Assembly (NCBI GenBank): GCA_004431415.1
Contig: QPMI01000601.1
Coordinates: 124,001 to 188,000 of the forward strand
Direction of reading: 5' to 3'
DNA length: 64,000 nucleotides
DNA from: Cyanophora paradoxa CCMP329
Taxonomy: Eukaryota > Plantae > Glaucophyta
Shown here: positions 1-64,000 of the stretch, one piece after another
Layout: every line of letters starts with the position of its first letter
Numbering within the stretch: position 1 is the stretch's first letter
The notes under the pieces: model-generated
What the model was told of the DNA's origin: nothing
What the model saw: the letters and a program-made list of their open reading frames with translations, nothing else
Database searches by the model: none
Program-made: the position numbers and the translations under genes

Positions 1-1326
1 CAATAGCTTTCTACAATGATTTTCTTTCTACAGTAGCTTTTGTTACAATAGAATTCTACTGTATGATGTAGCCGAAATATGAATGCACCCTACATTAAGC
101 AATGTCAAGTATTTCGAATACTATTCGATTTCCTTACAATAACACTCAGCATCTCCCCTTGATTCCCCCTATTATATTATATTTATATTTAAGTGGACTC
201 AAGGTTGACTCATATTAATCGTAAAAGTAGTAAAAGTATATGGATTTTGTTACGAATTCAATGCAAGGGTTGACTAAGTGGGTTGAGTTGACTCAAATTT
301 CACAGGAAATAACAATGAATCAGAGTATAAATGCATTTTTTGAATCAACTACACCAACTAACACTGAGATTTTACCAATATATGAGGTCCTTACTGAATA
401 TGGTTTGTGTGACAGGTGTGACAGGTCTATCCCAAACTTTTCTATAGCATAAAAATGAACTCTCAAAAGTTTGGGATGGACCTGTCACACCTGTCACACT
501 CGATTATTTCATTTGTTTATTCAAGTAGAATTACATAGATAAACTTCTTACTTATTGTTACTGAGTTTTTCATTATAAAAGAGATCCTTACTGAATATGG
601 TTTGTGTGACAGGTGTGACAGGATGCATTTTGTGAATCAACTACACCAACTAACACTGAAATTTTAACATTAAAAGAGATCCTTACTGAATATGGTTTGT
701 GTGACAGGTGTGACAGGTCTATCCCAAACTTTTCTATAACATAAAAATGAACTATCAAAAGTTTGGGATAGACCTGTCACACCTGTCACACCCAATTATT
801 TCAAAAATCCTAAGGGTCCCCCCTTAGAATCATTAAAACATGATAAAAACATATAAGTTTCATGTATAATTACGATTGGAGTCAATAAGAGATCGATTTG
901 TTAATATAAACAAATGAATCATTTATGGATCTTAATCGAGTTTAGCGATATGTTTCCGATTAAATGAATTAAATTTAATTAAATTTAATCGAGAAAGTAC
1001 ATGAATATAATATCGATTAAATCAATTAACTTTTAGACCAATCACACATAGTAAAATGCGGAGTTTTAACCAGAGGCAAGATCTAATTGAGATTCAGTTA
1101 TATTATTCGGAAACATATAAAGATTATCGATTCACTCAGTAAGACTAATCGGAAAATAAGAGAAATTTACGATAAAATATCGAAAAGAATACAAAATAAT
1201 CGAAATAAATGAATATTCGATAAGATATACACAGATTATCGATTGATTGAAATAGAATATACGAGATATATCAACAAAATCAATTAAGATAAGCCGAGGG
1301 TTAAAACTCCGCATTTTACTATGTGT
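1..1326. mobile_element. AT-rich terminal segment of a probable second endogenous virus/large DNA transposon (element continues left of the window)
   Basis: Abrupt AT-rich to GC-richer switch right after ...TACTATGTGT (1326). The terminal 28 bp (1299-1326) recur inverted at 1044-1071. Many AATCGA/TATCGA motifs, as in the PLV TIRs at 50276/62841. The end reads 5'-ACA, like the PLV. Confidence 0.5.
332..791. repeat. Direct repeat (~165 bp, two full copies plus a partial one), each full copy ending in a 35-bp-stem hairpin with GTGTGACAG iterons
   Basis: Copies at ~332-499 and ~623-791. Hairpin arms 407-441/465-499 (1 mismatch) and 699-733/757-791 (perfect). Half-site GTGTGACAGGTGTGACAGG at 604-622. 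Confidence 0.9.
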
Positions 1327-1817
1327 ACCGCCCGAAGAAGGAGCGCCGGACGAGTCATGATCAGAATCAGAGCTCAAATTAGACCGATCATCGGATGAGA
1401 GCCGGCACCAGACTCTGAGCCACGTTCGTCATCGTCCAAGGCATCCTGATCATTAGCGTCAGCAGCAGCCAAACTAGCGCGCCGCTCCTCCAATAAGGCC
1501 GAATCCTGAGGGAGGGTGAATTCTAGGTAGGACGTATTCCTGTCCCAGGCGGCAACAAGGGCGGCACGGTTGTAGGAAGGTGCATCAATGTCAGCCTCCT
1601 CAAGATCGCACCGAGCGCGAGCAATGCAACCTGTTGGATGGAAAATACGCCAGCAAGCTTAAGGATCGCTCCAAGTGATCGAAGGCAGAAGGCGGGGTTG
1701 ACTTTACTGCGCAAAATAGGCCGGCGCCATCTCGAGTTAGTCGAGTTAGGCCCGGCGGCCTGGAGGCAATTGCAACTTCCTGGAGCTATAGCTATGCCCG
1801 GGCTGCAAGCTTAAGGA

Positions 1818-1848
<31 letters not shown>

Positions 1849-2481
1849 ACCTCTCGTCACGGCGTTGATCATGATCGCATGAGGTCGAGGGGCGGCCCGC
1901 GGCGCCGGCTTCCGGGATCCGGGAGGCTAGCTCTTCGAATAAATATGTTCAACGTGCCGAGGCCAGGCGGTCCAGGCGGTCCGACGGTCCGACATGTCCA
2001 GGCCAGCTGCAGCTGCAGGCAGCCCCTCGGCTCTAAGCTAGAGTCCAATCTGTATCATAAAGTATCTAGAGTCAGGGCAATAGAGTAGTAGTACTAGTAC
2101 GTATACTAGTCGGGGGAGAGGCGGAGAGGCTTGTATACGTACGCGTACGTATACGTATATACACGGCAACGTATACGTAATACGTATACGTAGCTTCATG
2201 AATAAGGATCGAGAGAGCCCCCCCCCGTGACAAGGCCCCCCCCGTATCCGATCCGGGGCCAGCCGCACGCGTACGTGCACGTGTGTGATCCGGACTGACT
2301 GTGCCACGGTGCCTCCGATCCGGATCCGAGGCTCGCGATCAGATGTATTGCAATTCACGACAGTGAACTTGTTTTGATGCGCATATACAATGCCGAATTT
2401 ATAATAATAATTTTGTGTGCGAATTGATGTGGCACACATGATCATGAGGGACTTATACAGATGCGTGATCTATAGCTAGAT

Positions 2482-3873
2482 CTATTTGCGCATGCGAACA
2501 AGCTGAAAAATCACTCCCAGGGAAACGGCCGCGGAGAGCACGGAGAGCATGGAGGCGCGGCGGACTGTTTCCGCGGCCCGCCGCTCGCGCTCCGCCGCCA
2601 CGTCCGCCGCTTGCTGCGGATCCCGAGCCGCGCGCTTGTGATCAGGAAGGAAAATGTGGACGGAAAGACGTAGAGTCCGACCTGGGAGGCGGAGCTGGAC
2701 TGGGCGAGGGCGCGCTCCAGGCGCCGCACCGACGCCTGCAGCTGCAGCCCGCGCACGCACGTCAGCGGTGCCCAATGAAGAGATGCGAAACTGAAGGTGC
2801 ACGATGGCGAATAAAAGAGCTCGGCCACAGTTCAAGCTTGAGCCCAATAGAGTTTAAAGTGGTATAATGCCATGGCCAGGCGACCGGAGGCCTATTGCTA
2901 GGGAGCTCAAGGCGCACCTCCCCGAACTCTTCAAGCCTGGAAATTCTCTTCTCCTGGTCCGCACCCCGCTCATCCAGGCACGCGGCCATCTCCTCGAGAT
3001 CGCTGGCTTTCCTTTCCAGAGTCTGCACGACAGAGATCACCCGCGGGCCCCAGCGAGGATGCAGCTGCAGCTGCAAGCTTGAAGGAGCCGCGCACGGCAT
3101 TGCGGCCGTCGATCACGTCGAGCCTCTCCAGCAGGGACGGCTGCAAGGCTGCATCGCTGAGCTGCGCCATGTAGGGTTTAATTATGTAATAGCGAAGAAG
3201 AATGTCGATGGCGAGATTTCTGCAGGCGAGAAATGGGCAAGCCTGGGAGCTCGAGTCCGGCTGGGCGAGGCCCACGGCGCTTTCCAGACGCTGCACCGAC
3301 GTCTGTGTTTCCTGAATGGATGCACGCGCGACCTGAGCGAGAGGGGATATCGATTGCAAATTGTAGCTCAAAATTCAAAGATTCAAAAAAATCTAAAGCC
3401 ACGGGTGTCCAGAACTCTTAACGCACTGCGTTCTCCTCGTCGAGCTTGGTGATACTCGCTTCCTGCTCTGCGGCGAGTTCGCGTAGTTCTTCCAGCCCGG
3501 GCTGAAGGAGGCCTATGTCGTTCTCCAAGCGCTGTACCGTCGCCTGCATCGCCTGCGCGGGAGGCGCACGTTCATAGTCCGATTGTGCACGGCTCGGCCC
3601 CGATCTTTGATCTGCGCACGGAATGCTGCCCTTGGAGCCCGGCCAGCCTTTCTTCCTGATCTGCGAGTGTCTTCTCCAGCCTTGCCACCTTCTTGTCCAG
3701 CGTCTGCCGCTTGAAGTTTGCCGCCATGTCTTCAAACTATTACACAAATTCAACGGGAAGCATCGCACTGCCATGTGGTCGTCGAGAAGCCTGGCAACTT
3801 CTTCCCGCAGGGACTGCGCACGTGCAATTGCAAGGTTTCGAAAACCGTCAGTGCAATTCTTGAATGCGATCAT
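2482..3873 (-). CDS. Multi-exon coiled-coil protein with C-terminal hydrophobic tail anchor (boundaries approximate)
   Basis: Repeated heptad segments in successive exons (QATVQRLE, QTSVQRLE, QASVRRLE, DQEKRISRLEE, DQEERLARL). Ends ...SMLSVLSAAVSLGVIFQLVRMRK* at 2482. Confidence 0.5.
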
Positions 3874-4019
3874 GAGTACTAGCTATAGTCAGAAAGCGAA
3901 TCGCGATCGTCCGAAAACCTTGATCTCGCGAAAGACGGATCCGTATGAGCCGCCCTAATCGTTCGCATCTCTCGCAGTGAGCGGAGCCGGAATGCCGATA
4001 GGAAATTGATGTAAACATA

Positions 4020-5800
4020 AACGAGGTCAGGGCACGGACCTCGTTCAATCCGTGAAGTCTCGCGGTGCGTACGGAATGCTCAAACTGGCGCCGCGCGAGG
4101 GCGGCGCGCTCCGCCGGCTCGAGGCGGGAGAAGGGGCCGACCCGGATCGGCATCGTCCCCCGCACCGTTGGCGGGTCGAACTGAGCGGAAGGTCTGTGAG
4201 GCATGCGCAGGAAATTAAAACCATTCGAATGAATTTTTTTGCGGACCGGAAATTGCAGTTTCTCCCAAAAGCATTTACAGGGATACAAGTCACCGTATTC
4301 AGGCCATTGTGTGCACTCGTATGCTCCACCCTTACACACAAAGCTCCTGCTGAAATCTTTTCCCGAACGACACTTTACAATTTCAAGCGACGCGGTTGCA
4401 TTGATTTCCAAGTTGGTTCTGCCGAAAACGAAATTGAAACTCCAACATCGGGATACAGGATGAGATTAACCGTTGAACTTCAACTCACTTCTTTCGGATA
4501 GCAGCGCCATCCTCAAAGAAGCAATTAGAGAACTGCGCTCACGACCGAGGACATACATGATTGAGTGCTATAATGACTGCAATCGTCATATCGATCAGGA
4601 CGTACCCGTGCTTGTGTCGAGCCGAGGAGATCCACGCAAAACATTCTGGCCAAAAAATGGACATGGTCGAACTGTGCATACGAACGCGTGATTGATATCA
4701 GGAGAGACGGCATAGAGACGTGATTGAGGTCGGAGAAGGCGGTGACGCATACGCATGTGCACCTCAGCGCGCGGAGCAAGGGAAGATATTTTGAATGTTT
4801 TGGGGAAGAGTATCGTTTCGACTTTTGGGTAATTCACAACATCAGCGCGATTTCCTACTCGAAGTTCGACGTGACGAAAGAGGAATCGATTCATCGGATC
4901 GCATTCAAGGAAAGAAACTGCAACGCTTGAAATAATTAGGCTCCTTGCAAACGAATCCAACGAGATCTAGAAGTGCTCGATTCGGCTTGCCATTTGTATT
5001 GGCAAAGCGAAATCGTATTGCAAATTGAATGGCACGGACCGCCGTGACCATTGTCTCCGTTTCGAATGCACGTGTTCTCAAGAACGAAGTCCGCGCCAGC
5101 GCACTTGCGAACCGCAACGCTGTCGACGATGCACTCCTGGACGGCGATCGAGCCGCCTTTGCACCAGCCGGAGAGCTCGATGCCGCCCCGCACGTCGAGT
5201 CCGCGGACGAGCAGAGCGTGGGGACCCCCGGCGAAGTCCATGACAGGCTCGCCGCTCTCGGGTCTGACTTTGCTCTGCCGAAGAATAACTTGGAAACCGT
5301 CTCCGACAATGGCAAGGTCCCCGGAGCAGTGCACGCGGAGGGGGCGCTCCTCGACGTAGTTTCCTGCCGGCGCGCCCGCGCGTCAGCTGCAGCCGCTGCG
5401 CAGGCGCACGCAGGCGCGCTAACGCTCATACATATGTATGTGGGCCGGCCGCGGCCGCGCCCCCGCGCGGCCTGGCCGGGGGCGCGCGGCCGCGCGCCCT
5501 TAAGTATAAGCATGAAAGCTTGCGGAGCTCGAGCGGAGCGCGCGAGCGCACCGGGGCGGACGACGACGGTGCCCGTGCCGCCGATCGCCGCGACGGCCTC
5601 GCTGATGAGGCGGAAGGTCGAGGGGCCGGCCGCCACCTCCCGGAAGTCGACGAAGACGACCGGCTGCGGCCAGGCCGGCAGGGACGCCTCGTCGGCGACC
5701 GGGTGGGCGATCGGCGGCAGCCTCGTCAACGGCGTCTGCCAGGTCGGCGCGTCGGCGCCGCCCGCTGCAGTAACTGCCGCGGCGGTTTCGCTGCCGTATT
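4020..5800 (-). CDS. Right-handed beta-helix (pectin-lyase fold-like) protein, paralogue 1, multi-exon; 5' end diverges from paralogue 2
   Basis: FRLISEAVAA..GTVVVRPG / NYVEERPL..GDLAIVGDG is a typical beta-helix N-cap, followed by short beta repeats (IAVQECIVD, FVLENTCI). Exon-by-exon similarity to 6170-8124. Confidence 0.5.
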
Positions 5801-6169
5801 CGGGAAGGGTGCTGTTGTTGGATGCACGATCGCGAGGACCTGAGTATATAGCTAAGTATACGAACATGCCGAGCAAGAGAACATGCACATGTATGAATCT
5901 ACCGCGGAGACAGACCTTGCAATTGTGTAGGTTCAGGACTTGAATTTCTCTCGTCGGGAAACTGCGCGTACTTAAGCTTCACATGCACAGAAGACGGAAG
6001 ATCATTTTATGTGAGTTCGAAAGCCTGAAACATACCTGAAAAGTGTTGGTACCGGTGCGGGACTCGGGGAACCCGTCCTGTCCGTTACAAAGTCATGCAA
6101 TCAATCATATGCATATGAAAAACGAGTTATCTGCAGTCGTCTGAGATTTACAGCGCGAAACATATATAC

Positions 6170-8124
6170 CTCTATGCGAGCTCGAGATCCAAAGCCGGCA
6201 GCAGTGCGTACGCGGTGCTCGGCCTGGCGCCGGGAGAGGGCGGCGCGCTCCGCCGGCTCGAGGCTGGAGAAGGGGCCGACCCGGATCGGCATAGGCTCTC
6301 GCTTCGCTGGAGGGACAAACTGACCGAAGGCGCCGGCTCGTTAGTGAAGAAAATATTAATATTCAACTTCGAATTCGATATTTTCTTACGACTACGAACC
6401 GGAATGCACAAATCAACCCAGTGACATTTACAGGGATACAGATTACGAACGAAATCGTAATCGCCCCCTGTGCACCTTTCGGAAGGGGCGTAGCATTTCA
6501 GATAAACTCCAGCTGCTGAGAAGCATCGCACAATTTCGAGGGACTGTAATGACTCCGATGACGTCGAAAAAACGGATTTCTTTTGTACTGCGCAACCCGT
6601 CTCGAAAAGGCAATTCACAAACTGCGCACGAATTCAAGTGGATTGCGATTTGCTTCAGCGTCAATCTAATGTTTGATCATGACAGTTCTAGAATTCGAAC
6701 AAATACGCGCCCGTGCTCTTGCGGCGCCCTCGAAAATGACGCAGAAGTCCTTGCGCAAGAAGTGCACATTGTGAAACTGCGAGTCTATCAACCGTCCGAG
6801 GGCGATGACCTGCCAGGCCCCTCCCGGAGTCCTCCCCCCCTCCCCTCCCCCCCCTCCCCCCTAGGTCGATCGCGATTAGCCGGTCGAGGGCGATGGCCCG
6901 GCCCGGCCCCTCCGATCGTTAATTATCATGGAGCTAATAAGCGGCTTTAATTTCCAAGTTCACTTCAGCTACTAGCATTAGAAGTAATATTGTCTAACAG
7001 AAGGCGCACCTCAGGAAGGGCGTTGATTGCTGGAATTGTGACAGGCTTCGGATAATCGTCTCGATCTCCATGTATTCCTACTCGAAGTTCGACGTGACGA
7101 AAGAGGATGCGATCCATCGGATGGCATTCGAAGAACGAAACTGCAATGCGTAAAATGAGTAGGCTATTTGTACACAATTTCCAACGAGACGTTCTCGATT
7201 CAGGTTGCTATTGCGAAGTGGAATCGTCTTGCAATGGCACGTGCACGGACCGCCGTGACCATTGTCTTCGTTTCGAATGCACGTGTTCTCAAGAACGAAG
7301 TCCGCCCCAGCGCACTTGCTGACCGCGATGCTATCGACGCTGCACTCCTGGACGGCGATCGAGCCGCCTTTGCACCAGCCGGAGAGCTCGATGCCGCCCC
7401 GGACGTCGAGCCCGCGGACGAGCAGAGCGTGGGGACCCCCGGCGAAGTCCATGCATATGATGGGTTCTCGCTTCTCACGCCTGCGGTTGGTATCTTGCTC
7501 CTTACGCTTGAACGAGCCGAGCATCAGGGCCACATCAAGGCCATCCCCAACGATGGCGAGGTCCCCGGAGCAGTGCACGCGGAGGGGGCGCTCCTCGACG
7601 TAGTTTCCTGCCGGCGCGCCCGCGCGTCAGCTGCAGCCGCTGCGCAGGCGCACGCAGGCGCGCTAGCGCTGACGTCGACGCTCGCATGTGCGGCCACGGG
7701 CCGGGCCGGCCGCTCACGGCCGCGCAGGTGCCCCACGCGCCGGCGACTCTATAGCTATGCCACGGCCAGCTGCAGCTGGCCAAGGCTGGGCCGGCCGCGG
7801 GCGCGCGGCCGCGCGCCCTGAAACGCTCGCGGAGCGGAGCGTGCGCGCGAGCGCACCGGGGCGGACGACGACGGTGCCCGTGCCGCCGACTGCCGCGACG
7901 GCCTCACTGATGAGGCGGAAGGTCGAGGGGCCGGCCGCCACCTCCCGGAAGTCGACGAAGACGACCGGCTGCGGCCAGGCCGGCAGGGACGCCTCGTCGG
8001 CGACCGGGTGGGCGATCGGCGGCAGCCTCGTCAGCGGCGTCTGCCAGGTCGGCGCGTCCGCGCCGCCCGCTGCAGTAACTGCCGCGGCGGTTTCGCTGCC
8101 GGCACCGCTGATGATCATCGTCAC
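6170..8124 (-). CDS. Right-handed beta-helix protein, paralogue 2, multi-exon
   Basis: Near-identical blocks to paralogue 1 (e.g. 7845-8100 vs 5540-5795; 7245-7450 vs 5030-5240; 6222-6291 vs 4086-4152). Confidence 0.5.
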
Positions 8125-8303
8125 GGCGCACGCTGTACTCTGAAGAATCGATGGCGTTTGTCAAGTTGAGCTGGTGTCGAGCGGCAGCTGTGTGTGTTGC
8201 TGCCGAGAGCAATGCAAGTTGCCTGCAGTCCAAAGCGCGTACCCTTTTCCGACCGTATCGGTACCCCTCTCAATTGTGACCATACCCCTTTTTGGTTGCA
8301 GCC

Positions 8304-8397
8304 CAACCCTCCCGGCCCTCCGGCCCCCGCCGACCTTCCCCGGGCGTACCCAACCCTCCCGGCCCTCCGGCCCCCGCCGACCTTCCCCGGGCGTACC
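8304..8397 (+). repeat. Exact 47-bp tandem duplication
   Basis: CAACCCTCCCGGCCCTCCGGCCCCCGCCGACCTTCCCCGGGCGTACC at 8304-8350 and 8351-8397. Confidence 0.9.
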
Positions 8398-10844
8398 CAT
8401 CCGCCGCGCCGCCCCCCAGTCTCCACCGGCGGCACCCTCCCTACCCTCGACTCCCCACCATCCTCCCCAACCATCCAGCCCTCCCGCGCTCCCCAACTGT
8501 GCTTGAGTCTCCCCCGCCCGCCCCGAAGGGCCCGCCACCCCCCCCTCCCGGCGCCCGCTATGCCCAAGAACTCGCCTCTCAGCTCGCCGACCTGGCTCGC
8601 AACGAAGCCTCCGCCACAGCGCGCCGTCTCTTCCGGCCGTCCACGTTACCCCACTCGAAGCGGCGTCCATCCTAACTGAAGCCGCTCACCGTGAAGCCAC
8701 CCTGCCGCAACCACGGTCCGCCAAAACATCCAAAACAGCCGCACAGAAAGAGCGGCCCGCACCCGGCTAAGAATCGTATCCCGAACCCAGCCTACACCCC
8801 TGACAACCGCCACAATGACGCCGTTGACAAGCTTGCTAAAACAGCCCCGACGCCCCCTCTCCGCCCTTCTTTTCATTCCCCACAGTTTCAAATGCTTCCT
8901 CATCCGTGTTGGCCTCCCGCCCCACTATCCCACGGCCCAGTCCCCGGGGCCGAGCCCTACCGAGGCAGACTCCATGCGTACCGCGTCGAGGGGGACCCCC
9001 GCTCTCACTTCCTAGCCGAAGCCTCCCTCTCCCAATACCTCGACTGGCGCCAGCTTCGCAACGCGGGGGCCGTCCTCAGCAACCCCCATGTTACCCTTGC
9101 TCCAGCCCTCTCCCTAGTGTCCGACAAGCCACCGGACCGCCGCACCCCCACAGGCGACACCTCCGCAAAGTCAGATTCCAATGCATGCTTGGAAGCCTTC
9201 CCTCCCTCACCATCCGCCTTCTCCACGACCCGACCTCTACGGCCCTCTCTTCCCCGACGGCACCGCCCACTGCCCCTTCTGTCACCTCCCTCCCACCCTG
9301 CCCCATCCCCGAAGATGCTGCTTCCCCACCCTCCCCCTCCCCGCCCCTGCCACATGCACCCCCCGGGCTCCCCTCGCCTCTTCCCACCGGCGGCCGCAGA
9401 CCCCAGACCGCCCGACCCACAACCCACCCCCCCGAAGACTTCGTCCACATATTTACTTGCCCCGCCGCTCGCCTCCTTCTCCAAGCTCTCCAGGACGCAC
9501 TCGTGACCTTCCTCCGTACCCGGGTTCTCCGCCACTCGCCCAAACCACTAGGACACGACGATACCATCTTTCAACTCTTCCCCTTCCTCCGCCTCGTTTC
9601 TCCTGACCCCGCCTCTCCCCTCCAATCCGCCCTCCTCTCCCCCACCGAAAACCCGGCCCTTTTCCGCCCCCCAGGTCTCACCGATACCCTATGGACAAAG
9701 CTTAGCCCGGCCTTGGCTGACATGCTCCCCTTCCCCGCCCCTGCCCTCCTGCGCCTCGGCACCCCGGCAGGATTGCCCGCCCTCTGCACAGCTCTGGGCA
9801 TCAACAAAACCACCACAATGTCAATCCAAAAAGACCTAGCGTTGCTCCTCGACCAACACCTCCGTGCGATCTGGAGAGACCGCTGCGCCCGCAACCATGC
9901 CTGGGAGCTCCGACACGGCATCAATGACAGAACCAAACGTCGGTACCGCAAACATGCAGACTCCAAACCCTCCCGCTCGCCTCTAGTGCAGCCGCCCAGT
10001 CCCCCCCTCCCCCCGCCCTCCCCCCGCCCCTCCCTCCATGATACCATCTCCATCACCGACTTCTGCTGCGAATTGGGCTCGGAAGGCCAACCATGGATTC
10101 TCTTGGAAAACTTCCGCCAAGCAATTGCACGACTCCCCGTCGCCCCCTCACCCCAGGCCCCCCCTCCCCCAGCTGCCCGATGCAGGACCCGCCGCCGGGA
10201 CGTCTGACTTCTCCTGCACCTGCGGCACTCGGTTCGCCTCTGCATCTGCCCTCCAGGCCACTCCGACGCCAGACGGGGAAAATGCCCCGCCCGCCCTGAG
10301 ATCACCTCCTGCCCTGCCTCCCCACCTGCGGTACCCCCAGCACGACAGTCACACGAGAACTCCGACACTGGCATCCTGCCCGCTTCGCCCGCGGTCCTAC
10401 GAACACTACCCAACCTTCCAAACGCCCCGCTCCGGGCCCCCCTGGCCCTCCCCGAAACGAACACGCCCGTCGCCTGCCTCACGTAAACGGACAGCCGATA
10501 CCCCCTCCGCCCCGGCACCCAAATGCCCGCGCCCCGCGACCCCTCCCCTCCCGCCCCTACACCCGCCCCGCCCGTACCTACGGCGAAAAGAAAGGCAACC
10601 GGCCGCAAGACTCCCAGGCGCATGACCAAAAAAGCGCGAACGGTGCCGATACCCACGGGGCAACCCACAATCACGTCCCTCTTTGCACCCGGAGTGTACA
10701 AACCACTTACGACGCTGCAAGCAGCCAACTCCCCCTCCCCCCCCTTGCTTCAGCTGTCCCCCCCGCTCGGGACCTCGCAAGACGCCGCCCCTCAGCCCCC
10801 TACGGTCTCCCCGGCCCCAACCGGCCCTCAAGTGCCAGACCCCC

Positions 10845-10985
10845 CGCTGGCTCTGGCCACCCCTATGGCTTCGGCCCCCCCAATGGCCTCGGCCCCCCTT
10901 TGGCTTCGGCCACCCATCGGCTTCGGCCACCCCCTGGCTTCGGCCAACCCCATGGCTTCGGCCACCCCCTGGCCTCGGCCCCCCC
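10845..10985 (+). repeat. Minisatellite, ~18-bp unit (TGGCTTCGGCCACCCC-like), about 7 copies
   Basis: Visible tandem units tggcttcggcc/tggcctcggcc. Confidence 0.8.
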
Positions 10986-11562
10986 TCTCACCCGGTCGAC
11001 CCTCCCGACCCCTCGCGGCCCGCCTCGTCTCCGCACTCCAGCTCTCTGCGCCGCCTGCCAATGCCCACGCTCACTCCACACTGCTGTCCCGGCACCTCTC
11101 CCTGCCTTGCCCGCATCCGCTGCCCGCCCAAGCTGCTGCCTCCGCCCACTCCCTCTCCTTCCTCATATCTTCCTCCTACCACCTTCTTCACCTCGACAAA
11201 ACGGGACACCGATTAATCGGGGTCCTGGGGCGCAGGTGAGGAGGAGGGAGGAGGCGGAGTGGGGAGGAGGAGGCGTGGCGAGCGGCGGCAAGGAGGGCGG
11301 CGGACTGCGAGACATTTCACTTCCAGGGCTCATGAGGGATGGAGGAGTTGATCAAGGGGTGGGCGCGTGGGTCTGGTTACGGCTATCACCGAAAACCATG
11401 GCTCCCCCACTCAGGCGAACCTCCCATATTGAGCGACCCATGGCCGGCACCTAGCTAGCACCCTCGGCTAGATAGATGACCGGTCGGAAGGGCACGTCAC
11501 GTAGAACATTGATACATGTGCCGTGGTGTATCAATGCGACGTCCACTTTTGCAAAAAAAAAA

Positions 11563-11640
11563 AACCCTTTTTGGTTGCAGCCGTACCCCCTTTTGGTTGC
11601 AGCCGTACCCCCCTTTTTGGCTGCAGCCGTATCCTCCTTT
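11563..11640 (+). repeat. Tandem CCCTTTTTGGTTGCAGCCGTA repeats (3 copies; a further copy at 8286-8303)
   Basis: The same motif occurs on both sides of the decayed retroelement. Confidence 0.75.
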
Positions 11641-11880
11641 CGAATTCGCAGCAGGCATAGGCCGCTGTCGGTGCTGGCCATGGGCCAAATTTAAAAAGCG
11701 AGGGCGGGATGTCCCGGCGGGCTTCGGCGGGTTATATCAAAGCCTACCAGGACCCAGCACAGTACTTTCTCGACCCTACATTGCCCAGGTGCTCTCGACC
11801 CTACATTGCCCAGGCAGGCTGCAGAATCGCGGTTCGTGCAGGGGACAACGGGAAGCGTGCCGGGGTCGGGGTCGGGGGTG

Positions 11881-14800
11881 TCAGTCCTTCTTGCCGCCGG
11901 CGCCACCCTGCAGCAGCGCCTTGAGCAGCTCGTTCGTCGCCTGCGGGGGAAGCCTGAGGGGGCGCGGGGCGAACGAAGGGAGGGCGGGGCGGGCGGGGCG
12001 GCGCGCCACCCGCTCGCGCTCGGCCCGCGCCTCCGCTTTCGCGCGCTCCGCCGCCGCCCGCCCGCCTTCCTCGAGCCCCGGCCCCTCCCTCCTCCTCCCG
12101 TCCGAAGCCGACCCGCCGCCCCCCGCCTCTGCCTCGGGCGCCGCCGCCGGTCGCTTCGCGGCGGCGGCGCGCATCTGCGCGGACATTCAGCGCGGAAGCG
12201 GGAGGATGGGGCGGGGCGGGGCGGGGCGGGGCGGGGCGGGCCCGCTTCTGGAAGGCGGCGAGGCGCTCGCGGAGGGCGGGGAAGCGCCCGAAGAGGGGCG
12301 CCCCGACGGGCCCCGCCGCCGCCGAGGCCAGCGCCCCCAGCGCCCGGTTGCACGCCCCCCGCCCCTGCCACCTGCGCGCGAGCGGGCTCGAGGGGGGTAC
12401 GGGGGTCGAAGAGCGGGGCGGGCGTACCCGGGGACAGCCTCCGCGACGGCGCCTTCGGCTTCCTCCTCCGCGGCGCGAAGGGCGACCTCCAGGGACTCCG
12501 CTGGGTACAGATTCAAAACCCGGAGCGGGGGGGGGGGAGAGGGGCGGGGGTACGGCCGCGGACCGAGGGCGGAGGGGTACGGTTCACCGGCGAAGAGGGC
12601 GAGGAGGGCGAGCCAGGGAAGGGCGGGGCCGCCGGCCCACTCGGGCCGGGCTCTGCATTTCATCGCGGGGGTACGTTATTCGAGAAGGGGTACGGGGTGC
12701 GGGGCAGATCCCAGCACCGGATGGAGTCGATGAAAGAAAGGAGAGGTGGGACCTGGAAGGGGGTAACCAAGTCGCTCGGAGGGCGTCCGGGGTACGCGAA
12801 ATGGAGTGGAAGCAAGGGGGTACCTTGGCGAGGAAGAGGGCGACGTCGGAGGAGGAGAATGCGGCGGAGAGGAGGAACTGGTGCCAGGGGAGCTGCGGGG
12901 TAACGCAATTGGGGTCGGGACACGGGGAGCGAAGGACGGGGGAGGGCACCTGGACGGCGAGGTCGGCGTCGGGGCGCCGGGCGGCTGCGGGGCAGAGGAG
13001 GACGAGCGTGAGCCGGAGCAGACGGGGAGGGGCGGGGCAGGTGTCCAGAGGCGCCCTCACCTGCGATCACGACCTGCGGCCGGCGGGGGAGGGCGCGCGC
13101 GGTCGGCGGGGGAATACGCGAGAGGGGGGTACGCCCCCGGGCACCTGGAGGGCGCTGCGGACGACGCCCTCCTTCAGCAGCGCGGCCCCGGCGCCGCCGG
13201 AGTGACCGGGGCCCGTCCCCGGCCGCTGCTGCGCGTAGAACGAGAGCACCTGCGCGGGGGGCGCGTCGCGGGGGGTACACGGGGGGCCAGTTGGCAGCGC
13301 GGGCCTGGAGGAGGGCGAGAGACTCGGGGGCGGGGGCGGAATCGGCGCTGCAGGGGGGGTGATTGGCCTGAAAGGGGGTACGGGCGCGGGCGCGGGCGCG
13401 GGCCATGGGGTACCCATTGGCGAGGCCCTTGGCGGCGTCGAGGGCGAGGGGGGAGAGGCGGGAGGCCAGGAGGGGTAGGCGCTCGTCCACGCAGCGCCAC
13501 GTGGCCTGCGGGGGTACCGGTTTGAAACGAGGGAGAGGGCGGGGACACAGGGGCGCACGAGGACGGCGGCCGCGCCGGCGGCGGATCCGCAGGAGGCGGC
13601 GGCGGCGGCCCGCTCCTGTTGCAAGAGCCGCTTCAGTCTACGAGTGGAAATAGGACCGGCGCGGATTCGAACCTTGGACGAAGAGGCGCCAGCGGAGTGG
13701 GGCAGCACAGCGGCGACGGCAGCGGCGAGGATGGACACGGCCACCTGCGGGGAGGGGGGGGGGAAGGCGGGGGGTACGTGAGAGGGGAGGGTGAGAGGGC
13801 GGGGAGGAAGCGCCGGCCGCGCCTGGGAATCCTCGGAGGTGGCCCGGGCTGGCGGGCGGGCGGTCAGGGCGGGAGGGGTACGGGAGGGGCGGGGGTACCG
13901 AGCTGCAGAGGGCGAGGGCGCGGGGAGGAGGACGGGGAGCTCGTCCAGGCGGTGCAGGAGGCGGTCCCTGGGGTACGCGGATCAAGGGGTACAGATTAAA
14001 AGGACGAGGAGGGTACCGGAGGAGGAAGAGGAAGGAGCGGAAGCGTCGGGCGGCGAGGCGGGGAGCGCGGCGGCGGCGGCCGGCCCGCGCAGGGCGCCCG
14101 CGGCCGCGCACGCCGCCTCCGCCGCCCCGCTGTCCTCCCACGCCCTGCCCCGCCGCGATCAGCGCGGGGGGGAGGCGGGGGAGGGGGTACAGGGTACCGC
14201 CCGGAGGCGAGGAGGTCGTAGGAGAGGAACCCGACGAGGTCGTCGAGGCGCTCCTCGGGCGACGAGACCTCATCTGAGCCGAGGTTAGTTCAGGGGGGTA
14301 CAGGGTAGCCTCGCGGAAGGCCGGACGCACCAGCGGCGGGGACGGCGAGGGCCGCCGGCAGCTCGGAGTCGCCCTCCGCGGATTCGAACACGAAGTCATC
14401 CGGGTCCTCCTCGGCGGCCATGACGTCCTCCTGGGGGTACGCGTGAGGCGGAGGGGCGGGAGGTACGGGCTGAGGGGACGGGGGGCGGACCGGGGGCGGC
14501 CCCGGCGCAGTGGACGGGTCGGCGGCCTCGCCGCTCTCGACGGGGGGGCACTCCGGCGGGGGTACGCGGTAGTACCGGAGGGAGAGGGCGAGCTGCCGCG
14601 GGTCCTGCCTGCGCGGGGCGGGGGGTTCAGGGGCCGAGCGGAGGGCCCGGAGACGGCGGCGCACTGGATGAGCTGCGAGGTGAGGCGGACGAGGACGAGG
14701 CCGCAGAGGCGCCCGTACAGCTCGCCCAGCGCCGCCCCGTCGTACGAGAGGGCCGTGGCCGGCGCGGCCGGCGCGGAGGGCGGCCCGTCGGCCGCCGGCG

Positions 14801-15309
14801 CCGACGCCGCGTCCGCTGCGGGCCGCGTGAGGCGCGCTCGGAGCCGCGGCGCGCGAGGCGCACCCCCGGGCGTCTCGCCGGACCCGAATGCCGGCGCCGC
14901 TGCGAGGGACGCTCCCGCATTCTCGCCGCGCTCGGCGGTTTGCAGCGGCCGCGGGACGTCGGGAGCCGCCGACGCGGCGTAGCGCGTCGCTCCCCACACG
15001 ATTCCGGCGACGTAGGAGCGCTTGAGGGGCCAGATGAAGCGCCCGCGGTCGAGCTGCGCCCGCGCGCGAGCGGCGTTCAGCCAGCGCGGACGACCGCCCG
15101 GCGCGAATGCCGTCTCGCACGGCGCTTGCCGTCGTACCTCCTCCGTGACGCTCGCGACGTAGCCTCGCAGGTCCTGCGCGGCACGGACAGGTCGGCCTTC
15201 GCGTGCAGCCGGCGCGCGTGCACCGCACCTCGACAGAAACATGCGGAAAGTCGTACGTTAGCAACTCGTGGACCCTCGCGGGCGGCAGGAGCCGCAGCGG
15301 CGGGTCCAT
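11881..15309 (-). CDS. Multi-exon hypothetical protein (may be more than one gene)
   Basis: Coding-like exons (MDPPLRLLPPARVHELLTYDF; ALSYDGAALGELYGRLCGLVLV; EDVMAAEEDPDDFVFES; NELLKALLQGGAGGKKD*) separated by short GC-rich introns. No family recognised. Confidence 0.45.
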
Positions 15310-15396
15310 TTGTCAGAATTTTGTCTCGAGCCCCGGGTACAGCTGCAGAAGCATTCGAAGCCGTGAACGCTGCCGACCCAGCCGCGCGTCGCATTG

Positions 15397-16895
15397 ATGG
15401 AGTCATACAAGAAGATCGAGGCGGAATTCTTGGAGCGCCCTGTTGAGGGCGGCAAGGCGCTCGAGGCGAAGAGCGAGGCGTTCATCGGGACGCAGCCCAC
15501 GGGTGCGCGCCGCGCTCCGCGCCGCGCAACGCATCCTGCCGTGGTGGGCGCTCGCACGCAACGCTGGCGCCTTCGGCCGCTTTCGACGCCTCTGCGCCTG
15601 CTCGAGTCGCGCACGCGTTGCCCTCATCCTGGACGCCTTGCGTCTCGCGAACGCAGTTGTCATCGCTCGCGAGCTCGTCCCGGAGCAGCAGGAGGGCAAT
15701 TTCGAGCCAGCGCCGCCCCAACACAGGCGCTGGTCGCGGACCCGTGCGCCTCCAAACGACCGCGCGCGTCCGGTCCCTAATATCCGATCCGGTTCCTAAA
15801 ATCCGATCCCTCACGCGCGCATGCGTCGCAGAGGAGGAGGAGCCCGAGGCAGAGCGGCTTCCGGCGCCATACGGCGACGCCACGCTCAACGAGAAGGAGA
15901 AAATGCACGAGTTCCCGGAAATGCATGCTCGTGAGCCCAAGCAGTCTCACCGTGCGCGTCAGCGAATTGAGAAACACGCAGGTATTCTCGCGGAGGAGCT
16001 CGAGGCGAAGGCGCGCCTCGCCAAGGAGGCGACGACCCCAACTGAGGGTGGTCCGATGGCCGACCCCCAGTTCCCTCTGCGTCCGCATCCGCACTCAGTC
16101 ACATGGGTGAAAGAGGCGCGCCATCCCCTCGCAAATGAGCCCTTGAGAGCCCTGATTCGATCCATAGGAGCGCAAGGCGGCGGCCCCGGAAATTGACGCA
16201 CAGCGCCCGCTGAACAAGCAGGCGCGACTATTGGATGCCATAAGGATAACGCTCATCATTGTCGTGATTTGTCTCGGCAGGAGTACCACCACGAGGGCAA
16301 CCGCTCCAAGCTCGTCCACAGCGCCGAGTACGCGCCGTTGCCCGAGGTTCGCTATCTGCACTCGATTCGATGCTTTGCTCTCGGCCTGCAAACTAAATAA
16401 CGCGTCGCAGGCATGCAACGAGGCTGTTCGGCGCCTGGAGCAGCGCGAGGAGGCCGCCCAGAAGGCCCGCACGCCGCGCAGCAGCCCGCAAACGCGCGTG
16501 CAGCTCACTGTCGCGCAGGGCAGCCACGCGTTCAACCCGACGAGCGAGGAGCGCGCGGGCGGGCGCCACGCGAAGACGTCCGCGCACAAGGCCGAGGACC
16601 TGCGCGTGTGCCCCGCCGCCCTCTCCAAGCGGCCGCGCCGCTTTTAAGTTCGAGTTCAAACGCGGGCGGGCGCAGAACTTCGTGGAGCAGGAGTGCAAGC
16701 CGCTCGGACTCGCGCCGGGCGGCGGCGGGCAGGGCGTGGCCCAGGCCGCTGAGCCGGCGCAGGCCGCCCCGCAGGAGGGCCCCCAGCAGCTCTAGGGCCG
16801 AGGCAAGAGACCCCTCGCGATCGGCCCGCATGGTGTCGACGTCGACGCTCCGCGATCCGGATCCGCCTCCTTGGCGGCGGTTTCGCCTTCTGTAA
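15397..16895 (+). CDS. Multi-exon hypothetical protein
   Basis: MESYKKIEAEFLERPVEGGKALEAKSEAFIG, then exons EEEEPEAERLPAPYGDATLNEKEKMHEF.., ACNEAVRRLEQREEAAQK. 3' end approximate. Confidence 0.45.
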
Positions 16896-17229
16896 ATAGC
16901 TTCTAATTCTATAATTAATGTGAACTGCATGCTGCAGCCTCCTGCGAGTCCTCTTGGGCTCAAGCTGCCGGCGCCCCACACGACCCTTTGGTTTTAAAGC
17001 TAGCCCCCTCCGCGCGAGACACACCACTCCGCACGATCTAGAGGAGGAAAACTGCCGGTGAATACGATATGAAAAGAAGAAAGCTCAAAAGAAAGGGTGC
17101 AAATACACGACTGTCTGCGAAGATAAGGGGGCCGAGAGCGAACGAAAGAGATCGTGACGGAGGGGGACGGGGTGCGGGGCGGGGGGTCAGGAGCGGCGGG
17201 GACGAGGGAGAAAGGGGCCGCGCGGGGGG

Positions 17230-18811
17230 CTAGATCGGGGGCTCGCGGTCCCTGTCGCCTGCGGAGTGCGGGGAGCCGAGGCTGGCGGAGCGCGGGAGGA
17301 GCTCGCGGGCCAGCGGCAGCGGCGAGGGGCTCCCGGCGTCCCGGTCCCGGCCGGGCAGGAGCTCGGCGGGGGGCGGCGGCTCCTGCATCACCCGCTGCAT
17401 CGCGCGCTTGCTGTAGAAGGTCACCAGGACGACCGAGATGATCGTCAGCACCGTGCACACGCTCATCAGCACGATCTGCCGCCCCGCGGTCGGATCGGGG
17501 AGGGACCCAGATGAGCAAGCGGGGATGCCTGCGGCGGACCTGGCTCGTCTTGTCCTGGCCGGAGAGGCCCTTCGTGATGTCCGCGATGTCGTTCGCGGTC
17601 GAGCCTGGCGGGAGGGACGCGCCGGGGCTCAGCCGGCCGCGGCGCGGGACGGGAAGAGGAGGGAAGAAGAGAAGAAGGAAGGCCGCACCGACGTAGACGA
17701 AGAGCCACGTGCTCGGGAAGACGCCGGCGGCAGTCGCCATCGCGTAGTCGTGGAAGCGGATCTTGGTGACGGCGAGCATCTGCCGGCGGCGCTGGCTCGG
17801 CGCGCGGCGCGCTAAAAGAAGCGAGAGCGGAGCGGCCGCACGTAGTTGATGACGTTGAAGGGGAGGATGGGGGAGAGGCGGAGGAGGAAGACGATGCGCC
17901 AGCCCTGCTGCTCGATGGCGCGGTCCATGAGGAGGAACTTCGGGTGCGACTGCGCGAGCCTGCGCGACCGCGAAACGAAGCGAGCGCGGTCGGCGGCGCG
18001 GCGCGGCGCGGGAAGCGCCCCCCGTGGCGGCGTACCGCTCAACCAGGTCCGCAAGGAGCGTGCGGCCCAGAAGGAAGGCGAGGAGCGCGCCCAGCGTCTC
18101 CCCCACGAAGACGGCGATAGTCCCCAAGAACCAGCCGAAGAGGAAACCGGCGCTGCGCGAGGGGCGTCAGCTATCGCGAATCATGGCGCATGTGAATAGC
18201 GCACGAAGCGCGGCGCACCCGAAACAGAGAACGGAGCCCGGAAAGAGAATCACGGTGCAAATAGCGTGCGCGACGGCAAGTAATATAGGCCCGAGAATCC
18301 CCTGGTTCGAGATCCATTCCAGCACGATGGGAAGATAGCGGTCGAGCCTCAAAACCAGAACGCCCACTACCACGACTATTGATATGACAGTGATGAAAAC
18401 GATCCTTAGCCAGTTCAGATACGTTACTGCGGCGCGGGAACCAGCGGTTAGCTCGTGGGACGAGGGGACGGCGGCAAACTGGCGCAAGGCTAGCAGCGTC
18501 GCGCGCTGGTCCCAACGCGCAAGAATCGACCACGCACCTCCTCTGTACTTTCTCAACAGCCAGACCGGCGGCACGACCTTCGGATCTTCGTCGCGGTATG
18601 CCCGAGCAACGCGAACTGGGCCTGCGTGGTCCTCCGACCAGCTGCGCGATATGGCGTTGGAGCTGCGGCCGCTGCCACCACCAATGACAGGGCTGGTGCT
18701 GCGCCCAGCGCCGCCCGCGCGCTTCTGCCTTCGCTCGACATCCAGGGACAAATCCTGGCCCAGCAATCTTTCTCGCGCTTCTATATCCATTGCGGACACG
18801 TGGGGAGCCAT
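17230..18811 (-). CDS. TVP38/TMEM64-family (VTT/DedA, SNARE-associated) membrane protein
   Basis: ILFPGSVL.., AGFLFG..GTIAVFVGETLGALLAFLLGR, GWRIVFLLRLSPILPFNVINY, Y..ATAAGVFPSTWLFVYVG: canonical VTT-domain motifs. Confidence 0.9.
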
Positions 18812-19199
18812 ACACAGGCGCCCAGGGCGCCACTGGGCCAATGTCGCTGGCAGCCCTGGCTTTGCTCGTTGGCTCTGTCACGTTGTACCCCTCTCAAAGT
18901 TGTAGGCTTGTAGCCTTGTAGGCTTGTAGCTTGCCCAGGACAGCAGCGGGGTCTCGCCCGCCGCCACCTGACCGGCGGTGATGTCGATTCTCAAGCAGTT
19001 CGGCTGCTGCCTCCCGGTCCGTGGCCTGCCGCCGCTCACCTCCCGGTTGCCCGCGCCGAACTCACCGTCATCGCCGCAGCTAAAATGCAATAATCCTTCT
19101 CCTTGGCGCGCAACCGGCCTTGCTGAGCCCTCCACGCGCCGTCCGGAGGGCTCACACGCGTCCGCAGGTCGACCCCGCGCTCCAGCTACCGGAGCCCCA

Positions 19200-21050
19200 G
19201 GGATGACGACCTCGAGAACGAATTCCCAGAGGTGCGCTTTGATCGTCCTTCGTAAGCAGTCGAAGCGTTGACCCGCGCGCGCGTCCCGCAGCTCCGGCGG
19301 CAGCTTAGCTTCGGCACAGCCAACGCGGAGCAGCTGCGGCAGACGCTGCTGGCGGCCCTCCCGCCGCAGAGCCTCGGGCCGGCAGCGCGCGGCAGCGTCG
19401 GAGCGCCGGCCCCGCCGTCGGGCGCGAAAGAGCGCCGCACCGAGAACCTGCTGGAGCCCGACGAGCCGCCGCTCCCCGCCCCGTGGTCGGCGGGGGCGGA
19501 GACCGTAGCCGCGGAGCCGGCTGTGGCGCCGGGGCCGGCGTCGGAGACGCGGGCGCCGCAGTCGACGCCGGCGGAGGCGTCGCGGCGGTCGCTGGCGGCG
19601 AGCGAATCGCGGCGGACGCTGGTCGACGTGGCGGCCGAGGACCCGGCGCACACGGACGAGGGAGACTGCCCCTGCCAGGCCTGCAAGTCCGTCCGCCGCC
19701 TCCAGGCAACCTTTCGAGGTGCGCGCGCCTCCATCCCGCGCCCCGGCGCCGCCCACGCGCCTCCGCCAGGCCACAAGCTGCGCCGCGAGCTCAGCGGCCG
19801 CTCCCTCGTCCCCGGCGTCTGGAAGGTCCGATCCCGCTCCCCCCCCCCCTCCCGACCTCAATTGACTTACCCCCCGCGCGCCCGGCAGAACCTGCTGAAG
19901 CACGTGAACCGCGAGGCGGTCCGCAAGTACGCGGCCTCGGCGGAGCGGTGTACCCCCCGCCCGGGCTCCAGCCAGGGCAGCAGCCACTTCCGCCAATGGC
20001 GCATGGCCAACATCCTCTGCTCTGAGCTCGCCGAGGTGCCCCCCCCCTCCCCCCCCCTCTTCCCCCCCTCCCCCTTCCCCCTCCTCGATCTAGCGCCCAC
20101 GTTACCCCCTTCCCCAGGGCTCCTCCGAGGTGGAGGACGAAACGCTCCTGCTCGAGACCGAGCACTGGCTGGAGCTGTGCGTACCCCCCACCCCCCGGGC
20201 CCCCCTCTCAGGGAGGCTAAGGCGGCGCAGGACGGACGTGAAGCACCGGTACGGGTCGAACCTGTGCCCCTACTACCTCGCGTGGCGCTCCTCCGACACC
20301 ACGCAGCACTTCTTCGCCGTGCGCACCGGCGCCCGTACCACCCGCCCCGCGCGCCCACCCGCGGCCGCCTGAGGCCGGCGGGGCGGGCAGTGGCTGGACT
20401 CGGGGGAGGGGAAGGGGCTGGACCTGCCGGAGCGGCCGCGGGCGGTGCTGGAGGAGCAGCGCGTGACGTACTGCACCGAGGCCATGCGCGCCCAGTACGA
20501 GGCGCGCCGGGCCGGGGGCCGGCGGGAGGGGGGGCGGGCGGGCGGGCGGGGAGGGAGGCCCCCCCCGGCTCCGCCCTGACCCTATCTCCGCAGGTGGGCG
20601 TGGAGGACGGGACGGGCCGCCTGGTCTTCATCCACGACCGCCGCCCCGTGCGCGCGCGCGCGCGGGGCCCCTCCGCCTGCCCCTCCGCCCGCCTCCCCCC
20701 GACGCCCGCGCAGCTGCACACGCTGCTGGGCGAGGGCCCCGCGGAGGTCGAGGAGGACATGGCGAACACCGAGGAAGCGTGCGCTGGCCCCGCGCCCCGG
20801 GGCGCCAGCCGCCGAGGCGAGCGGGTGCCCGGGGCCAGGAAGCGGAAGCGGAACGAGAACAAGTGGATCTACGTCGTCAGCCCGGAATGGCGCATGCGCG
20901 CTCCGCCCCCGCCCCCGCCGCCCCGCCCCTTCCCCCGTGAGCGGCCGGCGGCAGGTACGTGGCTCGCAAGGTGCGGGGCCGCTTCCACCACTCCTCCTTC
21001 CTCTCGGGGGCCTCCGTCCTCGCCGCCGGTTCCCTCGTCGCCTCCCAGGT

Positions 21051-21082
<32 letters not shown>

Positions 21083-21918
21083 AGGCTGCCCCCGCACCCA
21101 GCCGGCCCTGACCTACCTCCTCCTTCGAAGGGCCGCCTGCTGAAGCTCACCGCCTTCTCCGGCCACTGCGCGCCCCCTCCCGCCGCCCCGCTCCCCCTTT
21201 CCTCACGCGCGGGCCCCGCGCAGACAAGCCGCGCCCGGAGGACTTCCACCGCTTCGTCGAGCGCCTCCACGCCCAAAACGTCCCCCTCGACCAGGCCCGC
21301 CCCGCCCCTGCCCCCGCGCCCGTGCCCCCCCGCGCCCGGCCGGCCGACGGTCGCGGGGGCGCAGTGCAAGCTGAAGGAGAGCAAGGACCCCGCCCGCCTC
21401 GCCGAGAAGGCCGCCATCAAGGCCCGCCCCGCCCCCCTTTCAGAGAGGGCGCGCGCGCGCTCGTGCTCTGATCCGACCCGGTGGCCCCGCAGGCGGCGAA
21501 GAAGAAGGCAGCGGGGGTCGAGGGCGCCGAGGGCCCCGCCTCCTCCCCCCGAGCCGCCCCCGCCCCGGCCCCCGCCCCCGCCCTCGCCCCCGCCCTCGCC
21601 CCCATCTCCGAGGCCTCCGCAGCACCGGTGCGCGCTGGCGCCTCTGGTGGTGGGACGGGGCGGGGCGCTCTGACGCGCCCGGCAGGCCGCGGGCCCTGCG
21701 CCGCCGTCGCCCGTCGAGTCCCCCGCCCGCCCTCGCCGGTCGAGGAGCCGGCCCGGCCCCGGCGGCCCCGCCCCCGGCCCGCCGGCGAGGGGCCGGCCAA
21801 GCCTGCGGCCGCCGTGTCCGCCGCCGCCGCCGCCGCTTCGGGCGCCGGCTCGACGCCGTCCGCGTCCCCGGCCGGCTCCCCCGCGGGGGGTAAGAAGCGG
21901 AACAAGAAGAAGAAGTGA
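19200..21918 (+). CDS. IQM-family-like (plant IQ-motif-containing protein domain) protein, multi-exon; start uncertain
   Basis: HWLEL..D.KHRYGSNL..YY..W, WLDSGEGK..DL, KWIYVVS, RGRFHHSSFLSG..VLAAGSL, SGHYKP are hallmark motifs of the IQM domain. Ends KKRNKKKK* at 21918. Confidence 0.8.
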
Positions 21919-22070
21919 GGGGGGAGCGGCTCGGCCGCGCCTCCCCGCAGCCCATTTGAAAACTCGCCACCCAGTATATACGTAGCTTCGCGCCCGCCAG
22001 CAGCAACCGAACCCAGTACCTGCATCGAGTCCGAGCAGCTCTATTTTCAACACGAACAGACCGCTCTCCC

Positions 22071-24849
22071 TCATGCCTGGGAGCAGGGCGAGGGCGGGGG
22101 CGGCGGGGGCGGCGGCGGCGGCGGGTGCCCGTGCGCATGCAGCCGCTCGGGGCTGTACCGGTGCTCGGCCGAGCGCACGAGGCCGTGGAACGACCCGAAG
22201 CGCGCCTCCGCCTCTGCGCCGGTGCACGTTGGATCAGAGGGAGCCTCAGAGGGGGCGCTGGGCGGGCGGGGCCGGGGACCTTCGGGGGGTAGGGCGTCCA
22301 GGCCCCCTTCTTCCCGGTCCGCATCCTCCTCGTCGAACCCGTACCCCGATGCGCTGTTCAGGGTACGGGGCTGGGGCTGAGTCCTGGGAGGAAGCGGGGA
22401 CGGGCGGAGCCCTTACCCGGCGGCCCGCGGGGGGAAGATCCGGCGGACGGCGTACCCCGTATGCCGCTCGACGGGCACGCGGTCGGCTGCGGGGGTACGC
22501 ATCAAGCGGGTCGGAGAAGTGGGTAGAGAGAAGCAGCGCACGCCCGGCCCCCCGGATGAGGGCCCTCAGGTCGGCGGGGTACATGCGCTGCCCGTGCCGC
22601 GCGCCGGCGGCCGTGGAGATCGATTCATTCAGCTGCGCAAGCACGCGGGGGCTTTGTTCAGCCCGGATGGGGTACAGGCTCCGAAGGCAAGCGCACTAGC
22701 GTGCCGCCCAGGTCGTTGACACCCGCATTCAGGAGCTGCAAGGGGAAGGGTACGCGGTTCACAACGCGCGGGGGTACGTAGAATCGGAGAGCGCACCAGC
22801 TGGGCCATGCGGGGGCCCTCCTTGACCCACGAGACTTGCAGGCTGCGGCGGGGAAGTGCTCGATAAAGAGGCGTGCATCAGGCCTCGGCCCCCTGCAGCG
22901 CACTTCGGGATGCTGCTGGAGAGCATGAGGCGCGCCACGGCGTGGACCTTCAGCACGTCTGCCGGCGCCGCCACTAGTGAGGGGCCAGGGGCGGGGCGGG
23001 GGGCCAGCCGCGCGCGCGCACCGGCGCCGGAGGGGCCCCGCCGCACCCCCGCGATGCGCCGCCGCGGGTCGGCGCTCGAGCTCATCGGCGCCTCTGCGCC
23101 GCCGTCAGGGCGTTGGAGAGGGGTACATGTTTTGGATGCGGACCCGAGTGGACGTAGGAGAGGGGTACGAACTCCGTGAAGCCGCCCGTCACACGCTGAG
23201 GATAGGGGAATCGTGACGGGGAGGAGCGCGGGGGGCGGAGGAGCGGAGGGGGCGGGGGGGGGGGGGGGCCAAGTCAAGGGGGTACGGAGGTACCTGGATG
23301 CCCCGCAGCAAGTCCAGGTGCGCCGCGACCTGCGCGGGGTACCAGGTTTAAGACCGACTCGGAAACCAAAATGAAGCCGGGGTACCTGCTCAGCAGACTC
23401 CGCAAAGCCAAACATCCTGCAGGAGGGGGGGAAGGGGGCGAGGGGGTAAGGCGGGGACGAGTAACCCCCCGCCCAGCGACCCCCCGCACATGGTCGACGT
23501 CGTCGGTATCCCCAGCTCGTGCGCCGTCGTGATCACCTGCGATGGGGAGGGGGTGCGTGAGGCGGCGCAGAGGCGGGCCCCGGCTCCGATGGGGGTACCT
23601 GCTTCCAGTTCTCGACGGAGATGCGGCCGGGGGATACCACGTCCCGCAGGCGCTGGTCCAGGATCTCCGCGGAGGTGCCTGCGCGCAGTGAGGGGTACGC
23701 GAAAATCGAATTGAGGGGCGGGAGAGGGGGGTACCCGGGAGGCTGCCGACGCCGGCGGCGCGGAGGCGCAGGAGGAAATCGCGCACGGTAGCCCCCGATC
23801 GCTTCGCCCCGTACAGCACCTGAGGGGACGAATGGATATCAAAAGGGGTACAGCGTGAGCGGCGGCGGCGGGGGTACGGGGGCACTTCTTCGGGGGAGAA
23901 GCCGTGGATGTGCATGTCGGGCAGCGCGTCCTTGATCGCGACGCAGATTCGCTCGTAGAGGTCTGGGAAGGGGTACGCCAAGGGTCAAGGGGTACGGAGT
24001 AGTACGGGGGCGGGCCGCGCGCACCGCCGGGCATGCGAGGGGGCAGGCCGGCCTGGCGGAGGGGGGCGGGTCAGGCACAGAAGCGGAGCGGGCCGGGCCG
24101 GCACGTCTCACCTGCACGCAGACCTCTGCGGCCGGACGCAGCGCGCCGGCGGGCGTCACGGGCGGGCGGCGCGGGGCGGGGACCGGGCCGGGGCGCTGTG
24201 CACCGGTAGCCCCCAGCTGGTGGGCCTCGCGGGCGCGCCGTACGACCTCGTCGACGGGGAGCCAGTACCCCTCGCCCTCGCGGCTCCCGCGGCTGAAGGC
24301 GCAGAACCCGCACCGCTTCACGCAGACATTCCTGCGCGGGGCCCGCCGGGCGCTCGGCGCTCCAGGGCGCTCGGCGGGTCGGTCGAACATGCGCACGTGA
24401 AGTTGATGTTTCGGTTCTGCACGGGGATGCACGGGGCGTGGCAGCGGGTCGGCACGTGCAAGCTTAAACGCGGCGCGCCGAGTGCGGGGCGCGCACGACG
24501 ACGTATGTGACGCGAGGCCCGACGTGCCGCCTCCTCAGCTCGTCCGCCGCAGCAGCGAGCGCGGCGATCTCGGCGCCCGATCCGCACTGCAGCAGCATCG
24601 CTCCCTGCTCCGCACTGATGTCCCGCCCGCTGAGCGCCTGCGCGCCGGGCGCTCCGGGCGGTAAGGCTCGACGCTTTGATGCACCAAGCTCAACGCCGCG
24701 CGCGTGCGCACCTCGTGCAGGGCGCTGGCGACGGACGGAGCGATGTTCGCCAGCAGCCGCTCGAGCTCGCCGGCGCCGCTAGCATGCGCCGCGAAGCTCG
24801 AGAGGCCGGCGGTGCCCGCCGCGAGCTGGCTGAGCGCCCGCGTCTGCAT
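22071..24849 (-). CDS. cofH: Radical SAM FO (7,8-didemethyl-8-hydroxy-5-deazariboflavin) synthase subunit CofH, multi-exon
   Basis: NRNINFT/NVCVKRCGFCAFSR (CxxxCxxC), GATEVCVQ, HIHGFSPEE, GVGSLPGTSAEILD, AHELGIPTTSTMMFG, HAVARLML, GVNDLGGTL..ESISTAAGA.HGQ. Confidence 0.85.
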
Positions 24850-25039
24850 TTTGCCGCGACTCGACGGGTACCGGTACTGGTTCCGATCGCTTGGCCGCCC
24901 GGCAGTTATCCCACTGGGCCACGCCGCCTGCAACTCGACTGCGCATGCGCTCTTCATCGCTGGGTGAAGTCTACGTCGAGCGATTGGCTCGGGATTCTGA
25001 AAGCCGCGACCTCGAGCTCACCAGCTGCAGCCCCTCCTG

Positions 25040-26880
25040 CAGCGCGCTCGAGGCGCTGCCGGACGCGCTGCTGCTCCGGGTCGTCCTCCTCGCGGCGGCG
25101 CCCGAGGGCCGCCCGAGCCCGTTCTGCATGGACCGCGAGCCCGAGAACTTCGACCCGGAGCTATCGATCGAGGCCGGCGCGCGCGCCGCCGACCCGGAGC
25201 GCTAGCTCGCCCCGCCCCGCGAGGCGGACCCGCGGCGCCTCGCCGCCCTCAGAGCCGTCTCCCGCCGCCTCCGCCGCGTCGCCTCCGACCCGAGCCTCCT
25301 CGAGCGGCTCGCGCTCCGCTGCCGCCTCCCCGCCGCCGGCGGGCCCTCCCCGGCCGTCGCCTGGCTCTGCGGCCTGCCTGAGGCGGAGCTGGCGGGGGTG
25401 CGGGCGCTGCGGCTCGTGCTGGAGGGCCGGGGCCCGCCCTTCGACGAGGCGGAGTACCTCGCCCTGGACGAGGCGGAGCGGGACGCCTACGGCTGGGAGG
25501 CGCCCCGGGTCGACCCCGACCTGCCGCTCCTCGCCGCCTGCCGCCCGCTGCGGGCCGGGCTGGAGGAGCTCGACGTGGACGCCCGCGCCTGCTCCTTCGC
25601 CTCCGCCTCGCTCGCCGCCCTCGCGCCCCTCGCCGCCCTCCGCGCCCTCCGCTTCGCCCGCCCCGCGACCTCGTCCACGCCCGCGCCGACTGGCCGGCCC
25701 TGCGGGAGGCCCTCTCCGCCCTCGCCGCCCTGCCCCGCCTCGCCGCCCTGGAGCTGCGGCCCCTGCCCGCCCTCCCGCCGCCCTCGCCCCCTCGCCGCCC
25801 TGCCCCTCGTCACCCTCGGCGCCCGCATCGAGCCCTCGGAGGAGACCGCGCCCCTCGCGCGCTTCACCCGCCTCCGCCGCCTCGCCCTCGCCTGCAGCCC
25901 GCCCTCGGGGCCCCACGCCCCTCTCCGTCGCCCAGCTCCAGCCCCTCTCCGCCTCACCGCCCTCACCGGTCCGCCCGCCCCCACGCCCGCCCGCCCCGCT
26001 GTGCGCCGACCGCGCCGACCGCGCCGGTGCCGCCGCAGCGCTGCACCTGGGCCCCCCCGTGGCGTCCCTGGCCTTCCTCGGGCCCCTGGCGCGGCTCGAG
26101 CACGCGAGCCTGCGCCTCGCGGCGGGGGCCGACCCGGCGCCCCTCGCCGAGCGCGCGCCCCGCCTGCGCACCCTCCTCCTCGCCACCGCCGTCGGGGACG
26201 CCGCCATGCCCGCCCGCCTGCCCCTCCTCCTGCCCCACTTCTCCGCCCTCGAGGCAAGCGCACGCGCGCGCGGAACTCCGCCCGACTGACTGGCTCGCCG
26301 GTTCACTGAGTCGCCCCTCCGAATCCGCAGGGGCTGCACCTGAGCGCCCCCGTGGAGGTGCTCGCGGCGGTGGCGGAGGCGGCGGGGTGCCTGGCGGGGC
26401 TGGCCCGCCTGCGCTGCCTCTTTCTGCACCACCCCCAGCAGCGCCTCCACGATAGCGTCCCCGCCGCCTTCGTCCACGTGCGCGTGACCTTTTTGAAGGC
26501 TGTTCTAAGAAGGAGCTGGACGTAAGGGTCGTGCCCGGCAGGGCCTGGCGCTGGAGGTGCCCAGCCTGCGGGAGCTGACCTTCCTGAGCGACGCCCCGAC
26601 GTACTACCCCCCGCCGGTCCTCGCCGCCCTGCGGGGCCGCCTGGCGCGGGTGCGCGTGCCCCTCTGGGGCTCGAAGTGCTTCCCGGAGTGCGCGCGGGGC
26701 CCCTTCGAGGCGGCGCTGGGGGTGGCCTCGGAGGAGACCTTCCGGATCCGCGGCTTCCTCGCCCTCGAGCGCGAGATCCAGGCCCGCGCCCCGCGCCCCC
26801 CGGCCCCCGCCGCCGTCCGCCCCGCCCCGTCGCCCTTGGCCTCGAGCTCCCCAACGGCACCCCTAGGAGTTCCCGTAGGC
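25040..26880 (+). CDS. F-box/leucine-rich-repeat-like protein, multi-exon (approximate)
   Basis: LEALPDALLLRV (F-box-like start), then LxxLxL repeats (GLEELDVD, ALRALRF, RLRTLLL, GLARLRCLFL, SLRELTF). Confidence 0.5.
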
Positions 26881-27617
26881 CTCGGACGCGGACCCCGCAG
26901 TTGACTCGGTGAATGATGGAGCCCGCCCTTCCGACCTCGAGCTGTCCCGGCTCGGCGCCCTGGCCTGGCTCCGGATCCCGCCTCGGGCCGGCGGGACTCG
27001 GGAGCCAGCGGGCCAGCGGCGCAGCGCCGGGCGCCGCGCCGCCGCCGCGGCGCCACGCGCACGCCGCCAGCGGCGCAGCGCTAGGCTGCCGCTAGCGCTA
27101 GCGCCGGAATTCGAATCCCGCCGCGGCCGGCGCCGGAGGCCTGGCGCCGGGCGCCCGGCCGGCCGCGGAGCTCGAGCCTCGGAGTCGAGGGGCCGCCGGG
27201 CCGGCGCCGGCCCGCCGCCGGTACCGGTCCGGATCCGGCCCCGTCGAGTCGCGTCCGGGATCCGTCGCCGGACCGACGCTGGTCCGATCGACGCCGGACC
27301 GGATCGAATTCGATCGCGAAGTGCTAGCGCTAGCCTCCAAGCTCCTCTCAGAGTCCTCTGAAGCTTAAGAGAATTCGAAGAATTTTCTTCTTCTGCTTGG
27401 GGTACGGCCTTAGGCGGACTTGGACCCAGATATCGATCGATCCAGCAGATTCCAGCTGCAGCTTGGGGCTTGAAGCTTCAGGCTTGCTGAGCTTGCCCGG
27501 CCGATCCCTCACGTGGACGAGCTCCCCCGTTCAAGGCGATCCGCAGCGTGGGAGCGAAGATATATAGCTGGAAGCTGCTGGATACGTAGCGCTAGCGATG
27601 TTTGTCGCAGTCGCTCT

Positions 27618-30028
27618 ATGATCGGGAAGCGCGCGCGCGGGGAGGGCGCCGCGGCCTCGAGCCCCAGCGGTGCCGGTCGCGAGCGCCCTCCCGCGGCCGG
27701 CGGCAGCTGGACAGCCAGTTCGGGGGGCGTGCAGGCCGCGCTGGAGTCGTCCGGAAAGAGTCTCGACTTCATCGTCGCATCGCTCGACAGCCTCCACATC
27801 CTTGACGATCCAGAAGCGGACAGCGCCGCTGAAGAAGCGACCGAATTCGAAGACGATACCGATGCGCAACGAGCGAGCGAATGCCAGCCAGCGGAGCTCT
27901 CCTGCGGCGAGCCGGCGGCGGGAGGGAGCGACGTGGGCGCTTCGCTTGCGGCGCACGGACAGGACCTGCCGCCGTTCAGGCTAAGGACGATCGAAGCCGA
28001 GCGGCTGCTCAGGGACGTGCAGGAGGCGCACGACGCGCTTGCGGCGCGGATCGCCGCGGCGGGCGAGCCGAATCCGGCGCGGGCGGGATCGAAGCCCGGA
28101 GCCGTCTCGGTTGCAGCGGACTCCCAGATCGAGGCCCTCAGGAGGGACCTCGTTTCGGTGAGAACGCAGACGCTCCTCGCGCCGCGGTTCGATTCCTGAT
28201 CGCGTCCGCCCTCGCGCGCCCAGGCGCTGGCCCGCGGCGCGCTGCTGGGGACCAGCCTCTTCTCGACGTTCGAGGGTCGCGCGCGCCTCCGCTCCTACTT
28301 CGCTACCATGCGCGAGTCGAGCCGGGGCCAGGCCGGCGCCATCGGGGCGCGCATGGTGCGCCGCCCCCTCGCGCCCCCGCGCTCGTCGCGCGCCGGAGCT
28401 CACCCCGGGGCCCCGGCCAGGCGAGCTGGGTGGCGCAGCGGCTGCAGGAGCACCTGCTGGAGCCGCTGCCGGTGCAGGGGGGGGACGAGGGCGGGCCGGG
28501 CTGGAGCGCGGCGGACGCCTCGCTCCTGCTCGACCGCTTCTTCGACTTTGTGCGGGCGCTCACGTGGCCCTGGGAGGGCCCCGGCCCCCCCCCCGACCTC
28601 TTCCTCCTCGAGCGCCGCGCCGCCGACCGCGTCCGCCGCCGCCCCCCCCCCCCCCCCCCCCCTCCCCCCCCCCCCCTTCCCTCTCCCCGCCTCCGCCCCG
28701 CCCCCCGGCGCCCCTCACCTTGCCCCAGCTGGTCCTGCGCGGCGACGACGTCTCGCTGCCCTTCGCGGGGACGCCCCTGCGCGCCAAGTTCCTCTGCTTC
28801 CGCAGCTTCGTCCGCGGCCAGGCGCGCGCGCAGGCCGCCGCCCCGCCCTTGCGCCCGCCCGCGCCGCGGCTGAGCCGCGGCGCCGCGCAGTACGGCCCCC
28901 GAGCCGACGCAATCGCCGCGTGCTACGAGGCGCGCTTGGAGCTCGCCCCCGGGCCCCGGGCCCGGCAGCACTGCGGGCTGAAGCGGGGCGGGGCGGGGGC
29001 CGCAGGCGTGGGCCGAGCTGCGGAAGCGGGGGATGGTACCCTGCCCCCTCGAGGCCGACCTCATCCTCCGCCTCGCCTACCTCTACAGTCCGCCGCACCC
29101 CCCGCCCCACCCCCCGCCGCTGCTCCGAAACCTTTCGCCGCAGTGGACGACCTCCAGCACGAGAAGGCGTCGGAGGGTGCGCCGCTTCCACCGCCGCCGC
29201 CGCCGCCGCCGCGTCCCGCGCGCCGTCGCCGACGCGGGGCACCGTGCACCTCGCCCGGCAGTGCTGGCGCAGGGGTACGTGGCGGGAGAAACGGAGCGTG
29301 AGGTGCTGGAGGGCAGGGCTCGCCTCCTGCGCATGTCGGGTATGCGCTTCTCCGCAGTTGGGCGCTCGTCTCCTCGTCTGATCGGGGGCGGGGGCGGGCG
29401 GCAGCGCTGGAGTGCATGGCGAGGAACGACGGGCAGGGCGCCGAGGCGCGCATCCGCGAGGCCCTCGCCGCCTACAAGCAGCTCGGCCCCGCCTTCCGGT
29501 CCGCCGCCCCCGTACCCCCCGGGCCCTCCCGGGCGCGGCGGCGCGCCCGCGGACCGACCGGGCGCAGGCTGCTGCGGCCGCGCGCCCTCTTCGAACTGGG
29601 CTTCGCTCTCGCTGTCCAGGGTGCGCGCGGCACACTCCCCAGGGCACCCCGCCCTCACCCCTGACCAACCCGGGGTACAGGGAGCTGGGCGAGCGTCATC
29701 GGGACCGTGCGGAGGGCCTGCGGGGAGCTCGCGGGGCTCGGGGACCCTTCCAACCCCGACGCCGATTTCATGTACCCCTTCCTGCTGTTGGCGCCCCTGG
29801 CCCCCAAGCTCTTCCTCGACGCCTGCCGCATCTTCGCCCAGATCCTGAAGGCGCGTACCCCCCGCCGGCCCGTCCGCGTATCCCCCAACCCGGCGCAGAA
29901 CACGGAGACCTCGCGCTCCGTACCCGTCCTGGCGCACCTCCTCCGGGGCTGCGCCGCCTGCGCCCGGGAGATGGGTTCGCCCCCCTCCCCCCACCCCCCC
30001 ACCCCAACCCCCCCCCCCCTCCCCCCCT

Positions 30029-30061
<33 letters not shown>

Positions 30062-30350
30062 CACCCCCCACCCACCCCACCCCTCTCCCCCCAGCACCGT
30101 CAGAACGGCGTACGCCGCGCAGGGGACGAGCGGCTGGCGCTGGCGTACTACGAGCGGGCGGCGGAGGCCTACGGGGCGGCCTTCGGGCACGTCTTCTTCC
30201 ACGAGCACCCCCGCATCCGCGCCATCGCAGGCGCCCCGCCCCGCCCCGCCCCGCCCACGCCTCTTCTCCCGCCGAGGCCCCGCGCCGCAGAGGCGCAGGG
30301 GAGCTCCGGCCGGCGAAGCTCAAGGCGCCGCGGGCCCCCGGGGCGAGGCC
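27618..30350 (+). CDS. Multi-exon hypothetical, helical-repeat-like protein (approximate)
   Basis: Coding-like exons with splice signals (LLLDRFFDFVRAL; EARIREALAAYKQL; FMYPFLLLAPLAPKLFLDACRIFAQIL). No family recognised. Confidence 0.4.
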
Positions 30351-30958
30351 CGTGGGGAGGCCCCCGGCTCCCGCCCCGCCATCGCCCCGCGCCCCGCCCC
30401 CGTGCCCCTGCTCCCCGCCCCGCCCCGGCCCCGCCGCCCCCGACCCTGCTCGCGGAGGCCGTCCTCTGGGCCCGCTCCTTCTTCCCTTTGCAGCCGGGGC
30501 CCAGCTGACGGCCCCCGGCTGACGCCCCCCGGCGCCGGCGCCCGCCCTCCTCCCTTTTTGGAGCCCAGCTCGCTGTTCTAGACGGAGGGGGCCACCCGAG
30601 GCCCCGACGTCGACGCCCCCCGGCGCCCGCCCCGCCCCCCTCTGCCCCTCCCTTCAACATCCAGCTCGCGTCTCTCCTCCATTCCTCTCTGGCACCCCTT
30701 GGAAGCCGGCGTGCCGGTTCCCTCCCCCTCTAAAATCTAGACGGAGCAGCCGTCTTAGGCTCCATGGCCACGCTTTTTTAAAAAGTAGGAAGTAGGATCT
30801 ACGTTGAGTTGTAGAAGCTGCTACTAGCGTATTTTTGAGATCCGATTGGCCACGTATTCTACGTACTATTGCAGTTCGCAGTTTGATTATCATGATCGAT
30901 ATCAGTTTTGAAGAACAGAGGGATCGGTTGGAAGTGCGGAGGGGGTGCGGGGGGCCGG

Positions 30959-33692
30959 CTACCCCTCGTCGTAGTCGAGCATGGAGGCGGGGTTGTAGCT
31001 GCTCGCCGGCCCCCCCGGCGCGCCGTAGGGCCCCCCCGGCAGCGGCAGCGCCGCCGCCCCCAGCACGGCCGCCGGGGCCGCGGGGGCCTTGGCGGGGTCC
31101 TCGCCGCCCCGAGGCCGTCGTCGTAGGCGTCGTAGTCGTCTCCGGGCGCCCCGTACGGCCCCACCGCCGCCGGTCCGGCCAACGCTGGGGGCGGCGGCGA
31201 CGGCGCCGCCGCCGCGGACGACGAGGAGGAGGAAGAGGCGGCCGGCGGGAGCGCCGGGGCCGCCTCGGACTCGTTCAGGAGTCCCCGCAGGCCCGCCCCG
31301 GGCTCGGCCCGCGGCCGCTTCGCCGGCCGCTCCCCGCACCCGAGGCCGAGGGCGAGGGCGCCGGGGGCGGCGCGGCGGACGCGGAGGAGACGCGCCTGGC
31401 CGGCGGGGCGCCGGGCCCTCCGCTTCCGCCCCGCCCCAGCTTCCCGAGCGCCTCGGCCCGAACCGCCTCGTACTCCTCTCGCACCTGGCCCCGGGGGGAT
31501 CAGAGGGGAGGGGGGGGGGATGAAAGCGGAGTGGGGTAGCTCGCTGCGGGCCTTGGCGTGGTGGGTGGCGAGCGTGGCGGCGACCTCGAGGAGCTGAGGG
31601 GGCCGCCTCGGGCGGGGCGGGGCGGGGCGGGGCGGGGCGGCGGACGGCGTCGCGGGAGACGTTGTCGGCCATGGAGCGCCGGATCTTCTCGATCACGCTC
31701 ACGTCGTTCGCCGTCGTCTGCCCCCGCCCAGCCTCAGCACGGGGGAGGGGGGAGGGCGCGGGGGCCGCGGGGGGCGGGAGGGCACCTTGTCGTCGCGGAT
31801 GCGGAGGTACTTCCACCCGCCCTTGTGCCAGTCCACGTCCCGCTCCCAGTCCCCGACCCTGCCGCCCCTAAGGACGGTACCGGGGCGGCGCGGGGCGGGG
31901 CGGGGGCGCGCGGCCGCACTCGCGGATGTTGACGCCCTCGCGGAGGGCGAAGGAGGGCCACTCGGCGTCGAAGACGCACTCCAGCACCGCCTTGCTCGCC
32001 AGCCGCGAGTCCGAGCGGAACCGCTCGAACTGGCCCCGCGCCCCCGCTCAGCAGGACGCCGGCGCGCCTCGGGGAGGGGGGACGCGCGGGCACCTGGTCG
32101 GGCGGCAGGTTGATGAACGCGAACCGGCACGGGCTCTGCGGCCGGCGCAGCTCGGGCGGAGAGGAGAGGCGAGGCGCGGGGACCGGGTCCAGGGGCGCGA
32201 AGCGCGCACCCCCCGGTTGGCGCAGCAGAGCATGAACCGCGGCTCCTTCTGCCCCGGGGGTCCCCTGCGGCAAGGCTGGGCTGGAGCGCGGAGAGACCGG
32301 AGGTGACGGCGTACCCCCAGATGGTCTCCAGCGTGAAATCGACCGTGTTCAACTCCGCCGGTTTCCACTTCAGCCTGGACGGGGCGCGGGGGCGCGGCGT
32401 GAGAGGAGCCGAGACGGCGTACCCCGCATCCCGCGCGGGGCGCGCACAGCGTGTTGTCCGTCCCGCAGAGGTACGGGGAGAAGACCTGCGGCCAGGGGCG
32501 TCGGCGCGCGCCGCCCACGGGGGTACGCCATCCCTTACAAAGACGAGGGGGTACCTTGGTGAAGATGATGCCGTCGTTGTGGTGCGGGAGGGTGGGTATG
32601 ATGTCGTCGAAGACCTGCCGGAGGTGCCGGACCTGCGCGGGGGGTACATCGAACGGGGCGGGGCCGGCGGAAGCGCAGGCGACCGGGCCGAGCGCACCTC
32701 GTACATCTCCTTGGCCACGATCCTGCGGGGCGCGGGCGGGCGGGCGGGCGGGCCCTCAGGCGGGAGGAGGGGCGCGCGGAAGGGGCCGGGGGCCGGGCGG
32801 GCGCACTTGATCTGCTCCTTCTCCTTGGAGGGCGCGCGTTCGCGCGGGGCGAGGATGTGGTTCTTGACGTGCTTCAGCCGCACGTACAGCGGGTCGTCCA
32901 TCACGCAGCGGCCCTGCAGCACCTGCCGGGCGAGAGGGGGGCGGGTCAGGGGGGCGCGGGGGGTGGCGGGATGGGGGGCGGGAGGGGACGGCGAGGGGCA
33001 CCATCATGTCGTAGATGTAGTAGCGCCACTCGTCGACCTGCGCCGCGCAGAGTCTGAGGGCGGCGAGCGGCGACGGGGCGGGGCGGGGCGCGCGCACGGA
33101 GCCGTCGGCGGACTTGTCGTACACGAGCTCGCCGTCCAGCAGCGTCTGGTCCAGCATGCCCCCGTCCCGGCTCGGGAACGAGCACTGCAAGGGGTAGAAC
33201 TTGAACTCGCGGCAGATCTGCGGGGCGCGTCGAAGTCAGCCCGGCGACGCGCCACGCGGCGCTTCGGCAGGTCGTTCGGGGCAGTGTGCGCACCAGGCAG
33301 GCGCCCCACTTGCAGATGAGGCACATGTAGCGCGTGCCGTCCGTCTTCTCGCACGCGAAGTACCGCTCCGTGAGCAGCGTCCCTGCTCCGAACGTCAGCG
33401 CCTGCGACTGCGGCCGATCCGCGGCGACGCTCACGCAGGTGCTTCGCCTCGAATGACACGGGCTGCGAGCCGGGGAAGAACGCCGGGCCCTGCGCCGCAC
33501 TGCGTGAGCGGGCGGTTCGGCGCGGCGGCGCTCGTTCATGCTAGCGGCAGGCGCGAAACCGACTGGCAGACGCGCGCTCACCTTCTCCCAGCCCATCATC
33601 TTCACGACCATCTGCTTAAGCTGAGGAATGGCATCCGGCTTGATGCCCTTCGTCGAAACGGGGGGCGGCGGGAGGTCGTGGAGCACGCCCAT
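30959..33692 (-). CDS. mRNA capping enzyme, guanylyltransferase (stand-alone), multi-exon
   Basis: FPGSQPVSF, motif I EKTDGTRY (KxDG), TLLDGELV, YYIYD, HNDGIIF, LKWKPAELNTVDF, and OB-fold W.YLRIRDDKTTAN. Confidence 0.92.
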
Positions 33693-34011
33693 GCTTGCGC
33701 TCGCCGCCCACGCCAAGCTGCGGTGCGCTCACGATCACCCTGTCGGTGTCGCAATCAATCCTGCTGGCGCGTCCGGGAAGGAAGCGCGTTCGCTGCGCCG
33801 AAACCGAAACGGGGTATGGCGGTTGGGCTACTTGGCAACAAAACCGCCAACGGCACAGGTTTCGGAAAATGCGCGGCGAAGGCGCCTGCGCGAGCGGGAA
33901 GGCGCGTTGGATTGACGAGCAGGTGCGGACACCACAGGGCAACGCCTGGTTCCCGTAGCTAACGCCCCGCCGCCCCGGCAGGAGTTCGCCGGACGAGGAG
34001 CCGCCCGCGAG

Positions 34012-36460
34012 ATGGGCTGGCCGCTCCCGGTGTCCTGCGAAGGAGAGTGTGATCGGAAGACCCTTCCTGATCGTTTCCACACGGAGTACAAGAGCCAGTT
34101 CAAGCGATTCGTGCTCTCGCCAGCTGGGCAGTCGCAGTATGCCGTCGTGCCCTTCCAGGCGTCATGCGGCTGCGACGGCGGGGCTTGCGAGATCCGTTCG
34201 GGATGCGGCTGCGGCTGCCAGCGGCGGACCACCACGCACGGAATCCCCCACAAGCCAGCGTCCCACGTCTGCCGGCAGCCGGCGCACCCAGTCCCGAAGC
34301 TCCAGCAGCCCGAGCTCTATCCAGTATACGCGCAGGAACAGGAGCGTTGCGGCTGCAGCCCGTGCTTCTGCGGCTGCGGCTGCGGCTGCGATAGCTACGA
34401 GGTCGCCGCCCCAGCGCACCAGGCCCACGACAGCTGCTGCTCGTGGGGACCCGCCTTCCGCTCCGTCGGCGTACAGCCGAGCCAGGCCGCCCCCCAGCCG
34501 CAGCCGATGCGCCCCTACGAGCCCGCGCCCGCCGCCGCGGCCCCGCATGCCGCCTACGCGCCGCAGGCGACACACCAGACCCAGCCGCAGCAGTACTACC
34601 AGGCCCAGCCTCAGCCCCAGGCCCAGCCGCAGCGGCGGGCGCCAGCGATGCCCGCGGCCCCTTCCCGCCGCCCCCTGGAGTCCGCGCGCTCGGCCCCCCC
34701 CGAGAGCGGCCCCTTCGGCTACCCGGCCGCCGCGGCGCCCCCGCCGGAGGCGGAGGGGCCGCCGGCGCCGTACACGACTGCGCCGTACGGGACAGCGCCG
34801 GCGGTGCCGCGGCCGCAGCCGCAGCCGTACCCGAAGGCGGCGGGGGCGAAGGGCCCCTCGCTGACCCCGGAGGAGGCCATCCGCATCATCCAGGCCCGCT
34901 TCCGCCGCCGCAACCGCGAGAAGGCGCCCCCGCCCCGCCCCGCCCTCCCTCTCTCCCCTGCCCGATGCTAAAGCGGGCGCAGGCGCTGCCGGCGACGCGG
35001 TCGCTGCCCGACACGACGGTGAAGCGCATGACGGGCAAGCCCGTCTTCCACAGCTACGGCCGCAAGAACACGCACCCCGCCGCAGGTCCGCCGCCCTCCA
35101 CTCCTTTCCGTCCGGCGACTTACGCCGGGGTCCGGGGGCGCAGGCCGCTTCATCAGCGGAGAGTACATGCTCACGCACAACGTGACGCCCCACGAGCAGC
35201 CCAACCGCCCCGAGCGCAAGCAGGCGCGGGCCCCCGCCCTCCTTCCCCCACGCTGCTCGCCTCACGCCGGGCCGGCAGGTCTTCGGGTCGGCGGTCTTCT
35301 CGCGGGAAAGCATGCGCAAGTACGACGCGAGCCGGCAGGGCCGACTGGTCCGCCCCGCGCCCCCCCGCCGCGCCCTCGCATCCGGGGCGCCGACGGGGGC
35401 GGGGCCGGGGGGCAGAGTCAGCTGGCGGCGGAGCACGCGGAGGCGATGCAGCGGCTGGCGGCGGTCAGCCCGCGCGTCGACACGACCCTCGGGCCCTTCT
35501 CCTGGGGCGGCGCAGGCGAGGGCGCCCCCGCCGAGGACGGTGCGCTCCGCCGCGGAGCCCGGGCCGCCCCGCGCCCCCGGCCCCGCCGACGCCGGCCGCA
35601 GAGGTCGGCCCCGCGGCCCCGGCGGACCCCGGTTTCGTGGCGAGCCAGCGCCAGGCCGCAGCGCGCCTCTCTGCGGGGCTCTCCGCCGCCCCGCGCCCCG
35701 GCGCCGCCGGCCCGGCCCCCTCGGCGGCCCCGCCCTCCAGCGCCGCGCCTCCTTCTCCTCCCTGCCCACGCAGGCCGCAGCCGGCCCCGGCCCCGGCGCG
35801 GCGGCAGCCCCCGCGTACCCGCCGCACCCGAACGTGTACCCGCGGCAGGCGGCGCCGGGAGCCCCGCCGGCGGCTGTGCGGGCGGCGTGGGGCGAGGTTC
35901 CCGGGCAGCGCCCCTCCGTCATCGCCTCCCTCGCCACCGGCGTCCGGCCCGCCCCGCACCAGCCCCAGCGCCGGCACCCGCCCCGGCCCCGGCACCCGCC
36001 CCGGCGTCTGCGTACCCTTCGCACGCACAGCCCGCCCAGTCCGTCGGTGCGGGCCCCTCGCCCGTCCCCTCCCGCGCCCCCGCGCTCCCTCACGCCCCCG
36101 CGCAGCGTACGGCGCGCCGGCCTGCGGCGGCTCCTGCCGCGGGTCCTCTGCGGGGCGCTGCCCGTGCGGCGCGGGGCGGCGGTCGGCCTCCCCCGCGCCC
36201 CCGGCGGCGGGGGCGGCCTCGGGGGGCAGCGGGCGGCTGTACGTGGTCCGCGAGTTTGCCCCGCGGCAGGCCGAGGAGCTCGACCCCAAGTTCTACAAGT
36301 GCGCCGGGCCGGCGCCGGCGCCACGGCCCCTCGCCGGCAGCGCCCTGCTGACCGCCCCCCGCAGGTACCTCCCCGCCGAGGCGACCTCGACGCTCCGCCC
36401 CGCGGGGCGCGTCCTCCCCCCCTCGTACACCGTCGCCAACACCCTCGACGAGTACGACTA
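34012..36460 (+). CDS. Cys/Pro-rich hypothetical protein with an IQ-like motif, multi-exon
   Basis: Long first exon with CGC repeats, EEAIRIIQARFRRR (IQ-like). Ends NTLDEYD* at 36460. Confidence 0.55.
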
Positions 36461-36636
36461 GCCGCCCGCAAGCGACCGGGCCGGCGCAGAGGCACCCTAG
36501 GGTCCACTTGTAGTGTTTGCGCTTCTGCTTCTGTCCATATCAAGGTTCTCTAGTAAATAGTATCTATACGCAGCTGTAGATCAGATAACCTGAGGGCCTA
36601 TCTACGCTTGAAAATAAGCTGAAGAGGGTGCTCCGC

Positions 36637-37731
36637 TCAGAACCGCACCCAGCACCGGTGGCACTCGCCCGCGCAGTCGCCTGCGCCGCAGGCGCCCCCG
36701 CCATGGTCGGCGAGGCCGCGCGAGGCGAGGCCGGGCCCCGGGGGCGCGTACCCCCGCAGTCGAGGTTGTACCCCAGCACCCTCGGCTCCCGCTTCACCAC
36801 CCCGATGAGGGTGGAGCCCTGCACGAGCGCCCGCACCCCCTCAGCCGCCGCCCCTGCGAGAAGATCTCGAGGAAGGGGCGGGGCGCGGGTTCGAACCGAG
36901 ATGCCGTAGTCGTACTCGAGCTTGACGAGGGCGCGCTTGAGGCGCTTCTCGATGTCGAGGCCGAGGACCTCGGGGAACTTCTCCACGAGGAACTTGACCC
37001 CGTCGGCGTCGAACCCGAGCTCAGAGAGGAGCGAGAGGACGCCGGCGACCTGCCCCGCCGGCGGCGCCTCGTTCTCTTTCTCCCCGCACCTGCCCGCAAC
37101 GCCGCGCCTCAGGCCAGCGGACTACACAGAGTGCCGAAAGAGAGGGGGCGGGAAACGCACCAGTAGCTCTGGTTGCTCCACCCGAAGGCGCGCGCGACGG
37201 CCGCCGCCGCCGCGCTCTCGTCCACACCACTTGCGGCAGCAACGGCCTCAACGCTCTGCTTGAAGCTCTCCGCTTCGTCTGCGAGGCAATCTTGAGCTCT
37301 CACGCGCGCGGGCGCGTGTGCCAGAAACGAGCCCAAGCCCGGCGCATGCGCACCGCCTGTGAGGGTCTCCGCGGGGTTCAGCGCCGGCGGCTTGCTCTGC
37401 AAGAGAGGGAACACAGTGAGCATTTCGGTGCTCGCCTTGGATTCGTGCGCCGCCTCAGCCACCGCCGAACGCGCGCGCGCCGCGTGCGCGTGTCGAGCAG
37501 CGAGTGCGACCGGCGCACCGAGCTTGCCGTGCAGACTAGTTCGGACCCGCTCCATATGAGCCTTCTCGCTGGCTCGAACAACCGCTGGGCGTCGGTAATG
37601 CGGGAGCTGGGTCCGCCGCGCTGTCCTCGGCGCTGGCCAGTCGCGCGCGGTCGCGAGCAGATGCTGGTACGCCAACTGAGCGTTGCGGAGCGCCCAGAGG
37701 CGGCGGGCGCTTGAGCGACGAAGGCGGACAT
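36637..37731 (-). CDS. Probable plastid-targeted mTERF-like algal protein with C-terminal Cys cluster
   Basis: N-terminus MSAFVAQAPAAS (Ser/Arg-rich transit-peptide-like), ARAFGWSNQSYW, LVEKFPEVLGLD, KREPRVLGYNLDCGG/DCAGECHRCWVRF*. Confidence 0.7.
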
Positions 37732-37765
37732 CGTCGAGGTGTACCCCCACACAGCCTCGGCCGAG

Positions 37766-39000
37766 ATGATGTACGGGCAGCCTCAGCGAGGGCCCGCGGG
37801 CGTCTCTGCGCCCAGCAGCGGCAATTCGGTGCTGCAAAGTGCGTCCCGCCGCCTCCCGCCTCCTCCCACGTTCGAATGCTGACCCGCGCCGTCGTCGCTT
37901 TCGGCAGAGATTATCGACTTCTTCGTCACGCTCGCTCGTGAGGACAAGGCGAAGTGCGCCAGACGCTCCCGCCGCGCCTGCCGCCGCTGACCATCATCCC
38001 CGCAGCCTCATCCTCTTCGCCGCTGCCGTGGTCCGTCCCGTTCTCACGCCGCCGCTACATATGTGTTAGACTTAGCTAGCTGCCACGGCCTTCTCCACCG
38101 CGCGGCGGCGGGGGGCTCGCCATCCGTTGACTACCGCCGCTGAGCCGCCCGCTCGACACGCAGGCTGGCTTCTTCTTCGCCGAGATCGGTATCATCATTC
38201 TTCCTCGCGGTGAGGAGTACTGGGAGGTCCACCCCGACTACATCGGCCTGCAGGGCGGCATTGCACTGTTCGCTCTGCTGGTGTCCCTCGTCGTCGTCGT
38301 CGGCAGCGGCGCACGGCACAACCGCATTCTGCTGGCCGTATCCTTTTGCAGCCGCGCGTCCGGGGGGCTCTGTCGTCGCCTCTGTCGGCTCCTTTCCTTC
38401 ACCCGCCTCTTTCCGCAGGCCTACGGTCTCCTCCCCATGACGATCGCTCTGCTCATCTACGGCGCGCACCAGGCGACCGTCGTCACCTACTGGTGCCGGA
38501 AGTGCAACGAGACTTCGTGCCCGACGAACGCCGACTCGTGCCAGTCCGGCCTCGGCACCTTCATGCTCGGGCAGGTCATCCTCATCATCTCCACGGTCCG
38601 CCCGCCCCACCCGCCGCCCCGCCGCCCGCGCACGCGGCCGCCGACGCCGCCGCCTCAGATCCTCATGTTCATGGCGTCGATCAACCGGCGGGAGTTCATC
38701 CGCCAGACCGTCGGCGACCAGCCGCTCGTCCCCGCCGGCTTCCTCAAGTCGGACAACTGGAACTTCAACCTCCAGCAGATCGGCGCCAACCTCGCCAACC
38801 TCGGCGGCTTCGGCGGCGCCCCCGCCGGCCCCCCGCGCCCGCAGCAAACGTACGGCGGCGCCCCTCCCCCGTCCGCCCGCGTCTACCAGGTCCGGCCCTT
38901 CGCCTGCCCGCGCCCCCTTTCCTTTTCTTACCTTTCTCTGCTCGCAGCCCTCGACGTTCTCCGTCGAGACGGTACCCGTCCGCGGCGGCCTGTAGCCCTT
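37766..39000 (+). CDS. Multi-pass membrane protein (about 4 TM, Cys-containing loop), hypothetical; ends approximate
   Basis: Hydrophobic exons (AGFFFAEIGIIIL; GIALFALLVSLVVVVG; LLPMTIALLIYG; TFMLGQVILIIST) with loop CRKCNETSCPTNADSC. Confidence 0.55.
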
Positions 39001-39186
39001 CTCCTTTGTTTCGTAGACAGGACCCGTTTCCCGCCCGTCCCCTCGATTCCCCTCCTCGTCCCGAACCGAATTGCACAGCGTTCTTTCAGGCACGCGCCGC
39101 ACACCCGGGAGCCCCCTCCCCGCGCCCATCCGTCCGAGGCGCCTAGAGTCCTACTAGATTCCAGCCGGCGGGGCGCGCTCTGTACA

Positions 39187-42100
39187 TTACTGCGCGGCGA
39201 TCTCGACGAGGAGGGTGCTGGCGGGCAGCGGGCCGCCGTCCAGCGCCGAGTAGAGCGGCACGGCGCGCACGCCCGGCCGCAGGTTGAGCGCTGGGATGGC
39301 CCCGAACCTGCGCCCCCGAGCCCCTCGAAGTCAGGCCGCCCCGAATCCCGCCCCCCGCCCCCGCGCACGCGACGAGGTTCGTGGGGCTCCCTGCGCCTCC
39401 GAGCGTCGGCTCGAGGGGGCGGGGCGGGGCGCGTGGCGGGGCGCGCACCGTCGCCGACCAGGAAGCGGACGTAGGCGGTGGACGGCTGCGCGAGCGAGAA
39501 GGAGGCCCCCTGGTTGAACTGCGCCGCGACGCCCGTCCGCTCTGCGCCCCCGCCCCGCCCCGTCGCCGTCAGAGCGCGCTTGTGGCCGTGGTCCGGGTCG
39601 CTCGGGGGACTCGCCGGGGATGGGCGGCTGCACGCGGGGCGCATTGGCGTTGGCGTCGAGGGGGCAGCCGACGACGTCCATCCCCAGGACCGCCTCCGGG
39701 GGCGACCCCGCGCCGGCGCCCCGCCGCCGCAGCGGCAGCTGGCCCGTCCCCAGCGCCTGCCGTCGAGTTCGAGCCGCCGCCCCGGGCGGGGCGGGGCGGG
39801 ACCGGGCCCATCCGCGGGGGTACGCGCCTTGAGGGAAAGCGAGGCGCGGGCGACGCCCTCGGTCGCGAACGCAGCCGCAAGCGCCTCGCGGATCGCCTGC
39901 GCGGCCTGAGGGGGGTACGGCGGCGATTCTGAAAGAGGGCCCACCTCGTCGCCGCCGACGCCGCGGAGGCCGTCGGGCTTGAGGACGTAGCCGCAGCCGC
40001 CGTTGGCCGCGAACTTGGCCCGCGCCACCGCCTGCCGGCCCCGGGCGCCTAAGCGGGCGGCGGGGGGCGGGCCGGGGGCGTGCGCGCGATGGAGGGGTCC
40101 GAGGCGGCGCGGAAGTTGATGGGCACGATCTGCGGCGGGGCGGGGCCTGAGCGGGGGCGAGGCGGGGGACGGCTCGGCGGGGCGGGGCGGGGCGGGGCGC
40201 CTGGCAGCCGACGGCCCAGGCGGCGAGGGCGTTGGAGCCCGAGGCGGGGCCCCGGCCCCGCGTCCGCCCCTCCAGGCCCCGCACGCAGATAAGCTGCCGC
40301 GCCGCCATCCTGCGCTCCGCGTGAGGCTCGAGGCCGGCGGGGCGGGCGGGAGCGGGCGGGGCGGCACCGGGCGATGGCGGGGCCCTGGCGGGCGGCGGCG
40401 GCGAGGAGGCGGGAGACGCCGGCCGTCGGCACGCGGTCCTCCTCCCCGTCCGCCCGCCCGCTCACTGCAGAGCGCGAGGTTGGGCGCGGGCCCAGCGTAC
40501 GGGGGGCGGGCGGGGCGGCGGCACCGGTGTCGCCGGGGGCGACGAAAGGGACGCTCCGCAGGGCGATCCAGTCGGCGGCCGAAGGGCCCGAGCGGGGGCC
40601 CGGGGCCCCCGGCGCGATGGCCGCCAGGCCCCGCGCGAAGAGGCCCCCCGCCCCCGCCAGCACCCCCGAAGACGACGCCGACCCCGCCTCTCCTGCGCCC
40701 AAAGGGCTCAGGGGGGGTACTAAGGTACTCCAGAAGGGAAGGGCGGACCCTCTCCGTGGTAGTAGACCTTCCCGAAGTCGTAGCGCGGGCTACCCGGCGG
40801 GCTGGCGTCGCCCTGGAGGCCTCTGCGCCGCGGCGGCCCCTCGGCCCCCCGAACGGAAAGGGGGGCCGGCGGGATTCGAACCGGAACGCGACGTCGGGGT
40901 CGCCGACCTCGGACTCGAGGTCGATCTCGGGGTCCTCGAGGGGCCGCGCCTGCCGGGGTCGCCCTCAGCGATCGATCAAGTCAGAGCGCCCCCTGCGAGG
41001 TCGAAGCGGCGGCTCGCCATGACGAGGACGCGGCCGCGCAGGGACTCGGGGGAGCCGGAGGGGTTGCGGCAGATGCGCTCCCCAAAGCACGTCCGCAGCA
41101 GCGGCCCCAGCAGCCGCGACTGCTCCTCCGTGACCCGCAGGTCCAGCCCCAGGATCAGCGGGTACCTGGCCCCGCGTCGGCGGGGTACGGGAGGGGAGGG
41201 GAGGGGAGGGGAGGGGTACGGGGCGCACGGCGAGGTCTCGAAGGCGCACTCGCTGACGGTCTCGAGGACGGTCGCGAGGCGCACCCCCCCTTGCGCCGAC
41301 GTGGAGGGGTACACGACCGGCCCCGACGAGCTCGGGTACACCTCGACTGCGCGCGCGGCGCGCGGCGCGTCAGGGCACGCGTACCCCCCAGCAATCGGGT
41401 ACCCCCTCGGGCGCACTGTGGAGGCAGCGGACGCCGGAGAGGAGGGCCTCGCGGTAGGCCCCCAGGAGGGCGTCCCGCTCGACGGGCTCCGGGAAGAGCA
41501 CGGAGGCAGAGCTGACGTAGTAGTGCGCCAGCGGCTCGTCCATCGCCTGCGACGCCTGCAGGCCCCGCCCCCGCGTGAGCTGCCGGGGGCGGCTCCTTGC
41601 GCCCCGCCCCGCCCCGCGGCGCGCGCACCGGGGAGCGGGCGACGGCGCCGTTGGCGCCAGGGCGCGTGTCGAGCAGGGTCGCCGCGAAGCCGACGAGGGA
41701 GAGGCCCTGCGCGCGGAGCGGCTCAGATATGAGCTCCCGAAGGGGCGAGCGCTTGGCGGGGCGCACGCGGCCGCCCCTGGGAAGGTCGCCGCCGCGCTCG
41801 GCGACCGTGCGGGCGGCGGCCTCGCCGGCCGCCGCGCCGGCCTCGTGCTGGACGCCCTGCAGGAAGGCCCGCAGCTCCTCCTGCGAGAGCGCCCCGTCCC
41901 CCCCGCCCGCCCGCCGAACACCTCCACCTGCCCCCCGCACGCGACGGGTCGGACAAGGAGGGGCGCAGGCGCCGGGGCGGGGGGGGGGGGGGGGGGGGGG
42001 TACGGCGCACGACTTCGGGGCGGCGGAGGAGGCGGGCGGCGACGTGGGCGAAGAGGTCCCAGCCCAGCGTCGCCGGCGCGCTCCGGTCCGACGCGCCCCC

Positions 42101-43985
42101 GTTCCCCTGCGCCCCGCCGCCCCCGTCGCCCTCCCGTCTCCCGTGCCCGCGGTGCGCGCGCGCGGGCCTTTGCGGCGTCGACGAGCTCGAAGCGGAGGCA
42201 GATCTCGCCCGAGACGCGCCCGCTCTTCCCGGGGCCGCACACCAGCGGCAGCCTGCGCGCCCCCGCCCATGCCGAGCCGGCGCCGCCTCAGCGGCCGGCG
42301 GCGCCGAAGCAAGGGGAGGCGAGGGGGGCGGCTCGCCACTGCGGGTGGGCCCCGCGCTGCATTGCGTCCTGCAAGGGCATGGCTGCGCAGCGGGCGCGTC
42401 AGGCCAGGGGGCTAGGGCCGCGGAACGGGGCGCAGGCAGGCGGCGGCGCGCCGATCTCGCCCATGTAGTCGTCCCTGGAGATCAAATCGTGGTCGTAGAC
42501 GGAGAGCGTGAGGGTCTCCCCCAGGGCCACCCCCCGCAGGTCGAACACCAGCGCCTGCTGGCCCCCCGGGGGGAGAGACGGTAAGGCTCGGCGGGGGTAC
42601 GGGGGCAGCGAGGGGGAGGGTACGCGGACCTCGTTCCAGGAAGGCTCCAGCGTGTTGTTCTTGTGCTCGGTCTTGTGCGTCTGGGAGCCTAGCGGCTTGC
42701 GCGTCGGCGGGGGGTACGATACGCAAGGAGAAGACGAGGCGGAGCGCACCCAGCTCGCCCTTGACGTAGGGGTCTGGCGGGGGAGGAAGGGCGTCGGGTG
42801 GGGTACGCGGCGCCGGACGCTTAAAGGGGGCTACACACCGCTGGTCTTGCCGTCCTTGGGGGCGAGGTTGCGGCCGCCGACGACCGTGACGCACAGGCCC
42901 TCCTTCTTGCTCTCCTGCGGGGTGCGCGACCGTTGGTGAGGCCGGGCGGGCCGGGAAGCGCCACCGCGGGGGTTCGAACCCGCGCCAGGCGCTCGATGTA
43001 CTCGGGGGACGCTGGGAGGCCCTTCCTGGGGGTACGTGAGACTCGGGGAAGAAAACACAGGCCCTGGAAAGCTCTCACTTGGTGAGAAGCTTTGAGGCTT
43101 CGGCCTGCGTAGCAGGGGTCGGTCGGGGAGGGGCGGGGGCCCGAGGCGCGGGAGGGGTACCGCGGTCAGATGGCCGTCCGCCTGTCCGTTCGTCGCCTCG
43201 TCCCAGATGCGCTTGAGCGCCTGGGGGGTATGACGTGAGGCGGGCGGGGCGGCAACGGAGGGGGAAGAGGAAGGGGAGAAGGGGCGGACCTGGACCTCGG
43301 CCTTGGCCATGTCGGCGGGGGGCGCGGAGATGGTGCTGGCGGTGCGGGCGAGGACCCGCGCCCCGCTGCTCGCCTTCTGGAGCGACTGCAGCTCGGCCGG
43401 CACCGCGGCCGCCGCGCCTGCCGGGGCCCCCGGCGCGGCGGGCTGCGGCGGGGCCGCCCTGCCCAGCAGGCCGCGGAGAGCGCTGACCCAGCGCTGCTGC
43501 ATCTCCCGGTCCGCGGCGATGAAATCGATCGTGGCCTGGTTCTGCGGGCGCGGCGTCGGAGGCCCTCTGACCATCAGGAGCGCGCCGCGGGCCGGCGCGC
43601 ACGTCGAGAACGATCGAGAACGCCTCGCTGCGCGCGTGCTGGCTGAAGCGCTTGAACGTGTCCGAGCGAGGGCCCTCAAGGACATCCCGGAAAGAGGACT
43701 TCGGCCCTGCGCTGCGGAGTGAGGGGCGGCCTTCTCTGCTCTGAAGCGCCAGGACGGTCCACGCACATTCCTGGGGCTTCTTCCGGAACTTGCCAAGCGT
43801 CTGCGCGTGCGTTCAGTCGTGGGAACGGCTGCGGACCGCGACGACGCAACCGTGCAAAATACGGCGTCGCCCTCGTCCGTGAAACGGATACGCCTGGACT
43901 TGACATCGCCGTCCTTAGCCTCGACTAGCTGCACCTCGTCGCCGCTGCAGCAGCGGCGCCAAGCGGTGGGGTCGGGTGCGGCCAT
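39187..43985 (-). CDS. Phosphoinositide phospholipase C-like protein (PH-like, extra C2, EF, X, Y, C2), catalytic residues degenerate
   Basis: MDEPLAHYYVSS, YREALLSGVRC, AFETS/YPLILGLD, SPESLRGRVLV (X box). AWAVGCQ/IVPINF, KFAANGGCGYVLKP (Y box). LRPGVRAVPL..LPASTLLVEI* (C2 end). Second C2 at ~42400-42900. Confidence 0.8.
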
Positions 43986-44266
43986 CAAAGCTGGCTGATA
44001 GCTTTGCAAGGCTGCTGGCTAGTTCGGCAGTGCAGGCGTTAGCTGCGGTTAGCAGTCTCGGCGGGGTACGCCTCTCAAGATCAGCTCGCAAACATTTCTT
44101 GGAGTCGACGACTCGACGTCCTTGGCGCGTCAGCGTCCCCGCAACGCTCCTGGCCCAGCAAAGCTGCCCACCCTCGCTTTGCTCGAGCACTTCCAGCCTT
44201 CGCGAATCGAACCAGCAGAGACCGGAGCACCGAGTCAGCAGATCGCTAGACGTCAGGAAGTAGAAG

Positions 44267-45585
44267 ATGGGATCGTCGAACGAGGACAAAATCAAAGCTT
44301 CGCTGAAGAACCTGCTGCCCAGCCTTCCCGATGAGAAGACGGAAGCCCTTTGGACGTCAGCGGCGGAGAAGGGCGACGTGGCGAAGATCAAGTGCGCCTG
44401 CTCGCTCTGCTGATGCACGTACGCTGGCGCTGACGGTCCGCATCCGCCGTCGCAGGGAGTTGCTCGTGAAGGCGAAGGAGATCAGTGCCGGCATGGAGCA
44501 CCACCCAGAAGCGCTCGTCGCCGCCGTCCGCAACGGGCACATAGAAGTCGTAAAGTGCGTCGATCCCTCGTGCTAGGGCCGAGGCGCGTAGCTAACGCCA
44601 GCGGTCCGCGGCGCCCAGGCTGCTCGGCTTCCCCGATGCGCGTTACTGGCACGCGGAGAGGGTTAAGAGCAAGACGATCCTGCGCTGGATGATTGGCCAC
44701 CTGAAGGAGAAGACGCCGTACGAAGATTTGATCCGCCGCTGCAAGATGGGCAACTTCAACGCGTGCTTCATGTTCGCGAAGGCGGCCCTGGATGCGGCGA
44801 GCTCCGCGGTGTGCCGAGCAAGATTTGATCTAATCTCCGCCCCGCGCGCCCCGCGCCCGCTCACCGCGCCCGCAGACCGAGTCGCAGGAGGCGGAGGACC
44901 TCCAGAAGCTCGCGAACGACTGCATAGAGTTCGCCGTGAAGCTCCTCGACGAGCAGTGCGAGATCCCGTACCCCGCACGCGCCCGCCGCCCGCGCCCCGC
45001 CGCCCACGCGCCTCCGCGCAGGTACCGGACGACCTTGTACAAGGCGAGCCACGACCCGCAGGCGCAGGTCGAGCTGCTCCTCATGGCGCGCCCGCACCCT
45101 CCAGGAAGCGCGTACCTGCGGGCCGCCCTGAACCCGTACCCCGCAGCTGGAGTTCCAGATCGGGACGCGGACGACCCTGGACATGGCGAACGAGCTGAAC
45201 GCGACGCAGTTCCTCTCCCACCCCCTCGTGAACCTGTGCGCGTACCCGTACCCCCGCCCGCGCCCCCGTCCCAGCCCCCTCGCGAGCGGGGCGGGGGCGC
45301 GGGGGCAGGTACATCAACCTGAGCAAGGGGGAGGAGGGGAAGGAGCACGCGAAGCGGGACGACGACTCGTCGGAGTGGATCTACTGGGCCGTCGGCGCCG
45401 TCGCCCTCCTCTCCATCGCCATCGCCGTGCCCGCCCCTCCCCCCTCCCCCGCCCGAGGCCGCCCCGCCCTGAGCGGCGCCCGCCCCGCCCCGCAGCTCTA
45501 CATCCTCTTCACGGCGGGTGCCTCGAGCCGCGCGGCGCCCCCGAGCTTCAACAAGTTCGACGCCTCCAAGGGCTTCCGCGACTAG
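44267..45585 (+). CDS. Ankyrin-repeat protein with TRP-channel-like linker helices and a single C-terminal TM segment
   Basis: AAEKGDVAKIKELL, ALVAAVRNGHIEVVK (ankyrin). LQKLANDCIEFAVKLLDE and TTLDMANELNATQFLSHPLV (TRP linker-like). WIYWAVGAVALLSIAIA/LYILF, then stop. Confidence 0.6.
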
Positions 45586-46491
45586 CCCCGCAGCCGCCCA
45601 CGGGCGCGGCGCCGGCCGCCGCCCCGCCTCCGCGCATCCCCGCTCGAGCCGAACCCTGCTAGGATACGCCCCCCTGCCCCCCGAACCCATGCAGTGCCCT
45701 TCCTTCTCGTCGCCAGCGCGCGCCTGTTTTGAATTCGGAAAATCTGCGTTCCCGAGGCGTGCACTGACAGCGCTAGCGGGGCTGCGAAGGCAGCGAGCGC
45801 GCGGGCCGGCGCCTCGGCCACGTATGCATCCTCATTTCCCGGCGTTGGCGACTTCGGTTCCGAGAACGTCGGGCCTAGGCGTGCCACGGTGCCCGGCGGC
45901 CTGCAGATGCGCATATATATATGCATGCAGGATGCGTGCGCTTCTGCGGCATTACTACATGTACAGTACGTATACACGTACGTATACAGCCTGCGTTGTG
46001 TGCACCGAACTGTGAGCTCTCAGCGGCTTGAGGATCCGGAATTTATTCACTGATCGATGGGATCGTTCTGACTGGGGAACTATCGGATTTCGAGCTTTGA
46101 TGTACCAGCTATCATAGTATTACATCGTTTGCGCCACGGCGAGGCTTGACTGCCACTTGATATGCAACTATTAAATGGGATATCAAAAAAAGTGCTCGTA
46201 CTATGGTACAGGGGACTCCGAGGGGAGAGGAGTTGAGAGCGCGATTCCGAAAAATTGCTTCGAACAAGAAATTAATGAAACCAGATACTTATACACCTGT
46301 TGCAGAATGCACGCACTGTCACAGTGTCCGCGATCGTGGGCCTAGAATGCTAGCTGATATCATCGCTTCTACAGGAGCTATCGCTACACGCATGAAACCA
46401 AGCACTCGGGACTCCATGGACGAAAAAAAGAAAGCCGCGTCGCACGCGCTGCAAGAAGCGGGCGGGGCGGGGCCGGCGCCTGAGCCGCGCC

Positions 46492-47879
46492 TCAGAGGTT
46501 GACGGAGGCGCGCGGGGCGGCCTCGAGGCCGAGGCGGGCGCGGTTGAGGAGGGCGAAGCGGAGGAGGGAGCGGGAGGCGTCCTGGCTCGAGCTCCGCCGC
46601 CGCTCGATCGCCGGCAGCGCCCCCCGCTCCCCCTCGTACGGCGGCTCCCGCTCCGGCGCGCTCAGCCGCCGCGCCCGCGGCCGCACCGCCGCCCCCTCCT
46701 CCCCCTCTTCCTCCCCCTCCTCCTCCTCCTCCTCTTCGGGGCGTCCAGGGGAGCCAGGCCCCGTCCCGGACGAGGGTGCGGTCTGGAGCGGGGGCAGCGG
46801 GCCGTGGCGGAGCCGCGCGAGGGGCCGGGGCGGCGGGGCCGGCGGGCTCGAGGGGGCCGGGGCGGAGGCGGCGCGCTCCCTGCTGGAGGGGATGCAGACG
46901 CCGAGGCGGACGGCGGAGGGGTCGGCGAGGCGCCGCGCCAGCGCCGAGCGCGGCGAGGAGAGGTCGGGGCACGTGATCGCCGCCAGCAGACGCCTCAGGA
47001 ACCGCAGCTCCCTGCGGGCGCGCCCCGGCATCGGCGGCGGCGGGCGCGCGGGCGCGGGGCGGGGCGCACAGATCTGGGCGGGGCCCCTCGGCGGAGCACC
47101 AGCGCTCGGCGAGGCTCTGCATCATTCGCAGGAATCTCGCCCGCGACACCGACGCGCCGCCCTGCCGGTCCCCCGCCTCAGACTCCGGAACGGGTCGCAG
47201 CGAGGGCCGTGGCCGCCGCGTTGCGGGGAGGGCGGGCGGGGCGGGCCTGCGCGTCGGCGAGGAAGTCGCTGCGGGCGCGGCGCAGCGCGTCCGCCTCGTC
47301 GAACGTCGATCGGAGCGCCCGGAACATGCACTGGTGGAACTGCACGTACCGGCCCTGCTCCAGGCCCGCTGCCGCGCCCCCCGAGACCGCGAGCCACAGC
47401 TGGGGGCGCGCGACCGCGTCAGTTCTGGAGTCTGCAGTTGGGCCCACACCCGCATCCAGACCTCGTCGATTGTTCGTAGTATTTCGGAGCGCTCGCCCGC
47501 GGCTGCTGGGGCGTTCGGCACGTCGATGCCGCCGATGCCGCGGGTACCGGTCGGCGCCGCTTGCCGTAGCGACGTCGACGGCCGCGCGGGGGGCACGCCG
47601 GGGGGTGGCGTCGGCACGCGTACGATGGGCCTGGCGGGGCTTCCGGATCCCGACCGCGGCACCGGCCGCCCTTCCGACTTCGATGACGAGCTCGAGGGCG
47701 ATTCCATACGCTCGCGGGGCTGCGCGTGCGTCCCGGCGCCAGCAGCTGGGCCTTGAAATTGGCTGGAAGTCGGGTCATCCCGCGAGCTCGAGCGGTCAAA
47801 GACGCTGAGGAGCCTCCCGAAGAGGCTGGACGAGGCGGCCGCTGCGGAGGCGGGCTGCTCGCCGCGCAACCCCCGCATG
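46492..47879 (-). CDS. Multi-exon hypothetical protein (start may be further upstream)
   Basis: YVQFHQCMFRALRSTFDEADALRRARSDFLAD, FLRMMQSLAERW, FLRRLLAAIT. Ends SVNL* at 46492. Confidence 0.5.
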
Positions 47880-49071
47880 GCCGCGCGACGCGCCCCCGGG
47901 ACCACACTCGCCAGCCCCCTCCTCGTCTGCTGCAGCTGCTGGCCGCCGGCGTCGGCTCGCTGCTCGGCGCTCAGTTGCCGGCGGCGGCGCGGCGGCTGTG
48001 GGGGAGACGAGCGCACCAGCAGTGGTCCAGCACTATATTACTGCGGCCGCAGTGCGGCGCCAGCTGCCTCTGACTCACCACCGGTACGGCGGTACGCCGG
48101 TACCGCGGCCGCGCGGGCGTGCGACGCACGCGGCACGCCGACGCTTAAGCTTTGATCGACGTGATGAACCGTGAACGCCGGCGCAAGCTATACTCCCTCC
48201 ATCACGCGGCTTCGCGCGCCGGCTGATGAGCACGGCTCATCATGATCATGCTCATCATGATATCGATCAAGATCTAGATTCTAGAGCCGCTGAGCGCACT
48301 TGTGCCACGGTGAATCGTCGGTGATCATGATCGTGAAGCAGCTAGCGCGCGCGCTAGCTAGCGCTGGCTACTAGTGGCCGCGGCTAGCGCGCGGAGCGCC
48401 GCCGCTGCGCCGGAGGCCCGGAGCTCGAGCCCGGCGGCCTAGCGCTAGCGCTAGCGTCGACGTCGACGTCGACGTCGACGTCGACGCCCCCGCGGCCTAG
48501 GGTGGAACTTTTTTTGGGAGAGGGTACAGTAGTGCTGCCGGTTCGACGAAAATATAATCTGTCGGTTCGGTGACCTCTAGATCTGCATATGCTGACTCCG
48601 TGAGTGACGTCGACGTCGACGGCGATGGCGACATGCGCATGCGCATGCGCATGCAGGCTGATGCAGCATGCAGCATGCTCGATCGAGGGATCCGGATTCC
48701 GCGGAGACTCGAAGTGTCCGCTTCAAATTCGAGATCTAGAGGTGCACGTACGTGACGAATCACTGACGATGGGGCCACAGAATTATTGATAGATCGATAT
48801 CGAGCTTTATATATATATAACTTGTGCGTTTGCATGCGCAATATTGATATCACATTTAATAAATTAAGCTCTCTCAATTATATATAAACGCTATATAGCG
48901 CTAGCGCTATAAATTGGATATTAAATTAAGTTTTAAGGATCTCTATTGCACAAGAATTCGCGTGTTCACTGCATGATTGTGCGCACGACGCCGCACGTGC
49001 ATGCAACGGTGCAAGTTTTGCTTTTTCGTTTCTCCTGACAAAAACACTGCAAAGAAATAGTGGACCAGTGG

Positions 49072-49591
49072 CAGTGATGGAATTAATAATAAACCCCAAA
49101 AAGGGACTTTATAAGAATGATTATTAATAGTTAATAATTAGTTATTAGTAGATTAATAAATACTTCCTCATAGAAGCGCGAAACCACGCGTTGAAGGAGC
49201 GCTGCGGCACGTTTCTGGTGCTAAACACTCTTATATAAGCTGCTTTAGCATTGCGAGTGCCCTCTATATCTGTTGGGGATCGAATAAAAGGGTTAAAGTG
49301 CGACCAAGGGGGTACTGGATGGTCTGAGCTGCCGTCTGATCAGCTTATGAGCGTCATATCAAGCTGCAGAAGTGCCCAGAAGGTCTCTAGACGTGCATAG
49401 AACTGCTTTATATCGCTCTAGCATGCACAGATTCGTCATAGAGTGCAAGAAATGGTGTATCTATGGGTACCCCCCTAAACTAATAAACGTTATTAATAAG
49501 AATGGCGGTTCTGGGACCTTATTAATAACGTATTATTAATTAGTTATTAATTAGCTAATAAAAAAGGTTATGAATAAAGTTCCCATCACTG
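49072..49591. mobile_element. hAT-type MITE (520 bp)
   Basis: TIRs CAGTGATGG(G)AA...TTCCCATCACTG. 8-bp TSD ACCAGTGG at 49064-49071 and 49592-49599. Subterminal TTATTAATA repeats. Confidence 0.85.
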
Positions 49592-49614
49592 ACCAGTGGA
49601 CCAATTAGCTATTG

Positions 49615-50037
49615 TTTTTTGGTGAATTACCGGCCAGCTGCAGTGGGCCGTGGGCCGTGGCCCGTGGGCCGTGGCCACAGTCTCTACTACGACTCTCTAG
49701 ACACCAGCAGGTCCAGCACTGCGGGGGCTGCCCAAGGGGCATAAAGACAAAAAAGCAAAATAACTAAGACAATAGAGCACGAAGAAAGACAAGACAAAGA
49801 GCCAAAATCGACAATAAAAAAGAAAAGACACAGAGACAGATCGAGAAGCCTTTTTTTTGGTGAATTACCGGCCACCGTGGCACAGCCTCTAGTCTACTCC
49901 AGCACTTTGATTCCAGGCTTTGAAGAGACGACTCGGCGATATATCATATATAAGCGAACCAGTCCGAGCAAATCTAGTGAGAGAGGATGACAGACAGGAA
50001 GAAGAGCTAGCTTTAGCTAAATAGAGCTAGAGATCTA
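49615..50037 (-). mobile_element. Two decayed 3' ends of a poly(A)-tailed retroelement family (tails at ~49615 and ~49851)
   Basis: Poly-T followed by GGTGAATTACCGGCCA twice. The same 3' end is found undegraded at 51555-51612. Confidence 0.65.
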
Positions 50038-50275
50038 GATACGATTAGGGCTGGGTCCAGTGAGATCAGTGGAGGGTCGAGGGTCTCACTCCACTCACTG
50101 AGTGAGGATTTTGGCTCACTCGTACAAAGCAAAATGTATGGGGCGAGTGAGCCGGACCTCAGCCCGCGCCGCGCGGGGGGGTATCTGGCGCCATAAAATC
50201 ACGACCCAGGCGCCCCACCTAACGATTTGGGGGTACTTTTGAGTCAGATCTACATGCATATGCGTGTAGCGTAGC

Positions 50276-50563
50276 ACATGACATATGCGCATTACACCCA
50301 AATTTTAGCGCCTTTTATTTACGACATTCAGTAACAACTTTACGATTCCCGACAATCGGAAAATATCACCACCCAATAAACCCATTTAATCGAGAGATTC
50401 CCGATGAAACCTACAACAATCGAGAGATTCCCGACAATTCACCATCGGACAATCGATGAAATACCCATTTAATCGATTGAATCCATAAAAAACAACAACC
50501 ACTAAACCATTCACAGTTACACCCGTTACACTTCCACATCTCCGATTGATTCACATTACACCC
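50276..50563 (+). repeat. Left terminal inverted repeat of PLV (288 bp)
   Basis: Base-by-base reverse complement of 62841-63128. Starts ACATGACATATGCG. Internal AATCGAGAGATTCCCGA repeats. Confidence 0.97.
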
Positions 50564-50564
50564 A

Positions 50565-50888
50565 TCACATTCGCATAAATTGCATCCAAGTAGCAGGATT
50601 AGCAATACTTACGTCTGATTCGGAAGACATACCTTTTTGGTAATTATAACAGAATTCACAAAGTAGTCCCTGAGACATTGGTTTGAGTTTTTCAGTATCT
50701 CCACAAATCATACAACAGTTTCGGGTTCCCATTCGTTCATACATAGCATTTGCTTTTGCCTGTTGTGAATGTGTTAATTTCAATTCGCCGACGTTTTCAT
50801 TTACCATAGAAACAACCGGACGTCCACTTTTAGCGCCGACGTATTCAGTCATATTACGATGTCGTTCACTTGCTTTTCTCTTACCCAT
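50565..50888 (-). CDS. Small PLV protein with CxxC..CxxC zinc finger (107 aa)
   Basis: CCMICGD...LCEFCY. Upstream CAAAATTTGAC motif on the minus strand. Confidence 0.75.
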   Translation of the reverse strand: MGKRKASERHRNMTEYVGAKSGRPVVSMVNENVGELKLTHSQQAKANAMYERMGTRNCCMICGDTEKLKPMSQGLLCEFCYNYQKGMSSESDVSIANPATWMQFMRM

Positions 50889-50942
50889 CGTTATTACTAC
50901 TTCTCAGATTCCTTTTAAACTTTGTCAAATTTTGCCCCGATG

Positions 50943-50954
50943 CAAAAAATGACG
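50943..50954 (+). promoter_or_regulatory. Putative viral early promoter motif CAAAAAATGACG (also at 51498, 57100, 57616; variant at 50924-50934 on minus strand)
   Basis: The motif lies 26-92 nt upstream of each non-structural gene, usually followed by an ACTTAAA box. Confidence 0.65.
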
Positions 50955-50994
50955 CTTTAAAACTTAAAACTTTACAACGATACACTTGTAATCA

Positions 50995-51507
50995 ATGGCG
51001 ACCAAACGAACCGCGGACATTCTGTGTTATAACATGGACTTCTTACCTAATTCAAATAGTGTTTACGCTGATTTTTTCGGAGATAATCTAACTGATGAAT
51101 CTATTTCGATTATATTTGGTGTATACAAGTGTTTGCATCAATTCCAAGGTGTAACATCAGATATGCTACACAAATGCTTCCTTACCAATAGACTCGATGA
51201 ATTGATTCATAAAAGAAATAAAAATAATCCATCGGGCTATTTCAAGAAGTTGAAAGAAAAAGGAATTATTATAGGAAAAACTTGTTTTTCAGAGCAGCAA
51301 GACATACCTAAATTCGAAATACTTGATGACAGTTATTGTATTAATTGTGGGCATGCAGATTATCTAACAGAAAATCACCCACGATTCACAGCGCCACCTG
51401 ATTGTTATGTTTGTTGTGAATTTCTTTGTAAAAAGTGCGCATACTACGACAAACAAAAGTATTCATTCGTGCATTTCAAATGTAGCCCAAAAATGGGCAA
51501 AAAATGA
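50995..51507 (+). CDS. PLV protein with C-terminal Cys-rich zinc finger (170 aa)
   Basis: CINCGH...CYVCCEFLCKKC...HFKC. Confidence 0.75.
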   Translation: MATKRTADILCYNMDFLPNSNSVYADFFGDNLTDESISIIFGVYKCLHQFQGVTSDMLHKCFLTNRLDELIHKRNKNNPSGYFKKLKEKGIIIGKTCFSEQQDIPKFEILDDSYCINCGHADYLTENHPRFTAPPDCYVCCEFLCKKCAYYDKQKYSFVHFKCSPKMGKK

Positions 51508-51535
51508 TGTCCCAAAAAAATAACAATTAAAAACA

Positions 51536-52011
51536 ATGGATTACTACGGAGTTTTTTTTTTTTTTTTTTTGGTGAATTACCGGCCACAGTCTCTAGACAC
51601 CAGCACTGCGGGGTTTACATGTTGGATATTGAAAATCCGGAATTACATAAAGATCTTCTCGAAAACAACGGGGCTGAATGGGATCCGGACACAAAATTAT
51701 GGTTTGTCGAAGACGAAAATAACGAACTTTTAAAACAATTCCGTGTAAAACATCCGGGTGAATTCGACCAAGATTACGTTAAACAATTCCACCGCCAGTA
51801 TTTCGTGGCTGATATCAAAGCAAGACTACCGGAGATTGCGGCAAAGCGTATATTTACTCAGTCATCATTACGCAAATATATTAAAAAACAAGGCGCTACA
51901 TACGATCCTCAGTATCGTTTATGGTATGTTACTGATCCTGAAAGTGAGATATGCAAGATCTTTAAGATGTTCACACTCGAACAGGTAGAAGATCTGAGAA
52001 GACCAAATTAA
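51536..52011 (+). CDS. Tandem DUF5710-like protein; original start 51536 frameshifted by a retro-insert, in-frame ATG at 51619 retains 130 aa
   Basis: Two GAxWDPxxKLW(F/Y)V-type repeats (GAEWDPDTKLWFV, GATYDPQYRLWYV). Removing the 62-bp insert gives MDYYGVY-MLDIENPEL. Confidence 0.75.
51555..51612 (-). mobile_element. Extremely 5'-truncated poly(A)-tailed retro-insertion
   Basis: Poly-T plus GGTGAATTACCGGCCACAGTCTCTAGACACCAGCACTGCGGG, flanked by GTTT duplication (51551-54, 51613-16). Homologous to host copies at 49621 and 49859. Confidence 0.8.
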
Positions 52012-52760
52012 ACCGTAATCGTCGTGGGTTCATTACTAATTCTTATCGATTCTCTCTTTTTTATCGCTCGTCTCTTAACAAACTTGCGAAACGCTTTCAT
52101 GTCATCATCTGTTATTATTGCACGGTCTGTGTATACTTTGATGTCATAACCTTGTAACCCAGTTATAACGGTCTGATAATTGTAACCCCAAAGTCTATGT
52201 AGTTCTTTGTAAGTCTTCTTGTCCAATCCACCGTTATATTCATCGAATGCACAGTTAAACTCTTTCTCATTTCCTAAAATGTTAAAGAATACCACAAATT
52301 CCACATTACGACGAATGGTAGTAGAAATAGAACATATACGTTGGACATTGAAAATAACGGTTATACCATAATGTCTTCCGCTCGTTACCAGTTTGGATAA
52401 CACAGCCGAATTATGCATATCCAAATTAGAACCTATCATGTCATCTAAAATTATTACCAAACTATTACGCTTCTCATTGTTTTCGATTCGTTTCTTTTGC
52501 ATACTAATTAGTTTCACTACCACATTATCATCCCATTCCTCATAGATGTTACCAGGATGCGTTATATCTTTGAATTGACCGGTAAACGCAGTGGAACTAA
52601 ATACTACAATCTGATCGATCTTATCGCGCAGTTCATAAAGTAGATATTTACAATACGTTGTCTTACCAGAATTGGAGCGCCCGGCAAGCAAAAAACGCGA
52701 AGGTAATTTAGCAGTTTTAACCGGGTCGAATTCGGGAATATCATTTAAATCTATATCCAT
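52008..52760 (-). CDS. A32-like (FtsK/HerA) genome packaging ATPase
   Basis: Walker A GRSNSGKT, Walker B LVIILDD, GRHYGITVIFNVQ (arginine finger/Q motif), IRRN. Confidence 0.93.
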   Translation of the reverse strand: MDIDLNDIPEFDPVKTAKLPSRFLLAGRSNSGKTTYCKYLLYELRDKIDQIVVFSSTAFTGQFKDITHPGNIYEEWDDNVVVKLISMQKKRIENNEKRNSLVIILDDMIGSNLDMHNSAVLSKLVTSGRHYGITVIFNVQRICSISTTIRRNVEFVVFFNILGNEKEFNCAFDEYNGGLDKKTYKELHRLWGYNYQTVITGLQGYDIKVYTDRAIITDDDMKAFRKFVKRRAIKKRESIRISNEPTTITV

Positions 52761-52888
52761 TACTGTGTGTCCGTTACAGTAATAAGATAAAAAACAAAAT
52801 CATGCGCTAACCTATACGCAATTTGCAGGCTTCCTACTTTAAAGAAAGAAAAAAGAATCGTCAGACAAGCCGACTCGGCGGCGCCCTT

Positions 52889-55109
52889 TTAAAAGTTGGA
52901 AACTTTCAGTGTCGAAATGTTATAGCCATTGAGAACCATGACATTGTGACGGAGCGCGTAAATATCCACCTGAACCGGCGCCTCATCGGTGCAACCAGAA
53001 ACTACAAGATCCATGTAAGAACTTGAAGAATTGAAGAAGTCTTGATAACCCATGACCGAATTATGGAGAGAATCCTTACCGCTCTTGCTTAGGACAACAC
53101 CATAAACACATCCATCCTCAAAACCAAGATCAGAATTGCCCACAGTGCATCCCTTGTAGTGAGACGGGATATGGTTTACAGCAGACAGGAAACCGCCAAT
53201 AGGTTTGTTTGAGATTTCAAGCGATCGGTTGTTATGGAAAATTTGGAACTGTTCAATTTTCACATTGGAATAGTAACCAGAAAGAGTCGAATGTGTGTAT
53301 TTATCAAGCTCATTGGTTTCACGAACAGTCATAAGAATTGAATGAACCAGACCGGAAACACTCGCAAGTGTAACCTCGACATTTTGCCCATCATCCGCCG
53401 CTTTAAGCGCTCGGGTCTTCTTGTGGATCACTTCCGTAATCGGGATGCGAATACCTCCTTGTTCATTCGCCGTCTTTAAGAGGTTCTCAGCTTCCGCAGA
53501 AGCAATATTAACGAATTGACAGATTAGCGCGCAATCACCCATAGTGACATTTCCACCAGCAGGAACCAAAACTACTGAATTCTCCGACGCTCACGGCAGC
53601 TGAACGGCAGGCGCAGATGTGCGTGCTACGGGGGCTGCCCCCGGCGGGCCTCACCGATATGATTCGCGAGACCGTCACGGACGCCAAGAAAGCTGCCCAG
53701 GTCGTGCGCAAGCTGACGACGGCCATAGGCGAGCAGGCCCATAAAACGTGGGCCGCCAGATGCCAGGCGTACGCGGAGTGGGAGAAGGCGTGCGGGATCA
53801 CGAAGGTCATGAAAGAACGTCGCGCCAAGGCGAAGCGCACTGAGGCGCGCGGGCGCGAGGCCGACGCGCCGCCTGACGATACGGCTGGCAACGCTCGCAG
53901 GAAGCGCGCGGATCCGGAGCCCCGGCAGCGGGAACGCTGCAGGGAGTGCGGTGCCCTCGAGTCCCGCCACCAAGGCGGGGAAACCCTAGCCCTCTCACAC
54001 CTGAGCTGCCCGCCAGACGACTACGGCTGGGTCCGGGCTTCAGCGGCCATGCAAGTATACGACCATACGAACAGGTATGCTTGGGGCGTGGGCACACAGA
54101 GGGCGCGCCCGCGCTAGAGGGAGACACTGGGGGATTGCGGTCTGGGGGCGGGGCCGGAGGACGCAACACCAACAAATGGAGGCGGCGGAGGCGACGGCAG
54201 GAGGCGGCCAGTAGCCCAATCTACTGGGGCTGGCGAGGAGCCTGGCACACGGCGCGGCGAGGCCCTTGGGCAGCGCTGGCGGCGGACATACCATGATTGG
54301 GAGTCTTTTGTAGAGATAGGACCTCGTAGCCGGGAGTTTAGGTTGGTTTAGAAATCGATACAGCTAGCTTCCACATCATTAGTATTAGTTAGAAACCTCC
54401 TTAGCTAGATATCTAGACACGAAACCTTCAAACCTTTCGTTCATTTTGTACTTTCTAAAGCACAGCATACGACGGTCCTCGATAGTATCTAGTCGGAGAG
54501 ATTTATTGGGCGATGTGAAACTCATTGTAGTTGTGTTGTGTGCTAATGCAAGAGATTTTCCAAAACTACTGAATTCTCGCGAAAATCTACCTCGATAGTG
54601 GGCATGTCCGCAAGAACGCAAAGGGGGAAATATGCATCATCCCAGAATTGGGCAGGAATCTTAATGATATATTCCGTAGATTCGTCAGTGCTAAGGCGAC
54701 TAATTTCACGGAAATATCCAAGAGAAGCGCGCATAGTAGCCATGGTTGCTGTGTCATTGTCTACCAGAGCATTAACAGTGATCCAATCGCCAGGGATGAT
54801 ATACTTAAACCCACCGTGGACAAAACGAACCTCTTTAATGTAAGAAGCGCCACCATTGGGAAGAGTGCAAGCAACACCACCACCGGTAGTAACCTTAAAG
54901 TAAAGTGAAACGCCACTTAGTAGTTGCTTGCGTGGTAGATCAAAATAAGCGGTCGTTTTGAAACCGAAAGTATTACCACGTGGGCGAACCTGTTCAAGGA
55001 ACGGCTTATATTTGGGGTTGGTTCCGATTTGGAGACCGGGAGATAGATAAATTTGATCCGATCCGGGAGTAACGAGGAGTTCTTTAAGGGTCGTTCCAGT
55101 AAGCGCCAT
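52889..55109 (-). pseudogene. Major capsid protein (double jelly-roll, ~408 aa reconstructed) interrupted by a LINE fragment
   Basis: ORF 55109-54543 and ORF 53569-52889 join in frame (...DFRENSVVL|VPAGGNV...) once the insert and one 19-bp TSD copy are removed. Beta-rich, lies between ATPase and penton, PLV-MCP-like motifs (FDLPR, FPL). Confidence 0.8.
53585..54559 (+). mobile_element. 5'-truncated non-LTR retrotransposon (975 bp) with 19-bp TSD
   Basis: TSD CCAAAACTACTGAATTCTC at 53566-53584 and 54560-54578. GC-rich insert. ORF remnant TWAARC..AEWEKACGIT resembles the C-terminus of the element at 8.3-11.4 kb. Confidence 0.88.
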
Positions 55110-55161
55110 GTCTTATGTTTAAAATACGAAAAGAAATTTTTAAATTACATTATTAAACAGA

Positions 55162-56067
55162 ATGACGCGTTACTATCTTAATATTGATTCCCGGGATCGG
55201 GATGATGGAACCCCTACAAACTATTCTTATAAACTTCCCCATGCAATCCAAAATGTTAAAGCATGCCGTGTTACCAATTTCGAAATGTTTAATAACATTT
55301 ACAATCTCAGCGAAAACGGAGCGCTTGTAACATCCACACTCGATGGACAAGGAGTAACCAAAACGAAAAACAACGTGATTTCGAAAGGGACTTACACAGC
55401 GGATAGTTTGGTGAATTATCTAAATGCTCTTCTGATATCTCAGGTCTACGGTGCAGCAGGGACTACATACACCCGTCATTTCAATGTGTCTTATGATCCA
55501 ATAACAATGAAACTAAGGATTATTGGTGAAGTAGCATTTACCATACGTTTCGGTAGCATGATTTTAGCCAATTTCCTCGGTTTCCCGGATCCATCACTAA
55601 ATGGCTCGGCGGGTGTAGGTTATCCATCTACTCCTCTCGATTCACCACAGCAAGTAGGTGCTTATACTTATAATCACTATCTCGACAGTGTCATACCGCT
55701 CGACCTTCTGTTTAATTCTTACATCCTTCTACATGTCGATCCACTCAAAGGTAATTACGTAAGCAAGAATACCAGCGACGATAAAGCGTTAGCTAAAATT
55801 GAAATTGACCAGACGGTAGGTAGTCTCCTAAAATACGATTCTACCAATAACTCTATGATCATCCATGAGCAAAACGGATTAGTGGAAGTTGAGACGCTTA
55901 AAGTGCGTTTGACGTATTGGAATGGTAACGAAACGGACATTACCACGGATTGGTCAATGACTCTCGAACTGATCACCGAAGATGAAAAGGATCTTACGAA
56001 AGCAGCATTGAAAAACGTTATAAGGGATTTGGAAAATGTCTATTTACCGTTTGGTCGTAATATGTAA
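55162..56067 (+). CDS. Minor capsid protein (penton), 301 aa
   Basis: YLNIDSRDR...NYSYKL...IQNVK...NNIYNL and C-terminal LKVRLT..G....DWSMTLEL are typical of PLV pentons. Confidence 0.85.
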   Translation: MTRYYLNIDSRDRDDGTPTNYSYKLPHAIQNVKACRVTNFEMFNNIYNLSENGALVTSTLDGQGVTKTKNNVISKGTYTADSLVNYLNALLISQVYGAAGTTYTRHFNVSYDPITMKLRIIGEVAFTIRFGSMILANFLGFPDPSLNGSAGVGYPSTPLDSPQQVGAYTYNHYLDSVIPLDLLFNSYILLHVDPLKGNYVSKNTSDDKALAKIEIDQTVGSLLKYDSTNNSMIIHEQNGLVEVETLKVRLTYWNGNETDITTDWSMTLELITEDEKDLTKAALKNVIRDLENVYLPFGRNM

Positions 56068-56099
56068 TTTTGCGTTATATTTTTGTCTTGTTATTTCAA

Positions 56100-56876
56100 A
56101 TGGCTCGTAAGACACAACCCAAGAGCGGCTCGCAAGCGAGCCTTGGCTCGCGCCTTTTCTTAGCGAAACCCGTCGAACAAGCGGAACCGGAACGGAAGCA
56201 TTACAAGAAATCGAAAGGAACCGCAGCATACGGAACCGCTGATATCGAAAAGAATATTAATAATACGATTAATTCCAGTGCTGTGGCGCCAGTAGACGAC
56301 ATTAACGATGGTAACGCCTTAGTTGAGCAAGTGCCGCTAAACCGTATGCCGGGTGCAAAGCGTGGGATTAAGAAAGGACAATTTAAGAGCGCGACAATCG
56401 ATAAGGTCGATAAAAAGTCGACTCTTCTTAAACTCCTCGATGGTGGCGAGCGTCTGTATTCCACATATTCGGAAAAAGACCACCGTAACCGTTACTTTAT
56501 CAGAGCAACTACCGGTGGACTGAAAACGATCACATACAAACACGCTAAAAGTCTCATTGAGGGAATCGCCGATGAGACGCAGAAAGAGAAGAAGATAACG
56601 GAGCAACCGATAACCAAAGAGAAGGTAGACAAGAAACCCGATGTTACGTTTGATGTCCTTCCCGATCCAATCAAAGAGGAGAAACACACACCGACGGAAT
56701 TAATCGCTAAGACGATCGATTACCAAGAATCCAATAAAACGGATTTGCCGGTGTTAAATAAATCAATCTTGCGGGTTGCTACATCGCAATCTGACCCGCT
56801 TAACTCCATTCCCAATGCGGCGCCGATGCTTTCCGGATTCGCTAAATTGGGTCTCCGTCCGGGTTACAGGCGTTAA
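56100..56876 (+). CDS. Lys-rich PLV hypothetical protein (258 aa), possible virion core protein
   Basis: Intact ORF from ATG 56100, directly after the penton gene, basic composition. Confidence 0.7.
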   Translation: MARKTQPKSGSQASLGSRLFLAKPVEQAEPERKHYKKSKGTAAYGTADIEKNINNTINSSAVAPVDDINDGNALVEQVPLNRMPGAKRGIKKGQFKSATIDKVDKKSTLLKLLDGGERLYSTYSEKDHRNRYFIRATTGGLKTITYKHAKSLIEGIADETQKEKKITEQPITKEKVDKKPDVTFDVLPDPIKEEKHTPTELIAKTIDYQESNKTDLPVLNKSILRVATSQSDPLNSIPNAAPMLSGFAKLGLRPGYRR

Positions 56877-57203
56877 GCATCATTCTTACGTTAAAATTTT
56901 CTTTTCAAAGAATAGCGTTAAACATCCATCTCCGAATTTTAGCGCTCACGTTTACTTATTTTTATAAGTGGCGTTGTAGAGAAGTTGTGATATCCATGTA
57001 TCACGCTTTTTAATCACCTGTTCTACGGGGTTCATTCGTAGAATCGAGGAAGCGAAGACTTTCGGCTTATTTTTCCGGCATCTTCTTATTATCGATGCGC
57101 AAAAAATGACGGCGTTTTAAAAAACTGATCGACATGTTATATACACGATAAGAAAAGGACTTAAAGATTTCTTGCTATATATCAGAAGAGGAACAGCAAG
57201 AGA

Positions 57204-57458
57204 ATGCCGCTAAGCGAATCTCAGAAACGCGCGATTTATCGCTACCGCAGCACAGAAAAGGGTATGTTAGCGCTTGCGCGATTCAATGAAAAGCGCAATG
57301 TTAAGTGGAGTGAATTGTATAATAACGATGACGCATTTAGACAGAAACACATAGCAACGTCATGCAAGGCGCAGTATGTAAATAACACGATTCTATACAT
57401 TAAGTATCTATTCGACGTCCCGCGAACTAATCGGGGTCGCCCATCAATTCATTGTTAA
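57204..57458 (+). CDS. Small basic putative DNA-binding protein (84 aa)
   Basis: MPLSESQKRAIYRYR N-terminus of a type common in PLV/virophage small proteins. Preceded by the shared promoter motif. Confidence 0.7.
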   Translation: MPLSESQKRAIYRYRSTEKGMLALARFNEKRNVKWSELYNNDDAFRQKHIATSCKAQYVNNTILYIKYLFDVPRTNRGRPSIHC

Positions 57459-57688
57459 TCCTTTTTTCCCGGCGCGATCGCTGAGGAAGACAGGCGCAAC
57501 CGCGCTTAAAACAATACACTGTTTGAGTTATTTTTAAGACCATCGAATGGTGGTCGACCCTTTTGTTATTTTTATTAAACCCTCAAAGCGGATTTTGTGG
57601 ATTTTGCGGTGTCGCCAAAAAATGACGCAATGTATGAAAAGCACTTAAAGAAATAAAATATAGTGTATATAATAAGAACGCCTATAAG

Positions 57689-60600
57689 ATGTTTTCATTT
57701 GCAACAGTGAAGAATATCATCGGATCTGTGGTAGAGTCCATTAGCAATCTACCCGGTATTCGCAGCATCCCGTTTATCGGTAATGCAATTAAGCGAATCG
57801 CTAATGATCGTTTCGAAAGAGTCGTAAAGGAACTCGAAGCAAGGAAGAGTGAGAAGAAGGAGAAGACTAAGGAGGAAATCCGCGAAGAGCGGAAGAAGCG
57901 CAAGCAGGAGAAGAAGGAGAAGCGCGCACTGAGAACGATTAAGAACATTCAGAAGCAAGAAGGGAAGAAGTTCAAGGGAAAGGTAAGGCGTCTCATTCGT
58001 CGTATTGAAGCAGAAAATGGCGAAACTGTTTCGGTTCATGTAAGATTCTATACACTTCCCGATGATATCGATAATCTACCACAGGGCTATGATGTTATCT
58101 TACACAAAGACACGCCTTACGTTGAGACACAGAAGAGCGGAAAGAGGGCATTAATTATGACTTGCCCGAAAGACGTATTGATTGCAAGACTTACCGAAGT
58201 CGAAGACGAATTTAATAACTTTCTTGCCGTTTGGTCGCTCGATACTATCGCCGCTTTCCTTCTTAATATCGCTGATCGTAACGCAAATAACAGGGATTAC
58301 AATTATGTGCGAATTTTCGCTTACCCACAACTCCGTGAGTCTCCTATTTCATATCCCGATGTTATGACAATTGAGGAAATTGTAGTAAGTGACAATACCA
58401 CTGTATACCCTCTGAATGAAAGAGCGCTTAGAGACGGAGAGGCGCCTAAGATCGTTTCGCGTTTCATCAAATATTCACTTAATGGTGGCGCAAAATCTGT
58501 ATTGGATCAGATTAAACCCGATGGGTCACTTATCATCAAGGATTGCTTAATAGAGGCGCTACATCAGGTCATTGTGAAATCTTTCGAATATGCCCACAGT
58601 ATCAGCAAATACAAGAAGGTTAAGTATTCGAAGGAATGGCTTTATGAGCAGATCAAAGGACACGCGCCTACTGACACATCCGATTGGGGGACGTCCTTTA
58701 ACGAAATACTACCATTCTTGCAAAAGTGGCGCATCCGCTTTATCGCAATCGGAAAAGACGACAAGGTTATACATTCTCTGTGTTACAAACCTACCCGGAC
58801 AAATTCACACCTTGTCCCGGCAAGCGTTTACGTTCAGATCTCTAACGATCACGTGTATGTGTTGAATAAAGACCTTAGTAAACTTGTGCGATCTTTCAAT
58901 GGAACAGCGGCGCGCGAAACAAAAGCGGTGGGTTCATCGTCGTTAAAATACAAGATCAAAACACAGTTTAACGATATCAGCTATCCGGCATACTCTGAGG
59001 AAGAAATAGTGGAGATTGTTAAACGTGAGAAGGAAAACGCAACCTCAAAAATCACGATCACTTACAGTAAACCGTTATTCGAATTGTTGGGAAGTTTCAG
59101 AAGAGCAAACCACGAAGTTAACGCGACTATTTCCGATGAAGGTATAGTTAGCTACATCCATTACAAGATCGAAGACAAAGATGTAGTTATACTACCGCCA
59201 GGCAATATGGTGAATATGGATGATGTCGACGTTAACCTTAGGGATGAAGAACACCGAAAACTCTTTAACGAAATGTCGCAGATGCTAAACCGTGCGCTCA
59301 TTAACAAACATGTTAAGAGCAAATACAACCCGGAGACATTCGCCGCATTCACGAAAGGACAACAGAGCGCATTAAATGGGTTTTTCGTGACTTCTAACGC
59401 TGAATTGCGGGAATTGTTTGAAGGTGTTATGTGTGGCGCGATCGATACGTATAAATTGGATATCTCCAAAGCATACACACATATCGTATCGAAACTCATC
59501 AAAAACTTCCCGGTTTTCAGCTCATTCGATCGATTCGAAAAGGTTGTGGTAACGTGTAGCGATGATATCGAAGCGGACGCCTTCTATTCAGTGAAAGTAA
59601 GAGCGAAACACTTTACGGTAAATCGTAAAGACCAATTGATTAACAACATGTCGCCATACAAACGTATCCTTGTAGACTCAAAATACAACCTTCTGTATGG
59701 TGGCGTGTTGAAAGAGTTCTACGATGACATCCGCGACGACGTGATTATAGAAGCAGTGGTAAGACCATACCGGGTTGTTAAAAACGTCACATTGCAGGCT
59801 TTCAAGCAGTTGTTTGCGTCTAACCTTTCGATCAAGGAAAAGAAGGATATCAGTAATCACAATATCGGGAAGTTTGGTAAGAAATCCCAGCAAAAAGTGC
59901 AAACAACGATATTCTTTAACAAGAACGACGCGCTTAACTTTGTCCGAGAGAACGGCGGTAAACTGAGATCGCTAAATTTCGATTCAAAGAAGCCGAAGCG
60001 GACGACTGTAAGGAATGAGGCAAAGACGGAGACACCGATGTTATGGTATGTAAACCAGCTCGGAGAAGAGAAGACGCTTATAGATGGTTTCCTACCTATC
60101 CAGTGTCAGATTTACAGTATCATGCGTGGGGTCATGTATAAACTGTCTAAGGATCTATTGGCTAATGGTGTTGGAGTTCTACGCATCAGAACCGATGAGT
60201 TTCTTATAGACAAGCCATACCCATTTGAGCCGTTTGACCGCGACCTTTTCGAAAACACCGGAAAGTATGACGTGAAACCGTTTAATGTTACTCCGATTAT
60301 ATCACAGGAGTCAAAGAAGAAGCGGAATAATGCTAATGGGTGGATCACATTCGACAGACTGAGACAACGCGACGAGAGGTTTATTACGGTCGAGAAGGTG
60401 AATCATAAGGTGTTCAAGTTTAAGGATGAATACAACGTGGAAGCCATCGTGAATGCTATGGACGGAAAGGGTAACGTGATTATTCGCGGTGTCAAACCCG
60501 GGACAGGTAAGACCACGTTAGCGAAGGCGATGACACGGAAGTATGGTAAAAACTGTCTTTTCATTGCGCCGACTAACATTCGATGCAAGCAGCTACGCAT

Positions 60601-61786
60601 GGAATTGAAAAAGGAGTGGAGCGAAGTTGACATGGTCGATGTGAAGACTATCTACAAGTCACTACATCTGAATATCGACCCCGAGAAGATGAATGACAAC
60701 GTAGGTAAACAGGTTACCGATTTATCCAAGTATCAATGCTTTGTAATCGATGAGGTTTACCAGTTCCAGATTCGCGAATTGGAGGCGTTGAGAGACATTA
60801 TGACTATCCATTTTCCGGATAAGTTATACATCGTTACGGGTGACCCATTCCAGATTCCACCGATTCAATTTATCGATATCGACCATCGCGACTACTACAA
60901 CAAGATCTTTGACCGGTTGTTTAAGAATGAGGTTTACCTACAAGTCGGAAAGCGACACAAAGACCCCGAAGATCAGGTTAAAATAGATCAATTGAAACAT
61001 GATCTATTCGTTACAAAAATGCGTGTTCCGGAGGCAGCGGCGCGGTTGGGTCTTGCAGTTGTGAATGAAATGGAAAAAGGCGACATTTCCATAGTTCAAT
61101 CTAACCGCAAGTCCGCGCAAGTGAATAATGAAATGCACAGGATGCTTTACGGTGTTGACATGGTTTATAAGGAAGGCGTGCATTTGATTGCAAAGTATCA
61201 AATCACAACAAATGAGGGTATCATTTATCGCGGATTTGAATATGAAGTAATCAAATACGAACCCGAAAAGGTTCTTACGCTAAAAGACATCGACAGCGAA
61301 GAAATCTATAATGCGAAGCCCGAAGACATCAAATATTTCGCATTATCTCATGGTTTCACTTGTTACAGCATTCAGGGCGACACTATCAGAGATAAACGCG
61401 TAGTTGTCTATCAGTCGACCTCGCCATACATGACCGCTGAGAGTTTCTATGTTGCAGTGACGCGAACCGAAAGACTTTCTGACACTGTAATTTTCGTAGA
61501 TGAGGACGAGAGACGGAGAGTTGGTATGGAGAAGGCAGAGTTTGCCGTTAAAATCAGATCACACAAGGCAGAAGACAAGAAGTGTAACCGTGAGTTTGAC
61601 GCAGCAGATTACGTCGATTGGGAATGGAAGGGTTACCGCTTTGGTAAGCAGCATGGACGCTGTGGAAGGTGTGGCGATATTATGGATCCGGAAGATGCAA
61701 CAGTAGACCGTTACAACAACGCAATCGCCCACATTAAGCCGAACTGTTTCTTATCTCATAATAGGTGTAATTGTGCAGCGCAGTAA
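57689..61786 (+). CDS. Replication polyprotein: basic N-terminus, vOTU-like domain, derived protein-primed PolB, SF1 (Pif1/RecD-like) helicase, HNH-like finger (1365 aa)
   Basis: DCLIEAL...NDHVY. LDISKAY / KDISNHNIGKFGK / IRTDE. GTGKT, VIDE, GDPFQIPP, SIQGDT, YVAVTR. CGRCG..TVDR.NN..AH.K.NC..SH.RCN. Confidence 0.88.
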   Translation: MFSFATVKNIIGSVVESISNLPGIRSIPFIGNAIKRIANDRFERVVKELEARKSEKKEKTKEEIREERKKRKQEKKEKRALRTIKNIQKQEGKKFKGKVRRLIRRIEAENGETVSVHVRFYTLPDDIDNLPQGYDVILHKDTPYVETQKSGKRALIMTCPKDVLIARLTEVEDEFNNFLAVWSLDTIAAFLLNIADRNANNRDYNYVRIFAYPQLRESPISYPDVMTIEEIVVSDNTTVYPLNERALRDGEAPKIVSRFIKYSLNGGAKSVLDQIKPDGSLIIKDCLIEALHQVIVKSFEYAHSISKYKKVKYSKEWLYEQIKGHAPTDTSDWGTSFNEILPFLQKWRIRFIAIGKDDKVIHSLCYKPTRTNSHLVPASVYVQISNDHVYVLNKDLSKLVRSFNGTAARETKAVGSSSLKYKIKTQFNDISYPAYSEEEIVEIVKREKENATSKITITYSKPLFELLGSFRRANHEVNATISDEGIVSYIHYKIEDKDVVILPPGNMVNMDDVDVNLRDEEHRKLFNEMSQMLNRALINKHVKSKYNPETFAAFTKGQQSALNGFFVTSNAELRELFEGVMCGAIDTYKLDISKAYTHIVSKLIKNFPVFSSFDRFEKVVVTCSDDIEADAFYSVKVRAKHFTVNRKDQLINNMSPYKRILVDSKYNLLYGGVLKEFYDDIRDDVIIEAVVRPYRVVKNVTLQAFKQLFASNLSIKEKKDISNHNIGKFGKKSQQKVQTTIFFNKNDALNFVRENGGKLRSLNFDSKKPKRTTVRNEAKTETPMLWYVNQLGEEKTLIDGFLPIQCQIYSIMRGVMYKLSKDLLANGVGVLRIRTDEFLIDKPYPFEPFDRDLFENTGKYDVKPFNVTPIISQESKKKRNNANGWITFDRLRQRDERFITVEKVNHKVFKFKDEYNVEAIVNAMDGKGNVIIRGVKPGTGKTTLAKAMTRKYGKNCLFIAPTNIRCKQLRMELKKEWSEVDMVDVKTIYKSLHLNIDPEKMNDNVGKQVTDLSKYQCFVIDEVYQFQIRELEALRDIMTIHFPDKLYIVTGDPFQIPPIQFIDIDHRDYYNKIFDRLFKNEVYLQVGKRHKDPEDQVKIDQLKHDLFVTKMRVPEAAARLGLAVVNEMEKGDISIVQSNRKSAQVNNEMHRMLYGVDMVYKEGVHLIAKYQITTNEGIIYRGFEYEVIKYEPEKVLTLKDIDSEEIYNAKPEDIKYFALSHGFTCYSIQGDTIRDKRVVVYQSTSPYMTAESFYVAVTRTERLSDTVIFVDEDERRRVGMEKAEFAVKIRSHKAEDKKCNREFDAADYVDWEWKGYRFGKQHGRCGRCGDIMDPEDATVDRYNNAIAHIKPNCFLSHNRCNCAAQ

Positions 61787-62853
61787 TGGATAACATATTA
61801 TCTTACAAGAAATACCGCCAGAAGTTGATAAACGATAAAGTGACATTTGATGAAGCAGAATTAAAGAAACGTTTTATAAATTCCGAAGTGCATCAGATAT
61901 TCAAGAAACCAAAGAAACCAAAGACATTTCTAAGAATTGTTGCTATGCCTTATTCCTTTCAGGTGGACATAATGAATTTTAAAGGATATCAAACCGCGAA
62001 TAATGGGATTTACAAGATGATAAGTTTTATTGATATATTGAGTCGGAAGGCTTTTGTGTATCCGTTTAAGAAAAATGAAGAAATCCGTAATATTTTGAAT
62101 AAGTTTAAGGTTGAGGCAGGTAAGGTTAATGGATTGGCGGGAGATCATGAGTTTAGCAGTGCGATGTATAAAGAATGGTGTGATGCTAACGGTGTGAGAT
62201 TATATACAGATGTGGCGAAAGATGACCATGTAACCGTTGGAAATAAGTTAGGAATTATTGACAGATTCACACGGACATTTAAGCAATATTTGAGGAAGGC
62301 GATGACATCAAAGGGAACCACAAAATGGATAGATTTAATAGGTGAAGTTCTTTCGATTTACAATGGTTCACCTCATAGTTCCTTAAAAGATGATTCACCC
62401 AATGCAGTATTTGCAAGTGATCAGAAACAGCTTTTTATACATCTACGTGATGTTGTGCATAACAAGCATGTGCAAGAGAAGGAAAAGAAGGATACAGTAA
62501 AACCGGGTGATACTGTGCGAGTGTTGGAAGGTAAAAAAAGTGCGTTTGAGAAAGAAGGCGCGCGATTCAGTCAGAAGGTCTATAAAGTCGGAAGATCTGA
62601 CGGGAATAGGTTTAAGGTGTTGGAGGATATGGACGGAGACGAGAAGGAGGTAAAGAGGCGCTTTAAGAAGCAAGAGTTACAGAAGGTGAGCGTGAAAGAT
62701 GTAATTAAGATACCGTCGCAAAAACGAATAGAACGAGTAAAAAAGGTAAATGCTGTGAATCAGAAGATGAAGAAGGAAGGGATTAAACCGAATCGAAAAG
62801 TAACCGTGAGGAAGAAGTATAATTTAAGAAGTAGTGCAAAGGGTGTAATGTGA
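61786..62853 (+). CDS. Retroviral-like (rve) integrase with SH3-like C-terminal domain (355 aa from ATG 61786)
   Basis: FQVDIM, FIDILSRKAFVYP, GDHEF, GIIDRFTRTFK, W.DLI......YN..PHSSL..SP, VKPGDTVRV. ATG overlaps the upstream stop (TAATG). Confidence 0.93.
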   Translation: MDNILSYKKYRQKLINDKVTFDEAELKKRFINSEVHQIFKKPKKPKTFLRIVAMPYSFQVDIMNFKGYQTANNGIYKMISFIDILSRKAFVYPFKKNEEIRNILNKFKVEAGKVNGLAGDHEFSSAMYKEWCDANGVRLYTDVAKDDHVTVGNKLGIIDRFTRTFKQYLRKAMTSKGTTKWIDLIGEVLSIYNGSPHSSLKDDSPNAVFASDQKQLFIHLRDVVHNKHVQEKEKKDTVKPGDTVRVLEGKKSAFEKEGARFSQKVYKVGRSDGNRFKVLEDMDGDEKEVKRRFKKQELQKVSVKDVIKIPSQKRIERVKKVNAVNQKMKKEGIKPNRKVTVRKKYNLRSSAKGVM

Positions 62854-63128
62854 ATCAATCGGAGATGTGGAAGTGTAACGGGTGTAACTGTGAATGGTTT
62901 AGTGGTTGTTGTTTTTTATGGATTCAATCGATTAAATGGGTATTTCATCGATTGTCCGATGGTGAATTGTCGGGAATCTCTCGATTGTTGTAGGTTTCAT
63001 CGGGAATCTCTCGATTAAATGGGTTTATTGGGTGGTGATATTTTCCGATTGTCGGGAATCGTAAAGTTGTTACTGAATGTCGTAAATAAAAGGCGCTAAA
63101 ATTTGGGTGTAATGCGCATATGTCATGT
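62841..63128 (-). repeat. Right terminal inverted repeat of PLV (288 bp)
   Basis: Exact reverse complement of 50276-50563. Confidence 0.97.
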
Positions 63129-64000
63129 GTAGCGCTAGCAGCACCGCGCGCGATGCTGACCATGACCAATCTGAAATTCGAAACGACCTCTCAGAGTCTC
63201 GACATTTTAGAAGCCCGCGGAAACAGCTGGCAGTTACGGCGCGTAGCGCCTGAAAACACGGCGAAATCTGGGTCGTTTTAGGTCGTTTTTCGCGTATACG
63301 AAAACGTACCCCCTGCTCACTACAGTGACTGAGTGAGTGGGACGCAAAAAGCTCACTCACAAAGTGAGCCCGCGGACCTCACTGGGCGCAGCCCTAGATA
63401 CGATCAACATCTGACTCAGTGAGGGAATTCGAAGCACATGTCCATCACTAACAAGCGCAGGACAGAACTGATCATGAACAAGATAAATCACAGGAAGCAG
63501 ACAGGTAAGCGGAACAACAAGACGACGTCGACGTGCACGTGGAGGCTGAGGCGAAACTTTTGAAACAGGCCTAGGACGATGCGAATCGAAAGGGCAGAAT
63601 TCGAACTACGGCACGAGCGCGAGGAGGACACAGAAGACGGATCAGGCGGATCAAGAGCAGGCCAGGCCTAGATCAAAGGAATCACTAAAGCCGGTCGGGG
63701 TCGACGTCGAGGCGGGCAGTCACGTTGCACACTGAGTCGAACTGCAAACGACGGCGAACGCGAACGACGTCGACAGGTCGAATACGAGGACTAGCGCTGG
63801 AATGAATTCTATAGCTAGCTATAGCATCAACACGTGCACTACGATCAGAATCCGAACCAGACCGAACTAAACTACAAGACGGAGAACTCGGAACGCCGGC
63901 GCCGGCGTCGGCGGGATACCGTAGTACGACCAGCGAAGCAGAATTCGAAGATGAAGCCAGCTGCAGATCTAGATCATAGGCGGCAGCTCGCGATCGGTAC

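Follow-up and report, generated by a model that had tools for sequence, protein, structure and literature searches.

A probable endogenous Tlr1-type Polinton-like virus with a split capsid gene in the genome of Cyanophora paradoxa

Tlr1 of Tetrahymena and the Polinton-like viruses (PLVs) with Tlr1-like helicases (PMC5499653, PMC11161782) are described as linear elements with inverted ends that encode a major capsid protein, a minor capsid protein, an A32 ATPase, an RVE integrase and a polymerase-SF1 helicase fusion of 1,000-1,400 aa, with no maturation protease. The gene set and domain order published for Tlr1-like elements also include a C-terminal HNH domain and loss of the first Asp of motif C (PMC5499653, PMC11161782), whereas Tlr1 itself has a GIY-YIG tail. 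Zora/VC102, VC218 and Zephyr PLVs (15-30 kb; bioRxiv 10.64898/2026.06.19.733378) have an NCLDV-like capsid module; Zora and VC218 often carry RVE, Zephyr includes members with polB-SF1 fusions, and replication modules are swapped among relatives. The endogenous PLVs of Tetraselmis (10.1101/2025.10.09.676808) and the EMALEs of Cafeteria (PMC8547959) are reported to be integrated in many copies per genome, to contain nested retroelements and to combine a constant structural module with a variable replication module, and their reactivation with a giant virus has been demonstrated.

For C. paradoxa, Bellas et al. (2023) recorded 366 capsid hits in two clusters of 272 and 94 (PMC10120064 Table S4). 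The main text of that paper does not mention Cyanophora, and the record consists of a catalogue of capsid genes with automatic maps of five loci. While the capsid family itself is on record, we found no description of its genome in the literature. Here we analysed a 64,000-nucleotide stretch of the C. paradoxa CCMP329 assembly (the window; contig QPMI01000601.1, positions 124,001 to 188,000). It very probably contains an endogenous Tlr1-type PLV of C. paradoxa, or of a close relative, that was likely pasted into a MITE by its own rve integrase and has a 994-bp insert interrupting its capsid gene. One gene match, the GC content and the intron style point to this host. Compared with the published catalogue, the gene order, the ends, the replicase type and a shared 12-mer are new here.

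Boundaries and insertion site

The original prediction had proposed a complete element with identical 288-bp terminal inverted repeats, the 5-bp duplication GTAGC, an abrupt AT-rich composition and a length of ~11.8 kb without nested inserts. The repeats are exactly 288 bp long with no mismatch (Table 1), and 30 of the next 40 positions beyond them mismatch. Target-site duplications of 3-9 bp were tried and only 5 bp fitted, longer and shorter ones being rejected; the chance agreement of two random 5-mers from the window is 0.17%. The GC content of the 12,853-bp element is 42.3% (40.8% minus the large insert) vs 72.7% at window positions 9001-48000. Minus the large insert the element measures 11,859 bp, and minus the small poly(T)-tailed piece it is ~60 bp smaller again; a target duplication around this piece was looked for, and no clear one was seen. 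The prediction was thus borne out for the repeats, duplication, composition and size, while completeness holds for the ends and fails for the genes, as the capsid gene is interrupted behind codon 177 of its 408.

An empty MITE site had been proposed as a check on the insertion, and contigs of all four DNA runs contain, among the matches listed, a MITE paralog in which the halves are joined and GTAGC occurs once. We take the MITE to be of the hAT type from its 8-bp duplication and TAGGG end. The triple nesting (a retro-type insert in a virus in a MITE) provides the relative order of events.

Table 1. Features of the element and its insertion site (window coordinates)
Feature	Positions	Strand	Basis
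MITE target duplication, 8 bp, left copy GATACGAT	50038..50045		same 8-mer at 63397-63404
Left half of presumed hAT-type MITE, TAGGG end	50046..50270		MITE ends agree at 17/19 bases
Left 5-bp target-site duplication GTAGC	50271..50275		single copy in empty paralog
Left terminal inverted repeat, 288 bp, first letters ACATG	50276..50563		sequence comparison
ORF107, two CxxC pairs, possible Zn-ribbon protein	50565..50888	-	no Pfam family
12-mer, copy 1, ~40 bp before ORF170	50943..50954	+	repeat search
ORF170, Cys-rich C-terminus (12 Cys, three CxxC), possible zinc finger	50995..51507	+	Pfam FYVE_2 E 0.068 at best
Poly(T)-tailed host-repeat piece, ~60 bp, intergenic, ends approximate	51552..51613	-	matches 49612-49636, 49851-49878, 49694-49709
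ORF130, two DUF5710 stretches	51619..52011	+	Pfam PF18974 E 7.6e-9
A32-like genome packaging ATPase, 250 aa	52008..52760	-	Pfam Pox_A32 E 3.4e-14
Major capsid protein gene, 3' part	52889..53584	-	Atlas features; by-eye collinearity with published capsids
Host repeat in capsid gene, 975 bp, GC-rich (61%)	53585..54559	+	19-bp duplication 53566-53584 / 54560-54578; high-depth contigs
Major capsid protein gene, 5' part	54560..55109	-	by-eye match to gene_49165, PMC10120064 Table S2
Probable penton (minor capsid protein; weak label), 301 aa	55162..56067	+	PDB match 6ncl P1 E 0.037; Atlas
ORF258, K/R-rich (46/258)	56100..56876	+	no Pfam or PHROG family; composition
12-mer, copy 2, ~90 bp before ORF84	57100..57111	+	repeat search
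ORF84, small basic protein	57204..57458	+	no significant Pfam family
12-mer, copy 3, ~60 bp before replicase	57616..57627	+	repeat search
Tlr1-like replicase, 1365 aa	57689..61786	+	Pfam helicase; PHROG nuclease; motif reading vs PMC11161782 layout
rve-type integrase (weak label), 355 aa	61786..62853	+	Pfam and PDB weak matches; last 13 bp within right repeat
Right terminal inverted repeat, 288 bp	62841..63128		sequence comparison
Right 5-bp target-site duplication GTAGC	63129..63133		repeat comparison
Right half of MITE	63134..63396		both halves joined in paralogous contig
MITE target duplication, 8 bp, right copy	63397..63404		matches left copy

Gene content and classification

Intronless ATPase, capsid, penton, pPolB-helicase and rve integrase genes had been predicted, and all five are present as intron-free ORFs, with labels of uneven strength: those of the ATPase and the helicase are firm, those of the rve integrase and the penton are weak, and that of the polymerase depends on motifs. 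The ATPase has Walker A at residue 27, Walker B at 103 and GRH at 128. In the replicase, residues ~920-1260 match a Pfam SF1 helicase (E 1.3e-6), AAA_19 (E 1.6e-7), Viral_helicase1 (E 5.5e-7) and UvrD_C_2, and the C-terminus (1296-1363) matches PHROG endonuclease VII (E 0.03) as an HNH/endonuclease VII-like domain. Motifs read by eye and set against the layout in PMC11161782 point to a probable pPolB palm (591, 719, 834) and a probable internal vOTU protease (Cys 286, His 388), both upstream of the helicase in the expected order. The polymerase region had no matches in Pfam or in phage tblastn, canonical DNA_pol_B_2 (PF03175) had none at E up to 10 when the first 890 residues were scanned as four slices, and an AlphaFold2 single-sequence model of residues 241-890 had a pLDDT of 31.5.

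For the integrase, weak matches to Pfam rve (E 0.025) and to the PDB "integrase" chain 2x6n (E 0.044) were detected, and its triad is likely D61, D120 and D159, with Asp at the customary Glu position. RecA matches to this protein were rejected, as they stem from tandem fusion constructs. The sole PDB match of the penton candidate, to 6ncl P1, which we take to be the PBCV-1 penton, is weak and covers N- and C-terminal stretches; its Atlas feature score to viral clusters is 0.98 with low recognition, and its AlphaFold2 single-sequence model has a pLDDT of 31.4.

Without the 994-bp insert, which is flanked by a 19-bp duplication, the capsid reading frame is open over 408 aa. The 5' part shares 155 of 177 residues (88%, by eye) with C. 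paradoxa gene_49165 (PMC10120064 Table S2), which reads through the interrupted position and for which an HHpred match to an ascovirus MCP was reported (97.2%, E 1.8e-6; PMC10120064). Atlas features of the 3' part score 0.96-0.97 to Capsid_NCLDV and V20 C-terminal clusters, and both halves line up in order with gene_58741, a relative of 413 aa from that table. The element's capsid gene had no fold or profile match of its own in Pfam and further profile searches. The NCLDV-like matches (HHpred matches of the capsid family to ascovirus/iridovirus capsids, the sole match of the penton to a chlorovirus protein) are hints towards the Nucleocytoviricota-related side. The long (19-bp) duplication by itself points to a truncated retroelement as the likely source of the host repeat. 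With its capsid gene split, this copy is probably unable to make particles by itself and would have to obtain capsid protein from a sibling in which the gene is intact.

Among the small genes, ORF258 is a possible virion or DNA-binding protein. The three copies of the 12-mer CAAAAAATGACG in the element are all intergenic and lie upstream of three non-structural genes, making it a candidate early promoter; any triple 12-mer arose in 3 of 2000 intergenic shuffles and in 11 of 500 shuffles of the whole element. The 12-mer includes AATGAC, a six-base agreement with the chlorovirus early motif AATGACA, located at -60 to -90 (PMC5294985), in which the next base differs.

The original prediction saw no adenain/Ulp1-type maturation protease, and a Pfam and PHROG scan of 12 ORFs found no capsid maturation protease family, although a very divergent one in an unassigned small ORF could escape; the probable vOTU protease is internal to the replicase. 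The Tlr1-type features present are the A32 ATPase, a 1365-aa protein ending in an SF1 helicase and a nuclease tail, the RVE integrase (weak matches, third acidic residue Asp), inverted repeats and the 5-bp duplication. With the capsid, penton, vOTU and palm taken at their probable labels, gene set and domain order equal the descriptions of Tlr1-like elements, including HNH and the first-Asp loss in motif C, and in its HNH tail the element is like PLVs and unlike Tlr1. The proposal of a compact, protease-less PLV with a divergent capsid thus agrees with gene set and bounds, and acquires the family label Tlr1-type. An NCLDV-like capsid module is probably shared with Zora/VC102, VC218 and Zephyr, as may be the RVE integrase (Zora, VC218) and the polB-SF1 fusion (Zephyr); none of their Mriya48, HUH, methyltransferase or Tlr6F genes is among the genes labelled here by general family searches. 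The Tetraselmis elements, at 18-19 kb (10.1101/2025.10.09.676808), are larger than the ~11.8 kb found here; common to them, to the EMALEs and probably to the present family are integration in many copies per genome, nested retroelements and a constant structural module beside a variable replication module.

Siblings, life cycle and alternative explanations

Siblings in the genome had been anticipated, and were sought in contigs from four sequencing runs on DNA of this organism, for which 32 of 5182 matching pieces are listed; contig joints with just 20-32 letters on one side (e.g. 59817 to 62651) were left out. Among the matches listed, the capsid gene occurs without the insert in contigs of at least three of the four runs, and near-identical copies of other parts of the element are present, in agreement with the prediction. 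The uninterrupted capsid contig has exactly the 15 letters required for a single copy of the 19-mer; because these differ from the window, it represents a diverged sibling and is no proof of an identical intact copy.

The integration was probably recent, as had also been proposed, because the repeats are identical, the five core genes have no stop except for the insert, CpG observed/expected in the element is 1.34 in a host that methylates CpG, and exact-match contigs, among the matches listed, have 1.9-4.1x the depth of a flank contig. In C. paradoxa 32% of CpG is methylated, as are most repeats (PMC12344493).

In the mechanism that we favour, the rve integrase would paste the element into the MITE, creating the 5-bp duplication. 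The shared 12-mer may act as the promoter from which the replicase and two small genes are transcribed early, and the replicase, with its terminal-protein region, vOTU protease, exonuclease-less polymerase palm and SF1 helicase, would copy the linear form from the identical ends. The A32 ATPase would package linear DNA into a double jelly-roll capsid with penton, and the integrase would then reinsert the element. Most likely the family would switch between particles and a provirus that is methylated and silent. By analogy with Tetraselmis and Cafeteria, a giant virus may be the likelier trigger of induction, a suggestion to which we give about even confidence; the C. paradoxa genome has giant-virus endogenous elements (PMC12344493).

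A variant of this explanation, which we consider rather doubtful, is an autonomous virus that replicates in the nucleus, is transcribed by host RNA polymerase II and has no giant-virus helper. Chloroviruses are transcribed by the host polymerase. The resemblance of AATGAC to their AATGACA motif (PMC5294985), the element's own replicase and the nuclear lytic viruses among TsV-type PLVs would fit such a virus, but the motif agreement ends after six bases and other Tetraselmis PLVs depend on a helper.

It is also possible, if unlikely, that the family no longer makes particles and spreads within the genome as a self-synthesizing transposon, its capsid genes being recent baggage. No related loci were found in IMG/VR viral contigs or metagenome scans. 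A search of 5.8 billion proteins with the ATPase accepted one of 276 candidates, at 31% identity, too little for tree placement; none of 1122 candidates was retained for the capsid 3' part in a longer-protein search and none of 7808 for replicase residues 500-1365, and exact-sequence look-up found none of eight window proteins. The sole match of the capsid 3' part in a 1.84-billion library, a 1915-aa repeat protein, was rejected as compositional. The absence of free relatives from the viral and metagenome contigs searched counts in favour of this reading. The 366 capsid hits within one genome (PMC10120064 Table S4), the broken capsid gene tolerated here and a published sibling capsid of just 312 aa (PMC10120064) would likewise suit a transposon. 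However, apart from the insert the capsid, penton and ATPase genes keep open reading frames, siblings with an uninterrupted capsid gene exist, 41% GC amid 73% GC fits recent entry or extrachromosomal replication, and collections may simply miss glaucophyte habitats.

A Mavirus-type (EMALE-like) virophage or a canonical Maverick-Polinton is very improbable. The rve integrase, terminal inverted repeats, 5-bp duplication, AT-rich composition in a GC-rich protist and nested retroelements would all be in keeping with one, and 1 of 30 Atlas cluster matches has the Sputnik V20 C-terminal family in 42% of its members. EMALEs encode a protease. Here, by contrast, no ORF matched a maturation protease of virophages or the cysteine protease of Maverick-Polintons in Pfam or PHROGs, the search for canonical pPolB with exonuclease (PF03175) was negative, and the replicase is fused with an SF1 helicase; moreover, the C. 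paradoxa row of PMC10120064 Table S4 is zero past two "iterative HMM" clusters, virophage, Mavirus and Maverick columns included. An assembly chimera, or a contaminant contig fused to host DNA, is hardly credible: no junction-spanning contig is among the matches listed (32 of 5182 pieces), but the empty paralog confirms the exact 5-bp duplication, the MITE halves carry their own 8-bp duplication, host repeats are nested within the element, and 14 runs of the same organism (2012-2024) contain 77-79% of sampled words.

Implications for the family and its host

Endogenous PLVs are known from hundreds of protist genomes, so a single extra copy is ordinary. The value of the Tlr1-type element described here lies in a map, with both ends defined, of a family otherwise on record, in the searches made, only as capsid hits. 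At ~11.8 kb it is below the 14-40 kb given as customary for PLVs in the abstract of PMC12220804, and metagenomic collections contain almost nothing similar.

Read depth on the ATPase is ~25-30x that on the replicase, although depth does not measure copy number and sequencing may favour AT-rich DNA. A distinctly tentative reading, unlikely as a whole, would take this ratio to reflect a glaucophyte-specific, still active lineage of minimal viruses that combine a giant-virus-like capsid module with a Tlr1-type replicase. Such a lineage might form a helper network within one genome, in which a common capsid module would serve subfamilies whose replication arms are exchanged or absent as well as capsid-dead copies, with the chlorovirus-like early promoter as the switch.

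Looking ahead, induction experiments are feasible because the likely host is an axenic laboratory alga for which a methylome and relics of giant viruses are known. If the helper-network reading is true, intact copies could be induced to yield particles in an axenic model alga.

Borders, composition and nested inserts

The element is real and well bounded, and likely a copy of a Tlr1-type Polinton-like virus (PLV) family. As the original prediction had it, exact inverted repeats of 288 bp stand at both ends, a 5-bp duplication flanks them and the composition is AT-rich. Among duplication lengths 3-9 the sole fit is 5 bp, and GC is 42% vs 73% in window positions 9001-48000. The ends read AC...GT, and ten ORFs occupy ~87% of the element once its inserts are left out. 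Its flanks are the two halves of a ~490-bp MITE that ends in TAGGG and is bordered by an 8-bp duplication of its own, features from which we take the MITE to be of the hAT type. Since the terminal repeats are identical, they have diverged by at most roughly 1% (rule of three, 288 sites). CpG is not depleted (1.34), and most repeats in the likely host, Cyanophora paradoxa, are reported to be methylated (PMC12344493). This copy is probably young.

While the borders and the reality of the predicted virus stood, its completeness did not: this copy is capsid-defective, its capsid gene being split after codon 177 by a 975-bp repeat (61% GC, 19-bp duplication) whose removal leaves an open frame of 408 aa. 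The insert lacks a poly(A) tail, and the long contigs that cover it have 23-30 times the depth of the flank; it represents a young, unclassified repeat family. A second, small insert between ORF170 and ORF130 is a 60-bp fragment of a different host repeat and has a poly(T) tail; two related stretches occur outside the element. Integration may have preceded both insertions, or the donor copy may already have contained them.

Positions of features in the window
Feature	Position	Strand	Remark
PLV element	50276-63128		12,853 bp
Integrase gene	61786-62853
ORF in capsid-gene insert	53617-54117	+	166 aa, no family match
Stretches related to the 60-bp piece	49612-49878		two
Repeat-rich region	48500-50045		adjoins MITE
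C-rich stretch	8676-11500
Second AT-rich block	1-1326		32% GC in first kb
Direct repeat, 181 bp	331-511, 623-803		in second AT-rich block
Inverted repeat, perfect, 28 bp	1044-1071, 1299-1326		in second AT-rich block

Genes and a candidate promoter

The ATPase gave a firm A32 match and the helicase region of the replicase a firm SF1 match. The integrase matched rve weakly; its catalytic triad is likely D61-D120-D159, with Asp in place of Glu at the third position, and the final 13 bp of its gene fall inside the right terminal repeat. For the putative penton, a 301-aa ORF, the sole match was PDB 6ncl P1, the chlorovirus penton (weak, E 0.037; both ends, with a gap between). The capsid halves found no match in the searched libraries, and the 3' half lies near Capsid_NCLDV clusters in Atlas, a protein-feature comparison to viral clusters, at a low recognition value.

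By eye, the 1365-aa replicase carries in order vOTU-protease-like Cys and His motifs (284, 386), candidate polymerase motifs A, B and C (591, 719, 834; motif C is RTD in place of DTD), helicase motifs (938-1259) and an HNH-like tail (1325-1361) with a weak PHROG endonuclease VII match (E 0.03). As read from these motifs, the layout is that of Tlr1-like helicases. Their palm was regarded as inactive in a 2016 paper (PMC5499653) and predicted to be active, despite the lost first Asp, in a 2024 paper (PMC11161782).

The 12-mer CAAAAAATGACG occurs three times in the element, always between genes: 41 bases upstream of ORF170, 93 of ORF84 and 62 of the replicase. It is absent before the ATPase, capsid, penton and ORF258. 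No other non-homopolymer 12-mer has three copies in the element; shuffling gave any such triple in 11 of 500 trials with the whole element and in 3 of 2000 with the intergenic sequence. Its similarity to the chlorovirus early motif AATGACA (PMC5294985) is consistent with CAAAAAATGACG being a candidate promoter.

Sibling copies, earlier record and host

Sampled window words were present at 77-79% in 14 of 24 listed DNA runs (one organism, 2012-2024), one of which may be the source of the window. Contigs from four runs were compared with the window; the comparison covers 15 of 58 joints as well as 32 of 5182 pieces, and none of these pieces spans an element junction. All four runs contained an empty MITE with a single GTAGC. 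Against the window it shows 6 differing letters plus 9 gap positions and is therefore a paralog rather than the empty allele. The suspicion that intact siblings may exist gained ground, as contigs of three of the four runs held an insert-free capsid gene, in which the two sides are joined by 15 letters unlike those of the window, as many as one copy of the 19-mer would need. A sibling type skipping 50956-52009 appeared in all four. The contigs also include a sibling subfamily whose inner repeat edge differs (50499-50535) and which, across 50565-52009, lacks ORF107, ORF170 and ORF130 in the window's form.

Depth in the four runs was 5930, 3835, 3303 and 9936 at the ATPase site (52395) and 233, 129, 115 and 374 at the replicase site (58559), a ratio of 25 to 30 in every run. 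Exact-match contigs for the left arm and replicase start had 1.9-4.1 times the depth of flank contig 48500-48935, assumed to be single-copy. Since depth is no copy number, these values only hint at a small number of near-identical copies and a far larger set of relatives with a common capsid module.

Capsid genes of this family are already catalogued among the C. paradoxa entries in Table S2 of Bellas 2023 (PMC10120064). Compared by eye, gene_49165 agrees with the 5' part of the capsid at 155 of 177 residues and continues across the insertion point with the same length there, and the 413-aa gene_58741 is collinear with the 5' and the 3' part; HHpred assigned both to an ascovirus capsid at 97% (PMC10120064). 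Table S4 of that paper gives C. paradoxa 366 matches in two clusters outside named groups, and Starrett 2021 noted adintovirus-like proteins in this alga (PMC8502044). We found no literature description of these elements; the Bellas 2023 figures and figshare files and the supplements of a 2026 preprint (10.64898/2026.06.19.733378) may contain maps or a group name. The C. paradoxa genome has a mean GC of 67.6% and many short introns (PMC6704402), similar to the window in GC level and intron style. Because of this and the capsid-gene agreement, the host is probably C. paradoxa or close kin.

Neighbouring features and a proposed cycle

The second AT-rich block includes a 94-bp near-palindrome and a terminal ATGTGT, similar to the element's TGT end. 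It contains no long ORF and showed no blastn match to the element's terminal repeat; it may be a MITE or one end of a further virus-like element. The repeat-rich region, also AT-rich, is a nest of host mobile elements. The poly(T)-GGTGAATTACCGGCC piece occurs there twice more, and contig depth is very high, reaching at 49534-50050 about 300 times that of the flank contig. Frames in the C-rich stretch resemble the zinc-binding C-terminus of a LINE reverse transcriptase. Within 4000-8100, a segment of several hundred bp to 1 kb is apparently duplicated (about 4800-5800 and 7050-8100).

In the proposed cycle, a linear genome would have entered the MITE through the action of the integrase. Once induced, it would be copied from its ends by the replicase, and the ATPase, capsid and penton would then package it. 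A giant virus may or may not be needed for induction: the likely host contains giant-virus relics (PMC12344493) and Tetraselmis PLVs are induced by a giant virus (10.1101/2025.10.09.676808), but the likeness of CAAAAAATGACG to the chlorovirus motif fits host transcription too. The window copy would supply all but the capsid, which siblings could provide in trans, and for copying inside the genome no capsid would be needed at all.

Follow-up and report, generated by a model that had tools for sequence, protein, structure and literature searches.

A polinton-like virus integrated in the Cyanophora paradoxa genome carries candidate giant-virus early promoters upstream of its helicase-fusion gene and four small genes

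The window examined here, a stretch of 64,000 nucleotides from contig QPMI01000601.1 of C. paradoxa CCMP329, contains an integrated polinton-like virus (PLV) in which a short AT-rich box, AAAAWWTGA, lies upstream of five genes. Judged from its letters and its placement, this box is probably an early promoter, and a co-infecting giant virus of the Imitervirales type would supply the early transcription machinery that reads it.

Results

The element differs sharply in composition from its surroundings, with a GC content of about 41% (insertions left out) vs about 72% in the host sequence at 8-48 kb, and it shows the TIRs and the target-site duplication (TSD) that are hallmarks of PLVs. Its features are as follows:

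50276..63128, no strand: integrated PLV, 12.85 kb
50276..50563, no strand: left TIR, 288 bp, 100% identical to the right TIR; TSD GTAGC (5 bp) at 50271-50275
50565..50888, minus strand: g1, 107 aa, Cys-rich, no family match
50995..51507, plus strand: g2, 170 aa, no assigned function
51536..52011, plus strand: g3, DUF5710 in the downstream part, short insertion near the gene start
51552..51611, minus strand: insertion in g3, about 60 bp, long A/T run at one end
52008..52760, minus strand: A32-type packaging ATPase, 250 aa; early box absent
52889..55109, minus strand: major capsid protein (MCP) gene, in two pieces (about 52889-53566 and 54579-55109); early box absent
53585..54559, no strand: insertion in MCP, 975 bp, 61% GC, flanked by 19-bp direct repeats at 53566 and 54560
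55162..56067, plus strand: probable penton (minor capsid protein), 301 aa; AAAAWWTGA absent
56100..56876, plus strand: ORF56100, 258 aa, no assigned function; early box absent
57204..57458, plus strand: ORF57204, 84 aa, basic, no assigned function
57689..61786, plus strand: helicase-fusion protein, 1365 aa, SF1 helicase at about 920-1080, weak endonuclease-VII-like C-terminus
61786..62853, plus strand: rve-type integrase, 355 aa; early box absent; ATG overlaps the upstream stop codon (TAATG)
62841..63128, no strand: right TIR; TSD GTAGC at 63129-63133

MCP and g3 are interrupted by insertions in this copy and the other ORFs are open; because the latter are open and the TIRs are identical, the integration looks recent. 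The g3 insertion is likely a retroelement 3' end, and sequence related to it also occurs at 49612 and 49851 in the host flank; the MCP insertion, which is missing from some sister copies, is likely a truncated retroelement. With its MCP interrupted, the studied copy would need sister copies to form particles.

The packaging ATPase was recognized by Pox_A32 (E 3.4e-14) and has 3283 relatives. Pfam and PHROG scans gave no match for MCP; its N-terminal piece resembles NCLDV-type Capsid_N (PF16903) clusters (score 0.97, 21/30 matches), at a recognition value below the threshold of the tool, and the gene, interrupted as it is, would specify the double jelly-roll MCP expected of a PLV. The putative penton has a weak match to PDB 6ncl chain a6 (E 0.037), its Atlas matches being unnamed viral clusters. 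A direct Pfam scan of the integrase did not match rve; among its 121 homologs, however, many carry PF00665, residues D61 and D120 are invariant, and the protein appears to be the rve integrase of Tlr1-like or S1H-type PLVs. Upstream of its SF1 helicase, the helicase fusion holds putative remnants of PolB-like motifs, seen by eye in a 6-sequence alignment (a conserved Asp, GxF, and TD with the first Asp lost); a single-sequence fold of this region gave a pLDDT of 31.5. No match to a maturation protease or to DNA_pol_B_2 was obtained (12 proteins scanned, then 10), a very divergent protease among the unassigned ORFs being possible. Having neither a recognized protease nor an intact protein-primed PolB, the element would fall outside both the Polintons sensu stricto and the Mavirus-type virophages. 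The N-terminal 96 aa of g2 are 35% identical to an ORF adjoining the integrase in another locus (L192). A search of the whole element for long mimivirus-style 3' hairpins found no perfect stem >9 bp; TTATTTTT occurs in four copies, on the plus strand, 3' of ORF56100 and ORF57204.

Five early-type boxes were located in the element:

50924..50934, minus strand: CAAAATTTGAC; AAAAWWTGA begins 45 nt before the g1 ATG
50943..50954, plus strand: CAAAAAATGACG, 51 nt before the g2 ATG, head-to-head with the g1 box
51498..51509, plus strand: CAAAAAATGATG, 37 nt before the g3 ATG; its TGA doubles as the g2 stop codon
57100..57111, plus strand: CAAAAAATGACG, 103 nt before the ORF57204 ATG
57616..57627, plus strand: CAAAAAATGACG, 72 nt before the helicase-fusion ATG

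All the coordinates that the earlier note had listed proved right (CAAAAAATGACG at 50943, 57100 and 57616, CAAAAAATGAT(G) at 51498, and CAAAATTTGAC on the minus strand at 50934-50924), although the copy at 51498, present where it was placed, is not fully independent, as its TGA belongs to g2 as well. Every one of the five AAAAWWTGA matches in the element lies upstream of a gene on its coding strand, 37-103 nt from the ATG, and the host flank (1-50274, about 50 kb) has no match. In dinucleotide shuffles, performed region by region on the 10 upstream regions, the motif was found in a mean of 0.27 regions vs the observed five, a figure reached in none of 3000 shuffles; with g3 left out (4/9 regions), again none of 3000 shuffles matched it. 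By the condition that the earlier note set, its motif should exceed an AT-rich background, and in the upstream regions it does. The element-wide total is unremarkable (5 vs a mean of 2.4, with 20 of 200 shuffles reaching 5); it is the placement of AAAAWWTGA, and not its total count, that makes it stand out. When no motif was preset, the longest word common to three of the 10 upstream regions was the 12-mer CAAAAAATGACG (best of 1000 shuffles, 10 nt), and the longest common to four was CAAAAAATGA (10 nt; best shuffle, 9).

The motif was said to be missing before MCP, the ATPase, the penton and ORF56100, and this is correct; none of the three morphogenesis genes (MCP, penton and ATPase) has AAAAWWTGA upstream, and a looser match, AAATTTGA, is found 113 nt before the penton, within the MCP coding sequence. 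The regions upstream of MCP, the penton and ORF56100 have a GC content of 30-33% and are as AT-rich as the box-bearing regions, yet lack the box. The broader statement, that the motif precedes all non-structural genes, holds for five of six, but the integrase (61786) has no copy, and for g1, g2, g3 and ORF57204, which have no assigned functions, the label non-structural is an assumption.

The early promoter of AaV, a member of the Imitervirales, is the octamer AAAAATGA (PMC5917014), and that of mimivirus, CroV and PgV is given as AAAATTGA (PMC5294985). The AaV octamer is present in four of the 10 upstream regions (0/3000 shuffles) and the exact mimivirus octamer in none; the chlorovirus early motif (AATGACA or ATGACAA, at -60 to -90) was likewise found in 0/10. 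Thus, the proposed likeness to giant-virus early promoters stands for the Imitervirales type but not for the chlorovirus type. The boxes conform to the Nucleocytoviricota early-promoter core WWWWWTGW, with an AAAAWTGA octamer, and all five are in the sense orientation; set against the norm of about 30-60 nt before the ATG, three lie at -37 to -51 and two farther out, at -72 and -103. The PLV boxes resemble the AaV promoter in that four copies contain the exact octamer, in their absence before morphogenesis genes and in the position of three copies; they differ from it in the position of the other two and in being followed by CG, whereas the AaV motif has a T-rich tail.

A comparison with giant-virus sequences showed the same variants there: in eight GVMAG-labelled loci, AAAAWWTGA precedes 24 of 96 ORFs (seed sites left out), 23 of the 24 at -33 to -55, vs four in the antisense orientation and a shuffle mean of 3.4 (maximum, 7). 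In 11 isolate-derived phage loci, it precedes 3 of 152 ORFs. Because the giant-virus loci were fetched with a motif-derived pattern, the control shows that these variants are in use among giant viruses; it does not show how common they are. The negative control set contains no autonomous PLV, since searches with the MCP N-terminal piece (no homolog among 679 candidates) and with the packaging ATPase against the phage collection gave no match. Among the giant-virus records, CAAAAAATGATG precedes a capping enzyme (L266), CAAAATTTGAC a ribonucleotide reductase (L253) and AAAAAATGAC TFIIB (L223), and the boxes are often head-to-head, like the g1/g2 pair. RPB1 is encoded in three of four such records, one of which is classed as Imitervirales; RPB2 was not found in the two records searched.

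A second word, ACTTAAA(G), had been described as following most boxes:

50962..50968, plus strand: ACTTAAA, 33 nt before the g2 ATG
57159..57166, plus strand: ACTTAAAG, 45 nt before the ORF57204 ATG, then TATATA at 57176
57643..57650, plus strand: ACTTAAAG, 46 nt before the helicase-fusion ATG, then TATATA at 57666

The three positions are right, but the gaps to the box (19, 59 and 27 nt) do not describe a fixed two-part motif; ACTTAAA tracks the ATG (-33, -45 and -46) rather than the box. A fourth ACTTAAA, at 54803, is inside the MCP gene, and plain TTTAAA precedes MCP, the penton and the ATPase too. A scan with the composite CAAAAAATGACG..TTAAA returned scattered single matches, and the fixed composite of box and TTAAA was rejected because none of 19 fixed-spacing matches preceded a called ORF. 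ACTTAAA(G) is a separate signal, weaker than the box, and ACTTAAAG, which lies about 45 nt upstream of the ATG at two genes, probably acts as a second promoter element in its own right; the sequence around its first copy (57153-57192) is conserved in sister copies. In relatives, TTAAAG before pol was not significant (3/10; 126/1000 shuffles), and the literature search returned nothing relevant on TTAAAGA as a giant-virus promoter.

Sister copies of the element were recovered from sequencing runs, and one short region is shared with a sister subtype:

50884..50956, no strand: candidate divergent promoter island, 73 nt, at least 80% likeness in the sister subtype; joints 50565>50884 and 50956>52009

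In 4/4 DNA runs the sister subtype keeps this g1/g2 island while the flanking genes do not align; the sister island is known from the likeness figure and not from the letters of its box. In 4/4 putative RNA runs, the RNA status of which is a guess and for which infection status is not recorded, contigs with about 93% likeness to the ATPase and capsid genes reached a word depth of thousands, a measure that cannot rank genes. The putative RNA contigs do not cover g2 and most of the helicase fusion, which was counted neither for nor against any reading. In distant relatives, found via the integrase, the box precedes 0/10 helicase/pol and 0/19 integrase upstream regions, and 4/68 of the remaining genes, vs 1.8 expected (24/300 shuffles). 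Among viral contigs, the ATPase alone as query found no close relatives, a 5-sequence ATPase alignment found one distant locus, and the alignment of the helicase fusion returned 17 generic SF1 helicases.

Discussion

We infer that the box is a promoter and its reader a giant-virus factor. Such a factor would read the AAAAWWTGA(C/T) box and switch on the helicase-fusion gene and the four small genes, ahead of the capsid and packaging genes, and for this step dependence on a giant virus is likely. Transcription would start some 19-25 nt downstream of the initial A of the box, and the ATG inside the box would therefore be left out of the mRNA. The integrase, which has no box, may be made from the helicase-fusion mRNA via stop-start reinitiation at TAATG. 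A defensive role for the element, which the earlier note added to its reading, is speculative. Several observations count against reading by a helper: the boxless integrase, the copies at -72 and -103, which are farther out than in the giant-virus control, the overlap of the g3 box with a stop codon, the absence of the strict motif from distant relatives, the existence of autonomous PLVs with the same replication toolkit, and the sister capsid sequences in the putative RNA runs.

Some of these would fit a PLV that is autonomous or self-activating, in which host RNA polymerase II would read the box in the nucleus with the help of a host- or element-encoded factor, and in which the likeness of the box to giant-virus promoters would be due to shared ancestry and not to dependence. 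Early transcription of iridoviruses is nuclear and carried out by host Pol II. TGACG, a bZIP half-site, is contained in three of the five box copies, and sister ATPase and capsid sequences have a high word depth in the four putative RNA runs. Moreover, the polymerase promoter of the iridovirus IIV-6 contains AAAATTGA, chloroviruses, which encode no RNA polymerase of their own, nevertheless carry an early AATGACA box as well as an ARNTTAANA box at -15 to -45 (PMC5294985), and the autonomous TsV-N1 and TsV-S1 share the S1H toolkit (10.1101/2025.10.09.676808). However, the exact chlorovirus words are missing from all 10 upstream regions, ARNTTAANA is not enriched (3/10; 300/3000 shuffles), the 50 kb of host flank have no box, and the variation among the boxes (AAAAAATGA, AAAATTTGA) is that of giant viruses that encode an RNA polymerase. 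TGACG as the core of the motif was rejected, being absent from two of the five copies, all of which have AAAAWWTGA. A reading by host Pol II is possible but, on this evidence, rather doubtful.

The boxes could also be relics, once real giant-virus promoters, in a family that no longer uses them as it spreads or decays in the host genome. The two interrupted genes of the studied copy and the absence of the strict box from distant relatives agree with this, but the identical TIRs and remaining open ORFs indicate a recent-looking integration, three box copies are identical over 12 nt, and the sister subtype has preserved the promoter island better than the genes beside it, all of which makes a relic very unlikely. 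We give scarcely any credence to the idea that the boxes are no promoter at all but by-products of AT-rich spacers, of start-codon context (AAAAAATG) or of stop codons, possibly with tiny upstream ORFs. Four of the five copies do hold an ATG that opens an ORF of 3-8 codons ending in TAA, one TGA is a real stop codon, and the element-wide count is within chance; but the minus-strand copy has no ATG, the shuffles never reach the observed sharing, with g3 in or out, and the equally AT-rich regions upstream of structural genes have no box.

Mavirus-type elements carry the late motif of CroV, TCTA, and their virophage capsid module includes a protease. Unlike that late motif, the box of the studied PLV is early-type; the Mavirus/EMALE virophages are otherwise similar in being endogenous, multi-copy, rve-integrated and invaded by retroelements, and in them promoter motifs serve to infer the helper virus (PMC8547959). 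The closest known case is PgVV-14T (Gezel-14T), a PLV described as a virophage of Phaeocystis globosa virus, in which the early box of giant viruses precedes five genes, polymerase and recombinase among them (bioRxiv 10.1101/2022.07.28.501842). Both are PLVs with a box of the early, not the late, helper-promoter type before five genes including a replication gene. In contrast, PgVV-14T has a TVpol/SF3 helicase, a box-bearing tyrosine recombinase and the core AAAATTGA, whereas the studied PLV has an SF1-helicase fusion, a boxless rve integrase and the core AAAAATGA/AAATTTGA; and PgVV-14T was isolated as particles with its helper, whereas the studied PLV is known from sequence. Transpovirons are TIR elements as well, and dependent on giant viruses, but are episomal and without capsid genes; the pacmanvirus transpoviron pltv has AAAATTGA before its helicase (PMC11788076), and the megavirus transpoviron is described with the early box on only one gene (PMC11464507). 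In gene content, and with a putative penton and a putative PolB remnant, the studied PLV resembles Tlr1 (MCP, penton, ATPase, rve integrase, SF1 helicase fused to an inactivated PolB, no protease; PMC5499653) and, in its helicase fusion, TsV-S1 and TsV-N1, which are described as autonomous (10.1101/2025.10.09.676808), both likenesses coming from gene content and not from phylogeny. Elements that combine an SF1-helicase fusion with an rve integrase, as in the Tlr1/TsV-type toolkit, have so far been tied to autonomous or unexplained lifestyles. Literature searches returned nothing relevant on the nuclear or promoter biology of TsV-N1 and, for polinton-like elements with AAAATTGA, no report attributable to the studied element, although supplementary promoter tables may exist.

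A giant-virus-dependent PLV lifestyle is already published, and what is gained here is a further case and no new principle. A much wider picture, improbable as a whole, would be that of a multi-copy endogenous PLV family with a Tlr1/TsV-type toolkit, wired to giant-virus early transcription via a portable divergent island with genes swapped between subtypes, with ACTTAAAG-TATATA as a second element that some giant viruses also have, stop-start coupling of the integrase, and sister copies strongly transcribed in cultures, betraying a hidden or endogenous giant virus in the host. Reading of the box by a giant virus would predict an undescribed Imitervirales-type virus of the host, along with its promoter variant, and early-promoter parasitism would be extended from PgVV-14T to PLVs that integrate via an rve enzyme and encode an SF1-helicase fusion. 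Because the genes of the element divide cleanly into those with and those without the box, and because sister copies are numerous, this host is a usable system in which to ask whether endogenous PLVs are mostly autonomous or helper-triggered.

The element and its setting

The element is a complete, integrated polinton-like virus (PLV) at 50276-63128, bounded by identical terminal inverted repeats of 288 bp and a target-site duplication of 5 bp. Its AT-rich region (about 41% GC, insertions left out) lies in GC-rich, intron-dense sequence (72% GC over 8-48 kb for the surrounding eukaryotic sequence). Ten genes were counted:

g1, g2 and g3, g1 and g2 divergent
A32 ATPase (Pox_A32, E 3.4e-14)
MCP, split, its N-terminal piece like Capsid_N clusters
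probable penton (weak match)
ORF56100
ORF57204
SF1-helicase fusion, 1365 aa, with PolB-like remnants
rve-type integrase

Scans of the element's proteins found no protease. The gene content is that described for Tlr1 and S1H-type PLVs (PMC5499653). MCP is interrupted by a 975-bp GC-rich insertion flanked by 19-bp direct repeats (53566-54578), which matches part of a 3.3-kb contig from a putative RNA run and is missing from some sister copies, that is, related copies seen as contigs in sequencing runs of the same organism (2/4 runs, among the matches listed). An insertion of about 60 bp, with host-repeat relatives at 49612 and 49851, interrupts g3 at 51552-51611; both are probably retroelement insertions in viral genes.

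Elsewhere in the window, 1-1326 is the end of another AT-rich element, with nested direct and inverted repeats (a 181-bp pair; an inverted pair of 28 bp, 1044-1071 with 1299-1326). Its last bases are ATGTGT, and it may represent a further terminus, of a virus or a transposon. Host genes at 22300-24700 and 31500-34000, both on the minus strand, are broken up by numerous tiny, GC-rich introns, of which some seem to use GC donors; they are an mRNA capping enzyme and, presumably, judging by motif, an FO-synthase/CofH-like radical SAM gene.

An early-promoter-like box upstream of five genes

The motif coordinates in the earlier note are all correct. To guard against post-hoc bias, the longest word common to the ten 120-nt upstream regions was sought with no motif preset: CAAAAAATGACG (12 nt) is common to three regions and CAAAAAATGA (10 nt) to four; in 1000 dinucleotide shuffles made region by region, the longest shared words were 10 and 9 nt, respectively. 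Shared-word tests that tolerated mismatches gave no clear significance (the observed value was reached in 2, 42 and 5 shuffles out of 60). The form AAAAWWTGA, hereafter the box, has five matches in the element, each on the strand of the gene that follows it, and none in the host flank (1-50274). Enrichment over background was borne out, with the box in 5/10 upstream regions (equalled by 0/3000 shuffles), or in 4/9 (again 0/3000) when g3, where the TGA of the box doubles as the g2 stop codon, is left out; the raw total of five is unremarkable (reached by 20/200 shuffles).

The motif is real, and its earlier description was overstated in part. The box had been placed before all non-structural genes; it precedes g1, g2, g3, ORF57204 and the helicase fusion, but not the integrase. 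The penton, said to have none, indeed lacks AAAAWWTGA, but a looser match lies 113 nt upstream. ACTTAAA does follow the box, but at a variable distance, and at -33, -45 and -46 from the ATG.

Conservation and further candidate signals

The island at 50884-50956, which in this element holds the head-to-head boxes of g1 and g2, is kept at an overall likeness of at least 80% in a contig of the same organism in 4/4 DNA runs, in which the flanking genes fail to align. Distant relatives (83 loci, retrieved via integrase or ATPase; integrases 29-41% identical) have the strict box in 0/10 helicase/pol, 0/19 integrase and 4/68 other upstream regions, the last reached by 24/300 shuffles. The box is thus not conserved at this distance, which makes the promoters lineage-specific, as likewise reported for EMALE types (PMC8547959). 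In one distant clade AAAAWWTG stands upstream of pol, at -53 to -55 (3/10; 82/1000 shuffles). A lake PLV clade carries a composite, AAAAAWTG(A/G)-(C/T/G)TTAAA, about 54 nt before pol, the two boxes adjacent:

locus L133, 5297 and 6045
locus L165, 107
locus L175, 861

Two PLV-like contigs with helicase fusion and rve integrase (L122, L123) are filed in the giant-virus bin GVMAG-M-3300023179-2, by either mis-binning or co-occurrence.

The word ACTTAAAG occurs twice in the element, each time about 45 nt upstream of an ATG and followed by TATATA (1/3000 shuffles), and in distant relatives before 4/68 other genes (0.1 expected). Outside seed sites it precedes 5/101 ORFs (expected 0.4, maximum 2) in 11 giant-virus loci selected by ACTTAAAG itself, where the looser YTTAAAG is not clearly enriched (10/101; shuffle maximum 13); in the eight GVMAG-labelled loci described below it precedes 0/96. 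It is probably a real signal, separate from the box; a middle-stage role is a guess. Possible transcript-end signals are a 7-bp hairpin at 57021-57043 that sister copies also keep, and TTATTTTT, which is similar to the pacmanvirus 3' motif and has four sites (56956, 57067, 57528, 57566) past the ends of ORF56100 and ORF57204. TCTTRTTA, a candidate late element with five matches in the element, stands shortly before the starts of the ATPase (52787, minus) and ORF56100 (56086, plus) and before the early box of ORF57204 (57084, plus).

Likeness to giant-virus early promoters

The putative early promoter of AaV, the octamer AAAAATGA (PMC5917014), is present in 4/10 upstream regions of the element (0/3000 shuffles). 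Of the early motifs given in PMC5294985, the mimivirus octamer AAAATTGA is found in 0/10; the chlorovirus words AATGACA and ATGACAA each occur in 0/10.

Viral contigs were scanned for a head-to-head pair resembling the g1/g2 boxes, giving 120 loci; among the matches listed, giant-virus bins make up 9 of 80. In eight GVMAG-labelled loci (L233 left out for overlap with L232), seed sites excluded, AAAAWWTGA precedes 24/96 ORFs (3.4 expected; four antisense), and 23 of these sites fall between -33 and -55; among phages, used as control, it precedes 3/152 ORFs in 11 isolate-derived loci (near-duplicate L281 left out). The element's box variants lie upstream of capping enzyme, ribonucleotide reductase and TFIIB genes in giant-virus loci, and 3/4 such records encode RPB1. 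Because these loci were picked with the motif, they are evidence of variant use, not of frequency among giant viruses. GVMAG-M-3300020192-26, classed in Imitervirales (PMC13524828), has the pattern 1528 times versus 194 for the reversed control; another giant-virus bin has a weak excess (64 versus 44).

Sister copies in putative RNA runs

In four putative RNA runs, which carry no RNA record, may be DNA and have word depths that cannot rank genes, the ATPase is partly covered by contigs of about 93% likeness, and other contigs match parts of MCP and penton and a pair of short islands close to ORF57204, at word depths that reach several thousand; near-identical contigs cover the integrase at a depth near 10. 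Sequences from sister copies reach very high word depth in 4/4 putative RNA runs from 2024, in the capsid module and in a pair of short non-coding islands:

52204-52321, high-depth stretch
54486-54555, high-depth stretch
55116-55190, high-depth stretch
57009-57043, high-depth stretch
57153-57192, high-depth stretch

Almost none of the element's words are present in four runs of this organism from 2019-2020. The 2024 sequences could mark an active PLV subtype.

Who reads the box?

We lean towards a giant virus as the reader: its early transcription factor and its RNA polymerase would recognise the box, and mRNAs would begin some 19-25 nt further downstream. That host Pol II reads it, the PLV being autonomous, seems unlikely to us, and draws on chloroviruses, which are without RNA polymerase (PMC5294985), and on the autonomous TsV-N1/S1, which have the same helicase fusion (10.1101/2025.10.09.676808); if the putative RNA runs came from virus-free cultures, sister copies would need no helper for transcription, a point in favour of the host polymerase. 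We give little credence to the box being a relic, and still less to its being chance or codon context.

With the start at this distance, which is taken by analogy from IIV-6 spacing (PMC5294985), mRNAs made by a giant virus would not include the ATG inside the box or its ORF of 3-8 codons. The first products would be the helicase fusion plus four small proteins, and the capsid module would be expressed later, from other signals. The helicase-fusion stop codon overlaps the integrase start codon at TAATG (61784-61788), a possible stop-start coupling that would put the integrase under the upstream promoter, with the protein perhaps made by reinitiation. Reinitiation at such overlaps occurs in other eukaryotic viruses; the corresponding gap in 16 relatives ranges from -23 to 1021 nt.

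No published description matching the element was found in the literature covered, and the word 'promoter' is absent from the available part of a cryptophyte PLV paper (PMC12220804). An early box precedes the helicase of the pacmanvirus transpoviron (PMC11788076) and one gene of a megavirus transpoviron (PMC11464507); in Tetraselmis, integrated PLVs are induced by a giant virus (10.1101/2025.10.09.676808), and for Halocafeteria a promoter-based inference and retroelement invasion have been reported (10.64898/2026.07.28.741278). The use of a helper's early box by a PLV is already known from PgVV-14T, which has it before five genes (10.1101/2022.07.28.501842); the element resembles it as a PLV with a giant-virus-type early box before five of its own.

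Follow-up and report, generated by a model that had tools for sequence, protein, structure and literature searches.

Endogenous Polinton-like viruses of Cyanophora paradoxa are already published, as are retroelements that disrupt viruses of this kind. The C. paradoxa set comprises 366 Polinton-like virus capsid genes that fall into two clusters of 272 and 94 (PMC10120064, PMC12220804), and the repeats and viral genes of this species are methylated and mostly silent (PMC12344493). In cryptophyte Polinton-like viruses, nested GC-rich elements encoding reverse transcriptase interrupt viral genes, which is expected to leave the virus inactive, and the possibility of supply in trans is considered (PMC12220804), and a Ty3/Gypsy element has been reported within a Polinton-like virus (PMC10120064). 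Ngaro retrotransposons occupy 20 sites in the endogenous virophages of Cafeteria, 7 of the 20 in genes (PMC8547959). LINEs and DNA transposons embedded in the Polinton-like viruses and virophages of Halocafeteria are read as viral decay (bioRxiv 10.64898/2026.07.28.741278).

The locus described here lies in a window of 64,000 nt, the whole stretch of DNA that was analysed. We consider it very likely that the probable major capsid gene in one copy of an endogenous Polinton-like virus has been broken by a 5′-truncated piece of a host non-LTR retrotransposon, which lies between the two copies of a 19-nt duplication. The cause is likely a recent target-primed insertion that would leave this copy without a capsid of its own, while uninterrupted versions are present in public DNA data of the same organism. 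Among named proteins, those closest to the capsid gene and to the insert come from C. paradoxa, the species of the published endogenous Polinton-like viruses, and the host is probably this glaucophyte or a close relative. The locus resembles the cryptophyte nested elements in that a GC-rich retroelement breaks a viral gene, but those elements are 4–9.5 kb long, carry direct repeats of hundreds of bases and involve integrase and fibre genes, whereas here a 975-nt LINE end lies in the capsid gene (PMC12220804). With the Cafeteria case it shares a host retrotransposon in an otherwise unbroken AT-rich endogenous virus; that case differs in that Ngaro are tyrosine-recombinase elements, the viruses are virophages, and the seven genes listed exclude the major capsid gene (PMC8547959). 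The Halocafeteria insertions are mostly MULEs (16 events), with no capsid-gene case in the text covered (bioRxiv 10.64898/2026.07.28.741278). No report of a LINE within the capsid gene of such a virus was found in the literature searched, including PMC8502044 and bioRxiv 10.64898/2026.06.19.733378; supplements were covered in part, and a case may already be in print.

The surrounding Polinton-like virus

The viral element spans positions 50276..63128 (12,853 nt including the insert) and forms an AT-richer island, with a GC of 0.41 outside the insert, in host DNA whose GC is mostly 0.65–0.80. Its terminal inverted repeats lie at 50276..50563 on the plus strand, with 297 nt at 99% and 293 of 299 positions matching, and at 62841..63128 on the minus strand, where about 290 nt pair with the left repeat. 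A 5-nt repeat flanks the element at 50271..50275 (plus strand), with its second copy at 63129–63133, and is the sole symmetric candidate of 12 listed. This repeat is likely the target duplication of the integrase, since 5 nt at symmetric ends fits the 5–6 nt expected of an rve integrase; the flank is repetitive, so it could also have arisen by chance. AT-richer, repeat-like DNA with short motifs common to both sides adjoins the virus at 49000–50270 and 63130–63500, and is perhaps the end of an older transposon.

Several genes place the element among the Polinton-like viruses, where we file it rather than with Polintons/Mavericks in the strict sense. An A32-like packaging ATPase of 250 aa is encoded at 52008..52760 on the minus strand (Pox_A32, E 3.4e-14, above the cut-off), next to a 130-aa viral ORF at 51619–52011 that holds two DUF5710 stretches (E 7.6e-9). 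A 301-aa ORF at 55162..56067 (plus strand) is a minor capsid candidate by size and position only, and has no Pfam or PHROG match. A gene at 61786..62853 on the plus strand encodes a likely rve-like integrase of 355 aa, for which the rve match (E 0.073) lies below the cut-off and the acidic motifs were recognized by eye. No match to a maturation protease was obtained among the ORFs of the element, several of which are unassigned. Apart from the split gene, nine ORFs are open.

Between these genes, at 57689..61786 on the plus strand, stands a replication protein of 1,365 aa with an SF1 helicase (AAA_19, AAA_30 and Viral_helicase1, all above the cut-off) that matches helicase chains (E 8e-4) and ends in a weak endonuclease VII-like match (E 0.03). 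Family B polymerase-like motifs precede the helicase; they were read by motifs, with no profile match. The third of these, motif C, presumably departs from the canonical form. A stand-alone protein-primed polymerase B is absent from the element, this one ORF with the SF1 helicase being the sole candidate. The arrangement is like that of the Tlr1-type polymerase–SF1 helicase fusion, which likewise joins a polymerase-like part with an altered motif 3, an SF1 helicase and a nuclease-like end (PMC5499653, PMC12721341), and whose polymerase part is predicted to be inactive (PMC5499653). It is unlike that fusion in having an rve-like gene as its partner and in that its polymerase part is recognized from motifs, not from a profile. 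The original prediction that the replication and integration genes stayed intact thus stands as far as open frames go, but the resemblance to a fusion with a predicted inactive polymerase part (PMC5499653) weighs against it for the replication protein.

The remainder of the window is host DNA. A Pfam search of 146 of the 241 long host frames returned ordinary eukaryotic domains, and host gene fragments at 17000–43000 include a VTT domain, radical SAM, mRNA capping enzyme, mTERF, the phospholipase C X domain and a C2 domain. Pieces of host genes at 5002–5796 and 7213–8101 are duplicated locally (241 nt at 91% and 259 nt at 98%). The AT-rich start of the window (331–803 and 1044–1326) contains a 181-nt direct repeat and 35-nt perfect inverted arms, together with a MITE-like 47-nt inverted pair around 189 nt.

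One viral gene in two halves

The likely major capsid gene is divided into a first half at 54579..55109 and a second half at 52889..53565, both on the minus strand. An exact 19-nt repeat in the capsid coding sequence stands at each junction, at 53566..53584 and 54560..54578 (plus strand), and is the only exact repeat of at least 10 nt common to both junction regions. The two copies, a target-site duplication, are separated by 975 nt (53585–54559). A comparison across the whole element reveals no second exact 19-nt direct repeat, and none of 300 triplet shuffles of the element core produced any direct repeat of that length. In the frames of both halves, the first base of the repeat is codon position 1, and removal of the insert with one repeat copy leaves 1,227 nt of coding sequence, or 408 codons plus stop. 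Neither half contains an internal stop when both reading frames are translated. The fusion in frame into a protein of about 408 aa, as originally predicted, is thereby borne out, with phase kept at the repeat.

In the present, interrupted sequence, the first ORF (54543–55109) encodes 188 aa, made up of 183 viral codons and 5 insert codons, and the second (52889–53542) encodes 217 aa from a start that is an internal Met, its frame being closed upstream by a stop at 53591–53593 within the insert. What would be annotated as two hypothetical ORFs is accordingly explained as one gene. Composition separates the gene from the insert. GC3 is 0.40 and 0.42 in the capsid halves, like that of other viral genes, versus 0.80 in the insert ORF. 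The predicted size of the insert and its perfect duplication are confirmed, but its description as GC-rich applies to the first 700 nt only (0.69), with 0.40 in the last 275 nt and 0.61 overall, against 0.41 for the virus.

Independent evidence for a single gene comes from a protein search. The first half, compared with 1.84 billion representatives, gave three matches, from which P0012 (456 aa, E 2.8e-4) was kept; its database entry names C. paradoxa as the source. Residues 11–187 of P0012 align with the first half (pairwise E 2e-12) and residues 252–448 with the second half (pairwise E 2e-11), although the second half was absent from the search query. Both halves therefore align in order to one protein, as expected of one gene, not two. 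P0012 is only 25% identical to the split gene and so represents a different family from this element. The remaining two matches were dropped as likely chance, P0011 being a cadherin-repeat protein and P0010 a protein of 5,280 aa with 14 matched stretches. Diverged sibling DNA also bridges the insertion site in runs X1 and X13, with a short side of 61 letters; a further bridge, from 53537 to 54582 in X1 and X3, has a short side of only 29 letters and was left uncounted. Sibling contigs thus run across the site, the opposite of what two separate genes would give. Other searches for relatives were negative. When longer proteins were searched for words shared with the first half, none of 680 candidates was retained. 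No relative was confirmed when viral contigs were scanned for the ATPase, the first half, the rve-like gene and P0012, or when the second half was used on metagenome contigs, and an exact look-up of window proteins in a protein collection returned none of seven.

The split gene is likely the major capsid gene, as the original prediction had it, an identity that draws on the cluster scores of the first half and on the fold comparison of the P0012 model. Scores of 0.97, 0.96 and 0.95 link the first half to clusters in which Phage_Capsid_P3_N (in 12% of the members) or Capsid_N (in 91% and 89%) occurs. The Capsid_N set makes up 22 of the 30 cluster matches of the first half, a result weakened by a recognition value of 1788, below the tool's 2300. 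The P0012 model, built from a three-row alignment, is poor (pLDDT 35), as is a single-sequence model of the second half (pLDDT 33). When the P0012 model is compared with 48,161 chains, the top five rows consist entirely of double jelly-roll chains from capsids or scaffolds, namely those of the poxvirus scaffold and of the EhV-201, PBCV-1, PRD1 and ASFV capsids. These rows have Z of 5.0–5.9 and rmsd of 4.5–4.9 over 130–154 residues, covering about residues 19–213 of a low-confidence model; a carbohydrate-binding module ties at Z 5.0, and no row reaches the threshold of 8. Foldseek with the same model gives no capsid at E ≤ 0.001, capsid rows appearing only above that value. Its sole match at E ≤ 0.001 is an F-box protein with a TM of 0.18, which was rejected, and none is in the PDB. 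Taken as a low-confidence model, P0012 supports the first jelly-roll barrel of a predicted double jelly-roll fold.

Sequence searches of Pfam, PHROGs and the PDB give no capsid match for the split gene, and the poor models do not resolve a second barrel, as would suit some other beta-rich virion protein. We regard that identity as very unlikely, since the scores of 0.95–0.97 with capsid N-terminal clusters (tempered by the low recognition value), the five top fold rows, the size of the gene and the A32 ATPase next door all favour a capsid protein.

The inserted retrotransposon

The insert (53585..54559, plus strand) is what remains, after 5′ truncation, of the 3′ part of a non-LTR retrotransposon; it runs antisense to the capsid gene and ends in four T. 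It carries the last 176 codons of a retrotransposon ORF at 53587..54117 (plus strand), which are 78–84% identical to the C-terminal ends of P0016, P0020 and P0025. These three proteins combine RVT_1, an RNase H match (below the cut-off in P0025) and the end of the insert's ORF in a single chain, and the longer gene models of the family likewise hold RVT_1 plus RNase H. Seven EukProt gene models match the insert ORF, and in the two that have a Pfam RNase H match, this domain and a stretch resembling a zinc knuckle lie upstream of it. One of the gene models agrees with the insert ORF at 100% identity across 55% of that ORF, and the insertion thus points to a LINE family that is young in this alga. 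All three PDB matches of the family's reverse transcriptase are R2 proteins, and all 32 cluster members listed for the insert family are named C. paradoxa.

Contigs of the family mark both ends of the insert, diverging from the window upstream of 53584 (X1, X3, X12, X13 and X15) and departing from it at 54551–54561 (X13 and X15). In X1, insert contigs reach depths of 1,654–2,821, versus 154–220 for zero-difference viral contigs. Contig depths were never taken as copy numbers, and this excess identifies a multi-copy family without giving its number. The proposal of a LINE insertion is upheld by a multi-copy non-LTR family with reverse transcriptase and RNase H, a 5′ truncation and a target duplication. 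Unlike in an L1-type LINE with a poly(A) tail, poly(A) is absent from the 3′ end, the longest A run in the last 30 nt being 2 and the longest T run 4, and no Pfam match to an APE or restriction-like endonuclease was found in 24 family-related gene models, whose N-terminal ends look incomplete. Named LINE clades that may be considered for the family are Dualen/RandI, Proto1 and L1 with RNase H.

An Ngaro/DIRS tyrosine-recombinase element was considered and rejected, as a 19-nt duplication is present and the insert ORF has no recombinase match. One gene model, P0003, ties the insert ORF to a tyrosine recombinase; because its isoform P0014 holds the recombinase alone, P0003 is probably a model whose predicted splicing runs on into an adjacent element at another locus. 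A second, diverged element end, at 8676–10207 of the window, shows an RNase H-like motif together with the W..RC..WE..GI pattern found in the insert family; it matches that family only at a pairwise E of 0.002, with no Pfam match and no tblastn match with the family proteins.

Variation within the family was also observed. In one variant of the family, 178 nt of the 3′ untranslated part (54234–54413) are missing and 7 other letters take their place (X1, X3 and X15). Summed contig depth is highest over the last 100 nt of the insert (54466–54602), at 10,058 in X1 and 4,990 in X15, as would be expected if short copies are numerous or if a SINE-like family has the same 3′ end. A 66-nt GT..AG stretch within the retrotransposon ORF (53951..54016, plus strand) is skipped in one X15 contig and in the gene model P0004; LINE transcripts may contain it as a cryptic intron. 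The 22 residues that this stretch encodes are conserved in related subfamilies.

Truncation together with a duplication of variable length is the mark of target-primed reverse transcription in LINEs. In the mechanism that we propose, the retroelement would have nicked the viral DNA, with reverse transcription primed from its own 3′ end and stopping after about 975 nt to leave the 19-nt duplication. The antisense insert would then end the first ORF after five codons, near the probable end of the first barrel, and the inserted copy would make no capsid protein of its own. We infer loss of capsid function because the stop falls five codons into the insert at that point in the fold. The inserted copy could be packaged by its siblings.

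Capsid protein could still be made if the insert were spliced out as an intron, and the host does splice short GC-rich introns. Forty GT..AG pairs lie near the junctions, 10 of which keep phase; both stops are bypassed by 4 of those, whose acceptors are all non-YAG. No pair is exact, and none of the 40 is a phase-keeping GT..YAG pair that avoids the stop. The insert is moreover antisense retrotransposon sequence, and an Rfam search gave no match at E ≤ 1. Rescue of the capsid gene by splicing is exceedingly unlikely. The 188-aa ORF, which has its own start, could in principle yield a lone barrel that joins and spoils sibling trimers, so that the insertion would have made a dominant-negative capsid fragment restraining the family. 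Such a role is highly improbable.

Uninterrupted versions of the site in public data

The status of the insertion was assessed in public sequencing runs. Among 24 runs listed, 14 hold 0.70–0.75 of the sampled words, and the left junction was compared in four, which come from three named studies and one run without a study; all could derive from a single strain, and the source of the window itself could be among them. In all four runs, a contig with zero differences over 53508–53584 enters the empty site. These contigs extend 11 letters past the repeat, identical to 54579–54589 and unique in the window, whereas the bridging rule used for sibling DNA needs 31 letters. Their depth compares with that of the neighbouring copy-specific contig as 164.8/156.8, 48.7/47.6, 132.2/139.9 and 8.6/7.3. 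Over 53574–53581, the entire depth comes from the single empty-site contig. No contig among those listed in the four runs (the best 32 of 79 pieces) crosses from virus to insert at the left junction, and the inserted allele therefore rests on the window. Rare variants are lost from contigs, and the left junction was covered more closely than the right. As to whether the insertion is fixed or polymorphic, the public contigs thus answer for the empty site in four of four runs, but do not supply the inserted form at the left junction. The simplest reading is that the insertion belongs to one copy among near-identical ones, or is a minority allele. Since the two repeat copies are identical to each other and to the empty site, the insertion appears to be young.

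The same results bear on whether the inserted allele is genuine. With the left junction in no listed contig of the four runs, and with multi-copy elements known to mis-assemble (PMC10120064), the insert might be a repeat joined into this copy by the assembler, or a rare molecule. We judge this improbable, as an exact 19-nt duplication at both ends and a clean 5′ truncation are not expected of a mis-join, and the right end of the insert falls where other family copies also end.

The original prediction further proposed that the inserted copy behaves as a capsid-less transposon or as a defective virus complemented in trans, in which case the insertion would mark a sub-lineage that kept moving. 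Such a history would suit the near-identical termini and the nine other open ORFs, as well as the many sibling variants (403 contigs aligned in X1), and trans supply has been raised, as unlikely, for related elements (PMC12220804). A lineage at several loci should nevertheless show the junction, and the public contigs examined reveal no second locus with the insertion; the presumably non-canonical motif C also speaks against continued movement. Tlr1-type fusions are, in addition, predicted to be inactive (PMC5499653). With the empty site assembled in every run compared and the left junction in none, a capsid-less lineage is distinctly unlikely, and one copy or a minority allele is the likely state of the insertion. 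Side by side with these data, a 5,413-nt contig of X15 matches 55085–56100 at about 90% and represents a sibling virus. This run is only guessed to be RNA, no RNA run being on record among the 24 listed, and X15 has no cover over much of the capsid gene, so it provides no evidence on expression.

The feature is real and was correctly seen, and it is an ordinary decay event. The presence of uninterrupted gene versions in public DNA makes it likely that one of many copies is simply decaying; no new mechanism is shown and the significance is modest. What the locus offers is a clean single-step example of host retrotransposons wearing down endogenous Polinton-like viruses, here with a likely capsid gene hit in what is likely a glaucophyte. 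The empty and filled sites together make a simple marker, with which one could look for continuing movement of the LINE in culture and for any copying of the capsid-null copy by helpers.

Follow-up and report, generated by a model that had tools for sequence, protein, structure and literature searches.

A divergent PolB-S1H replication protein encoded in a probable integrated polinton-like element of Cyanophora paradoxa

The window analysed here, a stretch of 64,000 nt from Cyanophora paradoxa CCMP329 (contig QPMI01000601.1, positions 124,001 to 188,000), contains an ORF that, judged by homology, encodes a PolB-S1H ('Tlr1-like helicase') family protein, a divergent member of an architecture that has already been described. 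Very probably this protein is the replicase of an integrated polinton-like virus (PLV), predicted to copy the linear DNA of its element by protein priming, with its own helicase coupled to synthesis; an OTU domain would likely release its N-terminal part beforehand.

One intact frame of a conserved family

The ORF (57689..61786, plus strand) begins with ATG and encodes 1365 aa with no internal stops. The motif strings named in a first-pass annotation of this DNA are all present at the positions it gave. In the putative protease these are DCLIEAL (aa 285-291, nt 58541-58561) and NDHVY (aa 386-390, nt 58844-58858). The polymerase core has LDISKAY (motif A; aa 590-596, nt 59456-59476), NIGKFG (motif B; aa 725-730, nt 59861-59878, with Lys719 at nt 59843) and IRTDE (motif C; aa 833-837, nt 60185-60199), while the helicase spans GTGKT (nt 60500-60514) to VAVTR (nt 61451-61465), and CGRCG (nt 61661) and RCNC (nt 61774) mark out the tail. 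One intact frame does carry the motifs of protease, polymerase core, helicase and finger, as the annotation's single-polyprotein reading held. The strings are not there by chance, since 104 homologues keep these columns nearly unchanged and two of the predicted domain structures match the proposed folds.

Those homologues were recovered by HMMER at E≤1e-3, 43 of them at E≤1e-10 and the best at 1.6e-30; most are 1150-1400 aa long and match over aa ~240-860. One carries the family name, P0016 (E 3.1e-20) being DAC81521.1, 'PolB-S1H [Capsaspora MELD virus 1]'. Identity to any relative found is only 20-31%. No Tlr1 or transpoviron protein was recognised by name among the 20 matches looked up, and no close relative appeared in IMG/VR, the phage collection or a word-index search.

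Column conservation was counted in an alignment of 105 rows (the ORF protein and its relatives), the denominators being the rows with a residue at the column concerned. The two Asp residues of the polymerase core and the Cys/His pair, whose conservation across homologues had been proposed as a check, are near-invariant, and Cys286, His388, Asp591, Lys719 and Asp836 are jointly kept in 75 of the 80 rows with a complete helicase.

The host element and the state of the copy

The ORF is carried by a 12.9-kb element with inverted ends of 297 nt, present in several diverged copies; the host, whose genome is very GC-rich, appears to be polymorphic for the element's presence. Its left terminal inverted repeat (TIR; 50267..50563) pairs with the right one (62841..63137), the two being 99% complementary over 297 nt. 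Between them lie a packaging ATPase (52008..52760, minus strand; Pfam Pox_A32, 3.4e-14) and, directly 3' of the PolB-S1H ORF and overlapping its end, a retroviral-type integrase-like ORF (61771..62853, plus strand) with weak matches to Pfam rve (E 0.073) and to the foamy virus integrase core 2x6n (E 0.045, aa 67-222). The capsid genes were placed by position only, with no family match. A 975-bp insertion interrupts the gene in the capsid position, so autonomy as a virus is improbable for this copy.

The same insertion would suit a decaying endogenous relic, of PolB-S1H kind but no longer giving rise to a working enzyme. Contigs of runs X8 and X19 lack 13 nt at 61250, in the helicase, and the ORF protein departs from its family at 18 of 100 conserved columns, the third most among 38 rows, with helicase motif V His replaced by Tyr and Trp1252 by Ser among the departures; both observations point the same way. 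However, two other family members are about equally divergent (19 of 100), the frame is open for all 1365 codons, the TIRs have stayed 99% alike, and the five protease and polymerase catalytic residues are intact, as are those of Walker A and B. Moreover, of the 23 inter-copy differences listed within the ORF, 18 fall at third positions and are synonymous (binomial P 1.3e-5), a bias that indicates coding constraint. Loss of the working enzyme in this copy is thus rather unlikely.

The N-terminal region and the OTU-fold protease domain

The N-terminal region (aa 1-252; 57689..58444, plus strand) is low in both conservation and occupancy. A hydrophobic start is followed by a Lys/Glu-rich segment (aa ~40-110) and then by a poorly conserved part at the position of the terminal-protein (TP) domain, where the AF2 pLDDT is <50 for aa 130-230. 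Except for weak coiled-coil-type matches, no family match to aa 1-252 was found.

The following residues (aa 253-398; 58445..58882, plus strand) are predicted to form an OTU-fold cysteine protease domain. The AF2 model, with pLDDT ≥90 over most of aa 239-409, has Cys286 (nt 58544-58546) at the start of a helix and His388 (nt 58850-58852) at the start of a strand, as in OTU enzymes. In a VIA-align 2 comparison of model residues 253-398 with 48,161 chains, ranks 1-31 were all OTU-type proteases, with Z scores (up to 7.1) in the middling range of that tool; the assignment is based on these 31 consecutive ranks together with the conserved dyad (Cys286 in 88/90 rows, His388 in 93/93). With Foldseek, OTU enzymes took ranks 1-5, although none of the 38 matches reached E≤1e-3. 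The fold is like that of yeast Otu2 (7PL7) and the Tacheng tick virus (7Y5M), CCHFV (3PHU) and TYMV (4A5U) enzymes (Z 7.1-4.5 over 83-117 residues), whereas identity to them is 7-15% and the domain, embedded in a replicase, has no OTU match in Pfam; nor was it matched in NCBIfam or PDB sequence searches. The modelled fold and the conserved pair nevertheless favour the vOTU-like protease that the first-pass annotation had proposed.

Such a domain might spare its own polypeptide, so that the protein works uncleaved; its role would then be structural, or its targets, attacked in the manner of a deubiquitinase, would belong to the host or a helper virus. The closest solved structures are in fact deubiquitinases, and plasmids are known in which the priming part is still attached to the polymerase (PMC11161782). 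Neither Gly-Gly nor any other obvious cleavage motif is conserved in the family: Gly-Gly is found upstream of the Cys in 35/86 rows and between the His and motif A in 23/86, in both cases at varying places, and the Leu-Asn-Gly-Gly at aa 264-267 of the ORF protein is not conserved. Yet hardly any member lacks the Cys/His pair, which is invariably part of the replicase and lies shortly before the polymerase core, as fits a role tied to the polyprotein; viral OTU-like proteases, the tymovirus enzyme for example, do process polyproteins (PMC11161782). That the protein is left uncleaved by its OTU domain consequently seems doubtful.

The polymerase core

Protease and polymerase core are joined by a linker or small alpha/beta part (aa 399-507; 58883..59209, plus strand) without exonuclease motifs, for which structure matches were weak (VIA-align 2, Z≤3.1). 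From aa 394 to 543 there is no conserved acidic column that could belong to ExoI-III; at a cut-off of 30 of 38 rows, aa 394-474 yield no conserved residue at all and aa 474-543 yield two, a Tyr and a Pro column. The N-terminal ~100-120 residues of phi29 polymerase are left unaligned by the ORF model. The absence of recognisable exonuclease motifs had been remarked on in the first-pass annotation.

The core itself (59210..60295, plus strand) appears to be of the phi29 type. In the AF2 model of residues 480-910 (pLDDT 83.4, pTM 0.80), Asp591 (nt 59459-59461) ends a strand of the palm, Lys719 (nt 59843-59845) is within a helix and Asp836 (nt 60194-60196), which follows Thr835, is in a hairpin turn. 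The 9 Foldseek matches in the PDB that reach E≤1e-3 all belong to phi29 DNA polymerase (best 5.1e-7), and in VIA-align 2 that enzyme (2PYJ, 2PY5, 1XHX) clearly leads the structural matches, with Z 15.3 (rmsd 3.6, 269 residues aligned) as against Z≤8.7 over ~155 residues for other, RNA-primed PolBs. For the TPR1 and TPR2 insertions, which are diagnostic of protein-primed PolBs, the relevant observation is that the phi29 alignment covers ~110 more residues than those with RNA-primed PolBs.

At about 9-11% identity, the motif A Asp, the KxxxNxxxGKF of motif B and, in motif C, the second Asp align with their phi29 counterparts. In the hhalign register, Asp836 aligns with phi29 Asp458 and Arg834 stands at Asp456, in a comparison that by itself is insignificant (probability 0.2, E 0.35). 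The PolB domain had no match in Pfam, NCBIfam or PDB sequence searches, and PF03175 was matched by neither the ORF protein nor any of the 38 family members scanned; the nearest ESM Atlas clusters carry PF03175 DNA_pol_B_2 (score 0.90), which is a lead only. Unlike phi29 polymerase, the ORF core lacks the 3'-5' exonuclease domain and a recognisable KxY motif or thumb, the latter being unlikely because only ~50 poorly modelled residues follow the core, and it shares its polypeptide with a protease and a helicase.

The modelled fold and the motif columns argue for the derived pPolB of the first-pass annotation, and the Asp of motif A and the second one of motif C are indeed retained. Motif A keeps Asp591 in 100/101 rows and Tyr596 in 93/100, motif B keeps Lys719 in 98/99, Asn723 in 90/99 and Gly727 in 97/98, and motif C keeps Thr835 in 82/93 and Asp836 in 94/94. 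In contrast, the first Asp of DTD is missing family-wide (0/93 rows with a residue there), the ORF protein having Arg. A catalytically dead scaffold, in a protein that is only a helicase (with protease and finger) while a host or helper-virus polymerase copies the element, would agree with this missing Asp, with the lack of an exonuclease and of a recognisable KxY motif and thumb, and with the inactivation argued in 2016 (PMC5499653), but it is quite improbable, as such a scaffold would not be expected to keep Asp591, Tyr596, Lys719, Asn723 and Asp836 so consistently, the first Asp is also missing from polymerases that are active, among them those of mavirus and pipolins (PMC11161782), and none of the element's remaining ORFs had a polymerase-family match, which leaves the core, as had been claimed, the element's sole polymerase candidate.

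The helicase and the C-terminal finger

Residues 917-1280 (60437..61528, plus strand) match SF1B helicases of the RecD/Pif1/Dda-like kind, in keeping with the SF1 assignment made earlier. The Pfam matches are AAA_19 (1.3e-6), AAA_30 (3.9e-6) and Viral_helicase1 (6.1e-5), and a family profile matched RecD-like 9kwf_B (4e-17), RecD2 (1.8e-13), RecD (5e-12) and Pif1 (~1e-6) in the PDB. The Walker A Lys941 (nt 60509-60511) is conserved in 87/88 rows and Glu1022 in 84/84.

The tail (aa 1296-1365; 61574..61783, plus strand) is a predicted zinc His-Me (HNH/endonuclease VII-like) finger with Cys1325/Cys1328, Asp1340-Arg1341, His1348, Asn1352, His1357, Cys1360 and Asn1361, and it is common to 69 of the 80 complete relatives. 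The 'endonuclease VII' profile phrog_1035 matches the ORF protein at E 0.03 and 24 of 38 family members at E≤0.01, and Pfam HNH matches 2 of the 38. Searched against the PDB, the tail profile gave full-span matches to HNH enzymes only, all of them weak (4h9d 0.15, PacI 0.3, Cas9 3.4). The sequence pattern, with its CxxC...CxxC zinc site and conserved Asn residues, fits the zinc-bound beta-beta-alpha core of the HNH, endonuclease VII and PacI fingers (4H9D, 3LDY), whose hallmarks are a conserved Asn and a metal-binding Asn/His, and the profile aligns over the whole finger. However, where the 'DH' of Gme HNH supplies the general-base His, expected at the end of the first strand, the ORF finger has Arg1341, and Arg is found in 68/69 relatives with the finger. 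The earlier description as HNH-like is accordingly apt for the zinc His-Me finger but not for its general base, and the suggestion that the replicase has its own nuclease is, given this Arg, less certain than the other domain calls.

The mostly viral His-Me group of PacI is likewise described as without the general-base His, a loop Tyr being used instead (PMC5714182). The ORF family similarly keeps a loop residue, His1348 (His in 65/69 relatives, Tyr in 2), while the general-base His is missing, and by analogy His1348 may stand in for it. A fuller proposal, which we put forward as speculative and on the whole unlikely, is that PolB-S1H replicases have passed the finger on by vertical descent as one of their core parts, rather than acquiring it from an invading homing endonuclease, and that, with a PacI-like His-less site made up of the Arg and the loop His, it acts on the terminal repeats, by nicking or by holding them, while the element is replicated or integrated.

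Discussion

The PolB-S1H fusion architecture was described in 2016 from PLVs, Tetrahymena Tlr1 elements and transpovirons (Krupovic, Yutin and Koonin; PMC5499653). Krupovic et al. (2024) then placed TP-position, vOTU and pPolB palm domains in these proteins and predicted DNA polymerase activity and vOTU self-processing for them (PMC11161782). The biology underlying the ORF is thus not new, both its architecture and the prediction of activity having been published, and the active, self-processing replicase suggested in the first-pass annotation repeats the 2024 prediction. Its statement that such fusions are generally regarded as polymerase-inactive is fair for the 2016 view but has been overtaken, since the same authors predict activity in the 2024 paper (PMC11161782).

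The ORF protein has the same order of parts as these proteins, with a variable N-terminus, the vOTU Cys/His, an exonuclease-less pPolB core (A, B, xTD) and an SF1 helicase, and like PLV PolB-S1H proteins it ends in an HNH-type finger; its sequence homology to the named member is significant. Its element is small and, like Tlr1, encodes an A32-type ATPase and an rve-like integrase. The ORF protein differs from the family in several lineage-specific substitutions at conserved columns and in its very GC-rich host. The OmPLV fusion of Oxyrrhis marina also unites an SF1 helicase and a pPolB in one large PLV replicase; however, the helicase comes first, the exonuclease domain is complete and no TP or vOTU was found (PMC12721341). 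Its authors judged it to be an independent fusion (PMC12721341).

In the mechanism proposed for the Cyanophora protein, the OTU-fold protease would likely free the N-terminal part of the replicase by self-cleavage, and the phi29-type core would copy the linear DNA of the element through protein priming and its own polymerase activity, the replicase's helicase being coupled to DNA synthesis. The finger tail would cut or bind DNA. Self-cleavage, protein-primed synthesis and the part played by the finger are taken here as in the 2024 paper (PMC11161782).

The ORF adds to the PolB-S1H family a divergent, full-length and uninterrupted gene from a very GC-rich eukaryote. The column counts over its 104 relatives support the 2024 prediction that the PolB-S1H 'helicases' are real polymerases with a working protease, and they show that the C-terminal finger, with its unusual active site, is stably kept across the family. 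As a natural intact copy, the gene would be a reasonable substrate for an enzyme assay of the family.

A predicted replication polyprotein with remote relatives

The gene at 57689-61786 on the forward strand (the big ORF) starts with ATG and runs uninterrupted for 1365 aa; it is real, intact and correctly read. All the motif strings quoted for it in the first-pass annotation were recovered in place on the forward strand. By first nucleotide they are DCLIEAL (58541), NDHVY (58844), LDISKAY (59456), Lys719 (59843) with NIGKFG after it (59861), IRTDE (60185) and the helicase motifs from GTGKT (60500) to VAVTR (61451). From nt 61661 on, the gene encodes a tail rich in Cys and His.

An exhaustive HMMER search with aa 1-910 as the query returned 104 proteins at E<=1e-3, with 43 also passing E<=1e-10. 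These relatives are mostly 1150-1400 aa long and align over query aa ~240-860. Among the 20 that were looked up, many lie on contigs of 4-30 kb, and the sole meaningful name was that of DAC81521.1, 'PolB-S1H [Capsaspora MELD virus 1]'. A word-index protein search found no match at E<=1e-3 for the whole protein or for aa 905-1365, and for aa 270-1290 at E<=10 a single one, P0002, a relative of 1299 aa with 23% identity. No relatives emerged from IMG/VR scans, sensitive to close relatives only, with the big ORF protein, the element's ATPase and integrase, alignment A1 or P0002, nor any match from tblastn of the protein against phage records. Pfam and NCBIfam, applied to the protein and its pieces, recognized the helicase and left the other parts unmatched. 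Column counts given below are from an alignment of all 104 relatives with the query (A2); 74 of the 104 were used for the fold of aa 130-480 (A3), 64 for the fold of aa 480-910 (A4) and 37 near-full-length ones for library scans (A5).

An OTU-type protease domain

The putative catalytic dyad is conserved across the family, with Cys286 a Cys in 88 of the 90 A2 rows having a residue there and His388 a His in all 93. In the AlphaFold2 model of aa 130-480 (mean pLDDT 72.6, mostly >=90 across aa 239-409), a long helix starts at Cys286 and a strand at His388. None of the 38 Foldseek matches of this model in the PDB reached E<=1e-3, and the first five were OTU deubiquitinases; against BFVD there was one unnamed match at 8.8e-4, along with weak matches to the mavirus polymerase and giant-virus OTU proteins. 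When the protease-domain model was compared with 48,161 representative chains by VIA-align 2, 19 chains had Z>=5 and none Z>=8, and rows 1-31 were all OTU-type enzymes, counting 3von and 8yka, whose titles omit the term and which we take to be OTU enzymes. Yeast Otu2 aligned with Z 7.1 (rmsd 3.9, 117 residues), and the OTU rows also included tick-virus and nairovirus vOTUs, OTUD1/2/3, OTUB1 and the TYMV and MRFV proteases. These matches span model residues ~124-269, equivalent to aa 253-398. As the run of a single family is unbroken, the dyad is conserved and its residues sit at telling places in the fold, the OTU assignment of aa 253-398 is firm; the Z scores alone are middling.

The ESM Atlas returned only unnamed clusters for aa 255-420, and the family alignment has no conserved Gly-Gly site that would mark a protease cut. 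Upstream, aa 130-230 occupy the terminal-protein position; pLDDT there is <50 and structure matches reach only Z~3.

A polymerase core resembling that of phi29

For aa 480-910, AlphaFold2 gave a model with mean pLDDT 83.4 and pTM 0.80. All nine of its Foldseek PDB matches at E<=1e-3 were phi29 DNA polymerase (best 5.1e-7), the next, unrelated match having E 0.07. In VIA-align 2, phi29 chain 2pyj_B aligned with Z 15.3 (rmsd 3.6, 269 residues, model 29-390 on phi29 99-504), whereas archaeal, alpha and epsilon family B polymerases had Z<=8.7 with mostly ~155 residues aligned. This difference argues that the core, as modelled, is specifically of the protein-primed type, matching what is published for the PolB-S1H family. 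At the sequence level, the family profile matched no PolB or OTU among PDB sequences, and hhalign of the family with phi29 alone was insignificant (probability 0.2), with a sensible register for motif C.

The polymerase motifs are well conserved in A2, with Asp591 in 100/101 rows and Tyr596 in 93/100 for motif A, Lys719 in 98/99, Asn723 in 90/99 and Gly727 in 97/98 for motif B, and Thr835 in 82/93 and Asp836 in 94/94 for motif C. Conservation among homologues thus extends to both Asp residues and to the Cys/His pair that the first-pass annotation had singled out as catalytic. In the insignificant hhalign alignment (probability 0.2), IRTDE falls on CDTDS of phi29, placing Arg834 over Asp456 and Asp836 over Asp458. 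The first Asp of motif C is found in none of 93 rows, its place being taken by Lys (44), Asn (20), Arg (9), His (8) or others (12). Between the protease and aa 543 the family alignment has no conserved acidic column, so the exonuclease motifs are absent, which bears out their reported absence in the first-pass annotation. No KxY motif is visible in the core from column counts and the model. A G-K-x-[KR]-x-E block is conserved (Gly858 in 86/89 rows), and past it ~50 poorly modelled residues lead to the helicase.

Helicase and a finger with Arg at the general-base position

From aa 917 onward, Pfam matched AAA_19, AAA_30 and Viral_helicase1, and the family profile matched RecD-like, RecD2, RecD, TraI and Pif1 structures in the PDB at 4e-17 to 1e-6. 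The C-terminal finger, with the consensus CxxC...[ST][IV][DN]R[IL]DNxLAHxKxNCxLxCxxC[NQ]xxK, is present in 69 of the 80 relatives with a complete helicase, and six of the remaining 11 stop directly after the helicase. The PHROG family 'endonuclease VII' matched 24 of 38 family members (best 1.9e-9; the big ORF protein, E 0.03) and Pfam HNH matched two of 38. For a profile of 18 tails, made of the query and 17 hand-picked among the first 45 rows, the full-span PDB matches were HNH enzymes only, all weak: Gme HNH (4h9d, E 0.15), PacI (0.3) and a Cas9 (3.4). One family tail searched by tblastn against phages gave weak matches only (E 0.01-0.5), one of them annotated as endonuclease VII.

In the weak alignment with 4h9d, the Asp-Arg of the family falls on the Asp-His of Gme HNH; therefore the general-base His is replaced by Arg in the finger, both in the big ORF protein and in all but one of 69 relatives (68 of 69). 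Four residues ahead of the conserved Asn, His1348 is His in 65 of 69 rows and Tyr in two. According to the His-Me classification in PMC5714182, the catalytic His is missing from the mostly viral group of PacI, where a Tyr in a loop serves instead. By analogy, we infer that His1348 may take the role of this Tyr.

The zinc finger is absent from P0103, a relative of 1415 aa, which has another tail after the helicase, with …VYRIE…GKVYVGST…. These strings may be GIY-YIG-like; a GIY-YIG-like tail is the alternative tail reported for Tlr1.

A small polinton-like element

The big ORF lies within DNA of ~42% GC, while the window elsewhere, from 8 to 48 kb, has 66-79% GC. Its carrier is a small polinton-like element of 12.9 kb bounded by inverted repeats of 297 nt each, 50267-50563 and 62841-63137, which are 99% complementary. 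Besides the big ORF, the element has genes for an A32-type packaging ATPase (Pox_A32 in Pfam, 3.4e-14) and a DUF5710 protein and, at 61771-62853 on the forward strand, a weakly supported integrase-like ORF (rve in Pfam, 0.073; core of the foamy virus integrase, E 0.045). The integrase-like ORF shares the final codons of the big ORF and stops 13 bases into the right repeat, a packing as compact as in a virus. The ORFs assigned by place to the capsid had no family matches, and none of the element's other ORFs matched any polymerase family.

Low-GC DNA reaches ~1.4 kb beyond the left repeat (48800-50266). A 28-nt motif (TTTTTTTTGGTGAATTACCGGCCAC...) occurs twice there, at 49613-49640 and 49851-49878, and a third time inside the element at 51563-51590, just upstream of the DUF5710 gene; in sequencing run X1, the bin 51341-51787 had by far the top summed depth (15,967). 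The motif and the outer low-GC DNA may be left over from another, related element, or may represent a promoter-like repeat that is shared. Low GC (0.41) recurs at the window's very start, 1-2000, in a stretch without DNA similarity to the element (threshold E<=1e-5).

Variation among copies

At least 84% of the sampled words of the big ORF were present in each of 18 runs under one organism label, none recorded as RNA. Contigs of four runs, through which alone other copies of the element were visible, contained many at 90-100% identity; in X1, 672 pieces comprised 317 at >=99%, 179 at 95-99% and 176 at 90-95%. One X1 contig links 50261 to 63129 with three other letters between, skipping 12,867 bases (depth 505, shorter side 162 letters), which points either to an element that is polymorphic for its presence or to an empty site that is paralogous. 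The element's ends (TAGCG...) are too self-similar for a clear target-site duplication to be assigned.

In the assembled copy, a 975-bp insertion with a GC-rich core (window 53566-54578) splits a capsid-position gene into reverse-strand ORFs at 52889-53569 and 54543-55109. A 19-bp direct repeat, CCAAAACTACTGAATTCTC, flanks the insertion (53566-53584; 54560-54578). Across the insertion the reading frame picks up again, with ENSVVL on both sides. Contigs of X1 and of another run, X8, join 53566 to 54576, and hence some copies are without the insertion. Summed depth of the inserted stretch is several times that of the sequence on either side, which gives the insertion the look of a host repeat.

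The big ORF protein retains all the catalytic residues listed here. Of 100 columns conserved in the family, it deviates at 18, the third-highest number among 38 rows (range 1-19); the deviations include Tyr in place of the motif V His (conserved in 34/38), Ser in place of Trp1252 and a His where the family has the third zinc Cys. A 13-nt deletion at 61250, found in contigs of X8 and a further run, X19, and absent from X1 (0 of depth 308.5), would shift the frame inside the helicase. The 23 differences between copies that are listed for the big ORF are only the best-supported ones among several hundred; 18 of these 23 are synonymous and at third positions (P 1.3e-5, tested against one third), a pattern which argues that the gene evolved under coding constraint. 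Contigs of X19 and X20, runs guessed to be RNA, cover the ATPase and capsid-position genes and the big ORF from ~61116 on, with none over 57599-61115, and are uninformative on expression.

Relation to the published family

The same architecture was described in 2016 in PLVs, Tlr1 and transpovirons (Krupovic, Yutin, Koonin; PMC5499653). In that description, an unannotated N-terminal region of ~450 aa is followed by a pDNAP core that has motifs A-C and is missing the exonuclease and motif 4, then by an SF1 helicase and, in PLVs, an HNH; its authors judged the polymerase inactivated. Models of such proteins from 2024 (Krupovic et al., PMC11161782) contain a variable N-terminal domain, a domain at the terminal-protein position, a vOTU whose Cys/His are conserved in every sequence analyzed, and a palm with TPR1 and TPR2. 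Since mavirus, pipolins and others are also without the first Asp, the 2024 authors predict DNA polymerase activity, together with self-processing by the vOTU.

The first-pass annotation had read the protein as vOTU, pPolB, SF1 helicase and HNH-like finger, a reading that is correct in view of these papers; its further proposal of an active, self-processing replicase is already in print. The mechanism of the big ORF protein is a predicted one. With the big ORF, the published PolB-S1H (Tlr1-like helicase) family gains a divergent new member. One point alone goes beyond the literature consulted: in this family the finger is nearly universal, and an Arg occupies its general-base position.
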